Source: Pseudovirgaria hyperparasitica (taxonomy: Eukaryota). Taken from it: a stretch of DNA of 64,000 nucleotides. Shown one piece after another: positions 1 through 64,000 of the stretch. The notes below the pieces were generated by a model, which was given only the letters and a program-made list of their open reading frames with translations, was not told the DNA's origin and did no database searches. The stretch lies in assembly GCA_010093815.1 (NCBI GenBank), contig ML996583.1. The stretch is one strand, 5' to 3'. Each line of letters begins with the position of its first letter. Position 1 is the stretch's first letter. The translations under genes and the position numbers were made by a program.

Positions 1-1696
1 AAGGGCAAGAAGTATGGAACTCAGAACCAGTCTTCGAGATATAGAATGCTGATCATAGCAGAATTCTCATCATTCTTGACCTCGAAGTTCTTGAAGAGTA
101 TGGTGAAGTCGACAAGATTGGCGAGCCTGTAGCTCTTGATCCCAAGCCTGGCGAGCAAGTTGAAGCCAAAGCACAACCCAGCGCGATATCTGGTACAAAC
201 TTTTACGGTAACAAGCCAGCCCAACCACCCGTACAGCAACAGCAGCAACCACAGCGATCTTTACCTTCTCATCCGTCTGGGCCTGCGGCAGGCGGGAACA
301 CGAACTTATACCCTATCGAGGCACTGTCGCCGTATGCACACAAGTGGACAATCAAAGCTCGATGCACACACAAGTCAGATATCAAGCATTGGCACAAAAA
401 GACTGGTGAAGGGAAGCTCTTCAGCGTCAACCTCCTAGATGACAGTGGCGAGATCAAGGCTACTGGTTTCAATGAGCAATGCGACGCTCTCTATGATGTC
501 TTTCAAGAAGGTGGCGTCTACTTCATTTCCAGCCCTTGCAGGGTGAACCTGGCAAAGAAGCAATTCTCGAACCTCAACAACGACTATGAGCTAAGCTTCG
601 AGAGAGACACTGCTGTAGAGAAGGCTCAAGAGCAAAGTGATGTGCCACAAGTCAGATTCAATTTTACCAGCATTGGAGATCTTGAGTCGGTCGAAAAGGA
701 AACCACAATCGATACTATCGGAGTCTTAAAGGATGTTGGCGAGGTCAGCGAGATTGTGTCCAAGACTACGAACAAGCCTTACAACAAACGCGAGATTACA
801 CTGGTGGATAATTCCCTGCGATCGGTTCGTATGACGTTATGGAATCAGAGCGCCATCCAGTTCGAGGTGCCGCTTGAGTCGGTGATTGCCTTCAAAGGTG
901 TCAAGGTCTCTGATTTCGGTGGTCGAAGCTTGAGTCTGCTAGCCTCTGGAACCATGAAGGTGGACCCTGATATTGATGAAGCACACAAGCTTAAGGGGTG
1001 GTACGATGCCCAAGGTCGTCAAGACAACTTCCAATCGCACGCTTCTACGATGGGCGCAGGTTCCGGAGGTAACCGTAACGAGTACAAGACAATCGCTCAA
1101 GTCGCTGAAGAGGGCATCGGCATGAACTCGGAGAAAGCTGAGTACTTCAATCTCAAGGCAACCGTTCTCTATGTCCGGAGTGAGAATTTCGCATATCCGG
1201 CATGCTCATCAGGGGACTGTAACAAGAAGGTTGTTGAAGTCGAAGAGAACGAGTGGCGATGTGAGAAGTGCGACAAGTCATTCCCCAAGCCCAACTATCG
1301 TTACGTCCTGAGCTTCAATGTCAGCGATCATACCGGTCAGATGTGGCTGAGCGGTTTCGATGATGCTGGGCGATTGATCATGGGCATGGATGCGAACGAA
1401 CTTATGGAAATCAAGAATGAAGACGAATCGAAAGTAGCCGAATTGTTACAGGATGCCACGTGCAAGACATACAATTTCAGTGTCCGAGCTAGGATGGACA
1501 CATATAATGATCAGCAACGGTGAGTCTCGAATTTACACATCTGCAATGATTCCGAATGGATGGAGACTAATAGTCATCTAGAGTGAGGCATCAGGTCCAA
1601 ACCGCCAGCTCGCTCGACTTCCCCCGTGAGTGTAGTAGGCTCGCAGACATTCTGAAGCAGTACAACCTGAATTCAGACAGCCTTTTTGTCAATTAG
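1..1696 (+). CDS. RFA1: Replication protein A 70-kDa subunit (ssDNA-binding), 5' end outside the window
   Basis: Exons <1-11, 62-1519, 1582-1696 with introns GTATGG..CAG (12-61) and GTGAGT..CTAAT..TAG (1520-1581). The spliced frame reads KGKKILIILDLEVLEEYGEVDKIGEP, then OB folds, and a C4 zinc finger YPAC..CNKKV..WRCEKC. Stop TAG at 1694-1696. Confidence 0.97.
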
Positions 1697-2212
1697 GATG
1701 TACAGAACTGACGGGACAAATTCACGGCTATCATGGCATATTAGCGTTATTTGCGACGTGTTTGAGAGTAACAGGACGACCTGTAGCGAAATACTTCATC
1801 AGCAGACAGGAGTTGCTAAGCAGGCAATATTCCTGGTACGTACAACAAACTCCCTACATACAGAGGCACTACAGTGACTCTTCCTGATTGCAAGCGGAAA
1901 TGGCATTCCTTATTTAGAATGATGACCAAGATCCGGCTTGCACTGCATATGCTCCTGTCCAATGTCGTTCCGTGACATATTCCTGAGGGCGTCTCGGATG
2001 ATCGGGCTCACTAATAACAATAGCTCCTGTTTCGGAGGTCTATCCCAGATGAAATTGAACCTATCCAATTGTCCAACTGCCCCGCATGCCCCACTATACT
2101 GCCATTCCAGCCGTCATAACCTCGTCGAATGCTGCCATATACATATCAGCTGCCGAGCAATGCCAAAGCATTCTCTTCTCCATTCTTTACCTTTCCCAAT
2201 TGACACTTCCAG

Positions 2213-3458
2213 ATGTCTCCAACGATGCGCGCAGTCGGTAAGTTTAGCTTTGATGCCTACATCCTCCATTACATTTCACTACAACAAGCCTCTCCACTGA
2301 CATTCCCCTCCCAGAAATTAAGAATGGCAAAGGCAATGCCGACAGCCTGTATCACACCGATGTGCCCAAGCCCACGCCAAAGGGCTCCGAAGCTCTCGTG
2401 AAGATCAAGGCTTTTGGGCTCAATCGCATGGACCTGCTCCAGCGCGAGGGCCAATACCCGGTTCCGCCTCAGGCCAGCAAGATCCTCGGTGTGGAATTCT
2501 CGGGCGTGATTGAGAGTTTCGGGGGGGATGCGGAGCGAGGTTTCAAGGTTGGTGATGAGGTTTTTGGACTCGCTTATGGAGGTAGGTGTTTGTGTTGTTT
2601 GTTTGTTTGTGTTTGCAAGGAGTGCTGTTGCTGTGTATATGGATAGAGAGGATGCTGAGATTTAGTGAAGGGGCTTATGCTGAATACATCGCTGTGTCGA
2701 CGCACATGCTGGTACACAAGCCTAAAGAGCTCTCGTGGGAGGAGTGTGCTGGTATTCCAGAGGTAAGAGAAACCGTTCATTTCATCCGTCATACATGATA
2801 GATCTCGGCTGACCCATCATCTCCACAGACCTGGATAACAGCAACCCAAGCAATCTACCTTATCGGCCAGTACAAGCCCGGCGACTCGATCCTCTGGCAC
2901 GCGGGCGGGTCCTCAGTCTCACTCTCCGGGATCCAGCTCTCCCACGCCGATTCTCCGTCCGGTGTCTTCGCTACCACGCGGTCCGACGAGAAGAACGATT
3001 TCCTCGTCAAGGAACTAGGCGTCAAGGCTGCCTTCAACACGAAGACGTCGCTGGACTGGGCAGACGAGGTGCTCAAGGCAACGGATGGCAAGGGCGTAGA
3101 CATCATTGTCGACTTCATCGGCGCGGACACGTTCGGACCGAACCTGAAGGCGATTGCAAAGGACGGCCGGATCGTCATGCTGGGCTTCATGAGCGGTGCC
3201 GAGATCCCAGCGGGTGTCAGTCTGGGTCCGTTCATCGCGAAGAGGATCAGGTATGAAGGGAGTAGCCTGAGGAGTAGGGACGAGGAGTATCAGGGCAAGC
3301 TCCGGGATCAGCTTGTTGAGCATGCGCTGCCGCGGTTCAAGGACAAGCGGTTCAAGGTGTTTGTCGAGAAGGTGTTCAAGTGGGAGGACGTCATTGATGC
3401 GCACAAGTTGATGGAGAGCAATCAGACAAAGGGAAAGATTATCTGTACGATTAGTTGA
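2213..3458 (+). CDS. NADPH:quinone oxidoreductase, PIG3/zeta-crystallin-like MDR family
   Basis: Exons 2213-2237, 2315-2581, 2671-2762, 2829-3458 joined by canonical introns. Motifs VKIKAFGLNRMDLLQREGQYP, ILGVEFSG, GGAYAEY, WHAGGSSVS, GVDIIVDFIG, AHKLMESNQTKGKII. Confidence 0.93.
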
Positions 3459-4154
3459 GGTACCCCGATTTGCATGCGGTTGGGATAAGCTTTGCCAAGA
3501 TCTTGTTCATGGCATGGCTTATGACTTCAGGTGCTCCGGTTATCCGCATGTATGCACCCTACGTCGGACCTGTGCATATTTCTGCTGCATATATCATGGT
3601 TCGATGTACAACACTTACGAATTCGCACACTACTGAGACTACTACCCTCACCGAATGTCTATTCAAGGGGTCCCACCCCCCTTTCCCCCTTATATACACA
3701 TCTATCGCCTACATTCACGCTGATTCTGTATATTCGGTGGACTTAACGGACCTGTTAAGAAATCATAGAAGAACACCTGACAGTCCTCTCACTCCTCCAA
3801 CAACAAAAGTAGCAGACAACAGCAGAGCATCATGCACTTACGTAGTCCACGTTGTCTAGAACAGACAATCCGAGGTTTGAAGGTTGTAGCATGTGAGGTT
3901 TCCAGGGGGGGGAAGGATATGTTAGTAAGACAGTGTGATACACTAGGCACTGGGCTCCTGCTGTTCACACAGTGCACTCATCACCATCTATATCAGCAGG
4001 GCTCGAAGATGGAAGGTGTGTGTAGGTCTGAGGACAGCCAGCCGTCGCTCAAGAATTTGTGATTAACTAATGATCCGCTCCCACCCACTTACTCACACTC
4101 GCCATGATGGACCATAAGCCAGCACTATGAATGAATACATGTCCAGTCATTCAT

Positions 4155-4556
4155 CTACTGATCCTCCGGGGTTGGCAGAATAGGACGTCTCGCCAACAGT
4201 AGCGGAAAATTCTGTTGGAGCCACATGTGAATGTTATTTCGAAAGATCTCCGCTTCCCGCAAACCATATGGGTGATCCCTCAATTCCGGTGAAAGCAGGG
4301 TGACAACGTTGTAATAGCGATTTTGAAGATACCCATGCATGCTCAGGAAGTTAAATATGTGTGACTGGACGTCTACCAAATCGAAATTATTGGGCAGGCG
4401 GTCAAAGCTGAGGTTGAAAACCAAAGTCTGTACTTGGGGTGTTGGCTGACCACTCGTTTCGACTTCGGCTCTTGCTGGATAACCCAGATGCGACGCATTT
4501 CTGAGTGCAATCCACATCATATAAGTGTCTGGTGGAAAGAGTGGACTGTTGCTCAT
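4155..4556 (-). CDS. Hypothetical protein, 133 aa
   Basis: ATG-initiated single ORF with protein-like composition and a pyrimidine-rich upstream region. No recognisable motif. Confidence 0.45.
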   Translation of the reverse strand: MSNSPLFPPDTYMMWIALRNASHLGYPARAEVETSGQPTPQVQTLVFNLSFDRLPNNFDLVDVQSHIFNFLSMHGYLQNRYYNVVTLLSPELRDHPYGLREAEIFRNNIHMWLQQNFPLLLARRPILPTPEDQ

Positions 4557-5276
4557 GGCTGGGTCTCGGGGTAATGGACTTTGGTAAATGTATAGGGCGA
4601 GAGATGTGTAGGAATGGCGATGTTTTGGACCGCTGGCGGGGGCTGGAGTGATATATTGAAGGTTGAGTATTGGTGAGGTCTATCGTCTTATTGTGAGACT
4701 GCGTTGTATATGGAAGACGGTGGAGGCACCTCTTAAGTATTTGGATACAGTCTTGTGAATAACCGTGTAATGCCATCCACGAGCAGTCATGTCCACGGTC
4801 CTGAGACATGCACTACATTCAAAAGCCACGTACCGGACAGTCGCTAATTCACCGTGGCGTCAAGCGTCACATTCCGACATTGAACAGCTGTGGTATCTTA
4901 ATGATAATGAGAAATAGATATACATTATAAGATTTCACAGCTCCTTTGGTTAGGACAGCATATATTACTGTCGTCTTCTTCACCGGCTTCGAGCTTTGGA
5001 ATGGACGGAACTTTCGAGCAAGCCCTCACAACTCAGGCTCAAATATTGAATACGATTCGCTTAAGTTGTGCAACTCTTGTTATGAAGAAAGAGTAACGGT
5101 TTCACCTATCGTAAACAAATGTACGAGCGAAGTCACAGCCATTGAAAGAAGATTTTGAGCTATGGTTGTATTCATAGTTCTCCCTTAGTCATTACTGCTC
5201 GTCATGATCCTGATATGCGTCCACAATTCTTATCGACCTCGTCCAATCACACCACACTATCCCATCCATCATCTAT

Positions 5277-6093
5277 TTACAAGTGACTCTTGATGAAGTC
5301 CTCGAGAACACCAGTGTTGGCATAGACACCCACAAAGCCTGGCCGAGCACAGCCTTGACCCCACGACACAACACCAACAAGCGTCTTGCTCGCATCGAAG
5401 AGAGGACCACCGCTGTCGCCCTGGCACGAGTCCTTGCCACCTTCCGTGGGCCCGGCACACAACATAGTGTTACTGATTTTTGCGTCGCCGTACTCGGCCT
5501 TGCACTCCCCAGGAGAGATGACTGGCAAATCGACCTTCCGCAGGCTCTCAGGGGCGCCACTGACGCCTTCCTTAGTCGTACCCCAACCAGCAACAGTCAC
5601 GGTTGACCCAGTCGCAGGAGAGGAACCCGCTTCAGGGAGCGAGGCGTAGGCGATACCTTCGATCGGGGTTGAGAGTTTCCAGATTGCGACATCTGAGTCA
5701 AGCTTGATGGCCTTGCTATATGCGGGATGAACGATGATCTCAGAGACTTCAGAGGTGACACCGCCGGAAGCCCATTTCTTTGAAGCAAGTTAGCCTTGTA
5801 AGACTTTGGAATAACAAGAGTGTAGGTTGAAGACGTACAAGGGATCCTGCGCGGACTGTGATGCCGCTGGGGCTCTGTTGGGAGCAGTGAGCTGCTGTGA
5901 GTACGGTGTTGGCATTCAACAGAGAGCCACCACAGAAGTGCGTGCCGCTTTTCTGTAGAGAGACTATGAACGGAACGTCGCCTTCAGCAGCGGCCTCACC
6001 GCCGACAATCTGGACTGATACTTGAGGGGCGGGGAAAGCTGCGGCGATGGCAGGCAACAGAAGAGCTGCGGTGCGGGTGATAGTAGAAACCAT
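5277..6093 (-). CDS. Secreted trypsin (S1A serine protease), 251 aa
   Basis: Exons 6093-5839 and 5777-5277; intron 5838-5778 reads GTACGT..GCTAAC..AAG. Signal peptide and short propeptide, mature N-terminus IVGG, catalytic triad LTAAHC / DSDVAI / GDSGGP, and S1-pocket Asp in KDSCQ. Confidence 0.97.
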
Positions 6094-9000
6094 GATGGCA
6101 CCTGGGAGTGAAATATGATTCCGAAGGGGAGAGTTGCGTTTGAGGCTAGTGTGGTCCTGGAGCTGAGTCCTTTCAATGTTGAGGAGGGCGCTGAGGTGCC
6201 TTTTACTAGATTTGAGGCGTCTTCGAAGCCGTATTTATATCTGTACCAAAAGCACAGCCTTCCGACGTCGGATATACTACACACGACGGCCATCTTAGAG
6301 TTCAATCTCCCCCTTGCTTACTCTAGCTGAGACGAAATTGAAGACTTGTTTTCAGGTACCATAAAATGCACGACAGGCGCAGCCAGCCCTGGCTTTGCTT
6401 CCTGTCACCGGGCGCATGGTGTTGCCAAGCTGTATCTTCCCTGTCCATATCCGGTAGATCAACGTCGACGCCGCCAGAAGTAGGCAGGTCCCACTGCCAT
6501 GTCACAATAACATATGGCTACATTTCTGGGAACCAGGACCGCGAAATGGGGGTGGGTCAACTAATGATAAGCCTGTGAGAGAGCTTGTCCAGTGGGCATG
6601 CGTGCCCGCGCGTACCAAGTGTTCAAGCATTGATTCATGATCTATGAATCTAGGCGACGGCGTCTACATGCGCCCTGTGCGTCCTGCAATCTCTTCGTCA
6701 TGTGGCTGCAAATGGTGTTTTTCGTCGTCGCGGTTGGGACGCCCGAGCGGCGAATTACCCAATGTGGTAGGTAAATAAGACACAAGCACCGCAGTGACAT
6801 TCCAAGCGGTAACGTAAAAAATGATCTACCAGATCAACAACCTGCATAGGGCAAGTCACTGCGTGTGCAAGATTCTAGGCGATAAGGATGGAAGAAGGAT
6901 TCGAAGACAAGCATAAAGATACTTAGGAGATGACTGGACGAGGCTCTACTACTCCACAGAACCGTAATGTCGTGCGACTGTGGCACAGATCTTGCATCCA
7001 TGAACACGAGGTCTTACTGTGTAGAACCTAATATTCCCCTGCCTGCGGCACTCGACATATTTGGGTTGTCTTAGTTAAATTCCAACAGACTTTGGAACGA
7101 TTATGTTCTGGCTCAACTGCGCCGGTACCTCGCATTATCGCCTGCCGTGTCTGGTAATGTGCTCAAACATTAGTTGGCAATAGCACGTGTCTCTGATAAA
7201 GTAGCGTTGTATAGTAGATAGCATACTAAACCCTATATCCGCACGATCGGCCATCTATAGCGATGCATGATGGACCGTAGACGGATAGATGCCCCTCGAC
7301 GCTGATATCGGCTTGCCCGACAAGTGGATCTTAGAAAGTAGTCCGGTCCAATCACTCTATGCGCTGTATTATGCTCTATATCTCTCGTAAAATGGTATCA
7401 TCGACAACGATAATGGAGTAACCTTCTCGAAGCCTGTTGATAACAAGAATGAAGACGCACTTTGCGCCGACCGGAATCCGCCCCCCACGCATTGCAACTG
7501 TCGACATGAGTACTCCTCTAGGAAGGACACGATGTTGCAGGTACATCAACTATTATGCCTGTGTGTTGTGTACGAGGGTGCTCAGCGATGCTCGAGTGGA
7601 ATGTATGGAATGTATACCGAGCTCTGGCACGTAAAGTGGTCTGATCTTTTAATGCATAGCAGTGCCTCTATCCGATGCGCGTACAGTTGACCTCTTAGCA
7701 TCCTTGTGAGTATCACCTGCAGGGCAGGCTCCTATGCTTCCTCCTCTTCTCGACCATCTGCTCTCTTAAGTATTCAATCATCGAGTCTTGCCATACGGAG
7801 CGGGGCCAATGCACGAAGACACCGCGACCAGATACGGGTCTTGTTGCGTCATTCGGTACCAAAAGCTCTGTACGAGCATGTCTGCGCAACACGAATACAC
7901 GCGACTGTGTGATTTTTGTTGTAGCAATCTTTGCTAGGTCAAGGCTGCCAAGCGTGTCTTTCGCGTCGAGATACAGTCTATCCGCTCGGTCGTGGGGCTG
8001 TACAATAGCTGTGAACGCTCTTGTAGATACTTGAGAAAGAACAAGGTGGTGATGCGTTACAACTCTTGACGATCTAGGGATGAGGCGCGTGTGAAGCTTG
8101 GACGTATTACAGCAAAAGGGCTGTTTTAAGGTCCGTCCGCCCTTAACATCCATGGATGGTCAGTGTAACTCTTGGCATGCGTCAATATAACTATCTATAT
8201 CTTTTCCCCTAAACTCTTCTAATATTCTTATGTGAACAAATATACTTCTGAATATAGTTTTGCTTCGCATATCTAGAGAAAGAAGTATAAGAGAAAACCA
8301 TAAACAAGATATTCTTAACAAGACTCTTTTAAAAATTTGAAGAGAAGATTGAGAATATGGTATAGATTTCTCTATTATTACTTGTTGTTTTTGAGATCTT
8401 CTAAAAGTACTTCTAGATCGTAACAGGTAGTATAAGCCCGTCAAGAAAATACACCAATAATGATAAACTATGTTGACAGGTGTGTTGCTCGCTATACTTG
8501 GAACAGCCACCGGATCCTGTGGATTGGCCTGCTACACAAATGAATAGACACTGATACGCGTCGCTCCACTCTCCACGAGCCTCTGCTTAACCGACTTCAT
8601 TATTCTTGACCTCTGAAATGCGCCTATGTATCCCCAACGCAGGCCTTGTCATACTGCCTCACACATCGCGGTGTCTGCGAGACGGGAACCGTGATGAGTA
8701 TGATACCTACTCGACTCCATACCACATCAAGATTCTTCGCGTGCATATCCTGGCTTTCGTGATTACTTTGTACCTCTTATATCATTCTCTCTCGACCTCC
8801 TTGACTATATCTTGGTTAGTCTATGCATGCTAAACGTATAGCAATGGGCACAACACTCTGAACTATACTCTTGGAGTATGTGCTTCTTGTCATGTTATAG
8901 TGAATCCAGCTCTAGCGGGTATATAGCCCGAGAAGATCTTCGCACTAATCTGTCATCGCGACACCGTGATGCAGGCCAGTCGATTAAGTGATTTGAGCGT

Positions 9001-9458
9001 TATTTAGATCGATGATGCCAATGGGATAATGTAGCTGGTAAGGCACTTCCTCTTGGAGGACATGTCGATGCTGCGTGAGATATGCCTCAGGTCGGATGGG
9101 CGTGAACGTGAGAAGTGTTTACAGTGTAGCCGTCGCTGTATAACCATCACTGTCCGTGAGGCCTGAAGGGCACATGCAGCGATAGCTCGGGTGTTCCGAG
9201 GGCTGAGGCCTTGAATGAGGCCGGATTCAGGAAACATGATGCAGTGAAGTCATTTTATCGAAGCTAGTCAATGGTGCCAGTATAGAGCCAAAGCATCCCC
9301 ATCTGTATATAGTTGCGACTTTGTCGGACTCGAGTGTCCGAAGCTGTGTAAAGCTTTGACACAGGGTTTCATCGTGGCATTCACAAGACCCTCTTGACAG
9401 ATACAGGCTGATAGTTGTGACCCGTGTAATTAACGAGAGGAGAACTTATGATATGGTC

Positions 9459-11096
9459 TCAACCACCTGCCTCTAAGTCCTCTCGACTCAAGCCCTTGAA
9501 CTCCGGCCAGAACACCGTCGCAATATCGTCGCCGTCCAAAAATGTCCAGCTCATCTCTGCAAACCACATGTTAGCCGTGGAGAGATTCGCTTCAACGTCT
9601 CTGAGATTATCTTCATCGCTCAAATCCAGCCGCGCGAAATTATAGCCAGGTGTTTCGCGCGCGATAAGGTGTCCATTCTCGACCCGATGCCAGTATTTGA
9701 TATCGTCAGCGAACAACAGATACGGGGGGTCTTCTCCGTCGTGCTCGTCGCTGCCCAATGACATACGCTCGTCCCATGGTGCGTCGCGGACCCTGGGCCA
9801 CCACGTCATTAGGCTCTTGAGCGCATGCTTGTCGATGGCACCAAAGTAGTTTGGCGGCTTAGAGTATTTGCGGAATGCCGGAGAGTCAAAGTATGCGAGC
9901 AGCGACTCCATGCTGTCGTTTTCGAGAGCCAGCTCAATGAACTGCCCGGCGCTGCCTTCGATTCTGAGCAGCGACTTCAGGGCGCGCAGCTCGAGTGCTG
10001 TGACGGGGCAGATGATGAAGACGAGGAACTCTGCTCCGCTTCGTCCGCCGTAGATGGGCACCGACGGTGGGGCGATGGACGTGTATGGATAAGATGCCTC
10101 GGCGCGTGACCATTCTCTGTAAGGTGCTCTATCGAACGCCCAGTTGACCTCAACGCCGTTGACAGAGCCGCGCTTGGGCGGAGGATTCCATATCATATGC
10201 CAAGTCTCTCTAACGTGTTGTGCGCCCCGGAAGCAACCTGTGATGAGCTGAAGGTCGTAGATGCGGTCGAAGTCATTGTCATTTGAGATTTGCTGCTTGA
10301 TGTAGAAGACTATGGGCTCGCGTTTCGGGCCTTCGATAAATTCTGTGTCGATGAAGAGCACAAACGTCTCCCCGCAGGGCGAGATCATCGGGGGCTTGAC
10401 GTGTTGGAAGATGTTGTAGGTTTCGGTGTGAGAGGCCGGAGTATCGTGTGGCCAGTTGTATATTACAATCTCGTGATTTGCATCGTTCATGAGTGCTCTG
10501 AGTTTGACAATTTCGTCGTCAGTGAGCTTGACTAGGGAGAAAAGTGTGATGACCTTCTCGTCGAGTCGAATGTCAGATGGGATATGTGCAGGCAGAGGTC
10601 CAACAACGTCAGGGGTATCGTGAGTCAAAGAAGGTCTACTGCCAACATCGACTACGGAATACGAGTAAGAGGAAAACAATTGGTCCAAGGTAGATTTCCA
10701 GGGCTCTTTTTTCAGAAGCACGGCAACTGCAGCGTCAAATGCAGCACTCACACACCCATAGCGATCAGAGTTCTGTGCTGGGTGAACAACATAGAGACGT
10801 TTAGTCTCACGGAAATCGCTTGTTGCGACCAAGAACCAATCGCCGGTATCTGGTTCCAGATTCAGGACCATAGACTTGACATCCGCGACAGTAGGTTCAT
10901 AATTCCGTATCCAGGGCACACCATGAATAGTCTTCTTCGCCAGCCCAGGATCATCCGTAGTCAAGCTCTCCACGATAGCATTAAGTTCATGTTCAAAATC
11001 CTTGCGATCGTCGGCATCGTTGCGCACAAACCAAAGCAAGGGAATGTGCTCTGGATGATATTGGAGAACGATCCGGGGATATCGTTTCTCAGCCAT
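9459..11096 (-). CDS. Hypothetical protein, 545 aa, single exon; C-terminal NLSTANMWFAEM motif reminiscent of DUF6924
   Basis: Long uninterrupted ATG ORF with coding-like GC content. The domain call is recalled similarity only. Confidence 0.8.
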   Translation of the reverse strand: MAEKRYPRIVLQYHPEHIPLLWFVRNDADDRKDFEHELNAIVESLTTDDPGLAKKTIHGVPWIRNYEPTVADVKSMVLNLEPDTGDWFLVATSDFRETKRLYVVHPAQNSDRYGCVSAAFDAAVAVLLKKEPWKSTLDQLFSSYSYSVVDVGSRPSLTHDTPDVVGPLPAHIPSDIRLDEKVITLFSLVKLTDDEIVKLRALMNDANHEIVIYNWPHDTPASHTETYNIFQHVKPPMISPCGETFVLFIDTEFIEGPKREPIVFYIKQQISNDNDFDRIYDLQLITGCFRGAQHVRETWHMIWNPPPKRGSVNGVEVNWAFDRAPYREWSRAEASYPYTSIAPPSVPIYGGRSGAEFLVFIICPVTALELRALKSLLRIEGSAGQFIELALENDSMESLLAYFDSPAFRKYSKPPNYFGAIDKHALKSLMTWWPRVRDAPWDERMSLGSDEHDGEDPPYLLFADDIKYWHRVENGHLIARETPGYNFARLDLSDEDNLRDVEANLSTANMWFAEMSWTFLDGDDIATVFWPEFKGLSREDLEAGG

Positions 11097-11911
11097 TTTG
11101 CAGCGCGACAGTCAAGAAGTGAAATGATCGGTGAGTGTAAGATGAGTCGTGTTCAGACATGGCCCAGTTTGAGTAGAAGATATAGTGGTCCACTACTTAA
11201 TTACTGCTTTGCAGCCTAGAACGCGTCGCGAGCCGTGATGTTGGCTTTTCGGTTGGCGTTTATAAGCCTCAGGCATCAACTTACTGAAGTCAAGAATTTC
11301 ACCTCAAATAGTTTCGATTTTTACGATTCATCGGCGCCCTACGACTAGGCGCCACTATTGAATATCAAATATAGAGCTTCAATTTAAGCTCTGTCTAATT
11401 TCACGTATCACACTAATCAAGGCCTTGCAAGGCTGTGCCACATCCACTAACGAGCATTCCAGCGACAAGGCACAGTCATGCCGAGAGGTAGACCAGGTTC
11501 AAGGATCCATATATATATACAGACCTGGTGCACAGTCGTAGTGGCATGCTTGTTTACCGCCAGTCGCTGAGTCGAAGAAGCACAACGCGCTGCTACGATG
11601 CCCTGGCAGAACGAGGTAAAGAGAAGCATCGACTGATTTTAGGTTTCACATCGCGCCGCCAATGCATAATATGGAAAGGCTGCAGGATCCTCGTACATAT
11701 CTAAAAACGATAGGGATGACTGTGCCGTATAAGGCACGCTGTGTAATATGAGCACGGCGACGTTTGGTAAATGAAATATGGACATGTCAACATCGCCTCC
11801 TTCACGTCTTACGTTGTCGAAATAGACTACATCTGTTCCGAGTACAAAATTACACAGCTTTTTCTGCATCCATACATACACACACATACATATGCATATA
11901 CTATTTTCCCC

Positions 11912-12634
11912 ATGTGGTATCTCATAGTGTCCAATTTGCTACTAAGCCATGTCGCGGCAGACATCGTCAACTTCATCCAGCCCTCTTCCAGCTCTATATG
12001 GAAGCTCGACAGCCATGAAACAATCGAATTCACAACCGCGCTATCCGACTACACAATCTTGCTCGTCCAACACAACCAACAGAGCAATACCACGCTTTCC
12101 CATCCCATCGCAACCTCAGGTCAGGCAGTCCCTTGTCCACAAACCCTCTCATGTCCCATCCCCTAGACTAACCGGCTCGCAGGTAATGTTACTACCGACG
12201 GCTCGATGCACACGTACCCATGGACTGTCCAGCGCTACTCCTTTGACCTCTCCGTGTCACCTAAATTCCTCATCCATGTAGGAGCGGATGGAGATGATAT
12301 TGAAGATACCTCGCCCCGCTTCACCATCGCCCAAGCCGATTCTACGACGTCGACGGACACGCCTGTCTCGAACTTGGGTGTATATGTTGAAGCTACTGCG
12401 CTTTCCAAATCGACGAGGAGGAAGGGGCCTGCGCCATGGAAGTTTGGGGTGGGGTTCGGGGTTCTGTTGGCTGCTCTGGTGGGATTGATGTGTTTTTGCT
12501 ATCCATGCTGGAGGAAGGGAGTGGCGGAGAAGAAGGAGGTAGCTATTGTTGGTGATGATGACAAAGAGAAAGGGTTACCGGGACATGAGGAGACTGTTAC
12601 AGTGAAAGGGAGACGGTACAGTAGTGAGTCGTGA
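11912..12634 (+). CDS. Predicted single-pass type I membrane protein (signal peptide, small ectodomain, TM helix, charged tail)
   Basis: Exons 11912-12119 and 12183-12634. Intron 12120-12182 (GTCAGG..ACTAAC..CAG) joins two track ORFs in frame. N-terminus MWYLIVSNLLLSHVAA; TM segment FGVGFGVLLAALVGLMCFCYPCW. Confidence 0.8.
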
Positions 12635-13682
12635 GTTACGGCCGTGGATGCATGAGTGATGGGCTGAGATGATCTGTTTGTCTTCATGAAAGTGTGATTC
12701 TTCAAAAGAGTCTAGACCTGTGTCTTCGTTAATGTGTAATAGTTATAGAGCATCCTAGGGAGTATCAAGCTCCTCTTTTCTTGATCTCTCAAGACTGGTT
12801 GTGAATTGACCACCCGTGGGTGCTATAGTAGTTCTCTACGGTGGACTCGTTGGTCATCCATGGATGTGACTAGCAAGCTCGCTGCGACTATCCCATATAG
12901 GACGTCGACACACGAATCCTATGTTGTCTTCGGTTTCCTGCTGACTATTCACTCCTTCGAATATCTTGCTGCTTGGCAATTGATGACAGCTGGTATATGG
13001 GATGAGTAAAGAGGTGCATGGAGTTAGTATGGGTATGGGGTACCCATGTAGTCCAGAGTGGACTAGTATGAATAAGGTAAGACTCTTCGATGCAGCCAAT
13101 CAGAGTGCTTGCATTATCCGGAAATCTGTTGAGTCGGTAACACAGCAATTTTCACGTGAATATATCCGGAGCAATGCAACCCTCGTAAACACAGTCTTGG
13201 AAGGCCTGAATGGACACTGTAACTTGATGTATTATAACGCTTGACCGGAGACATGTGGAAAGGCTGGGCGGCATAACGAGCCTCGGCCTACCCTTGTTTA
13301 CAGGCAGCACTGCGAGCCACTGGGGATCACTGGGGTAAGCTGAGGCTTGTGCAGCTGCAGGTGGCGGGCGGGATCAGGGATGCAGACCCCACACTTTGCC
13401 CCCTTTAAGGACCCGTGAACCTTTCTAGATGCCGACTGTCCACTCCACTCACCACCACCAGTCTACCACCACAAATATTACAGTAGTGAGGATGCGGGGG
13501 ACTGTTAGTCCTTCACATTCACTCCAGAGCATCATGGACTACTCTCTTAGTCTCGTCACGTGGCGCGGATCCTTCTACTGCCAAACATTTGAACATCCAC
13601 TTGCCCGTGGTGCTGTTCTTTCGCCTTGCGCGGCCTTTAACCTCCAACCCACTCCCACAAACATCACCACGGAATCTCTATC

Positions 13683-16019
13683 ATGGCCACAGCTACCGTG
13701 ACTGGGAAGATTCCAAAAGCTTCGCCACCGTCCGCTCTGCCATCAAATGATCCTCTGACGCCTGAGCAATGGAAGACATTTCTGGCAATTTCCGATGCCT
13801 TCGTCCCAGCTGTGCAACCAAAGTCCAAAGCGGACCCTATGCACCAACTCGCTGTGCCCGACGATGAATACTCACGAGCGATGAGCGTGCTTGAAAGAAT
13901 CACGCCAACAGAGACCGGGCGGCTGCTTGTGGACAATTATCTTCAGGAATCGCCAGGAACCTCAGAGGCTTTCAGGAAGGCCGTCTACCGGCTGATGAGC
14001 TTCTTTATGGTCCCAGACCAGAAGAATCAACTGATAATGGTGCTCAACGTGCTGAAGTGAGTGCAACATTCTACATGCTTGTCTTGAATGGCGGCTAACC
14101 AGTCCTCAGCTATCGAGCTGGCTCGCTTCTCTTGACTGGTTCAACAACACCCATCAGTGAACAGCCTGTCCACGTGCGCGAGCAGATCCTGCGTGGATGG
14201 GAAAACTCTCGCCTGCCACCTCTCCGACTACTCATGCGCTCGCTTCAGATGCTAACAAAGCAGTCATGGATACAGACCAGTCCTTCCATGGGGCCTTTAC
14301 TTGGCTATCCGCGAGTGCCAGTCCATGGAACACCTGGAAAAGGATTCGAGTACAGCTTTATTCAGATGCCACCTGGCGATGGACCGGAGATCATCGAAAC
14401 TGATGTTGTGGTTGTCGGCAGTGGATGTGGAGCCGGTGTGAGCGCGAAAAACGTGGCAGATGCTGGTTACAGAGTCATTGTAGCCGAAGCCGGCCACTAC
14501 TGGCCCCCAGAACATTTGCCCATGACCGAGCAAGAGGGACAGACGAATCTCTTCATGAACGGTGGTTTAATGCTCTGTAAGCAGCCAGATATTAGAGTGC
14601 GAGGAGTTCAGACTGACCACATATTTAGCCGACGACCAGTCGATTGGCGTAGCTGCAGGTCAAACATGGGGCGGCGGCGGTACAGTCAACTGGTCGGCGT
14701 CGTTGCAAACGCAAAGTTTCGTGCGTAAAGAATGGGCTGACAGTGGCCTCCCATACTTCACATCCGCAGAGTTCCAGGCAGACCTGGATACCGTATGTAA
14801 TAGAATGGGTGTCTCGACCGACTTCATACAGCACAACCAAACCAACCAACTGCTCATGGAAGGTGCCCGCAAACTCGGGTACGGCCACAAAGCCGTTCCG
14901 CAGAACACTGGTGGAAAGCAGCATTATTGCGGCTACTGCACACTCGGTTGCGCATCCTGTGAGAAGCAAGGCCCCGTAATCTCCTATCTTCCAGACGCTG
15001 CACGCGCTGGGGCACAGTTCATTGAAGGGTTTCACGTCAAAAAGGTACTCTTCGAAGACAAGAAAGGTGGCCGTACCGCCGTGGGTGTGCAGGGAATATG
15101 GAAGTCGCGTGACCTGAACGGTGGCATTGAGGGCCCCTCGACGGTCATTCGCGACGTGATCATCAAGGCAAAACGTGTCATTGTGTCTGGTGGAACCATG
15201 CAGTCCCCCCTTCTTCTCATGCGCTCCGGCCTTAAGAACTCAAATATCGGCAAATATCTTCATCTACACCCTGTCTCATTCCTCGGTGCCATCCACGAGC
15301 GCGAGATCAAGCCGTGGGAAGGTGGTATCCTCACTGCTGTCGTCTCCGAATACGAGAACCTGGATGGCGTAGGCCACGGCGCGAAGATTGAAGCTACAAA
15401 TATGCTACCGGCGACTTGGCTACCATGGGCAGCCTGGGACGGCGGACTGGGATATAAGATCAACGCCGCGCGCATGAAGCACATGGTCGGCTACATCTCC
15501 ATCGCCCGCGACCGCGACACAGGCAGCGTCTTCATTGACCCGAACGATGGCCGCTGCCGCATCAACTACCATCCAAGCGCCTTCGACAAGAAACACATCA
15601 TGGAAGGTGTGATTGCATGTGCAAAGATCCAGTACATCGCTGGCGCGACAGAGATCTTCACCACCATTCCCCACGTGCCTAAGTTCGTGCGTAATCCAGC
15701 AAACGCAGGCCTCGGAATCAATGACCCGGAGTTTGTCGCCTGGTTGGCAACAGTACGGAGAGCAGGGTTTCCGAGTCCAGAGACGCTGTTCGTGAGTGCG
15801 CATCAGATGGGCACGTGTCGCATGGGCGCCAGCAAGGGGACCAGTGTGGTGGATCCGAAGGGCAAGGTCTGGGATACACAGGGGCTGTATGTGGCAGATG
15901 CGAGCGTGTTCCCGAGTGCAAGTGGTGTCAATCCGATGATTACAAACATGGCGATATCAAATTATATCTCGCGGAACGTGGTGGCCGGATTGGCAGACGG
16001 GATTAGGGGGAAGCTGTGA
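13683..16019 (+). CDS. Long-chain fatty alcohol oxidase (GMC oxidoreductase family)
   Basis: Exons 13683-14056, 14110-14576, 14629-16019 with introns GTGAGT..CTAAC..CAG and GTAAGC..CTGAC..TAG. FAD motif DVVVVGSGCGAG, plus GGGGTVNWSAS, HYCGYCTLGC, SAHQMGTCRMG, DASVFPSASGVNPMIT. Ends -GKL. Confidence 0.95.
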
Positions 16020-16484
16020 TAGTTTGTCGAAGGCCGAGGATCGAGGAGTTGAGGTGCTGAGGTGCTGAGCATTCTAATACGGTGTTTTGTTGTATATCTG
16101 TATGTATTTTCTCACGGCTGTATCTCGTAATCACGTTCATGAGATCATATGCTCTTTTGTATTCAGTTACGGTAGGTGCACGTGCTTCACCTTGGCTTAA
16201 TTTCACAAAAGAACTGGCTGAGTCGTTCATCTCTATCATTATCATTATCATCAACACCACCACCATCTTTGCATCATCGTCATTTCCCATCGTATAGCAT
16301 AGAATCAATTGCATCCATGTCGAATCCATGCAGGGACTTGGGTCTGATTGGCTGCTCGCGCGGCCAGCGAGACCAAGCAAATGGACCACGTCAATCCCGC
16401 ATGTAGGTAACCTGTAGCCTGGTACACTGGCAAACTGCATACCAGAAGTATTACCTATAAGATCAAGGACTTGCAAAGTTGACA

Positions 16485-19400
16485 ATGGCGAATCGTCGGT
16501 CGAAGAAGGGAAACAAGCCCAAGCAGAACTCTCAGACAGCGCCGACGCCATGTCCAGTGCTTCTAGAAGCTCCTCTCGCTCCGACAATGCCAAACTCTGC
16601 TCGGTCAGTTCAGGACGATATTCATGACGCGGTGTGCTTGCTTGCACTTGTTCGACAGCGAGGACCGGATATTGGTGTAGGTAATCAGAACAATGACCAG
16701 GGTCAAGAGGGGGTAGCATACTCGGACTCTGCCTCTGACGTTACCGGTGGAAGCAACGACGATGGATGCGATCAACTATACTCAAGTAGCCCAGATCATC
16801 ACGACGGGCAGCATTTAGATGCCCTGCGAAACAAACTATTGGACCGTTTGGCGGAAGTTCTCGCTAGGTATAAGAAGAGCAACCATGCATCCGGATCGTG
16901 CGATTCGAAGCATGTAGCCAGCACCATGATGGTACTTGACCAGGACAAAGAGGGTGTCAATATCGTGTGTTCTAAGAATGAGGGTCTTGATCAAACAGAC
17001 CTTGCTTTTCTGCGTGACTGGACCAAGCTGATGATGGAGATTTCGCAAACAGGTAAGAAAATTAACAAGTCTATGCTGATATTCTTCCCTGTATACTCAC
17101 AACTCTTCAAAGGCAAAGCGTCATCTTCCCATAGAACCCGAATGTCGACTCTAGTTGTAGAGCATCAACGGCCGCGGATAGAAACATATGTAAACTGGTT
17201 GCGAGCCGGCTCGCAAGCGCATATGGTGAACACTCGAACACCTTCAAGTTCTGATGTGTCAAGACACGACCTCACTTCAGACAGGCTAGATGCCCACTCA
17301 AGGATGTATTCAGCTCCTGATCCTAGACTGTGGACAGACGACCATGGTCTCCAGTATGACATACGCTGCATCTACAATCCTTCCAAGCCTGGCCCTTCGC
17401 TTGCCGCCGCGTCAGGAGAAAGCTTACGGGATATTGACAAAACATTGACCGAATTCTTCGCTGACATCGAGTTGATGAAAAATGCTACTCAGAGTGCGAG
17501 ATCGAACAAACTGAACGCTAAGGTGTCCCAGACAGCTCTGCAGTTGTGGGCAGGAGCTCGAAAACGTGCCTCTCTTTTGGCACGACTTAGAAAAACTTTC
17601 AGCAATGACAAAGTTCGAAGCCAAATATTGAAGGCTATATGCTCGTTGGCCAAAGTCGCTCACGCCGTTGATAGTTTTCTGCTAGGAGCAGAAGTCTTGG
17701 TAGAATTTCGAAATACGACTTATGTGGCTGTTGACGCACGACCAGTTGAGCTCTCTGACCTGCTTACGAAAAGGGCAGTACCATCTACTCTGCAATTGAC
17801 AGAGCGACTAGGGATACCAGTACGCCGTTCTGATTGGAAGTCAAAACTTGAACACAAAGAGGCGAATCTTGCTCGGATTTGGAAACAGCGGTTGAAGCAC
17901 CGCCACGTTCACGCGGAATTACAAATCTTACACTTTAGCGAGTCAAAAGCCATGAAGGCCACCCAAAGAGTGCATAAGTATATAGGTTGCAGTAAACGAT
18001 GTTGTTTCCTATGCGACCACCTTCGTTTGGCTCATGGACAGTTTCGCGTCCGGGGTACTCATAAGACTATCATACATCGATGGCATATACCATACCGAGC
18101 AAGCGACGAAACTATACATATGAATCAGAACACTCTGAAAAATTTCTTCGGGCTATTAAAATTTGAGCTTCAGACAGTTTTCGATGGCCGTGTTGTCGGG
18201 CCAGAGCAGTCAATAGCACAGTCGTCTTTGGCTCTATCAACAGCGCAACTAAACTCGGAGGAAGAAGAACGGGTTTCGATGGAAGAATGTCATCGAGACA
18301 TAGAGTACGAAATCTCACACGCACTGGAAGATCTTGGGGCTAATTATAACGCAGTGCAATCTTAGGCGGCTGCGCAGTGTTTAGTGTGGACAACATTTCC
18401 TACATGCCCATACATGGTAAACCTGGGTTTGCTTACGTTATGGGCGGACCACATCGGAATAATAAAATGATGGCTATAGAGGAAGCTGAGTTGCTCAAGA
18501 CGAATTCCATTCGTGCGAAGCTGGGTCTTGAGAAGCTTGGGTTCTCCGAATCGAGGACACCATCACCTCTATTCCGAACGTGCAGGCTTTGTCAGAAACA
18601 GAGTAGCTTTCGCTGCAGTCGCTGCCGAGCCCCTTATTGTTCACTCCAGTGCCAGAGAAGACACTGGAGGCTTCATGTGTTCCACTGCTCTGTCAAAGAT
18701 CGACCTAACCCATTCGATCATCTTTGGCTTCTGGTTCGCCTGTGGCCATCCGTTGCGCAAGAGTCATCTTCTCGCACGAAATTGATCGAAGCTCTCTTTG
18801 CCGATGATGACCTATGCAGAACGTTTGGATTTGTCAACTGCGAGTCAACGGAAGATATAGTCAATCTTTTGTGCATCTACGGGCGGCTGATCAGGGCAAC
18901 AAAATCTCAACGCCTTCAGTATTTTCTCGGACCAGGCATGTTGGAAAAAAACATCTCCAATTTCGTCGAAATAGAATCGACCTCCTCGAACAACACCAAA
19001 GCATGTAGATGCGTGCAGTGGTATATCGAGCGGCATAGAGAGGGCTTCAATATTCCTGACTACGAGAGTAAATATCAAGGTTGGTGGCATGGGGTTGAAA
19101 TAACCCATTTTATGTTTCAAATTGACGACGAGAGACTTTCCACTTTATCAGACACAGAGTCTCAACTAACTCAACTCTACTATATCCTCTTTCGCGATCA
19201 TGGATATCGAATCACTCCGCACCAGGGATCTTTATGGATGAAGTTCGGATTCTGCTTTTGCAAGTCAGAAGAGCAGAACGAGACTCTCGCTGAAGCGTAT
19301 ATGCAGCTTGTAGTCCGCGAAGTATCGCTCAAAGACATCACCAAAGCTTATGACAACGACAAGCTTCTCGACTTGATGAGCGTGAACGGATTTGACATCT

Positions 19401-20020
19401 CCAAATTAGTTCAGAGCAGAGTCCAACCGCGAGCCCCATCTTTTGAAGAGTCGGGAGTCTATCATCTGATGATCGAAGTCAGCCATGCTCTTTCTGGGGG
19501 GTTTTGCCGCTGTTTTCAACCGTTATGTCGTAATCATAGCAGATACGAGACCATCCTGAGCAGAGAGAGTGAAGTTGTATACGGATTCTTGGGCACAAGC
19601 GCCTGGGAGCGATGGCAGCTCTTGAACTTCTATGCCTATGTATTCAAACAGCCGGACTTTGATGCCAGAGCCATGCAGGCGGCGACACGCCGCAGAGACC
19701 AACCAGCTCACCTCGATGCCCTCACGTCCAGTGCCGACCCGGATACGGTCCACAAAGCAAGACAGACTGGGGGTCTGTCTGCATATCTCAGAACGATCGT
19801 CCCAGACTTTGAGCGCAAGATTGGCAATCCGCTCTTCGCTGGTGCGCTATTTCCGAAGCTTGGCTCCTGCGTCAGTTACCCAGAGGGCCGAGGAGTACCA
19901 GACAACTGCATGGACCACGAACTCATCATATCCGAAGGGCTGAGCGGTCCGCTCGCATGTCGCAGCTTCGAAAACAGCAGAAATGAGGATGCTGAGAGCG
20001 GGATGGATTCGTCGGACTGA
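16485..20020 (+). CDS. OTT_1508-like nucleotide deaminase domain fused to a MYND zinc finger and a repeated C-terminal domain (~1141 aa)
   Basis: Predicted exons 16485-17052, 17113-18304, 18355-20020. Intron 18305-18354 (GTACGA..GCTAAT..CAG) joins the 628-aa and 547-aa ORFs in frame. Motifs HVHAELQI (HAE at 17910-17918), YIGCSKRCCFLC, and MYND CRLC..CSRC..YCSLQCQRRHWRLHVFHC. Confidence 0.82.
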
Positions 20021-20724
20021 TGTTACATTTTTAACAAGCGGGGTATATTCTGGGAATGGTTAGCGGTGATGAGAGGGATCGTTGTAGAGGGGTGGAGAAG
20101 AATGTGTTATTTTTATGGGTCGAGTGAGGTGTAAGGAAGGTGTTGTAGTGTTATATGATGATATACCCATGCCCATGCCCATGCCCATGATGTGTTTTTG
20201 AAGCTTGGGCTATAACAAGATCGGTAGGTAGGCGGAGTTTCATTTGGACTTAATAAGAGGTGATGATAATGAACGTGTGTCTGAGACGCACCCAGCAGCA
20301 TATAACTTCTATGGTCTTGGAATGAGCAGGAAAGTCAATAAGTGTGCAGTACCTTGTTACGGCTTCGCTTCCTCATGAAACGAGATGGGCTTTCCATTAT
20401 GTGTTGAATATGATATATTTCCCTTACTAGGTTGGGATATATACACTCAAAATAAAAGAGAAGAAAGAGAAGAAAGAGATGGAAGAGAAGAAGAATACTA
20501 ATGAATCATATCTTGTACTACCCGCATACTAGAATGACAATATAAGGTTCGCAGGGGTATTTCGGATAAAACTAAGACTAATGACTAAAACACGCGTAGA
20601 TAGTCTAATAGACTAAGGCCACAGACAAAAATTGGAAACCATGTTAGTACCACAAGAAGAGAGAGGAAAATAGAAGGTTTTACCATGTATGATCCGGATT
20701 CTTACAAAAGATCAGGAAACCTTC

Positions 20725-22795
20725 TCACACAAAGCTCATCCACTCCCACTCTTCATCTCCCAACGACCACATTTCGCCGTCCATACAGCCGTGCACATAG
20801 GCTGCCCCGATAATCTCCCAGCCTTCATTCCTCGCCCCCAGCACAAATGGTGTTCTGCAACCCTTAAAAATACATATACTATCACCTTGCTGTGCGCGGA
20901 ATGGTACCCAGCCAATTCGACCGTGGCGCGACACAAAAAAATTCCGTGCGTCACGCATCACATTCTCGATAACTTCGAAAGGACGGCTTAGGTCAGAAAG
21001 CATCTTGTACACGGCGATATCCCTCAACGAACGCGTGTTCTGCGTTTTAACCATCCATTTACGCAGCATAGTCCACCATAGGAATATCGTGGCGACTTCG
21101 GGTGAGACTGGTTTGTCGTTTGGTTTGCTGGAGTACCGTGGCCCGCGGTTATAAATGAGAGTGCGCCAGAATGCGTCGAAGCTATCGCCGGCATCGAAGT
21201 GCGAGGTGGGGGATAAGGATGGGTCTGCGAGGAGGCGTATCTCTGTAAGCCATTCAAGGAGAGATGCCTGAAATTTTGCTACCTCATGATGAGTACGAAA
21301 GATGTCAAATGGTGTCTCTCCGGTGTATACACCGGTGAAATAGGATGTGCTTGAGTCGCGAGGCCTAGGCCGAGCAATTGTACGTATTGTGTCAAAGATG
21401 CACCCGCGAAAATCTACATTCTACCGACGGCGTGAGCTCATGAATCAAGACTTCGCTTGAGACTTTTACCTCTGGAATCTGCATTTTGAATCTTGTTGAA
21501 TAGTGGATAGCTCCGATGCAATCTACAGTCTCACCACTGGGAAACCTAAGCCTCAAGTGTGGTCCATGCTCGAACTTGGCGTTACCAGTAAACCGAGTGC
21601 GATACAGGTATTGTATTGGAGCGCCCATTTTAGGGACCGTGATGAAGTCCGGCAGCCATGATGGGACACCGTATGTCCTTCCATTTGGATTCGAGATGGC
21701 CGACAACCATTCAAGCTGAAACCGATGATCATCCGCGTCACCAGAGAAGTGAAGCCATTCTAGTCCATTGAGCGACTCGCTGAATTGATAACCAGGCATT
21801 CCAAGCATAGCCATCTTGCCGACGAGACTCGCAATTTCGCTCAGCGGTATGTCATAGTCAATGAAACACGGATCTAATCCAGATGATATGCCGACAAGTG
21901 CAAAGAAACGGTCTCGGGGATCTGTTGCTTGCATATCTGCATGATGGGAAAGCATTTCGTATATCGGCAGCGGTCCCTTGCTCTTGAATCTTCCAAAGGA
22001 AAGCGAAATATTCTGTGCATATAATTGTGACGTCTCGGGACATCCAAGGAGCGTATTGAAAGCATTGGCCAAATTACGATGCAAGCCTATCAGACTAGCT
22101 GTCCACAGGATGATTTCAGGGTCGAACTCCAGAGTGCCTTTCCACATGGTGGATTCTTTTGCAACAAACAGCTCCTGAAGGACCCAGATTCGACTGAACC
22201 AGGGACTTCGCATGATGTGAAACAGAGCTATCCACGCGCTATTGCCACGAGCACTCCCAAATGGTGGAACAACACCATGCAAACGAAAATCAAAATCCTC
22301 ATATGCATATCCATGACGCTTGGTAGTCTTAGTGCTAACTCGGCATTTATAAAACAAGTGCTCTGCTAGGACATAGGCCGCCGCATCGGAGAGGCTTCCA
22401 GTGCCCAACCATATGATGACCTTCTTAGCACCGGCGTAGATTTCACGCATGACGCGCACCTGCCGAGTCTTCTCATCGTCATCCGTCTGGTTAATGCAGA
22501 TTGCATCAGCCCAAAGCCAGGTCGTGACATCACGTCTGCGCCGCTCACAGAGCGCAGCATGAAGGTTTCTGCCAATGTCAAGGACCAGTCCATTGCAGAG
22601 AACTTGCTCTTTGTCTGACGTGTCGCCCCAGGCATAGGAAAGTGCCTCGTATGTTGCCTCAGATAAGTGCTGCTGGACGAGGTCGAGCTCGAGGACATCT
22701 TCATTGGATGCGTTACGGACCTTGAGGAGCCGTATGTGCCCATCTAGCAGGGCTGGCTCGTAGGTGTATTTCTGGAGTCTTTGAAGTTTCATCAT
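20725..22795 (-). CDS. Heterokaryon incompatibility HET-domain protein (HET-6-like architecture)
   Basis: Exons 22795-21470 and 21420-20725; intron 21469-21421 (GTAAAA..TAG), and exon 2 was checked open. Motifs IRLLKV, YEALSYAWG, LWADAICINQ..EK..QV..M..IY, PWFSRIWVLQE, ATDPRDRFFALVG, PSWLPDF, FWRTLI, GDSICIFKGCRTPFVL, IGAAYVHGCMDGE. Start codon is uncertain. Confidence 0.92.
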
Positions 22796-23170
22796 GCCGT
22801 ACGATGGGACGGCGCCATGGTTGGAATGTGATGTTAGGGAATTGTAGAGGACCTCCAAAGGATTCTAGCGATGCATCCGATAGTTGTTGCCTTGGGAAGA
22901 GTTGCTTTGTTCCCGACAAGGCTCAGTGGGCGCCACTGTGAGGCGCAGCACGTTGACAGCTCATCTGCTCGTGAGTCTGCATCATATTAGGGAAACAATA
23001 TGGAAATACTACATCCGATGGTCTTTACCCAGATGTAGATTTGCGATGGTTTCGATGCTGTTGAGTCGAAAGAACACAGGGTGACGTGTGATTGCCTGGG
23101 GTCCGTATATTACGCTAAGCCTATTCCGGTCTATAATCGAGTGGAATTACAGTGCAAATGGTAATAAAAC

Positions 23171-24217
23171 CTATGCTTTGATCTGCCTCTCTTCCAACCA
23201 TTCCTTGATAATCAATCCCACTTCGTCTGGCTTCTCAAGAGTGCACCAATGCCCACTGTTGATCTCCTTCTTAGTGGCATCTTTATACAGTCCAGCTTTC
23301 TGGCCTTGATCAAAATACGCCGTCAGGCAGATCGCATCCTCATCACAACCGATAAACAAATGCGGAATCTTCAGCACGTTCAGGCTCCTGTCAATCTCTT
23401 TCTCCACTTCGGATTGGATATTATCCACCATCGCATGGTACCAATTGAAAGCTCCCACTAGTCCATCCCGCTGGATCCTGGCGAGGAATGCTTTCTTCTT
23501 CGCCTCGTCTTGCGCAAAAGGTTTGAGCTCAACAATGGTGTCCTCTTCCAAGAACTTCCTCGTGGCGCCTTTCATGCAAAATGTCCTGCGGGCATGGTCT
23601 GGGTCCTTTGCATGCAACGAGCACCAAAAACTGTCCAGATGCGCTTGCACAACATCGTTTGCGTCCGGACTAGTGAAAAATTCCCAGTAAGAATAACGGG
23701 GGAAGCCCGTTGCGGATTCCAGCATGGCATTCACGGCATCCAAATTGAAAGGCTCATCATGAGGAGGCATAAACACGACGCTGAGCAGAATCAATGCTAC
23801 AACGCGAGATGGGTGCCAATAATACATGCGCTGCGCCATGTAGGAACCTAGGTCGTGACCGAGGGAGATGAATGAAACGACTTTTTCATGATCGAGAATC
23901 TCAATAATATCTTGAGCCATATCTTTGGAGTTGTAGAGTTGCTTGTCCGTGGGTTTATCCTGTTGACCGTGAGTACCGAATCCGATTGTTGATCAATCAT
24001 AACTTACTGTATCCCCATACCCGAGGAGATCCGGAATGATCATTCCATGTCCAGTTGGAATGATGTGGCCAACGACGCCTTCGTACAAATGCGCATCATC
24101 GGGCCATCCATGATGAAGAACAATGGTAGGCTTGGTGACGTCTTTGCCAGGGTAATGATAGTAAGTGTACGTGAGGCCACGACTTGTTTTGAGGGTTGAT
24201 TTCTTGAATTGATCCAT
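23171..24217 (-). CDS. Soluble epoxide hydrolase-like alpha/beta hydrolase
   Basis: Exons 24217-24008 and 23959-23171; intron 24007-23960 (GTAAGT..CAG). Motifs HGWP oxyanion loop, PDLLGYG, GHDLGS nucleophile Asp, NWYH, D acid in EDAIC, GHW catalytic His. Confidence 0.93.
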
Positions 24218-26568
24218 GGCTGTAATTACAGAGTACCTAGGTGTTTAGATCTCGAGATTATGAAGGGTTCGAAGAATGAACCGTTGCGGGACTCTGCGGC
24301 TTTAAAAGGAATGTGCCATCTTCATACTCTTGGCGTCGCGGACTAAAGAGCAACATGTCTCTTTAACGGCCGAAAAAATAGCTGACTTGGTGCAAGCAGT
24401 CGAGAGAGAAAGACCCCTGTAGTTGAGCCTCCAGGTGACAACGGTATCGTTGTTGATAGGTTCCGGTCCAATTGTTTGACCTCGGCGGACCCCACCAACG
24501 TCGCGTCTGGGCACAGTACTAACGTTAAAGCGTAGCTTCACCGACGAGGCGCGGGAGCTGTTTTCTACACGCCTTGAAGAACGGCCTTGAGTACCACTCG
24601 CAATCGGAGTTAATGGCCTGCCTGTACTTCCAGGGCCATGGTTATTGCTAATGATTTAAGACTAGGGATAATCCACCGCTTTATTATGTCTTACAAGCTT
24701 ACATAGACATGAGATGCCCCTCCAGAGGTAATAAGCGAATCTAAATATAGTCGGGGGAAGAGAACTGTGAGCATGAACGAATGAAAAGACTGACTGAATT
24801 TTGGCAGTCACTGTAGTGAATACATACATGCCAGATAGTAGTGCTGCCGTCTGCGGATGGGCCGATCACTCCACCACTCCACCATTCCACTAGAGTGAGA
24901 AGGAAAGAGCTCCGGCCAACCGTGCAGACCTCGATTGTCGTTCCATGCAAAATTAATTGCTCAGCCGCAAGCACAAAGAATTGAACATGGTGCTTACAAC
25001 AAGGCTATAGGTATATCTCAGGGCCAATTGTAGACATGTGCAGGCGCCGTGTAAGACAGTAAGATTCCGACATGGAATGTGCTTACTTTGCGAACAGTAT
25101 GTAGAAGCCGATCAGAATACTGCCAGTATCGCCCTAAGGATTCGGTACACTCTCATGATAGTCTACATTCTCGCCTACGATTCTTCGCAGGGATACCCAT
25201 ATTCTGCAGATCTTTAGCAGTGATCCCCACCTGTAAGCTGCATCTCTCTTATAGCGATGTGACCAGCTATGGTCGATCTGCTTTGGACAGCTGTACTGTG
25301 GGTATAAAGATAGAAGTTTGCCGTACAAGTGGGTGAACTTCCGCAAGGTATCTCTCCATACAGTCCGGAAAGCGTAGGCTAAGCAAGCACATTGGCTTGC
25401 TGCTAAATGGACATGACCGAGGGACAGCCGGAGAAGCCTCCATGGGTACTATCGAGGATATTTCATCGACGTCTGGGAAATAAACCTCTCGACGGCCGGA
25501 CTCACAACAGAATGGGCAATACAAGCTCGCTAAAAATTATGCGCTGCCACGGAGAGAGGGGCTAGGCAGAGAGCACTGAACATAATCTGATAGGACTGTC
25601 TACCTGTCAAGCAATGCTAACAGCTAAATTGACCCATTAGAACTGTGACTCGCAGATCACCCAGGATAAAGAGCTGCTATCGACATGAACGCTCTAGAAA
25701 ACCGGATCGTCCAGTTGCCTTTGGCGGCCTAACAAGCTTGCAGTATATGCGTAAACTGGAAAATACTGAAGCTGGGTCTGTACTAGAATCCCATTCATTG
25801 GAGGATGTCACCATATGCCCCAAGAGCTCGAGGGCAGTGAAATTCATGCAGATAATTGCTATCGAGAACAGCAACGGGTATTATGGTCACTTTACCGCCC
25901 TCAACAGCAAGTCCATCGATGTCAAACCGCGGCAAACATTTCGGAGTCAGCCGTTGAGGATCGCACCTGCCGTGATCAACGCGTCTCCGCAAATACCTGC
26001 GTAAAGTCCACATTCACCGAGGAAAGAGCGCAACCATTCTCGTGAGAAGCCATATGGTGTCAATGTCAAAGAGCGATGATGAATGTTGGCCTGGGTTCAT
26101 GTAATTCTGTGGCACGTAGAACGCGCTTCAACGAATCATGGGTCGAGTTGTAGACTTGACGCATTACACGAGCATGACCACATCTTGAAGGTCTTGCCTC
26201 AGAACTCGGGAGCAGCATCCCGAAGTCATGAAACCAATGATGGTGTTCATGATATACCGACTGTTTTCTTTGTCAGATATGGAAAGCTCAACGCGTCTCT
26301 CTGCGTGAAACGAGGATTGATCCACTTTAACGTTCCATGTTCTAGACCGAGCTCGGACCTTCGGAACGGACAGATCTGCTCTTCCGATCCCGACAACTCA
26401 GTTAATCATCTATTCGTTCTCATCAGATGATACGTCGATTCCTTTTCTCATGGCCTTCTGCTTGTGAAAGACGTTTTTACATTCCTGATGTTGTAGGTCG
26501 GCTTCCATATTGAACGCCGTGGCCTATACCCGCGCTTCCGGCTTTAGTACAGTATCTACGCGCTTTTC

Positions 26569-28771
26569 ATGTCAGCCCAATTTGGCGACGCGGTGCACAA
26601 AAAGGTCCGTAAAGGCACCCGGAGTTGTACGGAATGTAAGTCGACGAAAATAACACATGAATCACTCACTCAGCCATGTAGGCCGGCGTAGAAAAGTGAG
26701 ATGCACTTGGTCATCTGATGATGCGCAAATCTGTAGGCGATGTGAAGAACGTGGTACAACTTGTGTTGCGCAGATATACAGCTCTGCTCCTGTACGGGAG
26801 CGGAAATACAGTTCCCGTGACCGGATCTCGCAACTAGAAAACAAGATCTCCAACCTCACCAGGGCTGTTCGGAACATCGAGTCAAAACTTGGCCACGAGC
26901 ACACCGAGACCCCCGAGTCGCCCCGAATCGAGACTCGAGGATCACAAGACATAGCTGATTCCGAAGACGATACGGATTCGTCCGAGAACTTTCCCAGCGC
27001 GCGACCAGAGCATCTTGAAAATCTCTTCAAAAGCGACTGGATGACATCGAAAGCCATCCATGGCCGAGTCTATGAGCCAAAGGGAAAATCGCATACTCAT
27101 CTCATAGATGCGGCACGAAATGCTTTACAGCCGCTCGTACCAACCAAGGAGAACTTGACTTCTATAGCGAGTTTTTCATCTAAGTGGATTGCGTTACAGC
27201 AAGCTCTGTTTCCCACAGGACGTATTGTAAAGTCTCAAGAAGAAATGCTGGAGAAGTACGATACCATGAGATCCCCCGATGTCGACATCTATGATCTCTG
27301 CCAATGGCTACTTGCGGTAGCGCTCACAGCACAGCAAATTCCTGACGACCAGGGAAGTCCAACAACACAGGCCAGACGATATCAATCAGCTGCGGCTTTC
27401 TCACGTGCCGTTTGTGATGCAACATTGAACACGATATTCAACCAAGACTCACTATTGGGTACTATTGAGGGACTTTCAGTATCAATGTCATATTTGCGCC
27501 TACAATTGACCCGAGGCTCCTTTCTGAGGACCTACCTTCAAAGTCGGCGTGTGATAGCACTCGCGGAGCTCCTCGGCTTGCCGAGAATCGCTCGCAATGT
27601 GCGACTCGGGAAGATCAAGATATCCTCCGAAGCTGATCCGAACTTTTCAAAGACTGAGATATGGGAGTCATTATGCGGAATGGACAGAGCTGGTGGCATG
27701 ATTTACAATGTACCCGTGACAACTAAACGATACCGCACGCCCTCTGTCAAAGACCATCCAGTTAGTATAAACGGGGAGATCCAATGCAAGATCTATATGG
27801 CAACCCTCTCAGACCTCTCTCTCCGCCTTCAGGATCTCGATGACATCGCATATGAAGAGGGCGAAGAGTCTGAACTCTATGCCGAAGTGCTTAAGATCGA
27901 TAGTGAACTGAGAGCTCTTGCATCCTACACACCACATGGTTGGTGGGACCTACCTCCAGATGGGGAGAATCCAGAATGTCATTTACAATTCTGGCATCTA
28001 TTCATCACAATGAGAGCTCATCTACCATTTCTCCTCCGGCGAGACCCATCAGACAAGTATGCATACAGCAGAATTGCTGGGATGGATGCCTGCAGGTCCG
28101 TGTCGCAGCGATACCTTCATATTCGACGAGCAATTCCTTCAGGCTTCTTCATCTGCAAGCCCATGGATATGGAAGGATTTATCTCTACAACTGTTCTGCT
28201 TCTGGCAACCCACAACATCCGCTTGACGAAACGGCCAAATGAGACTATTGACGTAGCTGAACTCAAGGCGTTGATCCTAAATATCATCGAGCTGATGAAC
28301 GATAAGTCAAGTGATGCCATCGGATCTGATATAGCACGTCGCGGCGCTTTAGTCCTTCGATCTTTATACGACTGTCTGCTGGAGGATTCTGAGGGGAAAA
28401 GTACGCCCGAAGAGTTGACCGTAAAGGTGCCAATCCTTGGCCAGATCCATGTACAACGAAACCCAAAACCAGTGAAACCAGTGCCTCAGGCTCCCGTAAT
28501 GTCCACGCCAGTGAACCAGCCGGCGACATGGCAAGGAACAGCGGCCTTTCCAGAAATGTCGACCGCCAATGAAGCCTTCATGGGAGGGGTTTCAACTACA
28601 AACACGGGATGGTCCGCCGATCCATTCTCTTGGTCCATAACGCACGGCCAGGAAGCCTTTTTTCAAGACGCGCTGATGACAGGCAATTTCGAACAATTCA
28701 CAGGCGCTCTTGTGACAGATCAGACCACTTCAATGGATTGGTTGGGCACGACTTGGTCTAACGCAGGCTGA
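26569..28771 (+). CDS. Zn(II)2Cys6 fungal transcription factor
   Basis: Exons 26569-26635 and 26682-28771. Intron 26636-26681 (GTAAGT..TAG) splits the cluster KVRKGTRSCTECRRRKVRCTWSSDDAQICRRCEERGTTC. A coiled coil (RISQLENKISNL) and a middle-homology-like region follow. Confidence 0.95.
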
Positions 28772-29202
28772 TGAAGCTATAAGGGATGATTGCCGTACTT
28801 AACAGTTTCGCACGTTCTAAAGCCACAGAGGTCTGAGAACCGAGCTATCCATTGGGTATGAGCTGTATCAACGCGTGCAGTTCCTTTCTATGGTCTCGCT
28901 GGGAATGGCGCAGCCACGCATGAGTGTTCTCCATTGCCACGAAGACAGCACGATGTTCCAGCGATGTGAAGGTACCTGCCTAGGTCACACCTCTGGCATT
29001 GCGGAAACAGGAAAGCACCTACCACATTTCTTTGCAGTAGTGTGTATACACATCGGACTCAAATTTTGACTCTCGGAGCAAAAGGCTTCAATAACCCACA
29101 TCCCTATACTGCACTCGCTTAGACATCATCATCCGTACGTAGACCATATTCAAGTACGCGGCGGACTTCATTCGTTTTGGACCATAACATTCGCTATACC
29201 CG

Positions 29203-30345
29203 ATGCCGGACCAACTATTTCCACGACCGTATCTACCAAGATTGCCCAGCGGCTCCATACCCGTCCTGCAACGTATCAGTAGCGACAATACTGTCAACTC
29301 ACGGCCTCAAAACATCCCGAATCCGGCTTCTCAATGGCATCACTACCCATATCCACCATCTCCACAGCCTGTATTTCATGACGTCAGGCAGCAAGAAAAT
29401 ATCCCACCCCAAGCTACAGGTCACCCCCACTCGGCGCGCCAATACGTGATATACAGCCCTGATGGACGACCACAGAGCAGGGAAACAATATCACCAGAGG
29501 GAGCGCACGTAACGCTGTTCGAGCAGTTGCAGGCAAGGTCAGAGACAATAACTCCCACAACAAATCCGCCAGATCTGAATACGACACACCGTGAGATCGA
29601 ACAAAATGCAAGGACGGACGGCAGTGCTCTGAGGCAATTGGGCGTCCCAGACCCTCGGCCAGCTATAGGCACGGGATTAATGGATAATTCAACGTATACT
29701 TCACTCGCTCATATACCGCACCAGTCTCGAAGTTTCCAGCCAGGTACACCTAGTACAAACCACGCAGATATTATGAGCGGCACTCCACAAGTCATCATGA
29801 GCGCATACAATCGAGCTCTCGCTCTTGCGCGACATATAGGATCACGTCAAGCTGTGGACCTCATCGAAATATACTCACGTTTGGATACAAGTTCTTTCGG
29901 ACCCGCACAGCTCCAATACTTGAACGCATTGTTCCGTAGGCTGGTCCTTAATGCTCAAGCACTTGAGGAGACGGCAATCTCAAGAGCACACTCTTTCGGA
30001 GGATTGGAGAGTGGGCAGTCTACTGAGCGCATTGTACAGCCCTTTAGTCATGCACCAGAACCATCGTCATCATCGCCAATGTCATTAGACGATCGAGACG
30101 AAGGATACAGCTCCGCAGGACGTTTCGAATTAGACGAGTACGACCGTGAAACCGCAAGGAAAGGTTTGATTTGTTTCAGGGACTGCTGCATATGCAAGAA
30201 AATGGTTACAATAGGTCATCTCGTGGCTTGTGGGCACGACAGATGCGCGGGTTGCGGTATCTTGGAGATAAAATTAATACTTGGCGTCACGATGTGGAGG
30301 TGTATTCGCGTAAGAACGACATCTCCGCAAATGTTATTACGATGA
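29203..30345 (+). CDS. Hypothetical protein, 380 aa; Pro/Gln/Ser-rich with a C-terminal Cys cluster
   Basis: Long ATG ORF with low-complexity N-terminus and C-terminal CCICK..CGHDRCAGC. Exon structure at the 3' end is unverified. Confidence 0.6.
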   Translation: MPDQLFPRPYLPRLPSGSIPVLQRISSDNTVNSRPQNIPNPASQWHHYPYPPSPQPVFHDVRQQENIPPQATGHPHSARQYVIYSPDGRPQSRETISPEGAHVTLFEQLQARSETITPTTNPPDLNTTHREIEQNARTDGSALRQLGVPDPRPAIGTGLMDNSTYTSLAHIPHQSRSFQPGTPSTNHADIMSGTPQVIMSAYNRALALARHIGSRQAVDLIEIYSRLDTSSFGPAQLQYLNALFRRLVLNAQALEETAISRAHSFGGLESGQSTERIVQPFSHAPEPSSSSPMSLDDRDEGYSSAGRFELDEYDRETARKGLICFRDCCICKKMVTIGHLVACGHDRCAGCGILEIKLILGVTMWRCIRVRTTSPQMLLR

Positions 30346-31252
30346 TGAAGCGTTTTTTTTTGTTTGTGCGTGTGTGTGTGTGTTGTTTTGAATTCCAGAC
30401 CCAACGTACCTTATCAGAACTCTCAAAAAGCTTTCTCGCCTGGAGTAGTCATACCAATAATACACCCCAAAATAATGCGAATGTCAAAACGAAACTGTCT
30501 CTTGACGGCTAGTGTATCACACCGCCCTTGTAACAAAGTATAGGACAAGGTCCATGAGAATATTGACACTTCGCACTGTGGCACCCTAGAGCCAGTACCG
30601 ACAGTATTTTTTCTTCCGGGTGCTGATCTACGCTATCATACACACAATGGATAAATATAACATGATGTTCTTGGTACAGAAGGACGATGCGAATGCAAGT
30701 GCTCGTCTCCGCATTCATTTAAACTGGTCTTTGCACGCGTGGCTATCTTGGCGAGATGTATCCATGCTCTAATCAAGGTGATAGAGCCTGCTGAAATTGA
30801 CGGCATGGCTGTGCTATGATGAGGGCTAGTATCCAATGGCTGCAGTAGAGGTGACGAGAGCACGGAACACATGCGGGGGATTGCACTTTATGGGGTGGTC
30901 GCGTCGTGATTATTATCGGAAGGTACTTTGAGTGAGAGACACTGCTTCCTAAACGGGACTAGTGTCTAAACGGTTAAATAGCTTCGACTCTATCTCCTAG
31001 AACTTAGTTCTCTATATATAATTATAGAATATATTTAATAACCTTAATTATATCTACTTTCTACTTATAATAGATTATAAGCCCGGCGCTTTACTATAAA
31101 AGCCTTAAAATACCTCTTTATTAATAAAAACTATTATATTTTAATAAAAGTAAGTCCCTTCTCTAAAACTTAGTTATCTTATTAATCTTATTAAAGTTTT
31201 ACTTTAATTCTACTATCTTATTAACTCCCGGTCTCTATATTATTATCTATAC

Positions 31253-31490
31253 TATAAAGAGTAAAGACGTGGAATAGTAGTCTAACAGTTTATAGAGAGA
31301 CATAGGAATATATTTATAGAGTAATCTTACTCTTATACGAGGTTAATTCCTAACGAGTAGGAATTAGTTTATACGGTCTACTTATATAGTAACCTTACTT
31401 AACTTAGCTAACTCAACCTAGCTCTAGCCACTACGTGGCTACATGGATTAGAATAGTCTATATAGGTCCGTTATGGTTCCCGTCCTAATA
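31253..31490 (-). repeat. 3' LTR of A1 (type A LTR)
   Basis: Direct repeat of 38938-39175 and inverted copy of 56142-56379. Confidence 0.95.
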
Positions 31491-31969
31491 ATATTCTTCT
31501 TCTTTTTATGCTTCGCCCTAAAGTACTTAAGTATATATAATTCTAAGTCTCTATAATCTATTGTGTACCTATATATCTATAACTAAGTTCCTATGACGTT
31601 ATAACTATCCTTAATATAGGTAAACTCGAGATTCTAGTTTACTTTTATTAGTTTATACACGCGCTTATCCCTTACTTCGTGGCTACTACCTAGGATATAT
31701 AATTACTACTTTAGTTAAGTATATATTTAGCTTCGCTCGCCTTTAATTTTATTCTCTAGTATATCTACCTCGCTCTTAAGGTAAGTTATTAATTTATATA
31801 CTATCTTCTCTAGTTTAGGTTTAGAAGAGTCTATAGTAGTCTATTCTTATTAGAACCGGTCCTATATAACCTATTCGCGTTATTACGGTTACTAATTTAG
31901 CTTCGTTAATCGCCGTTAAGGGTAGATAAATATTCCTTCCTTAGATCTCTAGCTAACGTGTGTATATAG

Positions 31970-33006
31970 ATATCTAATACTAGTCCTATCTCTAAGCTTG
32001 CCTCCTTCTCTCGTAAGACTCGCTCTAAAGGTATCGCCTCCTCCCCGGCCACGCCGGCTAAGAAGCCTACCTATTATAGTAGTATAAAGGCGCGCTCTAA
32101 GTCGGAGAAGAGAGTAGCTAGGGCTACTACTACTACTACTATCTCTACTACTAATATAGCTACTAGTCGCTCTAATCTAGGTAATTCTAGTACTAAACTT
32201 ATGGATAAAGTAGTTATAGGTTCTCCTCTCGCTCTAAAGCGTACGCCGCCTACTCTACCTTCTCTAGAGGATAAAGAAGATCTTATTATAGATGATAATC
32301 GCGAGCCCTCGCGCTTACCTACGCTACCGCCTCGCTACTCTTCCTTCCGGTCTAATATAGACCGATTTAGTCGCTCTAGGTCCTTTTAGGACCTTAATAT
32401 TCGCTCTAAACCCTAGCCTACTAATAATAAGGCCTAGGTCGCCGAGGATACTAAACGTAGTCGCGGTTTACGCCATAGGAAAACGGCGAACTACGGTTTA
32501 ATATACTATAAGTATATTAAGGGCTATATAGCCGGCTCTAAATATCTCTTTCACTCTAACTCTAGTATTAGCTACTACTCTACTAACCGCGACAGGCCTA
32601 TACACCCTATCTTTACTCTACCTACCCGCTACCGCTGCTATACTATGACTAGTAAGACTTATCTATAGGTAAGTATAATAGACTATCTTAATCTAGTATA
32701 ATCTAAAGTGGTCTACGCTAATATATTCTTAGGTTTCTATATGTATATAAGATATATATAACGACCTTCGCGTCCGCGAGACCCTTAGGGGTCCTTATAG
32801 CTATCTATCTACTATATAGAGGGAGTTTAGGGAGCGCTATAAGCTCTTCCTAGAGGTTATTAAAGTATAAGTTACGAGCACGTTAATTATTTTTAACACC
32901 TATTAATTTTTCTAGCCGCCGTAAGATCCCTAGCGCCTAGGCTATCTATTCTAGGGAGTCTATTCTAGCTATAGAGGCCGTAGAGAGGATTCGCTCTATC
33001 CCCCCC
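31970..33006 (+). pseudogene. RIP-degraded intron-containing gene antisense to A1 (runs into the assembly gap)
   Basis: Consistent frame from ATA (ex-ATG) at 31970, broken only by RIP-type TAG/TAA. Introns 31781-31969 and 32669-32732 (GTAAGT..GCTAA[C/T]..TAG). Homologous to 62120-63423. Confidence 0.7.
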
Positions 33007-33301
33007 NNNNNNNNNNNNNNNNNNNNNNNNNNNNNNNNNNNNNNNNNNNNNNNNNNNNNNNNNNNNNNNNNNNNNNNNNNNNNNNNNNNNNNNNNNNNNN
33101 NNNNNNNNNNNNNNNNNNNNNNNNNNNNNNNNNNNNNNNNNNNNNNNNNNNNNNNNNNNNNNNNNNNNNNNNNNNNNNNNNNNNNNNNNNNNNNNNNNNN
33201 NNNNNNNNNNNNNNNNNNNNNNNNNNNNNNNNNNNNNNNNNNNNNNNNNNNNNNNNNNNNNNNNNNNNNNNNNNNNNNNNNNNNNNNNNNNNNNNNNNNN
33301 N
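33007..33301. other. Assembly gap (N run)
   Basis: Run of n characters inside A1. Confidence 1.
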
Positions 33302-36300
33302 CTAGTTTCTAGTAATTTAATTCTTAACTTAATAATATTATATATACGCTCGCTTAGCTTATAACTATCGGTTTCTATATTCTAATTTTCCTTAAGTCAC
33401 CTAAGTGTAGGCACCGTATATAAATTAGTTTATCTCTATGAATTCTATTAGAGTACCCGAACTAGTAGCCTAGTAGTTATCGGTTCGGGTACTCTAACCT
33501 TTTATATTTCGTATTAAGAGTTTAATTCTATAGTAGGGTACCTTTTTTTAGGTTCTTAGTCCTATATTTTTCTCGTGTATAATAGTCTATATTAGTCTAT
33601 TCTAGACTCTTCTATATTATTCTATTATAGTATATCACGTCGCGTTTCTAAAATGGTTATTTACGCTTTCTTCGCGTCTAGTAACTATATAACACTTAAA
33701 TTATAGGGCTACTATATAGAGTTTTCCTAGTGCGCGTCTAGATTTCCTAGTTTAGTACTTCGTTCTCTATAGTATTCTTCTTCTTTTTATAATAACCACG
33801 ACGTTACTATACTTACATTAATAATACGCTATTCTATATCTTTTACTTATACGCAGCCATTATAGAACTTAAGATATATACCGCTGGTTCCTAGGTGTCC
33901 TTATCCTTAGTATAGTCCTTCTAACGGATTCTATATTTCTAAATACCGTCTTTATTAATTCTATATTTAATAATATAGTCTACTTTAAACACGTCTAGTC
34001 TATCTTAGGGTATAATAGAGTATAACTACACGTTCATGCGGCCATACACGTTAGATCGAAATCTTTCGAGTAGTAAGACGTAGAACACGTTATAGATTCT
34101 TATATTACTTTCTAAGTCGAGCTCGTAGACTCTTATACCGATACGACGTTTAATTCGGAAGGGACTAGCCATTTTATAATCGAGCTTCTTATTTACTCGC
34201 GACGTTCGTATATTACGGACGTTAAGAAGAACCTTATCGCCCTCCTCATACGTCTAATCCTTAGCTAATCTATTATAGTACTTTATATACGAGTCGTTTA
34301 CTTATTAGATTATAGCGTGATAGTTACGTACGGTTTCGAAGATTTTAATCGCTAATTCCTAAGCGTGGACGTTCACGTCTGTTATTCGATTAAATTAGAC
34401 CGTCTAAGGCTTAAAACCTATCCTTAGACTACGTCCGAGGTTCGCCTAGAAAGGTATAATATCTATTATACTATAACGACTATTATTATATACGAACTCT
34501 ACTATACTTAGTAGGGAGGCCTAGTTATTCTACTTAAAATTATAGAATACATATAGATAGGCCTCGAGCGTCTAGTTCTATCGCTCTATCTAGCTATCCG
34601 TCTAAGGATGAAATACTATAGATATGTTCCTATTTATACTTACTATTTTATAGAATAACGTCTAGAATTTAGACGTGAAGATACTTCCTCGGTCCGTAAC
34701 GATCCTTTTTAGTATACCATGGACCTTAATAATCTTGTTCTAGAACACCTACGCTAGTTCTTTAGATATAATCGTCTTCTATACTAGAATATACCTAGAT
34801 ATCTTTATAAGTCTATCTATGATAATAAGAATAGATTTATAACTTATTCTAAGTATCTCGCTTAGAGGTAAGTTAACTATAAAGTCTATAGTAACGTCTT
34901 CCTATATAAAGAGGGGGGCTAAAAGAGGCTATAAATTTCTATATAGCTTATGTCTAGGGGCCTTCATTCTTTAATAAATCGGATAAGTAGCTATCTATTC
35001 TTCGACGTACTTAGGTATATCTTCCTAAAAATAGTACTAATAAATTAAGCTTAGGGTACGTATATACCTAAAGTATTCTACTAGGTTAGCGTTATAGTAT
35101 CGGCTAACTACGTTAAATCGCGTATTACCCGTTGGTATATAGTACTTTCTATTATAGTAAAGTAAGCCATCCATAAAGGTCCACTTATAGTCTACTTTAG
35201 TCTATAATAATCTATCTTACTATATTTTACGTAACTTTAAAACTATCGGGTCTATCTTCTATAGATCCACGATTAACTAGGCGAGGTTAATTAGATATTT
35301 ATACTAGGTATTATCGCCCTTCCCGATAGCGCTAATAAACGGCCTACTAGGGACTTCGGTACCGCGTCTTTAGTTACTAGCTTCGGTCTTAGAGATTCGA
35401 TTACTAGTATCGACGTTAGCATCTCGCTAATCGCCTAATAACTTAAAATCTAACCTCGTCCTTAAGAGTTAGGCCTATAGCTACTCTAGGACCCTATAGC
35501 TACTATAATTCTAGGCGCCTTCTTTATAGTTAGGTCTTCTTAATATTCTATTAGCTAGATTTATACTTCTAGATTAATAGTAGATTATAAAGTAAAAGTT
35601 CGTAAGCTACTTAGCCTATTAGATCTATTAATAGTTTAAAACTATCGTACTTATAAACCCCTTTAAGTTATAGTAATTAGTTAGTAACTTAACGTTATAC
35701 ATGGTACCTTTAAGATAATATCGCTACTATTTAAACGACTCTACTATTACTAGTAGCTCTTGGTTATAGATAGTATATCTAGTCTTAATATCAACTATTT
35801 TACGTAAGAAGAACGTAACTAGATACTATTAGACCTTTTTAGACTTAGTTAGTCTAGGCTAGGAGAGAATATCTAAGATTATAAATTCTAACGCGTCGGT
35901 TTCGACGTAGATAGGTTTAGTCAGGTCGAAGTACACTAGTAATAGGGTAGTTATAAATGCCTCTTTGATTTTCTTAAAGAAGGCCCTTTCGCCTTCTAAT
36001 AATTCTATAGGCTATGATTTAATATTATACTATTTCTATCTACCGCGGACCGTAATAGACGAATCTATAGTAGTAGTACACGCGTTAAGCGGTACTACTA
36101 GCTAGGAGAAATACTTAACGAATTTTTAGTAGTAATTAGCGAATCTAATAAAGACACGTATATCTTAAACCGATTTTAGTTTAGGCTAGTCCACGATAGT
36201 AGCGACTCTATCCCTTTCTATGGTTATACCTTAATTAGTAATAACGAAGCTAAGGAAGTTAACGTGGTCCTAGTGGAACTCGTATTTAGATAGCTTAATA

Positions 36301-38937
36301 TATAGCTTATATTTTTCTAGCCTATCTAGGACTACGCGTATATACTAGATATATTCTTCTTCGTTATTAGAGAAGATAAGGATATTATTAAGGTATACGA
36401 TGCACGTCGTGTTAAGTAGGTCTACTAGCGCGTTATTAATATACGCTTAGAAGGTTCCTAGCGCGTTAGTTAGTCTAAAAGGGACTACTATATACTCGAA
36501 GTATCTATAACGGGTCCTAAACGCCGTTTTCTACTTATCGCCCTTCTTAATACGTAGGCGGTAGTAGGTATTATATAGATCGAGCTTAGTAAAGATCTTT
36601 ACGCGCCCTAGTCTATTAATAGACTCGGAGATAAGAGGTAGTAGATAACGATTCTTTCGCGTAATATTATTTAGACTACGGTAGTTAATATATAGACGGA
36701 GACTCCTATCCTTCTTCTTTATAAAGAGGATTAGAGCTTTGGCTAGAGATATACTAGGCCTAATCTATCCTTACGTAAGGTTCTTTTTAATGTATTCTCG
36801 GAGGACCTATAGCTCGGGTTCTAATAGAGAGTAGATAGGTCCGTGTAGAGGTTATTAACTATCTTCGAGATTAATAGTAAGGTCGGTAGATTAGTATTAA
36901 GGTAATTTAGACGAGTCGATCGCTAACACGATATATTAGTATATTTTATACTAATATAGTAGGTTTTCGTCTACTTTAATACTAAGCTCTCTATTTTAAG
37001 TAAGTAAGAGGACGTAGATAGCGGAGATTACCTTTTCGTAGTCCTTCTAGAATTATTCGTCGTCGACTAGCTATACTAGGTTCTATTATAGTAGGTACAT
37101 GCGCCAGCCAGCTATTTTCTAGATAAAGTCTAGTTTCGGGTTATATTTTTCGAGCTACGGTATACCGAGGATTATATTAAAGGGACTATCTACCACGATA
37201 AAGGTTAAGTAGTAGGGTTTCTACTTCCCCCCGCTATCCTAGATACCGTATTTAATAGTATAGATACTCTACGATTTAATAGGACCGTTAATACCATAGA
37301 AGGTAGTACCTATTAGTACTTAAATATCGACGTTAAGTTCTCGTGCTCGTTAAGTCGATATAACGTTAGTAGCTAAACTACTATTAAGTATTACGGTCTA
37401 ATATTATCTACGAGGGACCTCGATAGGCCTAGCCTATAGTTCGATATACTAGTTAGCTAGTTATCCCTCTATTTTAGTTACACCTATAAGTTACGAGGGT
37501 TCCTTATAGATAGTTAGTTTTTTATATTATATACCGGGTAGTTAGGCGCGATATATCCTAGCTACTAGTACTTATAGTATATAACTAACTTAGTATCTAT
37601 ATTAGTATTCGGTGGTTTCCCTAAGCGGTACTCGGGTACTATATAATCTATTCTACTATAGGTGTAGTAGGTAACTTTAGATTATTTATATAAGTCGTTT
37701 CTCGCGTCTCGATATATCGACTAGTAGAAAGATCCGTGGTACGGGCCTCGTCTTCTTAAGTTCGTAGAGTAGTAGCGCCCATAAGGTATTCCGCGCGATC
37801 TATTACTAAACCGGTCCTCTTTAGATAATTTTATATCGGATTAGATTAATAGGGATAGTCGTGCGCCTATACGACGTTAGTTATTTATTATACGCTAATG
37901 TTATTCTACGAGATTCGCGAGTGCCTAAAGGTTGGTAGAGATAGATATTATAAGGTTAATACGTTCCTTTACGCTCGGGTTAAGGGACCTTTTAAAGTTA
38001 TCGCATTATCGAACTATATAATCTTCCTTAGCTTCTCTCTAAAGAGGTCGGAGGTATTTAAGAAGTTATAACGGGAATTATCTCTCTTACTATTAAGTCT
38101 TAAAGATATAGCTCTAAGCCTATTCGCGTCGCTCGGCTCTATTACTAAAGTATTAAAGAAGGAATTCGGTGAACGTGTCCTAGTTATACGCATCCTTAGG
38201 GTGTTTAATTCGATATACCATCTAACGTTCAGATAGTATTAGGTCTAGGTAGTTCTATACGAACCTAATCTTATTACTATTATTCGTAAATAGATAGAAG
38301 AATCGGCTATACTAGTAAGCCTATTCGTAAAAGCTCCTCCTGGTTTTACCGTCGAAGTAAGGTAGTTTCTTAGGCTAAGGTAACTAGGATAGTAATAGAC
38401 TTAGTTAGACTGTTTCGGCTTAAGTTAATCTATATTAGTATAGATTAGTTACTACTAGCACTAAAGCGCGTAGTGCGGCTTCGAGTCTAGCGGTTTATTC
38501 TCGCGCTTTATCGAGTTCACGAAGTTACTACTTAAGCTAAGCCTAACGCTATCTCTCCGTGTATAGCTTAGTATATATATTATTATAAGGCGTGGTTAAC
38601 GTTAGTCGGTTCTAACGAATTAATTCATTAACGTTAATAGGGTCTAGTCTTATAGTAAGGATAGGTCTAGTATAGTATAAACTAGACCGCGATAGAGTAT
38701 AATAGACTCCTTCCTTATTATCTAGGTAATCTTCTACGGTTATACGGAATACCGTACTAGTTATTAGTGCGATAGTCTATAGGGTATACTTATTAGTGGA
38801 GGTGGTTATAGGGAGACTATTCTCTTCGTTTAGATTTAGAGAGAGTCTCTCGTGTAAGGTAGTACTACGGGTATTATAGCGCCTAGTAGGAGCTATCTCT
38901 ATAAGCTACCGTTATACTATATAGAGAGGAATTAAAA

Positions 38938-39175
38938 TATATAGAGTAAAGACGTGGGATAGTAGTCTAATAGTTTATAGAGAGATATAGGAATGTATTT
39001 ATAGAGTAATCTTACTCTTATACGAGGTTGATTCCTAACGAGTAGGAATCGGTTTATACAGTCTACTTATATAGTGACCTCGCTTAACTTAGCTAACTCA
39101 ACCTAGCTCTGGCCACTACGTGGCTGTATAGATTAGAATAGTCTATATAGGTCCGTTATGGTTCCCGTCCTAACA
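38938..39175 (-). repeat. 5' LTR of A1 (type A LTR)
   Basis: Ends ...CCCGTCCTAACA on the plus strand (TGTTAGGACGGG on the element strand); followed by TSD TATAC. Confidence 0.95.
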
Positions 39176-39407
39176 TATACTACTATTCTTCTACCTCTTT
39201 TACCTTTACTACCTTCCTTATAAATATATAATAAATAGAAAGAGTTAGAATAAGTTCTATATAAAGAAAGAGAAGGAACCTAAGAAACTTATTAATAACT
39301 ATATCTATTAATTTTAAACTTAACCCTTCCTCTCTATCTAAGCTATCTTTAAGAGAAGAGAATTTCTCTAAGTAGAGATTAGCTTAGATAATTATATTTA
39401 AATATAT

Positions 39408-39780
39408 TATGGAAGGCCGCTCCTGCAGCCCTACATGTATATGTCCCTAGCTCGATTACATGGCTTTATTATATATTTAAGGAGGGCGTTTTTCCTTGGT
39501 CATTCTACTCGGCGCGCTTCCCCCATCACTAATATTCGACTATTTAACCTTTTCTTACGTTTATAGGCCTCTATAGGTATTAATTATTAGACTTAGCTAT
39601 TAAAGAATTAATTAAGAGTATTATATAGACCCGTCCTATCGTAAAAGAGAACTAATAAGAAGTCGTACGTTCAAAGAGAACTTATAATACCTAGGAGAGA
39701 TACTTGTGAGTTCGTCGCGACTACTATACTAGGAATATAGCTATTTATAAAAGGGATACACGTGGCGATAGCTTACTATA
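39408..39780 (+). repeat. 5' LTR of G2
   Basis: T(A/G)TGGAAGGCCGCTCC...GCTTACTATA; direct repeat of 50476-50848. Confidence 0.95.
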
Positions 39781-40299
39781 ATTTTAGAGGTTATACCCGG
39801 ACTATAAACTTATAGGGGGAGATTAGGACTCCGAAACTAGCTTAGGGGAAGTATATGGCGTGCCTAATAAGGTAGTCTAGACTTACTAGATCGAAGCCAC
39901 GAGTCTAGAAAATAGGGAGTCCGGAGTCGCTAGGGGCTAGCCTCTTAAAAGTAGCCGTAAAAAGTATACGCATGCTAACACGGGTAATAGCGCGACTCGA
40001 AAATGTCTTAGGGGAATAGAATATAAAACAGGGCCAGATGAAGTAGTAAAGAAGAGTTTAAAAACGATAAATACAACCTATTTAGTACTACCATAGCTGT
40101 TATTTATAAACACGGCTACACGAGTATACCACTTTAGGAACGCCTTATACAAAGATAATAATATAAGTAGGATACCGTGAACCTTATATCGATGAAGACG
40201 ATAGTAATAGTTCACCTTATAAAGGGATTAGTTAACATAGAGAAGGGATAATAGATGTTATAGGTAGACGCATTAGGCTAACCTTTAGTTAAGGTAATC

Positions 40300-43200
40300 C
40301 CTTGACTAATAACCTTACCCCTAGCGTCTCTACTAGTATATCTACTACTAGTAATAGTGCGATAGAAGCTTAAAATAACGACCTAGTAACTTATAGAGAG
40401 ATACTTAACTTCTTCGTAGCATTTGCGCGATAAGGAAGGATAGTACCTCTATCTACCCTAGCCCCCGAGCGCTTTAAAGGAATAAATATTACGGCCTTCC
40501 TTCGGAAGTACGAGGACATGTATATAAACTATAAAGTTCCGCCTAATAAGAAGATAACCTCCCTACTATTATACTATAAGGACTATCTCCGTCCTACTAT
40601 TAAAGGAATAAGTAGGTTTTAGAAATAGTAGTGGGCCACGCTACGTAAAGAATTATTAAAGGAATTCTCTCTATTTAACTCTACCCTTAAGGAAGGCACC
40701 ATCTACTTTATCCGAAAATACGTGGAAATGGTTAAAGTAGACCTATCCTACTCTCTCTCTATGTACTACTCCCGGTATCGTGTTATTATAGAGAAACTTA
40801 CGGCTAAAGGAAGCCTAAGCTTATATTCGCGAATAGAGCTCTTCCTAGAAGGGCTGCCTAATAGTCTTAAGGCTCGGGCTATAGAGAAATGTTAACTCAT
40901 AATAGAAGTACATAGTTACGACTAGGTAATTATCTATGGCTTCGTATTACGAAAGGCTAGAGTACTTAAGGAACTAGCTCGTATTAATAAGTACTTAGCC
41001 GCATAAGAGCTAGCCATAGCTATATACCATAAATTAAAGATAGGGAGTAAGAAGACCGGCTTAGAAGAGTAGTTACATGAAGAAAGAAGAACTAATGAAT
41101 TTAACTACCCCTCTCTAGTCGTAGTATACGTCGCGCTAGAATTGGATAAGTTTAACGAGATAGTAGAGAGATTTAGTAAACTAGACCTTACGTTAATTAA
41201 GATAAAGTCCTACTTTACCTCTAATCCCTTATTTCTATCTCTTAAGAAGTACGAACCTAAGCTACTTTCGGCTATTATTAACTAGTAGGCGCGAAGGCTA
41301 AATCTTTTAGTATATCCCTAAGTATAAGGCATGCCTATAGAACTAACGTAAGTTTATCCATAGAATTATATATAGAATAGAGAATACGTCTCTACCCGAG
41401 ACTCCTAAGAAGGCGTTATAGCCTAGAATAGGCCTCGAAGACTAATTGTATACATTACGTACGGAGGAGATTACCTAATATATAGATATCCGGAGATAGT
41501 AGGATATATTAGAGACGGATTACTAAATATTAACAGGGTACGAGTATTCCAAGGGCGTTTCGGGGCGAATAGAGAAGAAATCCTATTACTACTCTCCTCG
41601 GTAGGGCTATAAGCTACTCTATAAGCTATCCGGAACTACGTAGTAATGGTTTAAAACGGCCTAAGCTAGTATAGAGGAGGAGTAAAGGTTTCTACGTCTA
41701 TAGTAAACATTAACGCTTTATAGAGAGTACTAGTATATAGTATTAGTATAAAACCTACGAAGGGTCCCTACTAGACCTTAGCGGATAGTAATTCGGAAGA
41801 AGAAGTTACGTCACCTAAGAGTAAGAAAGATAGATATATAGAATTCTACGAACGCTTCGACGTGGCTAGTAATAGATATATCTATAAGGAGATAGCCCTA
41901 GAAGAGCCCGCTATGCTCGTAATATCTAGAAGGGGGATTACGAAGAGTATACCTAATTATACTAAAGAAAGAAAGATCGCCTGTCTCCGCGGAATGCGTG
42001 AAGGGTAGTATATAAGAATTATTAAGGAATAGAAGGACGGCGAGAAGAGTAGCGACTAGAGAACGTCTAAATAAGAGCCAACGGCGCCGGAGGATAAGAT
42101 AGATAAAGGGGATGGCCTAAATCCTAGTTAAAAGGTATATATCTAAGGCGTTAAGCTTAATAACTATCTACACGAAGGATAGCGGCTAAGTATAGAAGCT
42201 AGCGAAGCATGGCTAGTGCGCGTTCTAGGGATAACTATAAATATTACTATTAGCGAACTATTAAGCCTTAATAGCGACTTATATCGTGCGGTATTCGAGA
42301 AGGGCGCCCCCGACTTTATAGCTAGAGAGGTCTATAAGACTCGAGAAGAGAGAGCCGAGAAGAAAGAAAGAAACGACTATACTATGGCTCCCGAGATAAA
42401 TAAACTTAACGTATTAGTACCCCTCTATACTATAGAGATAGCTATCACGTAATAAGATATTAATTAGCTTAAGGAAGGGATAGTAAGGCTAGTAGCTAAG
42501 TATCCGAGGTACCTTATAGAAGTTAGTCCTAAAAGGGCGACTAGTATAGTACTATTTAATAGTGGCGCATAGATAAATAGTATTCGACTAGATACTACGA
42601 GGCGTCTTAGGCTAGCGATATCTTCGCTTCTACTATATATAAAGAACTCGAGTTTAGTTAGCGCTACTTAGTATAGTACTCTATTTATAGGAATAGTATA
42701 GTAATACCCTATCCGCATAGATCGGATCGTTATAGCTACTTTAATATTTATATATAGCGAACTTAATTATAACCTTATCCTAGGGGAGCTATATACTAGA
42801 TAGGCCTTACTTACGGTGTAGAGGTTAGCCTCTAGGTAAGTACTCTTAATAGTCTACTCCGTATATAGATAAGAACGTATAACCTTTAAAACTAGTCTAG
42901 ACGAGTATATTCTAGTCTTAGAGAAGGAGGGTAACTCCGTGGCTAGAGACTAACTATATAGCGGAGTATATCGCCGGAAGCTGGAGTTAAGCCGGATTAT
43001 TAGTTAAGGGCTACCCTTAACTAATAATCCGTACTAAATAGAGTCCGGTAAACCTACTAATAAAGGGGATAGGCTATATTTTTATACGTATATAGAAATA
43101 AGTTATATAGAGTTACTTTCCGAGAAAATCCGGCCTAAAAATATTACTTAGTTATCGAGAAAAGATGACTTAGCTACCCTAGTTACGGCGGTAAGGTACG

Positions 43201-46200
43201 CTACCTTTATATATAAATAAGGCACGATAATAGAACGGCTTATAGTAGACTCTACCGGCCTCTTAAGACGGTATTCATCTAGGGTATTAAAGGGATTTAG
43301 TATGGCTACCATGTATAAAAGAAAGGGAGTTAAAGTATACCCCGTGGATAACTCCGAAGCCTACCGAAAGGTTCCTAGAAATCTATTAGGGTATCTAGAC
43401 TAGCGTAAACGAGTAATCGCATAGTAGATACTTCTTCTAGCCGTCTACCTAGGCCTTAATACGTTTAATAGACTAATAGAGCCTTAAAGGGTAACTATCC
43501 CGCTAGGAACACGTCTAACGCCTCTATATATAAGTTAGCTAAAGATTAGAATAGAGCTACGTCCCGCGGAACTTAAGTTACTATATATAATCTTATTATA
43601 TCGCGAGGAAGCACTAGTATAGAAATTCTTATACCTTAGTAAATTTAACGAAGAGGTGGTATCTCCGTAGGAGATCCGAACGGTAGAACATAAGATATAG
43701 TAGGCTAAGAACTTTAATATTTCTAGAGCCCTTTATAGAAAGGTACTTACGATTCTAAAAGAGCGTCTTAATAGCGGAAGGCTCGAGCCCTATAGTAGTC
43801 CTTATTAAAACGCCTATTTTCTCGTGGAAAAGAAGAAGGAAGCTAATAAGGAACGAGATTATAGATTAATCAATTCGGCGATAGAAATTAACCGAGTCAC
43901 TATTCGTAATATGGCCACGCCGCCCTTATATAAAGAGTTCTCGGAGCACTTTACGGGGATAGCCGTCTTAACATTTACTAACTTCTTCTTAGGATATAAT
44001 TAGATTCTATTAGTAGAGTATTACTAAGACTTAACGGGGTTTATAACGCCCCTAGAATTACTACACGGGATAATATTACCTTAAGAGGCTACTAATTTAG
44101 TAGCTTAGTTCGTTAGAATTATATTAACTATTATATAAGAATATATCCCGGAGAGGGCTCTACTATTCCTAGATAACTTAGATATTAAAGGACCTATAAC
44201 GAAATATAACTCTAAGGAGGCCCTGCCTAGAATTCGTAAGTATATCCTAGAATATTTAATTAACGTGGATAAGGTTCTCGCGGATATAGAGCGCGCCGGA
44301 TACGCCCTAAGTAGTAAGAAGACTTAGTAGTATATTAAAGCCACTAACGTTATAGGATACGTCTACGATATTAAAGGGAGGCGACCGAGTAATAAAAAGG
44401 TTACTACTATTAGGGACTGGAAACCCTATAAAAACACGACGAATATGCGAGCCTTCCTTAGCGTTTATATATATTTCCGGATATGGATCCCCGGGTACGC
44501 TATTATCGCATCGCCGCTATTTATACTATTAAAGAATAAATCGGCCTAGTAGTAGATAGCTAAGGAGTAGACCTCGATAGACGCGCTAAAGATAGCTCTA
44601 ACTACTACTCCCGTACTAATAACGTTACGGTACGGGATAGGTATAGGAGATATAATTCTAGTAGTAGACTCTAGTAACGTTAGGTAGGGAGCTACATTAA
44701 TATAGGAGAATAAGAATCGTAAACGTTAGCTATCGCGGTATAATAGAGGAATATAGTTAAAAGCTAAGAGAAACTACGATACCGTGAAGCTAGAGTACCA
44801 AGCCCTCCTCCACGCGTTATAGAAGTTCTAGTAATATCTCTATAGTATATACTTTATTATAGAAATAGACGCGAATACTCTAGTTACTTAAATTAACCGC
44901 ACTATAACTAACTTACTAGGGGCGCTCGTTACTAGGTAGCTCGCGTAGATTTAGCTATAGAACTTTATAGTTAGGCACGTACCTAGAAAGCGTAACGTAG
45001 TCGCCGACGGTATCTTACGGATATATAAAGGAGAAGAACTACTAGACGTCCCTACCTTTAACCTAGACGAGTTTATAGATATGGCTCTATATATAGACGT
45101 ACTAGAGACGTCGTTAATCAAGCCCGTTAGCGGGAGAGATTACATGATAGGGATACTCGACTATACCGCCATTAAGTCTCCCTTAATAGATAAATATAGC
45201 GATAAATAGTAGAGGATTACGAAATACCTTACTATACTTAAGAGGCTAACCGACCTAACTAACTAAGTGTATAAGGCCTTTATAACCGACTACCTAAAGT
45301 TCCTTATATATAACTAAATACTCTAGCGGAGAGGAGATAGACATCGCTAACATACACGAGTAATTAAGGATCCGAATACTAGGGCGCGTATAATTACCGC
45401 TACTTATAACGAGATAGATTATAGAGGTAGCGAAGGGACCCTCGGAAGGATTAAGGATAAGTATTAGTAGGTAGGTATACATAGAGACGTGTAATAGCAC
45501 GTGAAAATCTATAATAAATATTAACGACGAAGTAAACTCCTTGGAGGTCTTAATAAAGGGCTCTACCACGTTATAACGCCTGTTCTTTAGTAAAGAATAT
45601 ACTTAGACGTAACGACGCTACTACCTTCTATAGGGTATAGTAAAGTGGTATCTATACGAGAATAGCTAAGCGGATAGACTAAGGCGGAGGCATGTACGGC
45701 GGCTACGTCCATAGTCGTCGTAAAGTTCCTCTTTAAGAACGTAATCTATAGATATAGAATTATTCCTAAAATCACCTATAACGGTAGTAGAGAAAATATG
45801 GGTGCCATAGAGGAGCTCCTCTAACTCTATGGAATTTATTAGAAGGTTACGTCTACGTATAATCCCTAAGTAAATAGAATTATTAAGAGAAGTTTTATAC
45901 TACTCGCTAATGCTCTTGCGAAGATAACTAATGGCGGATTTAAGAACTGGCCCGGCTACCTCTATACGGTTATCTAGGTAGATAGAATAACGACACGTGC
46001 TAGTATAGGGTATAGTACCGTATACCTCGTGCTCGGCCATAAACTAATCATGCCTATTAAAGTCGAATTTAAGTCGCTCTAAATGCTCCCTTAGGACGAG
46101 GTGTAATCGACGTCCGACTTACTCGCTCTTTGAGCTAGATAACTTAAGAGAAGATCCGAGGATCTTAAGGAGGCCTATATCTACGCGATACGAACGCGTA

Positions 46201-46650
46201 AGGAATCGAGAGAGGCATGGAATAATAACCATTACCTTTATTAAGAGTCGTTACTAGTTAATACGATTATCCTTCTTTACGACTCGTAGTAATAGAAGGA
46301 TATAGAGCGGAAGCTAAGGTAGCATTAGAGGGAGCCATATAAAATCTAGTCCGTGTTTAATTATACTTATAAGCTCGCGGAGCTTAATAGAGCCATACTT
46401 AGAGAGACGTTTCCTAGCTATAGGTTAAAGAAATATTTTATAAGAAATATAAGTAACGAGAGTTACGATAAGCCCTTACGACTACTAATTAGAAGAATTA
46501 CCGAGGAAAATAAGGAGAGTGGCGATAAGGAAAACTATTATAAATAACTTACGGAATACCTCGACGACGCTACACGAACCCGGGTGGAAGTGGTAATTCC
46601 TACTCCGTAAGACTTTAATAGAGAAGAATATTTACGTTTCCCTAGAATTA
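40300..46650 (+). pseudogene. gag-pol relic of G2 (approximate ends)
   Basis: Gag-like FKGINITAFLRKYEDM (~40473); protease LF(N/D)SGA (~42552); RT FF(L/S)GY(N/D)(*/Q)I (~43983) and FLD(N/D) (44166-44177); RNase H VVDSS..G(*/W)GA (~44661); integrase YNP(*/Q).N(R/G) (~45858). Confidence 0.9.
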
Positions 46651-47343
46651 ACATCTTCTTCTAGGGGATAGAAGTTTTTTTAAGGAGGGAAGGAATACTT
46701 ATAAAAGTAGTCTTATAACGATAAACTCTATTATCGAAAAAGGACGATGAACTCCATCATCGAAAGAGGATAATAAACCCTATCATTACTATAAAATAAT
46801 AAAACTTATTATTAAAGTAAGTAATGCTCGAAAGAAGATATAATGGCGTTTACGCGAATTCCACCTACTATATATTAAAGCCGGTCGTGTAATCGAAGCC
46901 TACCTATCGAAGGCCCATTTCGTTACTATAGAACGGGCCCTATTAGGAACTAATAAGGAAGAAAAGAAGGAGGAGGTATAGGAGAAAAAGATACTTATAG
47001 GAAGTCTTATAAGGATGAGAATATACCCGGTATCTATTTATTTATAGATTCCGCTATATACCTAGTGGATACATTCATTCATAGATTTCCTATATATCTA
47101 GTATATATTTATTCATAGATTCGACACGTATACGGGCCTACGGCCGTTAGTAAGGATCATTTATAAAAATTACTATATACCCGGCATTCAAGGAGGTATA
47201 AAAAGAGAACTTAAGATAGTATATAACTCTTCCCTCTTACACCTCTCTATACCTCCTTAATTAATAAAACCTCCTCCTCTACTTCCGCCTCGCTTAACTA
47301 TCTCTCCTTAGAACGTAACTCGCTAATAGAACCGATAATAATA

Positions 47344-50277
47344 ATGGCCCCGCTAAAAAAGAAAACGCCTACCTATAAAGAGTTATAAGATCGTTAAGTA
47401 CTAATAAGATAGACGCGGTCCTAGTTAAGAGTCATAAGTACTAAAGTAGAGCCATTAACGGCTATCGTGGTATCGAGGCCATCTACTACTCCGTATAGAT
47501 AGGCTATAGAAGCTACGGAAGTAAATAAGTCTACCATTAACCGAATTATCGCCATCTAGAACCCGCAAGAGCGATAGGACTATATTCTAGATATATTTAA
47601 TAATCTTCTTCATATTACCAGCCTTATAGAATAGCTCTTAAGTAGTATAGTTAACCTCTTCTAGGAAGTAGGAGCCGTAATAGGGTATAGTAAGGTAAAG
47701 ATTAACTTCTCCATTCCGAAAGAAGTCCACGAGATAATTCGTTGTAGAAGAGATACCAACTCCCATATTCTAAAAGCTAAAAATATAATCCTATAAAACT
47801 AGCGAAAAGACCTCCCTAATAATAACGGCTAGTTACTCTAATCCGCCCTCGGATAGCTCTAGTAAATATAGAACTTCATGGAAAAGCTAGTAGCGCTCTT
47901 ATAAATACGGACATGGGTAAGAGCGAGGAACTAGTTAAATATATCTCTATAGTCCCGAATCGGCCAGGGATAGAAGAGAAGGGGAATTAAGGTATATCTT
48001 TAGAGCTCTAATATCGATACCGCTCTAGCTAGTAATAGTAACGAGGATAGTCTATCTCTCTAGTAACTCTCGAACTACCCTAGCTAATAAAATGAACTAA
48101 CGTTCCATAATAAGACGGGACTTATTATCCCCGCTAGTTAATAGTTATAGATAAGTAGAATGGTTCATAGGCCCGTCGAATACTACCTATAAATCAAAGA
48201 GATAAGTATATCGCCTCCGCCTTAGACCTTACCGTCGCTAAAACTAGCGTAGGTAACGCCCGTGGTAAAGTCCCCTCCATAAAGTACGCCTCCTAGTTTA
48301 GTAGTATGTTATCTCTTCGAAGCTAGTTATCCGTTTAAAGTAAGTATTCCTCCTACTACTACTAGTATACGTCCCTTACCGGGCCATGCGAGGATCTCTT
48401 TAGTACCTATTACGGCCATACTAATAAAACCCACTCGCGGACGTGCCTCATCTACCGGCCCTTAGTAATTACCAGGGGCGCCTACACGATAATCCCTAGT
48501 TATTCTTAGTTCGTACCCTAAGACGATAGTATCGGTTAAGGAAGAGGACGAGCCTAAGAAGTATTAATGCGCGCCTTTAGTGACGAAGACTTTTAAGGTA
48601 GCTATATTATTAAAGAAGAATTTCACGAGCATTAAGGGAATAGCCCTACTAGTACGCTAGAAAGCGTAGATAGGTAACATGGCTATTCCATATAAAGTCT
48701 ACTATAAGCATTACTAAGACGTGGCTAGAAAGAATGATATACTTATTAGCGTGTTCTACTTGAACCTAGTAGCGAGACTTAAAATGGTATATAAGTTTAG
48801 AGATAACGTGGGGGCCCTTAAAGTTTATAAGGACTACTACACCTAGTTCGCGAAGTACGCGCGGCCACCTCATCTAATAGAGGCATTAGATATCTATTAT
48901 TACTAGGCCCTAGAGACCCCGAAGTAAGTTATTAATATTAAAACTATCCTTACTAGTATCGTATTTATAATTTAGAAGAAGGACGGTAGGATAGGTAGGT
49001 AACTCTTCGACGAGTAGAAACGTACTAGAAGTATTAATATTAAAGGGCTCTTCGAGCCACTTAAAAAGACAACCTCTATACTTAATAAGAGTATTCTAGA
49101 ACTCGCGAGGGATGAATTTAATATATATAAGTACCACCAGTGTATATTTAATAAGAAATCGAACTACGGCTGGCTACGAACTATATACCACTCCTATATC
49201 TAATAGTTTATTAGGTAATATCTACTTTACTAGCTCACCTATATCGCTCTTCGGCCTAATCTTAACTACTATCTAATCTCGTACCCGTACTATGCGAAGT
49301 CCTAGGATAGAGGCGATAAGACGGGTTTTAAGTATCTCGATAACGCTATTAATCGAATCCTCGATTCTAGCGATAGATACGGGTTTAATATAATCTAGGG
49401 GAGTATTAGTCTCGACGACGAACGAAGTAACGACTATACTATAATCGTTCCCCGCTCCTATAAGTTCTTAAATAAATAGTAGTCGAAGGCTAAGCTCCGC
49501 GAGGGGGTCAATCGAAACGGTATAATTACGGCTATTAACGATAAGATCTATAATACGGACGATAAGAAACGATTTAGTCCCTTCGTCCTAGTCCTCTACT
49601 AGTCCCTTAAAGTATATATCTCTAGCCCACTAATAATATACGGCGCCTAGGGTCCCGTAAAGGGTAGAAGACGTATAATACTTCTATAGTATATCGCAAT
49701 TAGCCCTAATCATATAATAATAGAAGTACCTAAAATAGGCATATAGGAATAACTCGTAGTAGCTTATAGGAATTTAACTCCGGGACCTACGTCTCCGTCG
49801 GGATTTTCTAATAAATATAGCGCGATTCCTTTTGCCTTCCTAGCCGTAGTTTAACTCCCGAGTTTTAACGCCGTTAGTAACACATTAGTCAGCCGTAAAA
49901 GATAGAATAGCTAGAAGGTAAAAGAAGAGGTAGCTACGTGGCTTAACGTAAGTCCTTAATAACTTAAAGCTAAGGTAGACACCTAGTTTAAGGAGGGCTC
50001 GAGGGTATTCGTAGAGACCTTTAAGAAAATAGTAAGGTAGGAAAGGCTAGTCTATGGGGATAGGTCATTCTAGAAGGAATTTAACAAGGCGCGCGCCGCT
50101 AAGCGGCTAATTAATTTTAAGAAATTCGAGCCCGACGCGGGCCTAGATAATATTAAAGAGAACTTCTATAGATAGGAGAGGCCTAACAAACTATCCGACG
50201 AGGAGGAATCTAACCTCTCTAAGATAAGCGACACGATTCTTTAGGAGCTGGCTCGCGACCTTAAGTACTAAGATTAG
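47344..50277 (+). pseudogene. RIP-degraded cargo ORF (~980 codons) with a C-terminal PhyH-like 2OG-Fe(II) dioxygenase domain
   Basis: The ATG at 47344 is in the same frame as the conserved-looking block at 49081-50277, where the stops are TAA/TAG. It reads NYGWLRT.YHS, ALRP, LISYPYYAK, T.F.(H)LD, I(Q)GSISLDDE, (H)GA.GP..GRRR..L(P)(W), SPSGFSN.Y.AIPFAF. Confidence 0.75.
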
Positions 50278-50475
50278 GCGCCTAAAAACCTACCTAATTA
50301 TTAGTTAAGGGCTACCCTTAACTAATAATCCGGGCTAAGGTTTACCCGCGCCGAGAGGTTTACTAGGGGCGCATTTTTTTTATATTAAGGTCTTTCTTTT
50401 AGGCGTTCTTTATACGGTTTCTTACACGGTTACTATACTACTAAGGGTAGTAGTTCTACGGGCCGGGGAGGTATA

Positions 50476-50848
50476 TATAGAAGGCCGCTCCTATAGCTCT
50501 ATATGTATATGTCCCTAGCTCGATTATATAGCTTCATTATATATTTAAGGAGGGCGTTTTTCCTTAGTCATTCTACTCGGCGCGCTTCCCCCATCACTAA
50601 TATTCGACTATTCGACCTTTCCTTACGTTTATAGGCCTCTATAGGTATTAATTATTAGGCTTAGCTATTAAAGAATTGATTAAGAGTATTATATAGACCC
50701 GTCCTATCGTAAAAGAGAACTAATAAGAAGTCGTGCGTTCAAAGAGAACTTATAATATCTAGAAGAGATACTTGTGAGTTCGTCGCGACTACTATACTAG
50801 AAACATAGCCATTTACAAAAGGGACACACGTAGCGATGGCTCACCACA
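50476..50848 (+). repeat. 3' LTR of G2
   Basis: Ends GCTCACCACA, preceded by PPT GGGCCGGGGAGG. Confidence 0.95.
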
Positions 50849-51467
50849 ATATATAATTATAGATAATAGTCTCTAGTAGGGTTATTAGACCCTTTAGTAC
50901 TAGAGTTATAGATTTATATATAGATATAATAGATTAGGATATAAAGAATAATAAGGTAATAATTATATTACTCTTATTAATATATTAAGATCTTATTATA
51001 GGTCTTACTTTCTATAATATAGTAGTAGCTATATAGAGTTATCTATTATTATATTTTAACTATAATATAGGTAATTCTTTAATATATCTATTTAGATTAC
51101 TTACTAACCTCTACTATAAAGATAGAGAAGATATCTATGAATATATTAATAATTTCTATTATACCTAGATATGAATAGTAAAAAGATATACTACTTTATC
51201 TTATATAGTTATAAAAGTAATATATCTAATCTTTAAGTCTAAAGAGATTAAGAGCTTATTCTTTCTTATCTTATTATCTAATACTATAGACTATATTATT
51301 AATAATTTATTAACTCGAGATATATTATAATTTTAAGATATTAAGCTAAAGATACTTAATCTAGCTAAGAAATATAGTATTAAATCTAATACTACTAGCT
51401 ATAAGGTAAGCTATAAGGGTAAGTCTAGTTAGCCTTCTAAGTTAAAGAAGTCTAACTTCTTCTCTAC

Positions 51468-51707
51468 TATTAGGGCTAACACTAGAATAGACTTAACTAG
51501 ACTACTATAGTCTAGTACGGTCCGTGATAGGTGGACCTAGATTAAGTTAGCTAGAATAAGCGAGACTACTATATAAGTAGACCGTATATACTTAATTCCT
51601 ACTCTTTAGAAATTAATCTCGTTAGGAGAGTAGACTACCCTTTTAAATATATTTCTAAATCCTCCTATAATCTATTAGACTACTATCCTACGTCTATAAT
51701 CCTTATA
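51468..51707 (+). repeat. 5' LTR, type B
   Basis: TATTAGGGCTAACACTAG...CCTTATA (ex TG..CA); the same sequence restarts at 63911. Confidence 0.92.
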
Positions 51708-54700
51708 TTTTAATTTCTCTTTATATAGCACGACGGTAGTTTATAGAAATAGCTCTAACTACTCGTTATAATACTCGTGGTACTACCTCTTATAATAGAC
51801 CTTCTCCTAATCTAAACGAGGAGAATAGTCTATCTATAACTACCCCTACTAATAACTATATCTTATAGGCTATTATACCGATAACTTATATAATATTCCG
51901 TGTAACTATAGAAGATATTATAAAATATAAGGATAGAGTCTATTATACTCTATCTTGGTCTAGTTTAAACTATACTAGACCTAATCTTAATATAAGGCTA
52001 GACCTTATTAACGTTAACAAGTTAATCTATTAGAATTATCTAATATTAACTATACCTTATAATAATATATATACTAGACTACACGAAGAGAGATAATAAT
52101 AGGTTTAACTTAAGTAATAACTACGCGAACTCGACGAAGCTTAAGAATATACTATAAGACTTAAAGCTATATTATACGCTTTAGTTCTAGTAACGACTAA
52201 TCTATATTTATATAGACCTATACTAACTAAAATAATCTATCCTAGTCTACTACTATTCTAATTACTCTAACCTAAGAAACTACCTTACTTTAATAGTAAA
52301 AGTAGAAAGAGTTTCTATATATAGACTTACTAATATAGTTAATTCTTCTATCTATTCACGAACGATAGTAATAAAATTAGATTCGCCTAGAACTACCTTA
52401 ATCTAATACCTTTAGAACATTAGATAGTATACTAAATTAAATATTCTAAGGATACCTATAACTAGGACACGTTTACTAAATTTCTCCTCTAATATTTTAG
52501 TACTAGGGCTAAATAACGTAACTAGACCTAGAGCTATATCTTTAAGACTTAATAATAAGATAATTAGTTACTATTATAACTCCTTAAATACCTTCGGCCC
52601 CTCTAGAGAGAAGCCGAAGAAGATTATATAATTTAATAGTATGACAACTTTAAACGGTCCCTTACCCTAAATATAAAGGACCGTCTTAACCTTATAATAA
52701 TAATCTCTATAGATCTCTAAGCTCTTATAAACCTCGTAGAGTAATACTAGTATATAATAAATAATTAACGCCGCGCTAGTATACGACTATCCCTAATAAT
52801 CTAATCTAATATAAAATCGTCTAACTAAAACTAATTTAGTAATAGATCTCGCGGGACGTTATAAGGCTACTACTATACCTTAAATTTAAAACCACGCGGA
52901 TTATATCGTGGGTCTCCCTACTAATTAATATATTAAGATATAAGGACCGACTTATATAAATAACCTAAAGTTACTTACTATACCTATAGTAGAATAGGCT
53001 ATATAGTATCTAAGTACTATTTAGAGAAGCTACTAAGTACTAATATAACTAACTAACTAGTTATATACTATAAGTGCTAGTAGCTAGAATATATCGCGTC
53101 TAACTACCTAGTATAGAATATAAAAAACTAATAGCCTATAAGAAACCCTCGCGACTTATAGATATAACTATAATAGAGGGGTAATCCGCTAAATAGTATA
53201 TTAAACTATAGACTAGATCTATTAAGGTCCCTTATAGATAATATTAGACTATAATACTTAATAGTAGGTCGGCTACTAATATTATATTAACCTAACGAGC
53301 ACGAGAACTTAACGCTAATATCTAAGCTCTAATAGATACTATATTCTATAGTATCGATAGTCCTATTAAGTTATACGGCACCTATACTATTAAATATAGT
53401 ATCTAGAATAGCGGAGGGAAATAGAAACTCTACTACTTAACCTTTATTATAGTAGATAGTCCCTTTAATATAATTCTAGGTATACTATAGCTTAAGAAAT
53501 ATAATCTAAAACTAGACTTCCTTAAGAAGATAGCTAGCTAGCGTATAAATCTACCTTAATAGGAACTAGTATAGCTTATAGATAATAAATAATTCTAGAA
53601 AGATTATAAGAAGATAATCTCTACTATCTACATACTCTTACTTACGTAAAATAGTAAGCTTAGTATTAAAGTAGATAAAAACCTACTATATTAGTATAAA
53701 ATATACTAATATATCGCGTTAGCGATCGATTCCTCTAAACTACCTTAATACTAATCTACTAACCTTACTATTAATCTTAAAGACGGCTAGTAACCTCTAT
53801 ATAGACCTATCTACCCTCTTTTAGAATCTAAGTTATAAGCCCTTTAAGAATATATTAAAAAGAACCTTATCTAAGGATAGATTAGGCCTAGTATATCCCT
53901 AGCCGGAGCTCTAATCATCTTTATAAAGAAGAAGGATAGGAGCCTCTATCTATATATTAACTATTATAGTCTAAATAATATTACGCGAAAGAATTATTAC
54001 CTACTACCTCTTATCTCCGAGTCTATTAATAGACTAGAACGCGTAAAGATCTTTACTAAGCTTAATCTATATAATATCTACTATCGCCTTTATATTAAGA
54101 AGGGTAACGAATGGAAAACGGCTTTTAGAACCCGTTATAGATACTTTAAGTATACTATAGTCCCTTTTAGACTAACTAACACGCTAGATACCTTCTAAGT
54201 ATATATTAATAACGCGCTAGTAGGCCTACTTAATATAATATATATTATATACCTAGATAATATCCTTATCTTCTTATATAACGAGAAGGAGTATATCTAG
54301 TACGTATATATAGTTCTAGATAGGCTAGAAAAGTATAAGCTATATATTAAGCTATCTAAATGCGAGTTCTATTAGGACCATATTAACTTTCTTAGCTTTA
54401 TTATTACTAATTAAGGTATAACTATAGAGAGAGATAGAGTTACTACTATTATAGACTAGTCTAAACTAAAATCCGTTTAAGATATACGTGTCTTTATTAG
54501 CTTTACTAACTACTACTAAAAATTTATTAAACACTTCTCCTATTTAGCCGTACTACTTAATATATATACTACTACTACTAACTCGTCTATTACGGTCCGT
54601 AGTAGATAGAAATAGCGTAATATTAAATTATAATCTATTAAATTAACTAAGGTCGAAAGAATATCCTTCGAGAAGATTAAAGAAGTATTTATAACCACTC

Positions 54701-56083
54701 TATTACTAGTATACTTTAATCTAACTAAACCTATTTACGTTAAAACTAATATATTAGAATTTATAATCTTAGGTATACTCTTCTAGCCTAGACTAATAGA
54801 GTCTAAAAAGGTCTAATAGTATCTAGTTACGTTCTTCTCGCGTAAGATAGCTAATATTAAGACTAGATATACTATTTATAACTAAGAGCTACTAGTAATA
54901 GTAGAGTTATTTAAGTAGTGGCGATATTATCTTAAAGGTACTATATATAACGTTAAGTTACTAACTAATTACTATAACTTAAAGGGGTTTATAAGTATAA
55001 TAGTTTTAAATCGTTAATAGATTTAATAGGCTAAGTAGCTTATAAATTTCTACTTTATAATCTACTATTAACCTAGAAGTATAAATCTAGCTAATAGAAT
55101 ATTAAGAAGACCTAACTATAAAGAAGGCGCCTAGAATTATAGTAGCTATAGGGTTCTAGAGTAGCTATAGACCTAACTCTTAAGGATAAGATTAGATAAT
55201 AAGTTATCTAATAATTAGCGAGATACTAACGCTAATACTAGTAATTAAATTTATAAGACCGAAGCCGGTAACTAAAGACGTAGTACCGAAGTCCCTAGCG
55301 AGCTATTTATCAGCGCTATTAGAGAAGGCGATAGTACCTAGCGTATATATTAAGTAGACCTCGCCTAGTTAATCGTAGATCTATAAAAGATAGACCTAAT
55401 AGTTTTAAAGTTACGTAAAATATAGTAAGATAGATTATTATAGACTAAAGTAGACTATAAGTAGACCTTTATAGACGGCTTACTCTACTATAATAGAAAG
55501 TACTATATACTAATAGATAACGTATAATTTACTATAGTTAGCCGATACTATAATGCTAACCTAGTAGGATATTTCGGGTATATACGCACCCTAAGCTTAA
55601 TTTATTAGTACTATTTTTAGAAAGATATACCTAAGTACATTAAAGAATAGATAGCTACTTATCTAATTTATTAAAGAATAAAGATACCTAGGCATAAGCC
55701 ATATAGGAACTTATAGCCTCTACTAGTCCCCCTCTTTATATAGAAAGATATTACTATAGATTTTATAGTTAACTTACCTCTAAGCGAGATGCTTAGAATA
55801 AGTTATAATTTAATTCTTATTATTATAGATAGACTTATAAAGATATCTAGGTATATCCCTATATAGAAGATAATTATATTAAAAGAACTAGTATAAGTAT
55901 TCTAGAATAATATTATTAAGGTCTATAGTATACTAAAAAGAATCGTTATAGACCAAGAGAGTATATTCACGTCTAAATTCTAGACGTTATTCTATAAAAT
56001 AGCCGGTATAAATAGAAATATATTAATAGTATTCTATCTATAAATAGATAGTTAGATAGAGTAATAGAACTAAACGCTTAAGA
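51468..56083 (+). mobile_element. Chromovirus-family copy A2 (type B LTR), 5' part, interrupted in integrase
   Basis: Type B LTR at 51468-51707. Gag-pol is homologous to 56380-60745 but diverged, with RT YLD(N/D)ILI at ~54251. It breaks at the integrase segment (Q)TDG(Q).E.(Q)N(Q)TL at 56083. Confidence 0.9.
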
Positions 56084-56141
56084 TGTTAGGCACGTGAGGA
56101 GCACGTGGCCTGCTAGTTGATTATATATGTATGTAGTAGTC
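56084..56141 (+). repeat. 58-bp stub, probable 5' end of an LTR from a third element
   Basis: Starts TGTTAGG exactly where A2 integrase breaks, is unrelated to the A internal sequence, and is cut by the type A LTR at 56142. Confidence 0.6.
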
Positions 56142-59100
56142 TATTAGGACGGGAACCACAACGGACCTATGTAGACTATTCTAATCCATGCAGCCACGTA
56201 GTGGCCAGAGCTAGGTTAAGTTAGCTAAGTTAAGCGAGGTTACTATATAAGTGGACCGTATAAACCGATTCCTACTCGTTAGGAATTAACCTCGTATAAG
56301 AGTAAGATTACTCTATAAATATATTCCTATATCTCTCTATGAACTATTAGACTACTATCCCACGTCTTCACTCTTTATATTTTAATTCCTCTCTATATAG
56401 TATAACGGTAGCTTATAGAGATAGCTCCTACTACGCGCTATAATACCCGTGGTACTACCTTATACGAGAGACTCTCTCTAAATCTAAACGAAGAGAATAG
56501 TCTCCCTACGACCACCTCCACCGATAAGTATACCCTATAGGCTATTACACTAATAACTAGTACGGTATTCCGTATAACTATAGAAGATTACCTAGATAAT
56601 AAGGAAGGAGTCTATTATACTCTATCGCGGTCTAGTTCATACTATACTAGACCTATCCTTACTATAAGACTAGACCCTATTAACGTTAACGAATTAATTC
56701 GTTAGAACTAACTAACGTTAACCACGCCTTATAATAACGTATATACTAAGCTATACACGGAGAGGTAGTATTAGGCTTAGCTCGAGTAGTAACTTCGCGA
56801 ACTTAATAAAGCGTAAGAACGAACCACTAGACTCGAAGCCGTACTACGCGCTTTAGTACTAGTAGTAACTAATCTATACTAATATGGATTAACTTAAGCC
56901 GAAACAGTCTAACTAAGTCTATTACTATCCTAGTTATCTCGGCCTAAGAAACCACCTTACTTTAACGGTAAAACCAGGAGGAGCTTTTATAAATAGGCTT
57001 ACTAGTATAGCCGATTCTTCCACCTATTCACGAACGATAGTAATAAGATTAGGTTCGTATAGAACTACCTAGACCTAACGCCATCTAAACGTTAGATAGC
57101 ACATCGAATTAAATACCCTAAGGATGCGTATAACTAGGACACGTTTACCGAATTCCTTCTTTAATGCTTCGGCGATAGAGCCGAGCGACGCGAATAGGCT
57201 TAGAGCTATATCTTTAAGACTTAATAGCGAGAGAGATAATCCCCGTTATAACTCCTCGAATACCTCCGACCTCTTTAGAGAGAAGCCGAGGAAGATTATA
57301 TAGTTTAATAATACGACGACTTTAAAAGGTCCCTTAACCCGAGCGTAAAGGAACGCATCGACCTTATAACGTCTACCCCTACTAACCTTTAGGCACTCGC
57401 GAATCTCGTAGAATAATATTAGCGTATAATGAATAACTAACGTTATATAGACGTACGACTATCCCTATTAATCTAATCTAATATAAAATCGTCTAAAGAG
57501 GACCGGTTTAGTAATAGATCACGCGGAACACCTCGTGGGCGCTACCACTCTATAAACTCGAGAAGATAAGGCCTATACCGCGGATCTTTCTACTAGTCGA
57601 TATATTAAGACGCGAGAAACGACTTATATAAACGACCTAAAGTTACCTACTATACCTATAGTAGAATAGGCCATATAGCACCCGAGTACCGCTTAGGGAA
57701 ACTACCGAATACTAATATAGATACTAAGTTAGTCATATACTATAAGTGCTAGTAGCTAGGATATATCGCGCCTAACTACCCGGTATACGATATAAAAAAC
57801 TAACTACCTATAAGGAACCCTCGCGACTTATAGGCGTAACTAAAATAGAGGGATAATTAGCCAACTAGTATATTAAACTATAGGCTAGGTCTATCAAGGT
57901 CCCTCGTGGATAATATTAGACCGTAATACTCGATAGCGGTTTAGCTACTAACGTTATATCGACTTAACGAGCACGAGAACTTAACGTCGACATTTAAGTA
58001 CTAATAGATACTACCTTCTATAGTATCGACGGTCCTATTAAATCGTAGGGTACCTATACTATTAAATACGGCATCTAGGATAGCGGGGGGAAGTGGAAAC
58101 CCTACTATTTAACCTTTATCGTGGTAGACAGTCCCTTTAATATAATCCTCGGTATACCGTGGCTCGAAAAATATAACCCGAAACTAGACTTTATCTAGAA
58201 AACAGCTGGCTGGCGCATGTACCTACTATAATAGAACCTAGTATAGCTAGTCAACGACGAATAATTCCAGAAGGACTACGAAAAGGTAATCTCCGCTATC
58301 TATGTCCTCTTACTTACTTAAAATAGAGAGCTTAGTATTAAAGTAGACGAAAACCTACTATATTAGTATAAAATATACTAACATGTCGTATTAGCGATCG
58401 ACTCGTCCGAATTACCTTAATACTAATCTACTAACCTTACTATTAACCTCGAAGACGGTTAATAACCCCTACATGGACCCATCTACCCTCTATTAGAACC
58501 CGAGCTATAGGTCCTCTAAGAATATATTAAAAAGAACCTTACGCGAGGATAGATTAGGCCTAGTATATCCCTAGCCGGAGCTCTAATCCTCTTTATAAAG
58601 AAGAAGGATAGGAGTCTCCGTCTATGTATCAACTACTATAGCCTAAATAATATTACGCGAAAGAATCGTTACCTACTACCTCTTATCTCTAAGTCTATTA
58701 ATAGACTAGGGCGTATAAAGATCTTTACTAAGCTCGATCTACGTGACGTCTACTACCGCCTACGTATTAAGAAGGGCGATAAGTGGAAAACGGCGTTTAG
58801 GACCCGTTATAGATACTTTAAGTATATAGTAGTCCCTTTTGGACTAACTAACGCGCTAGGAACCTTCTAAGCGTATATTAATAACGCGCTAGTAGGCCTA
58901 CTCGATACGACGTGCATTATATACCTCGATAATATCCTTATCTTCTCTAATAACGAAGAAGAACATATCTAGCACGTACGCGTAGTCCTAGATAGGCTAG
59001 AAAAATATAAGCTATATATTAAGCTATCTAAATGCGAGTTCCACTAGGACCACGTTAACTTCCTTAGCTTTATTATTACTAATTAAGGTGTAACTATAGA

Positions 59101-62100
59101 AAGGGACAGGGTCGCTACTATCGTGGACTAGCCTAAACTAAAATCGGTTTAAGATATACGTGTCTTTATCAGATTCGCTAATTACTACTAAAAATTCGTT
59201 AAGTATTTCTCCCGGCTAGCAGTACCGCTTAACGCGTATACTACTACTATAGATTCGTCTATTATGGTCCGCGGTAGATAGAAATAGTATAATATTAAAT
59301 TATAGCCTATAGAATTATCGGAAGGCGAAAGGGCCTCCTTTAAGAAAATCAAAGAGGTATTTATAACTACCCTATTACTAGTATACTTCGACCTAACTAA
59401 ACCTATCCGCGTCGAAACCGACGCGTTAGGATTTATAATCTTAGGTATTCTCTTCTAGCCTAGACTAACTAAGTCTAAAAAGGTCTAATAGTATCTAGTT
59501 ACGTTCTTCTCACGTAAAATGGTTAATATTAAGACTAGATATACTATCTATAACTAAGAGCTACTAGTAATAGTAGAGTCATTTAAATAGTAGCAATATT
59601 ATCTTAAAGATACCATATATAACGTCAAGTTACTAACTAATTACTATAACTTAAAGGGGTTTATAAGTATAATAGTTTTAAACCATTAATAGGTCTAATA
59701 GACTAAGTAGCTTACGAACTTTTACTTTATAATCTACTATTAACCTAGAAGTATAAACCTAGCTAATAGAATATTAAGAAGACCTAACTATAAAGAAGGC
59801 GCCTAGAATTATAGTAGCCATAGAGTCCTAGAGTAGCTATAGGCCTAACTCTTAAGGACGAGGTTAGATTTTAAGTTATTAGGCGATTAGCGAGATGCTA
59901 ACGTCGATGCTAGTAATCGAATCTCTAAGACCGAAGCCGGTAACTAAAGACGCGGTACCGAAGTCCCTAGTAGGCCGTTTATTAGTACTATCGGGAAGGG
60001 CGATAATGCCCGGCGTAAATATCTAATTAACCTCGCCTAGTTAATCGTAGATCTATAGAAGATAGACCCGATAGTTTTAAAGTTACGTAAAATATAGTAA
60101 GATAGGTTATTATAGACTAAAGTGGACTATAAGTAGACCTTCGTGGACGGCTTGCTTTACTATAATAGAAAGTACTATATACCGATAGGTAACGCGCGAT
60201 TTAACGTAGTTAGCCGATACTATAACGCTAACCTAGTAGAATACTTTGGGTATATACGTACCCTAAGCTTAATTCGTTAGTACTATTTTTAGGAAGATAT
60301 ACCTAAGTACGTCGAAGAATAGATAGCTACTTATCTAATTTATCAAAGAACGAAGGCCCCTAGGCACAAGCCATATAGAAATTTATAGTCTCTTTTAGCC
60401 CCCCTCTTTATATAGGAAGACGTTACTATGAACTTTATAGTTAACTTACCTCCAAGCGAGATACTTAGAATAAGTTATAATTCTATTCTTATTATCGTGG
60501 ATAGACTTATAAAGATATCTAGGTATATCCCGGTATAGAAGACGATTATATCCAAAGAACTAGCGTAGGTATTCTAGAACGAGATTATTAAGGTCTATAG
60601 TATACTAAAAAGGATCGTTACGGACCGAGGAAGTACCTTCACATCCAAATTCTAGACGTTATTCTACGAAATAGTAAGCATGAATAGAAATATATCTATA
60701 GTATTTCATTCTTAGACGGATGGCTAGATAGAGCGATAGAACCAGACGCTTAAGGCCTATCTACGTATATTCTATAATTTCGAGCAGGACGACTAGGCCT
60801 CCCTACTAAGTATAGTAGAGTTCGTATATAATAATAGTCGTTATAGTACGATAGATATTATACCTTTCTAGGCGAACCTCGGACGTAGTCTAAGGATAGG
60901 TTTTAAGCCTTAGACGGTCTAATTTAATCGAATAATAGACGTGAACGTCCACGCTTAGAAATTAGCGATTAAAATCTTCGAAACCGTACATAACTATCGC
61001 GCTATAATCTAATAAGTAAACGACTCGTATATAAATTACTATAATAGGTTAGCTAAGGATTAGACGTACGAGGAGGGCGACGAGGTTCTTCTTAACGTCT
61101 ATAATATACGAACGTCGTAAGTAAATAAGAAGCTCGATTATAAAATGGCTAGTCCCTTCCGAATCAAACGTCGTATCGGTATAAGAGTCTACGAGCTCGA
61201 CTTAGAAAGCGATATAAGAATCCATAACGTGTTCTATGTCTTACTACTCGAAAGATTTCGACCTAACGTATATGGCCGCACAAACGTGTAGTTATACTCT
61301 ATTATACTCTAAGATAGACTAGACGTGTTCGAAGTAGACTATATTATCGAACATAGGATTAATAAAGACGGTGTTTAGAAATATAGAATCCGTTAGAAGG
61401 ACTACACTAAGGACGAGGACACCTAGGAACTAGTAGTATATATCTTAAGTTCTATAATGGCTGCGTATAAGTAAAAGATGTAGAATAGCGTATTATTAAT
61501 ATAAGTATAGCGACGTTATAGTCGTCGTAAAAAGAAGAAGGATGCCGTAGAGAACGAAGTGCTAAACTAGGAAATCTAGACGCGCACTGGGAAAACTCTA
61601 TATAGTAGCCCTATAATTTAAGCGTCGCACGGTTACTAGACGCGAAGAAAGTATAAATAACCATTTTAGGAACGCGACGCGATATACCATAATAGAATAA
61701 TATAGAAGAGTCTAGAATGGACTAACATGGACCATTATACACGAGAAAAACATGGGACTAAGAACCTAAAAAAAGGTACCCTACTATAGAATTAAACTCT
61801 TAACACGAAATATAAAAGGTTAGAGTACCCGAACTAATAACTACTAGGCTACTAGTTCGGGTGCTCTAATAGAATTTATAGAGATAAACTAATTTATATA
61901 TGGTGCCCACACTTAGGTGACTTAAGGAAAATTAGAATATAGAAACTAATAGTTATAAGCTAAGCGAGCGTATATATAATATTATTAAGTTAAGAATTAA
62001 ATTACTAGAAACTGGCCAACAGGTATCTAAACGGTCTAAAAAGGACTAAAATGGATAGAAACTAGGTAGATAGAGCTAATATATACTATATAGAAACCCT

Positions 62101-62119
62101 AGTAAATAGAGCCATAGAG

Positions 62120-63423
62120 CTACTCCTCTATCTTATTATTACTCTTAGAGCGTAGTAAATAAACTAACTAAGTAATAGAGCGACGGAGGTTAGAGACCTT
62201 ATCCTCTAGAGTAACTACGCGCTCGGTTAGAGTCTAGTAAGATAATAACTAAGCGCTAGAGCGGAGCGACTAGACCTAAAGTTAGCTAATACGGTCTAGA
62301 ATAATCTAGAATAGAATATATACCCTCTTACGAGGTAACTTAGAAGGAGAACTAGTAGATCTTTTATAAGACCCGTTAGTAGCACGAGACGGGTAGAAAG
62401 AAATAGTATAAATCTCTTCTACGGCCTTAGTAGCTAAAACTAACTCCCTAGAATAGATAGCCTAAGCGCTAGAAATCTCGCGGCGACTAAAAATTATAAG
62501 CTAAGGTTAATAATAATTAATAGTTTCTAAACTTATACTTTAATAACCTCTAGGAAGAGCTTATAGCGCTCTCTAAACTCTCTATATATAGAAGCTAGAT
62601 AACTACTAGAACTACCGAGAGTCTCACGGACACGAAGATCGTTATATATATTTTATATATAAATAGAAACCTAAAAACGCATTAGCATGGACGACTTTAG
62701 ATTACCCTAGACTAAAATAGTCTAATAGACTTACCTAAAGATAAACTTTACTAAGGATAGTATAGTAGTAGTAGCGGGTAGAGAGCTTAAAGATTAGATA
62801 TATAGATCTATTATAGTTAGTAGAGTAGTAGCTAATACTAGAGTTAGAGCGGAAGAGATATTTAGAGCTAGTTATATAAGCCTTAATATACTTAAAGTAT
62901 ATTAAACTATAGTTCGCCGTTTTCCTATAGCTAAACCGCGACTATATTTAGTATCTTTAGTAATCTAGGCCTTATTATTACTAGAGCTAGATTTAGAGTA
63001 AATATTAAGGTCCTAAAAGGACCTAGAGTAACTAAGTTAGTCTATATTAGACCGAAAAGAGGAATGGCGTTTAGAGCGAGGCGGCGAAGGTATAAACTCT
63101 TAATTATTATCTATAATAAGATCTTCTTTATCCTCTAAAGGAGTTAGAGTAGATAGATAGCGCGAGTAGATATAGATAGACTTTATAGCTACCTCTTCTA
63201 TAATACTAGTACTAGAATTACCTAGATTAGAGCGACTAGTAGCTACGTTAGTAGTAATAGTAGTAGTAGTCTTAGCTACCTTCTTCTCTAACTTAGAGCG
63301 CGCCTTTATACTACTATAATAAGTAGATTTTTTAGCTAGTATAGCCGGGGTAGAGGTAATCTCTTTAGAGCGAGTCTTACGAGAGGAGGAGATAGACTTA
63401 GAAATAGAACTAGTATTAGATAT
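62120..63423 (-). pseudogene. RIP-degraded antisense multi-intron gene, type B copy
   Basis: Introns on the minus strand at 63612-63424 (189 nt) and 62734-62671 (64 nt) have the same lengths as in A1; a further intron at 62323-62276 ends GCTAACTTTAG. The last exon reads LTERVVTLEDKVSNLRRSIT (coiled-coil-like). Confidence 0.7.
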
Positions 63424-63910
63424 CTATATATACACGTTAGCTAGAGATCTAAGAGTAGAATACTTATTTAGCCTTAAAGATAATTAAAGAAGCTAAATTA
63501 GTAACTATAATAACGCGAATAGATTATATAGAACTAGCTCTAATAAAAATAGACTACTCTAGACCCGAACGGATCTAAACTAAAGGAGATAGTATATAAA
63601 TTAATAACTTACCTTAAGAGTAAGGTAGATATACTAGAGAAGAAAATTTAGAATAAGAGAACTAAATATAAGCTTAGTTAATATAGTAGTTATATAACCT
63701 ACGGAGCTATCTCTAAGGTAGTAGCTAGAAAGTAAGAGATAAGCGCGTATATAAATAAAAGTAAACTAGAGCTAAAGTTTACTAATATAAAGGCTATTAA
63801 TAACGTTATATAGATTTAATTAGATATATATATAAATATAACGCTTATAGAATTATAGATTTATATATAGCTAAGTACTTTAGGGCGAAGCATAAAAGGA
63901 AGAAGAATAT

Positions 63911-64000
63911 TATTAGGGCTAATACTAGAATAGACTTAACTAGACTACTATAGTCTAGTATAGTCCGTGATAGGTGGACCTAGGTTAAGTTAGCTAGAAT
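63911..64000 (+). repeat. 3' LTR, type B (truncated by the window end)
   Basis: Matches 51468-51557 apart from transitions; preceded by PPT AAAAGGAAGAAGAA. Confidence 0.92.

Follow-up and report, generated by a model that had tools for sequence, protein, structure and literature searches.

The window analysed here, a stretch of 64,000 nucleotides from Pseudovirgaria hyperparasitica, contains two chromovirus copies killed by RIP, one from each of two subfamilies, and the active element probably carried a protein-coding gene antisense to gag-pol, in the interval that separates the end of pol from the polypurine tract. The layout, an open antisense frame and splice-like signals are retained across both subfamilies. 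The coding evidence for this frame is moderate, not decisive.

Host elements and parts of the proposed antisense gene

Element A (31248-39173) is a RIP-degraded Ty3/gypsy chromovirus with gag-pol on the minus strand. It has the RT, RNase H, integrase, C-terminal chromodomain, single gag-pol frame and LTRs of that group. Pfam recovers RVT_1, RT_RNaseH_2 and SH3_Tf2-1 in its gag-pol frame (E-values of 1.3e-19, 1.9e-12 and 2.5e-12, respectively). The Chromo domain is weak in the RIPped frame (E 0.0091, 16.3 bits against a cut-off of 25.1), and PF00385 is present in the best database relatives of the element's pol. With pol as query, 327 proteins reached E<=1e-10; the best aligns to 98% of the query at 34% identity, with local identities of 42-45% across ~43% of it. 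Named matches include Histoplasma, Pseudozyma, Rhizoctonia, Tilletia, Podosphaera, Armillaria and Colletotrichum; among these 327 there was neither a close intact relative nor anything named Boty. Observed/expected ratios of 0.03-0.23 for CA and TG indicate that CpA RIP is near-saturating, and the true gag-pol frame contains ~9% stops.

The interval between chromodomain and polypurine tract in element A measures ~2.3 kb. The preliminary description of this DNA had placed a reading frame there on the strand opposite gag-pol, and such a frame is present. It occupies 31970-32668 on the plus strand, between the polypurine tract (31489-31512) and the end of the chromodomain (~33863), and is open for 139 codons from 31970. 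The parts of element A and of its antisense gene are as follows.

31248-31488, minus strand: 3' LTR of element A, 93% identical to 38933-39173; the sense strand of the element is the minus strand
31489-31512, minus strand: polypurine tract adjoining the 3' LTR, read directly on the plus strand as TAATATTCTTCTTCTTTTTATG
31513-31780, plus strand: putative promoter and non-coding exon 1 (5' UTR), with no frame common to copies A and B
31781-31969, plus strand: intron 1, 189 nt, GTAAGT ... GCTAAC ... TATAG, of equal length and with equal signals in copy B
31970-32668, plus strand: exon 2, 233 codons, starting with ATA, possibly a RIPped ATG, and ending with TAG at the donor
32669-32732, plus strand: intron 2, 64 nt, GTAAGT ... 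GCTAAT ... CTTAG (62734-62671 in copy B)
32733-32866, plus strand: exon 3, 134 nt, open frame, charged and probably helical
32867-32915, plus strand: intron 3, 49 nt (50 nt in copy B), donor ATAAGT, branch TTAAC, acceptor TAG, with an internal 1-nt indel
32916-33006, plus strand: exon 4, ending at the assembly gap, with 3.3% transversions against 18% in intron 3
33007-33302, no strand: assembly gap, a run of N that conceals the remaining exon 4, intron 4 and exon 5 of copy A
33303-39173, minus strand: remainder of element A, comprising the end of pol with the chromodomain (to ~33863), IN, RNase H, RT, gag and the 5' LTR (from Pfam and repeats)
38933-39173, minus strand: 5' LTR of element A (LTR ends aligned)

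Exon 2 begins with a basic, Ser/Thr-rich N-terminus, followed by a hypervariable middle (32210-32329) and a cluster of TAY (Tyr) codons (32492-32545). Upstream, the alignment of 31490-31780 between the two copies contains 26 gap columns and 8.2% transversions, and its indels (1, 1, 1, 4, 15 and 1 nt) are mostly not multiples of three. The corresponding parts of the type B copy, most of them on the minus strand, are listed next.

63908-64000, plus strand: first part of the type B 3' LTR, continuing past the end of the window; 95% identical to 51465-51557
63424-63612, minus strand: intron 1, 189 nt, with length and signals as in copy A
62735-63423, minus strand: exon 2, 107 codons open, with a 1-nt deletion near 62931
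62671-62734, minus strand: intron 2, 64 nt, as in copy A
62537-62670, minus strand: exon 3, 134 nt, as in copy A
62487-62536, minus strand: intron 3, 50 nt, donor ATAAGT
62324-62486, minus strand: exon 4
62276-62323, minus strand: possible intron 4, 48 nt, in frame, GTATAT ... GCTAAC ... TTTAG, seen in copy B alone
62014-62275, minus strand: exon 5, charged and heptad-like, end uncertain, with helices predicted at low confidence

Most of the intron boundaries proposed in the preliminary description hold. Those of 31781-31969 (189 nt) and 32669-32732 (64 nt) agree with the signals, the copy B introns at 63612-63424 and 62734-62671 have the same lengths, and the 48 nt of 62323-62276 run from GTATAT through GCTAAC to TTTAG, as had been described. 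The third intron, placed at ~32866-32915, required adjustment: an intron-like interval does lie there, but position 32866 is T rather than G and the best boundaries are 32867-32915. Splicing at these positions would open onto the sole protein-like frame downstream. The ATAAGT donor that intron 3 has in both copies could have arisen from GTAAGT through a G-to-A change made by RIP.

Coding signal and divergence between the subfamilies

Stops are avoided in one phase of exon 2 in both copies, the three phases containing 1, 10 and 23 stops in copy A and 1, 12 and 19 in copy B. The open frames of 139 codons (A) and 107 codons (B) are the longest in 34 kb of RIPped DNA. Shuffles that preserve strand and dinucleotides reached the observed length in 2/1000 cases for copy A and 0/1000 for copy B; chance does not account for the open frame. 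Stops private to copy B pair with Arg codons (CGC, CGA) in copy A, consistent with RIP having acted on an ancestral open frame. The two copies have three exon 2 stops in common, among them the donor TAG, and for these a RIP origin is not demonstrable. The indels of exon 2 comprise one of 9 nt, which is in frame, and a single 1-nt deletion in copy B.

RIP does not produce transversions. In the antisense frame, 14/40 transversions are synonymous against 20% expected (nominal P=0.018, with six frames tested), and this excess is absent from the other five frames. The transversions fall 11, 11 and 18 times on codon positions 1, 2 and 3, a weak third-position excess. Amino-acid identity between the copies in exon 3 is 35/44 in the gene frame against 30/44 and 29/44 in the others; in exon 2, the values by frame (0.68, 0.68 and 0.64) are not frame-specific.

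The region may have been conserved without encoding a protein, either as a cis-acting part of the 3' genomic RNA or as the template of an antisense ncRNA acting via double-stranded RNA, in which case the open frame would be a by-product of a pyrimidine-rich, low-complexity antisense strand. We consider this unlikely, given the avoidance of stops in a single phase of both copies, an open frame that outlasts the shuffles, a synonymous-transversion excess confined to that frame and a 9-nt indel that keeps it. The composition of the strand does fit a non-coding origin, with a GC skew of -0.16 and an AT skew of -0.13 in 32001-34000, as do the empty search for protein homologues and the lack of frame specificity in amino-acid identity. 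So does the nearly equal conservation of 'introns' and 'exons': transversions amount to 4.2% in intron 1 (no gaps), 6.2% in intron 2, 5.8% in exon 2 and 4.5% in exon 3 (18% in intron 3), and introns 1 and 2 are thus conserved to the same degree as the exons. Regulatory antisense RNAs are, moreover, discussed for LTR retrotransposons (PMC7264820).

The assignment of the type B copy to a diverged subfamily is borne out by both its accessory region and its LTR. Between A and B, the accessory regions show 222 transitions, 93 transversions and 38 gap columns, and the type B LTR, which is of another type, shares 61% identity with that of type A. The two gag-pol copies of type A are separated by 398 transitions and only 3 transversions. 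Between the subfamilies, transversions number 49/913 (5.4%) in the accessory exons, 67/1200 (5.6%) in gag, 62/3000 (2.1%) in pol and 26/228 (11%) in the LTR, the last with 72 gap columns in addition. The divergence of the accessory exons is therefore similar to that of gag and below that of the LTR. Divergence of the exons does not outpace that of gag, and the LTR, intron 3 and the variable linker all diverge faster, a comparison that argues for selection within the element lineage. The antisense gene is present in 2/2 window copies that retain this part of the element, a sample of two copies only; a third copy (51465-56078) ends before the region, and blastn and tblastx found no further copies in the window.

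The same comparison bears on whether the gene could derive from a host gene or a different mobile element, a fragment of which was captured in reverse orientation in the common ancestor of the subfamilies and carried along as a passenger of no use to the element, with the introns and frame left over from the donor. Gene transduction by LTR retrotransposons is known (PMC7264820), the intron signals are ordinary for fungi, and Pfam finds no likeness to any retroelement domain. Retention in two subfamilies, with exons diverging no faster than gag, makes such a capture quite unlikely, as does the absence of a host paralogue among 1.84 billion representatives, a negative result that RIP damage weakens.

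That search, in which exon 2 with X at stops was run by phmmer against the 1.84 billion representatives, gave one match and no fungal protein. The sole match was a tandem-repeat protein of 4625 residues, with 32 weak stretches, and was judged a repeat artefact. A word-based search with the C-terminal part of the type B product led to two candidates, neither of which scored, and one query against viral contigs revealed no relative. Two short resemblances were likewise set aside: PAKKPTYY, in an otherwise unrelated translated frame of a metagenome contig with dense overlapping ORFs, and TRYRCYTM, in a frame containing stops on a viral contig of 55% G+C.

Predicted splicing and product

Introns were judged by a GT donor (GTAAGT or GTATGT), a CTRAY branch 10-25 nt before YAG, short length and frame continuity. 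Introns 1 and 2 have the features of fungal spliceosomal introns as the sequence stands, and introns 3 and 4 have them only with ATAAGT and GTATAT taken as RIPped GTAAGT and GTATGT. The shift that intron 2 makes, from frame 0 to frame 1, is the one needed to connect the open frames flanking it, and the 64-nt and 49/50-nt introns join open frames correctly in both copies. Intron signals alone are weak evidence, since GTAAGT with downstream signals is common in RIPped DNA: the 34 kb contain 14 plus-strand and 18 minus-strand GTAAGT sites, and a loose branch and acceptor follow 10/14 of those on the plus strand. Between the two copies, 36.7% of 6-mers are fully conserved, which puts the chance of three conserved donors at ~0.05. 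Conservation of the splice signals relative to the rest of the intron had been proposed as a check, and intron 3 bears it out, with 14/14 signal bases conserved between the copies against 18/35 of the remaining bases. Intron 1 has a length of 189 nt, a multiple of 3, and the top in-frame amino-acid identity (51/63); its region could be coding or could have another function.

A real antisense ORF that was left unspliced or partly spliced, running for ~232 residues to the TAG at 32666-32668 or on to the TAA at 32867-32869 with the downstream 'exons' as 3' UTR, is highly improbable: it agrees with the TAG at the end of exon 2 and the TAA at the end of exon 3 in both copies, with an intron 4 that is in frame and seen in a single copy and with the low-confidence fold of the tail, but TAG before GTAAGT is the expected product of CAG followed by GTAAGT under near-saturating CpA RIP, exons 3 (4.5%) and 4 (3.3%) are conserved relative to intron 3 (18% transversions), and conservation within intron 3 is specific to its signals.

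For the spliced gene favoured here, we infer that an RNA was made and spliced and that a protein with some function was produced from it. The antisense RNA would start in the ~270 nt between the polypurine tract and position 31780, or in the 3' LTR, and at least three short spliceosomal introns, probably four, would be removed from it. Being antisense in the genomic RNA, such introns survive retrotransposition. The ~400 residues encoded by the mRNA would begin with a basic N-terminus, rich in Ser/Thr and resembling a nuclear-localisation region; a variable linker would come next, then a short cluster containing Cys/His, and the tail would be charged and helical. Our guess, by analogy with the brtn gene discussed below, is that the product may have been a nuclear, nucleic-acid-binding helper or regulator of element expression or copy number.

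The nature first suggested for the cluster is not supported. The TAY codons had been read as former Cys codons in a C-x2-C...C-x2-C-x6-C pattern, resembling a degenerate zinc cluster. Ten TAY codons are resolved by the other copy, and they correspond to CGY (Arg) in five cases, CAY (His) in three and TGY (Cys) in two, which does not sustain that reading. The five TAY codons of the proposed pattern are TAY in both copies, and their ancestral residue is hence unresolvable; the same applies to shared TAA and TAG codons, as both copies are near-saturated for CpA RIP. The spacing is also wrong for a zinc cluster. With all TAY taken as Cys, it runs Y-x3-Y-x2-Y-x3-Y-x5-Y, then ~39 residues, then Y-x-C-Y-x6-Y. 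The Zn2Cys6 pattern (C-x2-C-x6-C-x5-12-C-x2-C-x6-8-C) does not fit, with ~39 residues parting the halves and two Cys demonstrable. Nor does the CCHC zinc knuckle PF00098 (C-x2-C-x4-H-x4-C), the best reading of IYYKYIKGYIAGSKY being C-x2-C-x3-(H)-x5-C; both copies have Ile (ATA) where the knuckle has its canonical His, a change that RIP cannot make. Pfam gives no match on the antisense frame, where RIP would mask one. An AlphaFold2 model of the C-terminal part, computed without an alignment, has a mean pLDDT of 42.8 and a pTM of 0.23, too poor for a fold search.

Relation to known antisense genes

In position, the gene is of the aORF-3R or brtn type, an antisense ORF placed after the end of pol and before the 3' LTR. 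Published accounts describe brtn as an antisense gene located between pol and the 3' LTR in Boty-like chromoviruses of Botrytis and Sclerotinia (PMC8365987; PMC7264820), and it is covered in further work (PMC4227169; PMC5987419). Both genes reside in fungal chromoviruses, between pol and the 3' LTR and opposite gag-pol; both occur in several copies or subfamilies, and neither has an assigned function. The copies described here differ in being RIP-dead and in a gene model with at least three introns, and the two genes are likened by layout, not by sequence. A study on the brtn gene by Zhao et al. reportedly appeared in 2011 (Virology 417:248). The literature searched for fungal antisense retrotransposon genes yielded none besides brtn. 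Because brtn is already published, the present gene is probably another case of that known layout.

It is possible, though we hold it tentatively, that the gene is unrelated to brtn and represents a second, independently acquired multi-intron antisense accessory gene of fungal chromoviruses, encoding a nuclear metal-binding coiled-coil regulator selected in at least two subfamilies. Were that so, spliced antisense accessory genes would be an innovation that the LTR retrotransposons of fungi have made repeatedly, much as in retroviruses, and that gene callers and repeat maskers overlook.

Antisense ORFs between pol and the 3' LTR are also described for plant Ty3/gypsy elements, namely maize Grande (gene23), rice RIRE2, Silene Retand and Phaseolus PvRetro13 (PMC7264820). 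They resemble the present gene in position and orientation, in conservation comparable to that of other element proteins, in having no database homologues and in a nuclear or regulatory role that is suspected, and unproven, in both. They differ in belonging to plant hosts and to non-chromovirus or Tat-like lineages, and a sequence relation is not expected.

HBZ of HTLV-1 is encoded by a spliced antisense transcript that arises from or near the 3' LTR, and the protein, a nuclear regulator, combines a basic region with a helical part for dimerisation. In these respects it resembles what is proposed for the present gene; HBZ belongs to an animal retrovirus, there is no homology, and no bZIP signature was found in the present gene. 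The 3' LTR of HTLV has an antisense promoter (PMC7264820).

Extra genes of LTR retrotransposons are the nearest counterpart to retroviral accessory genes. To our knowledge, no function has been established for any of those encoded in antisense. The practical value of the present gene is limited, with two copies only, both dead, and no relative found. For the biology of these elements, a multi-intron antisense gene in two subfamilies would give a second fungal example besides brtn, and such genes would be recognisable even in RIP-wrecked copies.

Two subfamilies in a compartment of repeat-induced point mutation

The window comprises two compartments. Near position 30000, sequence of about 49% G+C with ordinary dinucleotides (1-30000) changes abruptly to an AT-rich transposon nest (30000-64000, 28-40% G+C). 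Within the nest, CA and TG reach 0.03-0.23 of their expected frequency and TA 1.7-1.9, the hallmark of CpA-type repeat-induced point mutation (RIP) close to saturation in the fungal host. All copy comparisons were confined to sequences inside the window.

Element A, a Ty3/gypsy chromovirus (31248-39173), is bounded by LTRs of 93% identity (31248-31488 and 38933-39173). One minus-strand frame matches the Pfam families RVT_1 (1.3e-19), RT_RNaseH_2 (1.9e-12), and SH3_Tf2-1 (2.5e-12), and also Chromo, weakly and under the Pfam cut-off (0.0091). Because the chromodomain ends at about 33863 and a purine tract (31489-31512) adjoins the 3' LTR, about 2.3 kb separates pol from the polypurine tract. An assembly gap (33007-33302) breaks this stretch. 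The gap is 296 N long (about 397 nt in its counterpart, 62014-62410) and conceals exons 4-5 of copy A together with the point where identity between copies switches from 93% to 79%. The space separating the end of pol from the presumed 3' end of the convergent antisense gene holds a near-perfect hairpin (33448-33497; 16-bp outer stem plus inner stem; -30.7 kcal/mol; z-score -6.3; equally good folds in 0/200 shuffles), whose counterpart in the other A-type copy (about 61822-61867) carries one RIP change. A third, different LTR retrotransposon occupies 39408-50775 on the plus strand, with 300-nt LTRs (39408-39707 and 50476-50775) of 94% identity; an RNase H match (E 1.5e-08) marks it as reverse-transcribing, and its 11.4 kb are unusually long.

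Segment 56142-62013 belongs to the same element type as A. The two align without gaps and are separated by 398 transitions and 3 transversions, a difference that RIP alone explains. A switch to another sequence type begins somewhere in 62014-62410, the stretch that the gap in A conceals. Beyond it, the accessory region of copy B (62014-63907) differs from that of A by 222 transitions, 93 transversions, and 38 gap columns, and the LTR at its end matches 51465-51557 at 95% identity, compared with only 61% for the A-type LTR. The truncated copy at 51465-56078 is likewise type B, with 0.7-7% transversions per 300 nt and a gag-pol free of indels relative to A. Segment 51465-64000 is chimeric. It opens as type B (5' LTR and gag-pol, 51465-56078), continues as type A (5' LTR and internal part, 56142-62013), and returns to type B for the accessory region and, from 63908, the 3' LTR. 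In our reading, a type A element inserted into a type B element that extends from 51465 past 64000, after which a piece was lost by recombination; alternatively, the chimera may be an assembly artefact. The window consequently contains accessory regions from two subfamilies whose divergence is real, in line with the preliminary description; the transversions, gap columns, and LTR of the other type bear this out. No third copy of the region was found within the window.

Intron-like intervals and the open frame

The proposed accessory gene runs antisense to gag-pol, and its parts in element A are as follows.

31781-31969, plus strand: intron 1
31970-32668, plus strand: exon 2
32669-32732, plus strand: intron 2
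32733-32866, plus strand: exon 3
32867-32915, plus strand: intron 3
32916-33006, plus strand: exon 4

Introns 1 and 2 have the signals and lengths first attributed to them: both start with GTAAGT, carry GCTAAC or GCTAAT 10-20 nt from the end, terminate in TAG, and recur in copy B at equal lengths (189 and 64 nt). A third intron had been proposed at about 32866-32915; it is retained here with a corrected start, base 32866 being T. The workable interval, 32867-32915, joins the exon 3 frame to the sole protein-like frame downstream. It measures 49 nt in A and 50 nt in B, the 1-nt indel falling within it, and begins with ATAAGT in both, which we infer to be GTAAGT after G-to-A RIP in TpG context. 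Its donor, branch, and acceptor are identical at 14/14 bases, versus 18/35 in the spacer, a cleaner signal than splice-like motifs alone. A fourth interval, 62323-62276, is present as described (48 nt, GTATAT...GCTAAC...TTTAG) and in frame, and is seen in copy B alone.

Taken alone, the splice-like signals are weak evidence for introns. GTAAGT occurs 14 times on one strand of the RIPped DNA and 18 times on the other, and a loose branch-plus-acceptor pattern lies downstream of 10 of the 14 plus-strand sites. Moreover, A and B agree completely at 36.7% of all 6-mers, which puts the chance of three conserved donors at about 0.05.

The open frame is stronger evidence against chance. Starting at 31970, it spans 139 codons without a stop in A and 107 in B; barring frames through the N gap, no other frame in the RIPped 34 kb is as long as either. 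Stops per phase number 1, 10, and 23 in A (31970-32389) and 1, 12, and 19 in the homologous B segment. Dinucleotide-preserving shuffles of the same strand matched the observed open length in 2/1000 cases for A and 0/1000 for B. After RIP, the true gag-pol frame contains about 9% stops, not below its non-coding phases. Stops found in B only stand opposite Arg codons (CGC, CGA) in A. The sole exon indel longer than 1 nt keeps the frame: a stretch of ACT (Thr) codons in exon 2 differs by 9 nt between the copies (32127-32141 versus 63262-63270).

Constraint and the predicted protein

Divergence was measured by transversions because RIP yields transitions only.

Transversions between the two subfamilies, per part
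Exons 2-4: 49/913 (5.4%)
Exon 2, first 180 nt: 2/180 (1.1%)
Hypervariable segment 32210-32329: 20/120 (about 17%)
gag: 67/1200 (5.6%)
pol: 62/3000 (2.1%)
LTR: 26/228, plus 72 gap columns (11%)
Intron 3: 9/50 (18%)

The accessory region was constrained as a whole, and there is moderate evidence that a protein was the target of this constraint. In the exon 2 frame, 14 of 40 transversions are synonymous, against 20% expected (binomial P=0.018, uncorrected for six frames); the remaining five frames give P values from 0.18 to 0.89. Several observations count against a gene. Divergence in introns 1 and 2 (4.2% and 6.2% transversions) is on a par with that of the exons; intron 1 aligns without gaps and shows the top in-frame amino-acid identity (51/63); and amino-acid identity across exon 2 is alike in all phases (0.68, 0.68, and 0.64).

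The exon 2 product would start with a basic N-terminus rich in Ser/Thr, followed by a variable linker and a cluster dense in Tyr (IYYKYIKGYIAGSKY in A). Exons 3-5 would encode charged, probably helical segments; a single-sequence fold of the predicted tail was of too poor quality for use. In A and B alike, exon 2 begins with ATA, perhaps an ATG altered by RIP. Upstream of intron 1, indels between A and B break the frame, and this part is best regarded as 5' UTR.

The protein had been described as Cys-rich, with TAY codons standing for former TGY; as far as the two copies allow a check, this reading fails the condition set for it in advance, that the TAY codons resolve to Cys. Of the 10 TAY codons resolvable via the other copy, five pair with CGY, three with CAY, and only two, at 32636 and 32742, with TGY; the five codons of the proposed Cys pattern, TAY in A and B alike, stay ambiguous. 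The spacing matches neither Zn2Cys6 nor a CCHC knuckle, and both copies have ATA where the knuckle has its canonical His. Six TAY codons in 18 residues would still most likely represent a small Cys/His cluster. The zinc-cluster and transactivator reading is unsupported. The preliminary observation is largely confirmed, with one coordinate corrected, and we consider a real antisense, spliced accessory gene somewhat probable.

Relation to known antisense genes

No relatives of the accessory protein were found among protein representatives, metagenome contigs, or viral contigs. Even for pol, the closest relative in the protein collection is 34% identical over the full length, with no close intact relative, so this result says little about a fast-evolving protein. 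The layout is already published: Boty-like chromoviruses of Botrytis cinerea, to which elements in Sclerotinia and Monilinia are related, carry an "additional antisense gene brtn" located after pol and before the 3' LTR (PMC8365987; PMC7264820; PMC4227169; PMC5987419). The literature search found no other fungal antisense retrotransposon gene. Among plant elements, Grande, RIRE2, Retand, and PvRetro13 are described as having analogous antisense ORFs of unknown function (PMC7264820). Sharing the position and orientation reported for brtn, the putative accessory gene is, by its layout, probably a further brtn-type antisense gene. Should homology to brtn later be excluded, it would represent an independent variant.

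Follow-up and report, generated by a model that had tools for sequence, protein, structure and literature searches.

To our knowledge, LTR retrotransposons have rarely fixed extra enzyme genes. The closest described case lies in plants, where Ty3/Gypsy elements of the orchid Phalaenopsis carry an additional open reading frame (ORF) for an ALKBH5-like 2-oxoglutarate (2OG) dioxygenase (accessible text of PMC9289625). The fungal family described here resembles the orchid elements in having fixed an extra ORF for an HxD...H Fe(II)/2OG dioxygenase that is kept through rounds of replication, but whereas the orchid protein belongs to the AlkB family, is an m6A RNA demethylase and has activity in vitro, that of the fungal G2 family is a predicted member of the PhyH clan (comparison based on the accessible text of PMC9289625). 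The original prediction for this locus had supposed that no oxygenase cargo was characterised for Gypsy elements, a supposition that the orchid ORF contradicts (PMC9289625, accessible text); the orchid case is the only comparable one found, and the novelty of the present family lies in its kingdom and its oxygenase family.

Within fungi, DNA transposons of several groups (KDZ/Dileera, hAT, Harbinger, IS3EU, EnSpm and Helitron) encode TET/JBP dioxygenases, for which the accessible part of the same study suggests a role against methylation or C-to-T hypermutation (PMC12730594). These transposons share with the present family a 2OG dioxygenase that seemingly serves the fungal mobile element carrying it, and present-family members are also found beside Helitron and Plavaka genes; the difference is that the present enzyme belongs to the PhyH clan, not to TET/JBP. 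According to a 2025 survey, no fungal retrotransposon encodes a TET/JBP dioxygenase, and in the accessible text of a survey of fungal LTR elements the only additional domains mentioned are chromodomains and those that nested insertions have produced (PMC3248453). Our literature search, limited to text outside Repbase and subscription journals, found no 2OG dioxygenase, PhyH-type or otherwise, described in an LTR retrotransposon of fungi.

Here we analyse G2, a RIP-degraded Ty3/Gypsy element that spans positions 39410-50848 of a 64,000-nt stretch of DNA from Pseudovirgaria hyperparasitica (contig ML996583.1; the whole stretch is hereafter called the window). We assign a probability of about 0.85 to the reading that the G2 lineage carries a third gene, ORF3, which encodes a PhyH-clan Fe(II)/2OG dioxygenase and has been kept open, with its catalytic residues, under purifying selection like that on pol.

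The G2 element

G2 is bounded by two 371-bp LTRs on the plus strand, at 39410-39780 and 50478-50848, which form a direct repeat with a spacing of 11,068 bases. The TG end is readable in only one of the two LTRs, and so is the CA end, RIP having mutated the other copy; in the 5' LTR it is the terminal CA that is mutated. Directly 5' of the 3' LTR lies a plus-strand polypurine tract (PPT; GGGCCGGGGAGGTA, 50460-50473), conserved with the PPT in the equivalent place of the intact metagenome relative L008 (GGCGGGGGAGGTA). The flanks of G2, themselves RIP-mutated, show no matching target-site duplication (ATTA versus ATAT).

The gag-PR-RT-RNaseH-IN remnant occupies 40200-46600 of the plus strand, in the frame with coordinate mod 3 = 0; it is RIP-degraded and was recognised by Pfam RT_RNaseH matches, tblastn and a codon model. 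With the gag-pol proteins of intact relatives as tblastn queries, gag is matched at 40473-40961 and PR at 42477-42944, and RT-IN (43293-46526) has 34% identity to residues 122-1179 of the 1202-aa L008 pol. The PR and RT-IN matches are collinear with this protein, giving the order PR-RT-RNaseH-IN; Pfam orders the domains of L008 pol as RVT_1, RT_RNaseH, Integrase_H2C2 and rve. Along its whole length the G2 pol aligns with the pol of ORF3-carrying Gypsy relatives, and the other RTs of the window match weakly. When G2 was translated in six frames with X for each stop, Pfam detected only RT_RNaseH-type domains, all of them in pol; the ORF3 region gave no match.

The LTRs, the PPT and the PR-RT-RNaseH-IN order with Integrase_H2C2 and rve are those of Ty3/Gypsy (Metaviridae) elements of filamentous ascomycetes, and the relative L039 also has a weak Pfam match to a chromodomain. 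The ORF3-carrying elements differ from these in their length (10.6-11.4 kb), in a gag region of ~1000 aa and in a third ORF (950-1240 aa) that follows the integrase. In G2 the distance from the end of pol to the PPT is about 3.9 kb. A palindromic stretch of ~42 nt (50297-50338) lies just after ORF3; a blastn self-comparison found it to match its own reverse complement and, at 95% identity, the only other occurrence in the window, inside pol at 42996-43037. The sign of the GC skew flips at about 47000 in the window.

ORF3 as the remnant of a gene

ORF3 opens with an ATG at 47344 and extends on the plus strand to 50277, its 978 codons being interrupted by 71 stops. The original prediction had placed a third frame of a Gypsy element here, between integrase and PPT, and the LTRs, the PPT, pol and a protein-profile match confirm this placement. 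It had also noted that the stops it read are all TAA or TAG, as expected from RIP of CAA, CAG and TGG. The count itself stands (25 TAA, 46 TAG, 0 TGA), but its value as a sign does not: because RIP depletes TpG, every one of the six frames has few TGA codons (0-7 per ~978 codons), and TAA/TAG-only stops therefore do not discriminate between frames. By raw stop counts the ORF3 frame is not separable from one antisense frame, which has slightly fewer stops. A minus-strand coding reading was nevertheless rejected by the codon model, by the phmmer relatives and by a six-frame profile search.

The codon model, trained on G2's own pol, prefers the ORF3 frame in every 300-nt segment from 48601 to 50400. 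A phmmer search of a library of 1.84 billion proteins returned 508 relatives at E<=1e-3 and 63 at E<=1e-30, the best of which (E 3.4e-65) is collinear with ORF3, query residues 406-910 aligning with residues 381-874 of its 911 aa. A family profile built without the window matches the ORF3 frame only, of six frames, with an E-value of 1.6e-112. Both parts of this match lie on the plus strand: an N-terminal helical domain at 47518-48153 (profile positions 39-238, i-E 9e-8) and a conserved C-terminal region at 48538-50142 (profile positions 328-845, i-E 5.5e-106) that comprises a CxC...CxxH module and the dioxygenase core. As judged from these comparisons, ORF3 of G2 is a RIP-inactivated gene with a predicted product of ~950 aa that would have ended in a PhyH-clan Fe(II)/2OG dioxygenase.

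Catalytic residues and RIP damage

Two codons had been proposed to be iron-binding His codons before RIP: the TAT of TAT-CTC-GAT (49333-49341, plus strand), now Y-L-D in place of the HxD motif, and the TAC of TAC-GGC (codon at 49639-49641, plus strand), now Tyr in place of the distal His. Both codons were re-read and are as described, each is one RIP transition from His, and both align with near-invariant His columns of the family, those of the RHID and LPHG motifs, which bears out the proposed reversal. The anticipated layout of HxD...H with a downstream Arg likewise proved to be that of the family: Y664, D666, Y766 and R776 of the window fall on columns that hold H, D, H and R in 122, 124, 123 and 123 of 125 rows, and all four residues are present in 5 of 5 intact Gypsy-borne ORFs. 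Arg776 (49669-49671, plus strand), 10 residues after the distal His, is intact in the window, falls on a column that is invariant in the alignment with the window, and is a candidate 2OG-binding residue, which we take, by analogy with PhyH, to contact the C5 carboxylate. The remnant of the CxC...CxxH motif (48562-48711, plus strand) reads Y-stop-C...Y..H at the near-invariant columns C407, C409, C453 and H456; C407 and C453 are TAT/TAC in the window, codons that RIP can yield from TGY.

Over the 118 conserved columns the window is identical in 71 and departs in 47. C>T/G>A changes alone can account for 35 of these departures, and the reverse changes for 0 (controls 0, 3 and 2). The RIP indices are 1.74 and 0.26, versus 0.67 and 1.27 in bases 1-30000. 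The alignment thus points to an ancestral ORF3 gene that would have had the HxD...H triad, with His residues that are reconstructed and not observed; the window copy does not have it. With Tyr in place of both His and 71 stops in the frame, this G2 copy of ORF3 is non-functional.

Protein family and predicted fold

The relatives of ORF3 are proteins of ~900 aa from Pezizomycotina that are annotated as 'hypothetical', and stand-alone members of the family are annotated in many NCBI fungal genomes. Pfam PhyH (PF05721) matched 5 of 17 relatives, with E-values from 1.5e-4 to 3.6e-3. Its gathering cut-off of 22 bits was reached by 2 of the 27 family members scanned: P0013, one of the 17 relatives, at 22.5 bits and the ORF3 of L080, one of five ORF3s in a scan of 10 proteins, at 25.1 bits. 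Four further relatives of the 17 scored 18-19 bits and the remainder had no match; a precomputed PF05721 assignment exists for 12 of the 120 relatives listed. DUF1479 gave no match at E<=0.01 in the 17 relatives or at E<=0.001 in the five ORF3s. Among PDB sequences nothing matched the family profile, and the best hit to the window translation (E 0.89) was coiled-coil noise. No fused pol-oxygenase was found among proteins longer than 1596 aa, which is weak evidence.

The proposal that the enzyme is PhyH-like is upheld by structure prediction, the Pfam PhyH matches being weak. The model of the L008 region that is homologous to the C-terminal region in the window (pLDDT 95.9, pTM 0.86) contains the double-stranded beta-helix (DSBH) that such an enzyme was expected to have. 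Foldseek matches it to SnoN, EvdO1, GriE, EctD and PhyH at E-values of about 1e-6. By VIA-align the best structural match is YbiU (4rgk; Z 20.4, 277 residues aligned, rmsd 3.4), and GIG2 (6akz; Z 19.3), EvdO1 (14.9), human PhyH (13.6) and PHYHD1 (12.9) are also matched. The AlkB types, at Z ~8 (ALKBH2, 3h8o, 8.2; ALKBH3, 8jnr, 8.1; NMAD-1, 8.7), fall well below the Z of 13-20 of the PhyH clan, and TET/JBP has no entry among the structural matches listed and no Pfam match. The intact ORF3 relative is predicted to fold as a PhyH-clan DSBH.

Members of the PhyH clan (PF05721), among them the DUF1479 proteins YbiU and GIG2, share with ORF3 the DSBH fold, the HxD...H triad and, 10 residues beyond the distal His, an Arg. 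They differ in having 11-17% sequence identity to the ORF3 family, the likeness to DUF1479 being one of fold only; ORF3 is also about three times longer, and they are without its N-terminal helical domain, disordered linker and CxC...CxxH module. The N-terminal domain of L008 (residues 14-205) is modelled as helical with pLDDT >90; its VIA-align matches are generic helical ones with a best Z of 6.8, and the ESM Atlas gave no usable match by features and a TM of about 0.3 by structure. The close structural neighbours of the L008 model are small-molecule enzymes or proteins without an assigned function and AlkB reaches only Z ~8, so that a nucleic-acid substrate is disfavoured by simple analogy.

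ORF3 in other Gypsy elements

The genomic context of the family was surveyed in 80 metagenome loci, 38 of which were evaluable. A Gypsy pol or integrase lies directly upstream on the same strand in 21 of the 38, which represent 8 of 30 sequence clusters; 15 of the 21 belong to a single element family found in a single series of metagenomes. The loci L039, L047 and L077 are also Gypsy-linked, and 17 of the 38 have no pol upstream. In the metagenome elements LTR pairs enclose pol and ORF3, with a spacer of 0.5-0.75 kb between the two, and Pfam finds PR, RVT_1, RNaseH, Integrase_H2C2 and rve in the elements that carry ORF3. L008 is complete: its LTRs are 99.6% identical and have TG...CA ends, its target site is duplicated (4 bp, CTAC), and all three of its frames are open. 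Intact homologues between an integrase and an LTR, for which the original prediction had proposed a search in other fungi, thus exist in metagenome Gypsy elements, and its claim that an LTR family mobilises an oxygenase is sustained by the pol-ORF3-LTR order of the 21 loci and by the intact L008.

Between L007 and L008, dN/dS is 0.071 for ORF3, 0.086 for RT-IN and 0.198 for gag-PR; purifying selection on ORF3 is as strong as on pol. That Gypsy elements of independent origin, intact ones among them, repeat the pol-ORF3-LTR order supports the view that ORF3 is not a one-off insertion.

Alternative explanations

The alternative that survives best accepts ORF3 as a true element gene and makes its product a small-molecule enzyme, like nearly all characterised PhyH-clan enzymes: a metabolic passenger with no role in silencing or retrotransposition. 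We regard this as possible, at odds clearly below even. The named structural neighbours are all small-molecule oxygenases (SnoN, EvdO1, GriE, EctD, KanJ, AsqJ and PhyH), the two best matches, YbiU and GIG2, having no assigned substrate in the sources consulted. Three indirect arguments speak against a passenger: a dN/dS of 0.07 inside a selfish element, equal to that of pol; ~550 extra residues (the helical N-domain, which is conserved, the Cys/His module and a long linker predicted as disordered), unusual for metabolic PhyH enzymes; and free homologues that adjoin Helitron, Plavaka and DDE transposase genes, as would fit a role connected with mobile DNA.

We think it unlikely that events ran in the reverse direction, from a root as a gene of the host or of other transposons, with the Gypsy-adjacent copies arising by repeated secondary capture or by chance adjacency in repeat-rich DNA. 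The linked copies share one orientation and one spacing, and without exception they lie within the LTR pair. Linkage is also clustered on the tree, needing 4 changes of state versus 6.9 for shuffled labels, with 4 of 500 shuffles as low. The stand-alone members in many fungal genomes would fit this alternative, as would the rejection of a single clade of Gypsy-linked copies (p-AU 0.003, 24 rows of known context) and the starred tree branches, which force at least two changes of state; the AU rejection, however, comes partly from the near-identical pair L052/L055. Some 'free' copies (L012/L013/L026 and L052) are immediately preceded by the remnant of an integrase, a sign of decayed elements and not of capture. 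Because 17 of the 38 evaluable loci are without pol and the linked copies are not one clade, the family is not confined to Gypsy elements.

A host gene or an unrelated mobile element that had become nested in this one copy of G2 and was RIP-mutated along with it, in a Gypsy family otherwise without an oxygenase, is very improbable. The window holds no second copy of the ORF3 region, the GC skew changes sign at about 47000, and homologues without Gypsy pol do occur in the survey, but beyond the window the order pol-spacer-ORF-PPT-LTR recurs in 8 sequence clusters, where enclosing LTR pairs and intact copies are found; G2 pol is of one lineage with the pol of the ORF3-carrying elements, and the PPT conserved with L008 directly follows ORF3. 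Finally, a chance protein-like stretch in AT-rich RIP-mutated DNA would explain the TAA/TAG-only stops, expected in any frame after RIP, and the inseparable stop counts, but is refuted by matches in one frame of six to a real protein (E 3.4e-65) and to the family profile (E 1.6e-112).

Function and implications

In the preferred reading of ORF3 as a third element gene, G2 is a dead, RIP-mutated copy in a Pezizomycotina Ty3/Gypsy lineage that carries this gene between integrase and 3' LTR. The ~950-aa product of the gene consists of the N-terminal helical domain, the disordered linker, the Cys/His module and the dioxygenase core, the last a predicted PhyH-clan Fe(II)/2-oxoglutarate enzyme with the HxD...H triad and downstream Arg. 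Since a spacer of 0.5-0.75 kb separates ORF3 from pol, expression of the protein probably relies on a subgenomic transcript or on one that starts internally. The protein may act as a hydroxylase or demethylase that serves the propagation of the element itself, and because it is conserved as tightly as the polymerase, the enzyme should matter to the element.

As to the substrate, we tentatively prefer, by analogy with AlkB in the orchid Gypsy elements and TET/JBP in the fungal DNA transposons, a macromolecule connected with silencing or with the RNA or cDNA of the element, namely methylated nucleic acid or chromatin; this is a possibility held at low confidence. A small molecule is held at the same low confidence, and a protein, be it Gag, IN or a host factor, at a somewhat lower one. 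More speculatively, and with considerable doubt, the hitherto unrecognised PhyH-clan family might recur as an accessory gene that selection maintains in fungal mobile elements (Ty3/Gypsy and possibly Helitrons), where its enzyme would remove silencing marks by oxidising methyl groups of DNA, RNA or chromatin and would thereby weaken defence based on RIP or methylation.

Pezizomycotina protect their genomes through RIP, methylation of DNA and heterochromatin, and an oxygenase borne by an element in these fungi is thus a concrete, testable candidate for counter-defence. As metagenome contigs supply intact ORF3 sequences, the protein can already be expressed and assayed, and the family offers a first handle on more than 500 fungal 'hypothetical proteins' (counted at 50% clustering). 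If the proposal is true, ORF3 would be a retrotransposon-encoded anti-silencing enzyme in fungi and would add a new substrate class to the PhyH fold.

Structure of element G2 and its surroundings

G2 is a Ty3/Gypsy element bounded by two LTRs of 371 bp each (39410-39780 and 50478-50848), with a polypurine tract (PPT) at 50460-50473 and a plus-strand gag-pol remnant in the frame whose coordinate modulo 3 is 0. Pfam recognises RT_RNaseH in this remnant, and end-to-end alignment with the pol of an intact relative places PR at 42477-42944 and RT-IN at 43293-46526 (plus strand), the latter aligned to residues 122-1179 of the 1202-aa intact pol. With the RT-IN alignment reaching 46526, ~3.9 kb are left before the PPT, in keeping with the ~3.8 kb of the original prediction. 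Its RIP indices are 1.73 for TpA/ApT, against 0.67 in window bases 1-30000, and 0.25 for (CpA+TpG)/(ApC+GpT), against 1.27. A ~42-nt palindrome with the core ATTATTAGTTAAGGG-CTA-CCCTTAACTAATAAT occurs twice in G2, in pol between PR and RT (42996-43037) and directly after ORF3 (50297-50338); the copies are 95% identical and could represent a cis element or a very small insertion able to form a hairpin.

AT-rich repeats occupy bases 31000-64000 of the window. Another RIP-mutated element, at 31248-39173, is enclosed by a second pair of LTRs (241 nt, spacing 7685, 93% identical); its minus strand gives a weak RT match (36087-36728), and no ORF3 homologue was found in it. Between 51465 and 64000, segments at 51627-53201 recur at 56299-57873 (74-87% identical, spacing 4672), LTR-like units are suggested by three copies of a 93-nt repeat (51465, 56139 and 63908), and RT is matched weakly at 58589-59230.

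The ORF3 frame

ORF3, the frame between integrase and the PPT, runs for 978 codons from the ATG at 47344 to 50277 and contains 25 TAA, 46 TAG and no TGA. The restriction of stops to TAA and TAG, originally noted as expected from RIP, holds as a count but is uninformative as frame evidence, because RIP destroys TpG and leaves TGA scarce in all six frames of the region (0-7 per frame); one antisense frame is equally poor in stops. The frame is instead decided by a codon model, a phmmer search and a family profile. The codon model, trained on G2's own pol, prefers the ORF3 frame in each of six 300-nt windows that together span 48601-50400. With the X-masked translation as query against 1.84 billion representatives, phmmer returned 508 matches at E<=1e-3, of which 265 reach 1e-10 or better and 63 reach 1e-30 or better; the top match (E 3.4e-65) is a collinear 911-aa protein. 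A profile of the homologous family, built without the window sequence, matches only this one of the six frames (E 1.6e-112), with an N-terminal domain at 47518-48153 (plus strand, i-E 9e-8) and a C-terminal region at 48538-50142 (plus strand, i-E 5.5e-106). Within the window, no second copy of the ORF3 region was found.

Catalytic residues and RIP damage

In an alignment of ORF3 with 25 relatives, the window's K-Y-L-D (Tyr at 49333) falls on a near-invariant R-H-I-D, its I-I-Y-G (Tyr at 49639) on L-P-H-G and Arg776 on an invariant Arg column; the intervening QGSISLDDE and subsequent C-T..(I/V)(L/V)P..H block, read in the original prediction, agrees with the family consensus. Across 125 family rows the catalytic columns hold H in 122, D in 124, H in 123 and R in 123. 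The two His that the original prediction had rebuilt thus sit on family His columns, and both His-to-Tyr changes are of RIP type; since the window reads Tyr, we infer His at these positions as a reconstruction. Among the 118 conserved columns (same residue in >=80% of the 25 relatives), the window is identical at 71 and departs at 47. For 35 of the departures, C>T or G>A changes alone lead to the window's codon from one that encodes the conserved residue, against 0 for the reverse transitions and 3 and 2 for two transversion controls. G2 ORF3 was therefore an ordinary family member before RIP.

The protein family and its fold

The relatives of ORF3 come from Pezizomycotina, measure about 800-1000 aa and are labelled "hypothetical" or "uncharacterized"; the source fungi include Coccidioides posadasii, Rhinocladiella mackenziei, Sclerotinia borealis, Xylona heveae, Penicillium frequentans, Venustampulla, Coleophoma and many lichen-forming fungi. 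Precomputed PF05721 annotations occur on 12 of 120 listed relatives, and JGI named two relatives PhyH; a direct Pfam scan gave weak PhyH matches in 5 of 17 (E 1.5e-4 to 3.6e-3; 22.5 bits in one, against a cut-off of 22), and the ORF3 of metagenome locus L080 scores 25.1 bits. The family profile matched no PDB sequence.

The C-terminal 506 residues of the intact ORF3 of L008, a metagenome locus, were modelled by AlphaFold2 from 125 aligned sequences (pLDDT 95.9, pTM 0.86). Foldseek matched this model to SnoN, EvdO1, GriE, proline hydroxylase H11, EctD, YbiU and human PhyH (E 5e-7 to 2e-5), all PhyH-clan enzymes, which supports the predicted PhyH-like double-stranded beta-helix (DSBH) fold on an intact relative. 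Exhaustive VIA-align comparison placed YbiU (4rgk; Z 20.4, 277 aligned, rmsd 3.4) and GIG2 (6akz; Z 19.3) clearly ahead of all others, followed by EvdO1 (14.9), a PhyH-like chain from RESC-C, a trypanosome RNA-editing complex (8fnc; 14.7), human PhyH (13.6), prolyl hydroxylases (~10) and AlkB-type enzymes (~8). YbiU itself reportedly features in a paper about E. coli genes for which evidence of function is lacking. In the alignment and the L008 model, a well-packed extension upstream of the DSBH carries a near-invariant CxC...CxxH motif, which we guess binds zinc. The long N-terminal part, initially left unassigned, is real and conserved: the first 205 residues of an intact relative are confidently predicted as a helical domain, followed by ~150 disordered residues, and structural searches with this domain gave no informative match. 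The C-terminal tail of L008 ORF3 (L008:10141-10419) is Arg/Ser-rich and basic, in contrast to the acidic tails of most free relatives.

Linkage to Gypsy elements

Scanning metagenome contigs with the family alignment yielded 364 relatives, from which 80 loci were kept, 38 of them evaluable (>=3.4 kb upstream of the C-domain); linkage was scored by tblastn with the window pol and intact pols. A Gypsy pol or integrase remnant lies directly upstream on the same strand in 21 of the 38, 15 of these 21 being one element family from one sample series, and none was found in the other 17. L047 is also linked, and the same gene order appears in L039 and L077, whose contigs are circularly permuted. Clustering of C-domains at 60% identity gave 30 clusters, eight with a linked member; the window adds a ninth lineage. 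LTR pairs 9.2-11.3 kb apart enclose pol and the ORF in 12 RIP-mutated copies as well as in L008 and L029, and the L007 contig breaks off within its second LTR. Intact homologues between an integrase and an LTR, which the original prediction called for, thus exist in other Gypsy elements. L008 is complete, with LTRs 99.6% identical over 279 bp (ends TGTGG...CCACA), a 4-bp CTAC duplication, and a PPT resembling that of G2, and its three frames, gag-PR, RT-RH-IN and a ~950-aa ORF3, are all open; gag-pol and ORF3 are also open in L039, L048, L077 and L080. Many relatives lie on contigs of ~9-13 kb, about one element's size, as would follow if assemblers collapsed the repeat into a single unit; this is no more than suggestive.

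G2 pol is of the same lineage as the pols of linked elements: it is 34% identical over 1095 residues to an intact linked pol, despite RIP, whereas the other RTs of the window reach only 23-24% over 229 residues. In a comparison of L007 with L008 (dS 0.33-0.59), ORF3 has a dN/dS of 0.071 (0.076 in its N half, 0.049 in the C region), RT-RH-IN one of 0.086 and gag-PR one of 0.198.

Copies outside Gypsy elements

The oxygenase family is not confined to Gypsy elements. A quick 72-row tree scatters the linked rows over four or more positions and leaves the window on a very long (1.58), unplaced branch. When only the 24 rows whose context is known are used, the test rejects one clade for all linked rows (p-AU 0.003), for a group named after the tree was seen and with a contribution from the near-identical pair L052 (integrase remnant) and L055 (without); the starred branches of this tree force at least two state changes. 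The "free" copies L012, L013 and L026, which are the same sequence, and L052 retain an integrase fragment just upstream, as expected of what decayed elements would leave.

Helitron Rep/Hel genes neighbour L027 and L034 (tail to tail) and L055 (upstream), and by analogy with TET/JBP in some fungi the oxygenase may also be Helitron cargo. The intact members in L027:9038-17121 and L034:5553-10642 lie 195-470 nt from the Helitron gene (Helitron_like_N, PIF1, DUF6570). L070 has a Plavaka (KDZ-type) transposase and DDE_3 as neighbours (1016-2281 and 9913-10524); next to other free copies lie DDE_1, DUF6589, DEAD-box helicases or, at L035, ordinary genes. Further neighbouring ORFs lie at L028:13015-14523 and L012:18465-19046; jointly with L070, the types include Plavaka, DDE_3, DUF6589 and a JmjC-domain ORF. 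The non-Gypsy loci L011:1409-5245 and L016:3263-7126 share a ~1280-aa ORF upstream of the oxygenase gene on the same strand (24% identical, E 4e-21) that matches no Pfam family at E<=1e-5 and may belong to a further kind of carrier element or encode a conserved partner.

Proposed function

Beyond the architecture, the intact catalytic residues of the relatives, the fold, the linkage and the purifying selection that this analysis establishes, we propose that the element would produce the ORF3 protein as an active Fe(II)/2OG oxygenase, probably through a separate transcript because 0.5-0.75 kb lies between ORF3 and pol, and that this protein would benefit the element. Within the main text of openly accessible articles, no report of a 2OG dioxygenase in an LTR retrotransposon of fungi was found, and the accessible part of a survey of fungal LTR elements gives chromodomains and nested "complex" insertions as the only extra features (PMC3248453). 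We rate an LTR element with an oxygenase ORF as already known; new here are the kingdom and the oxygenase family.

Nucleic acid or chromatin is a tentative candidate for the substrate (probability roughly 0.3), as is a small molecule, and a protein is somewhat less likely. The nearest characterised fold relatives act on small molecules, unlike the nucleic-acid precedents. Orchid Gypsy elements carry AlkB-like enzymes (PMC9289625), fungal DNA transposons carry TET/JBP proposed to counter methylation or hypermutation (PMC12730594) and an Arabidopsis LTR element is reported to be promoted by a host m6A demethylase (PMC10686560). By analogy, these precedents would favour methylated nucleic acid or chromatin as the substrate of the Gypsy-borne oxygenase.
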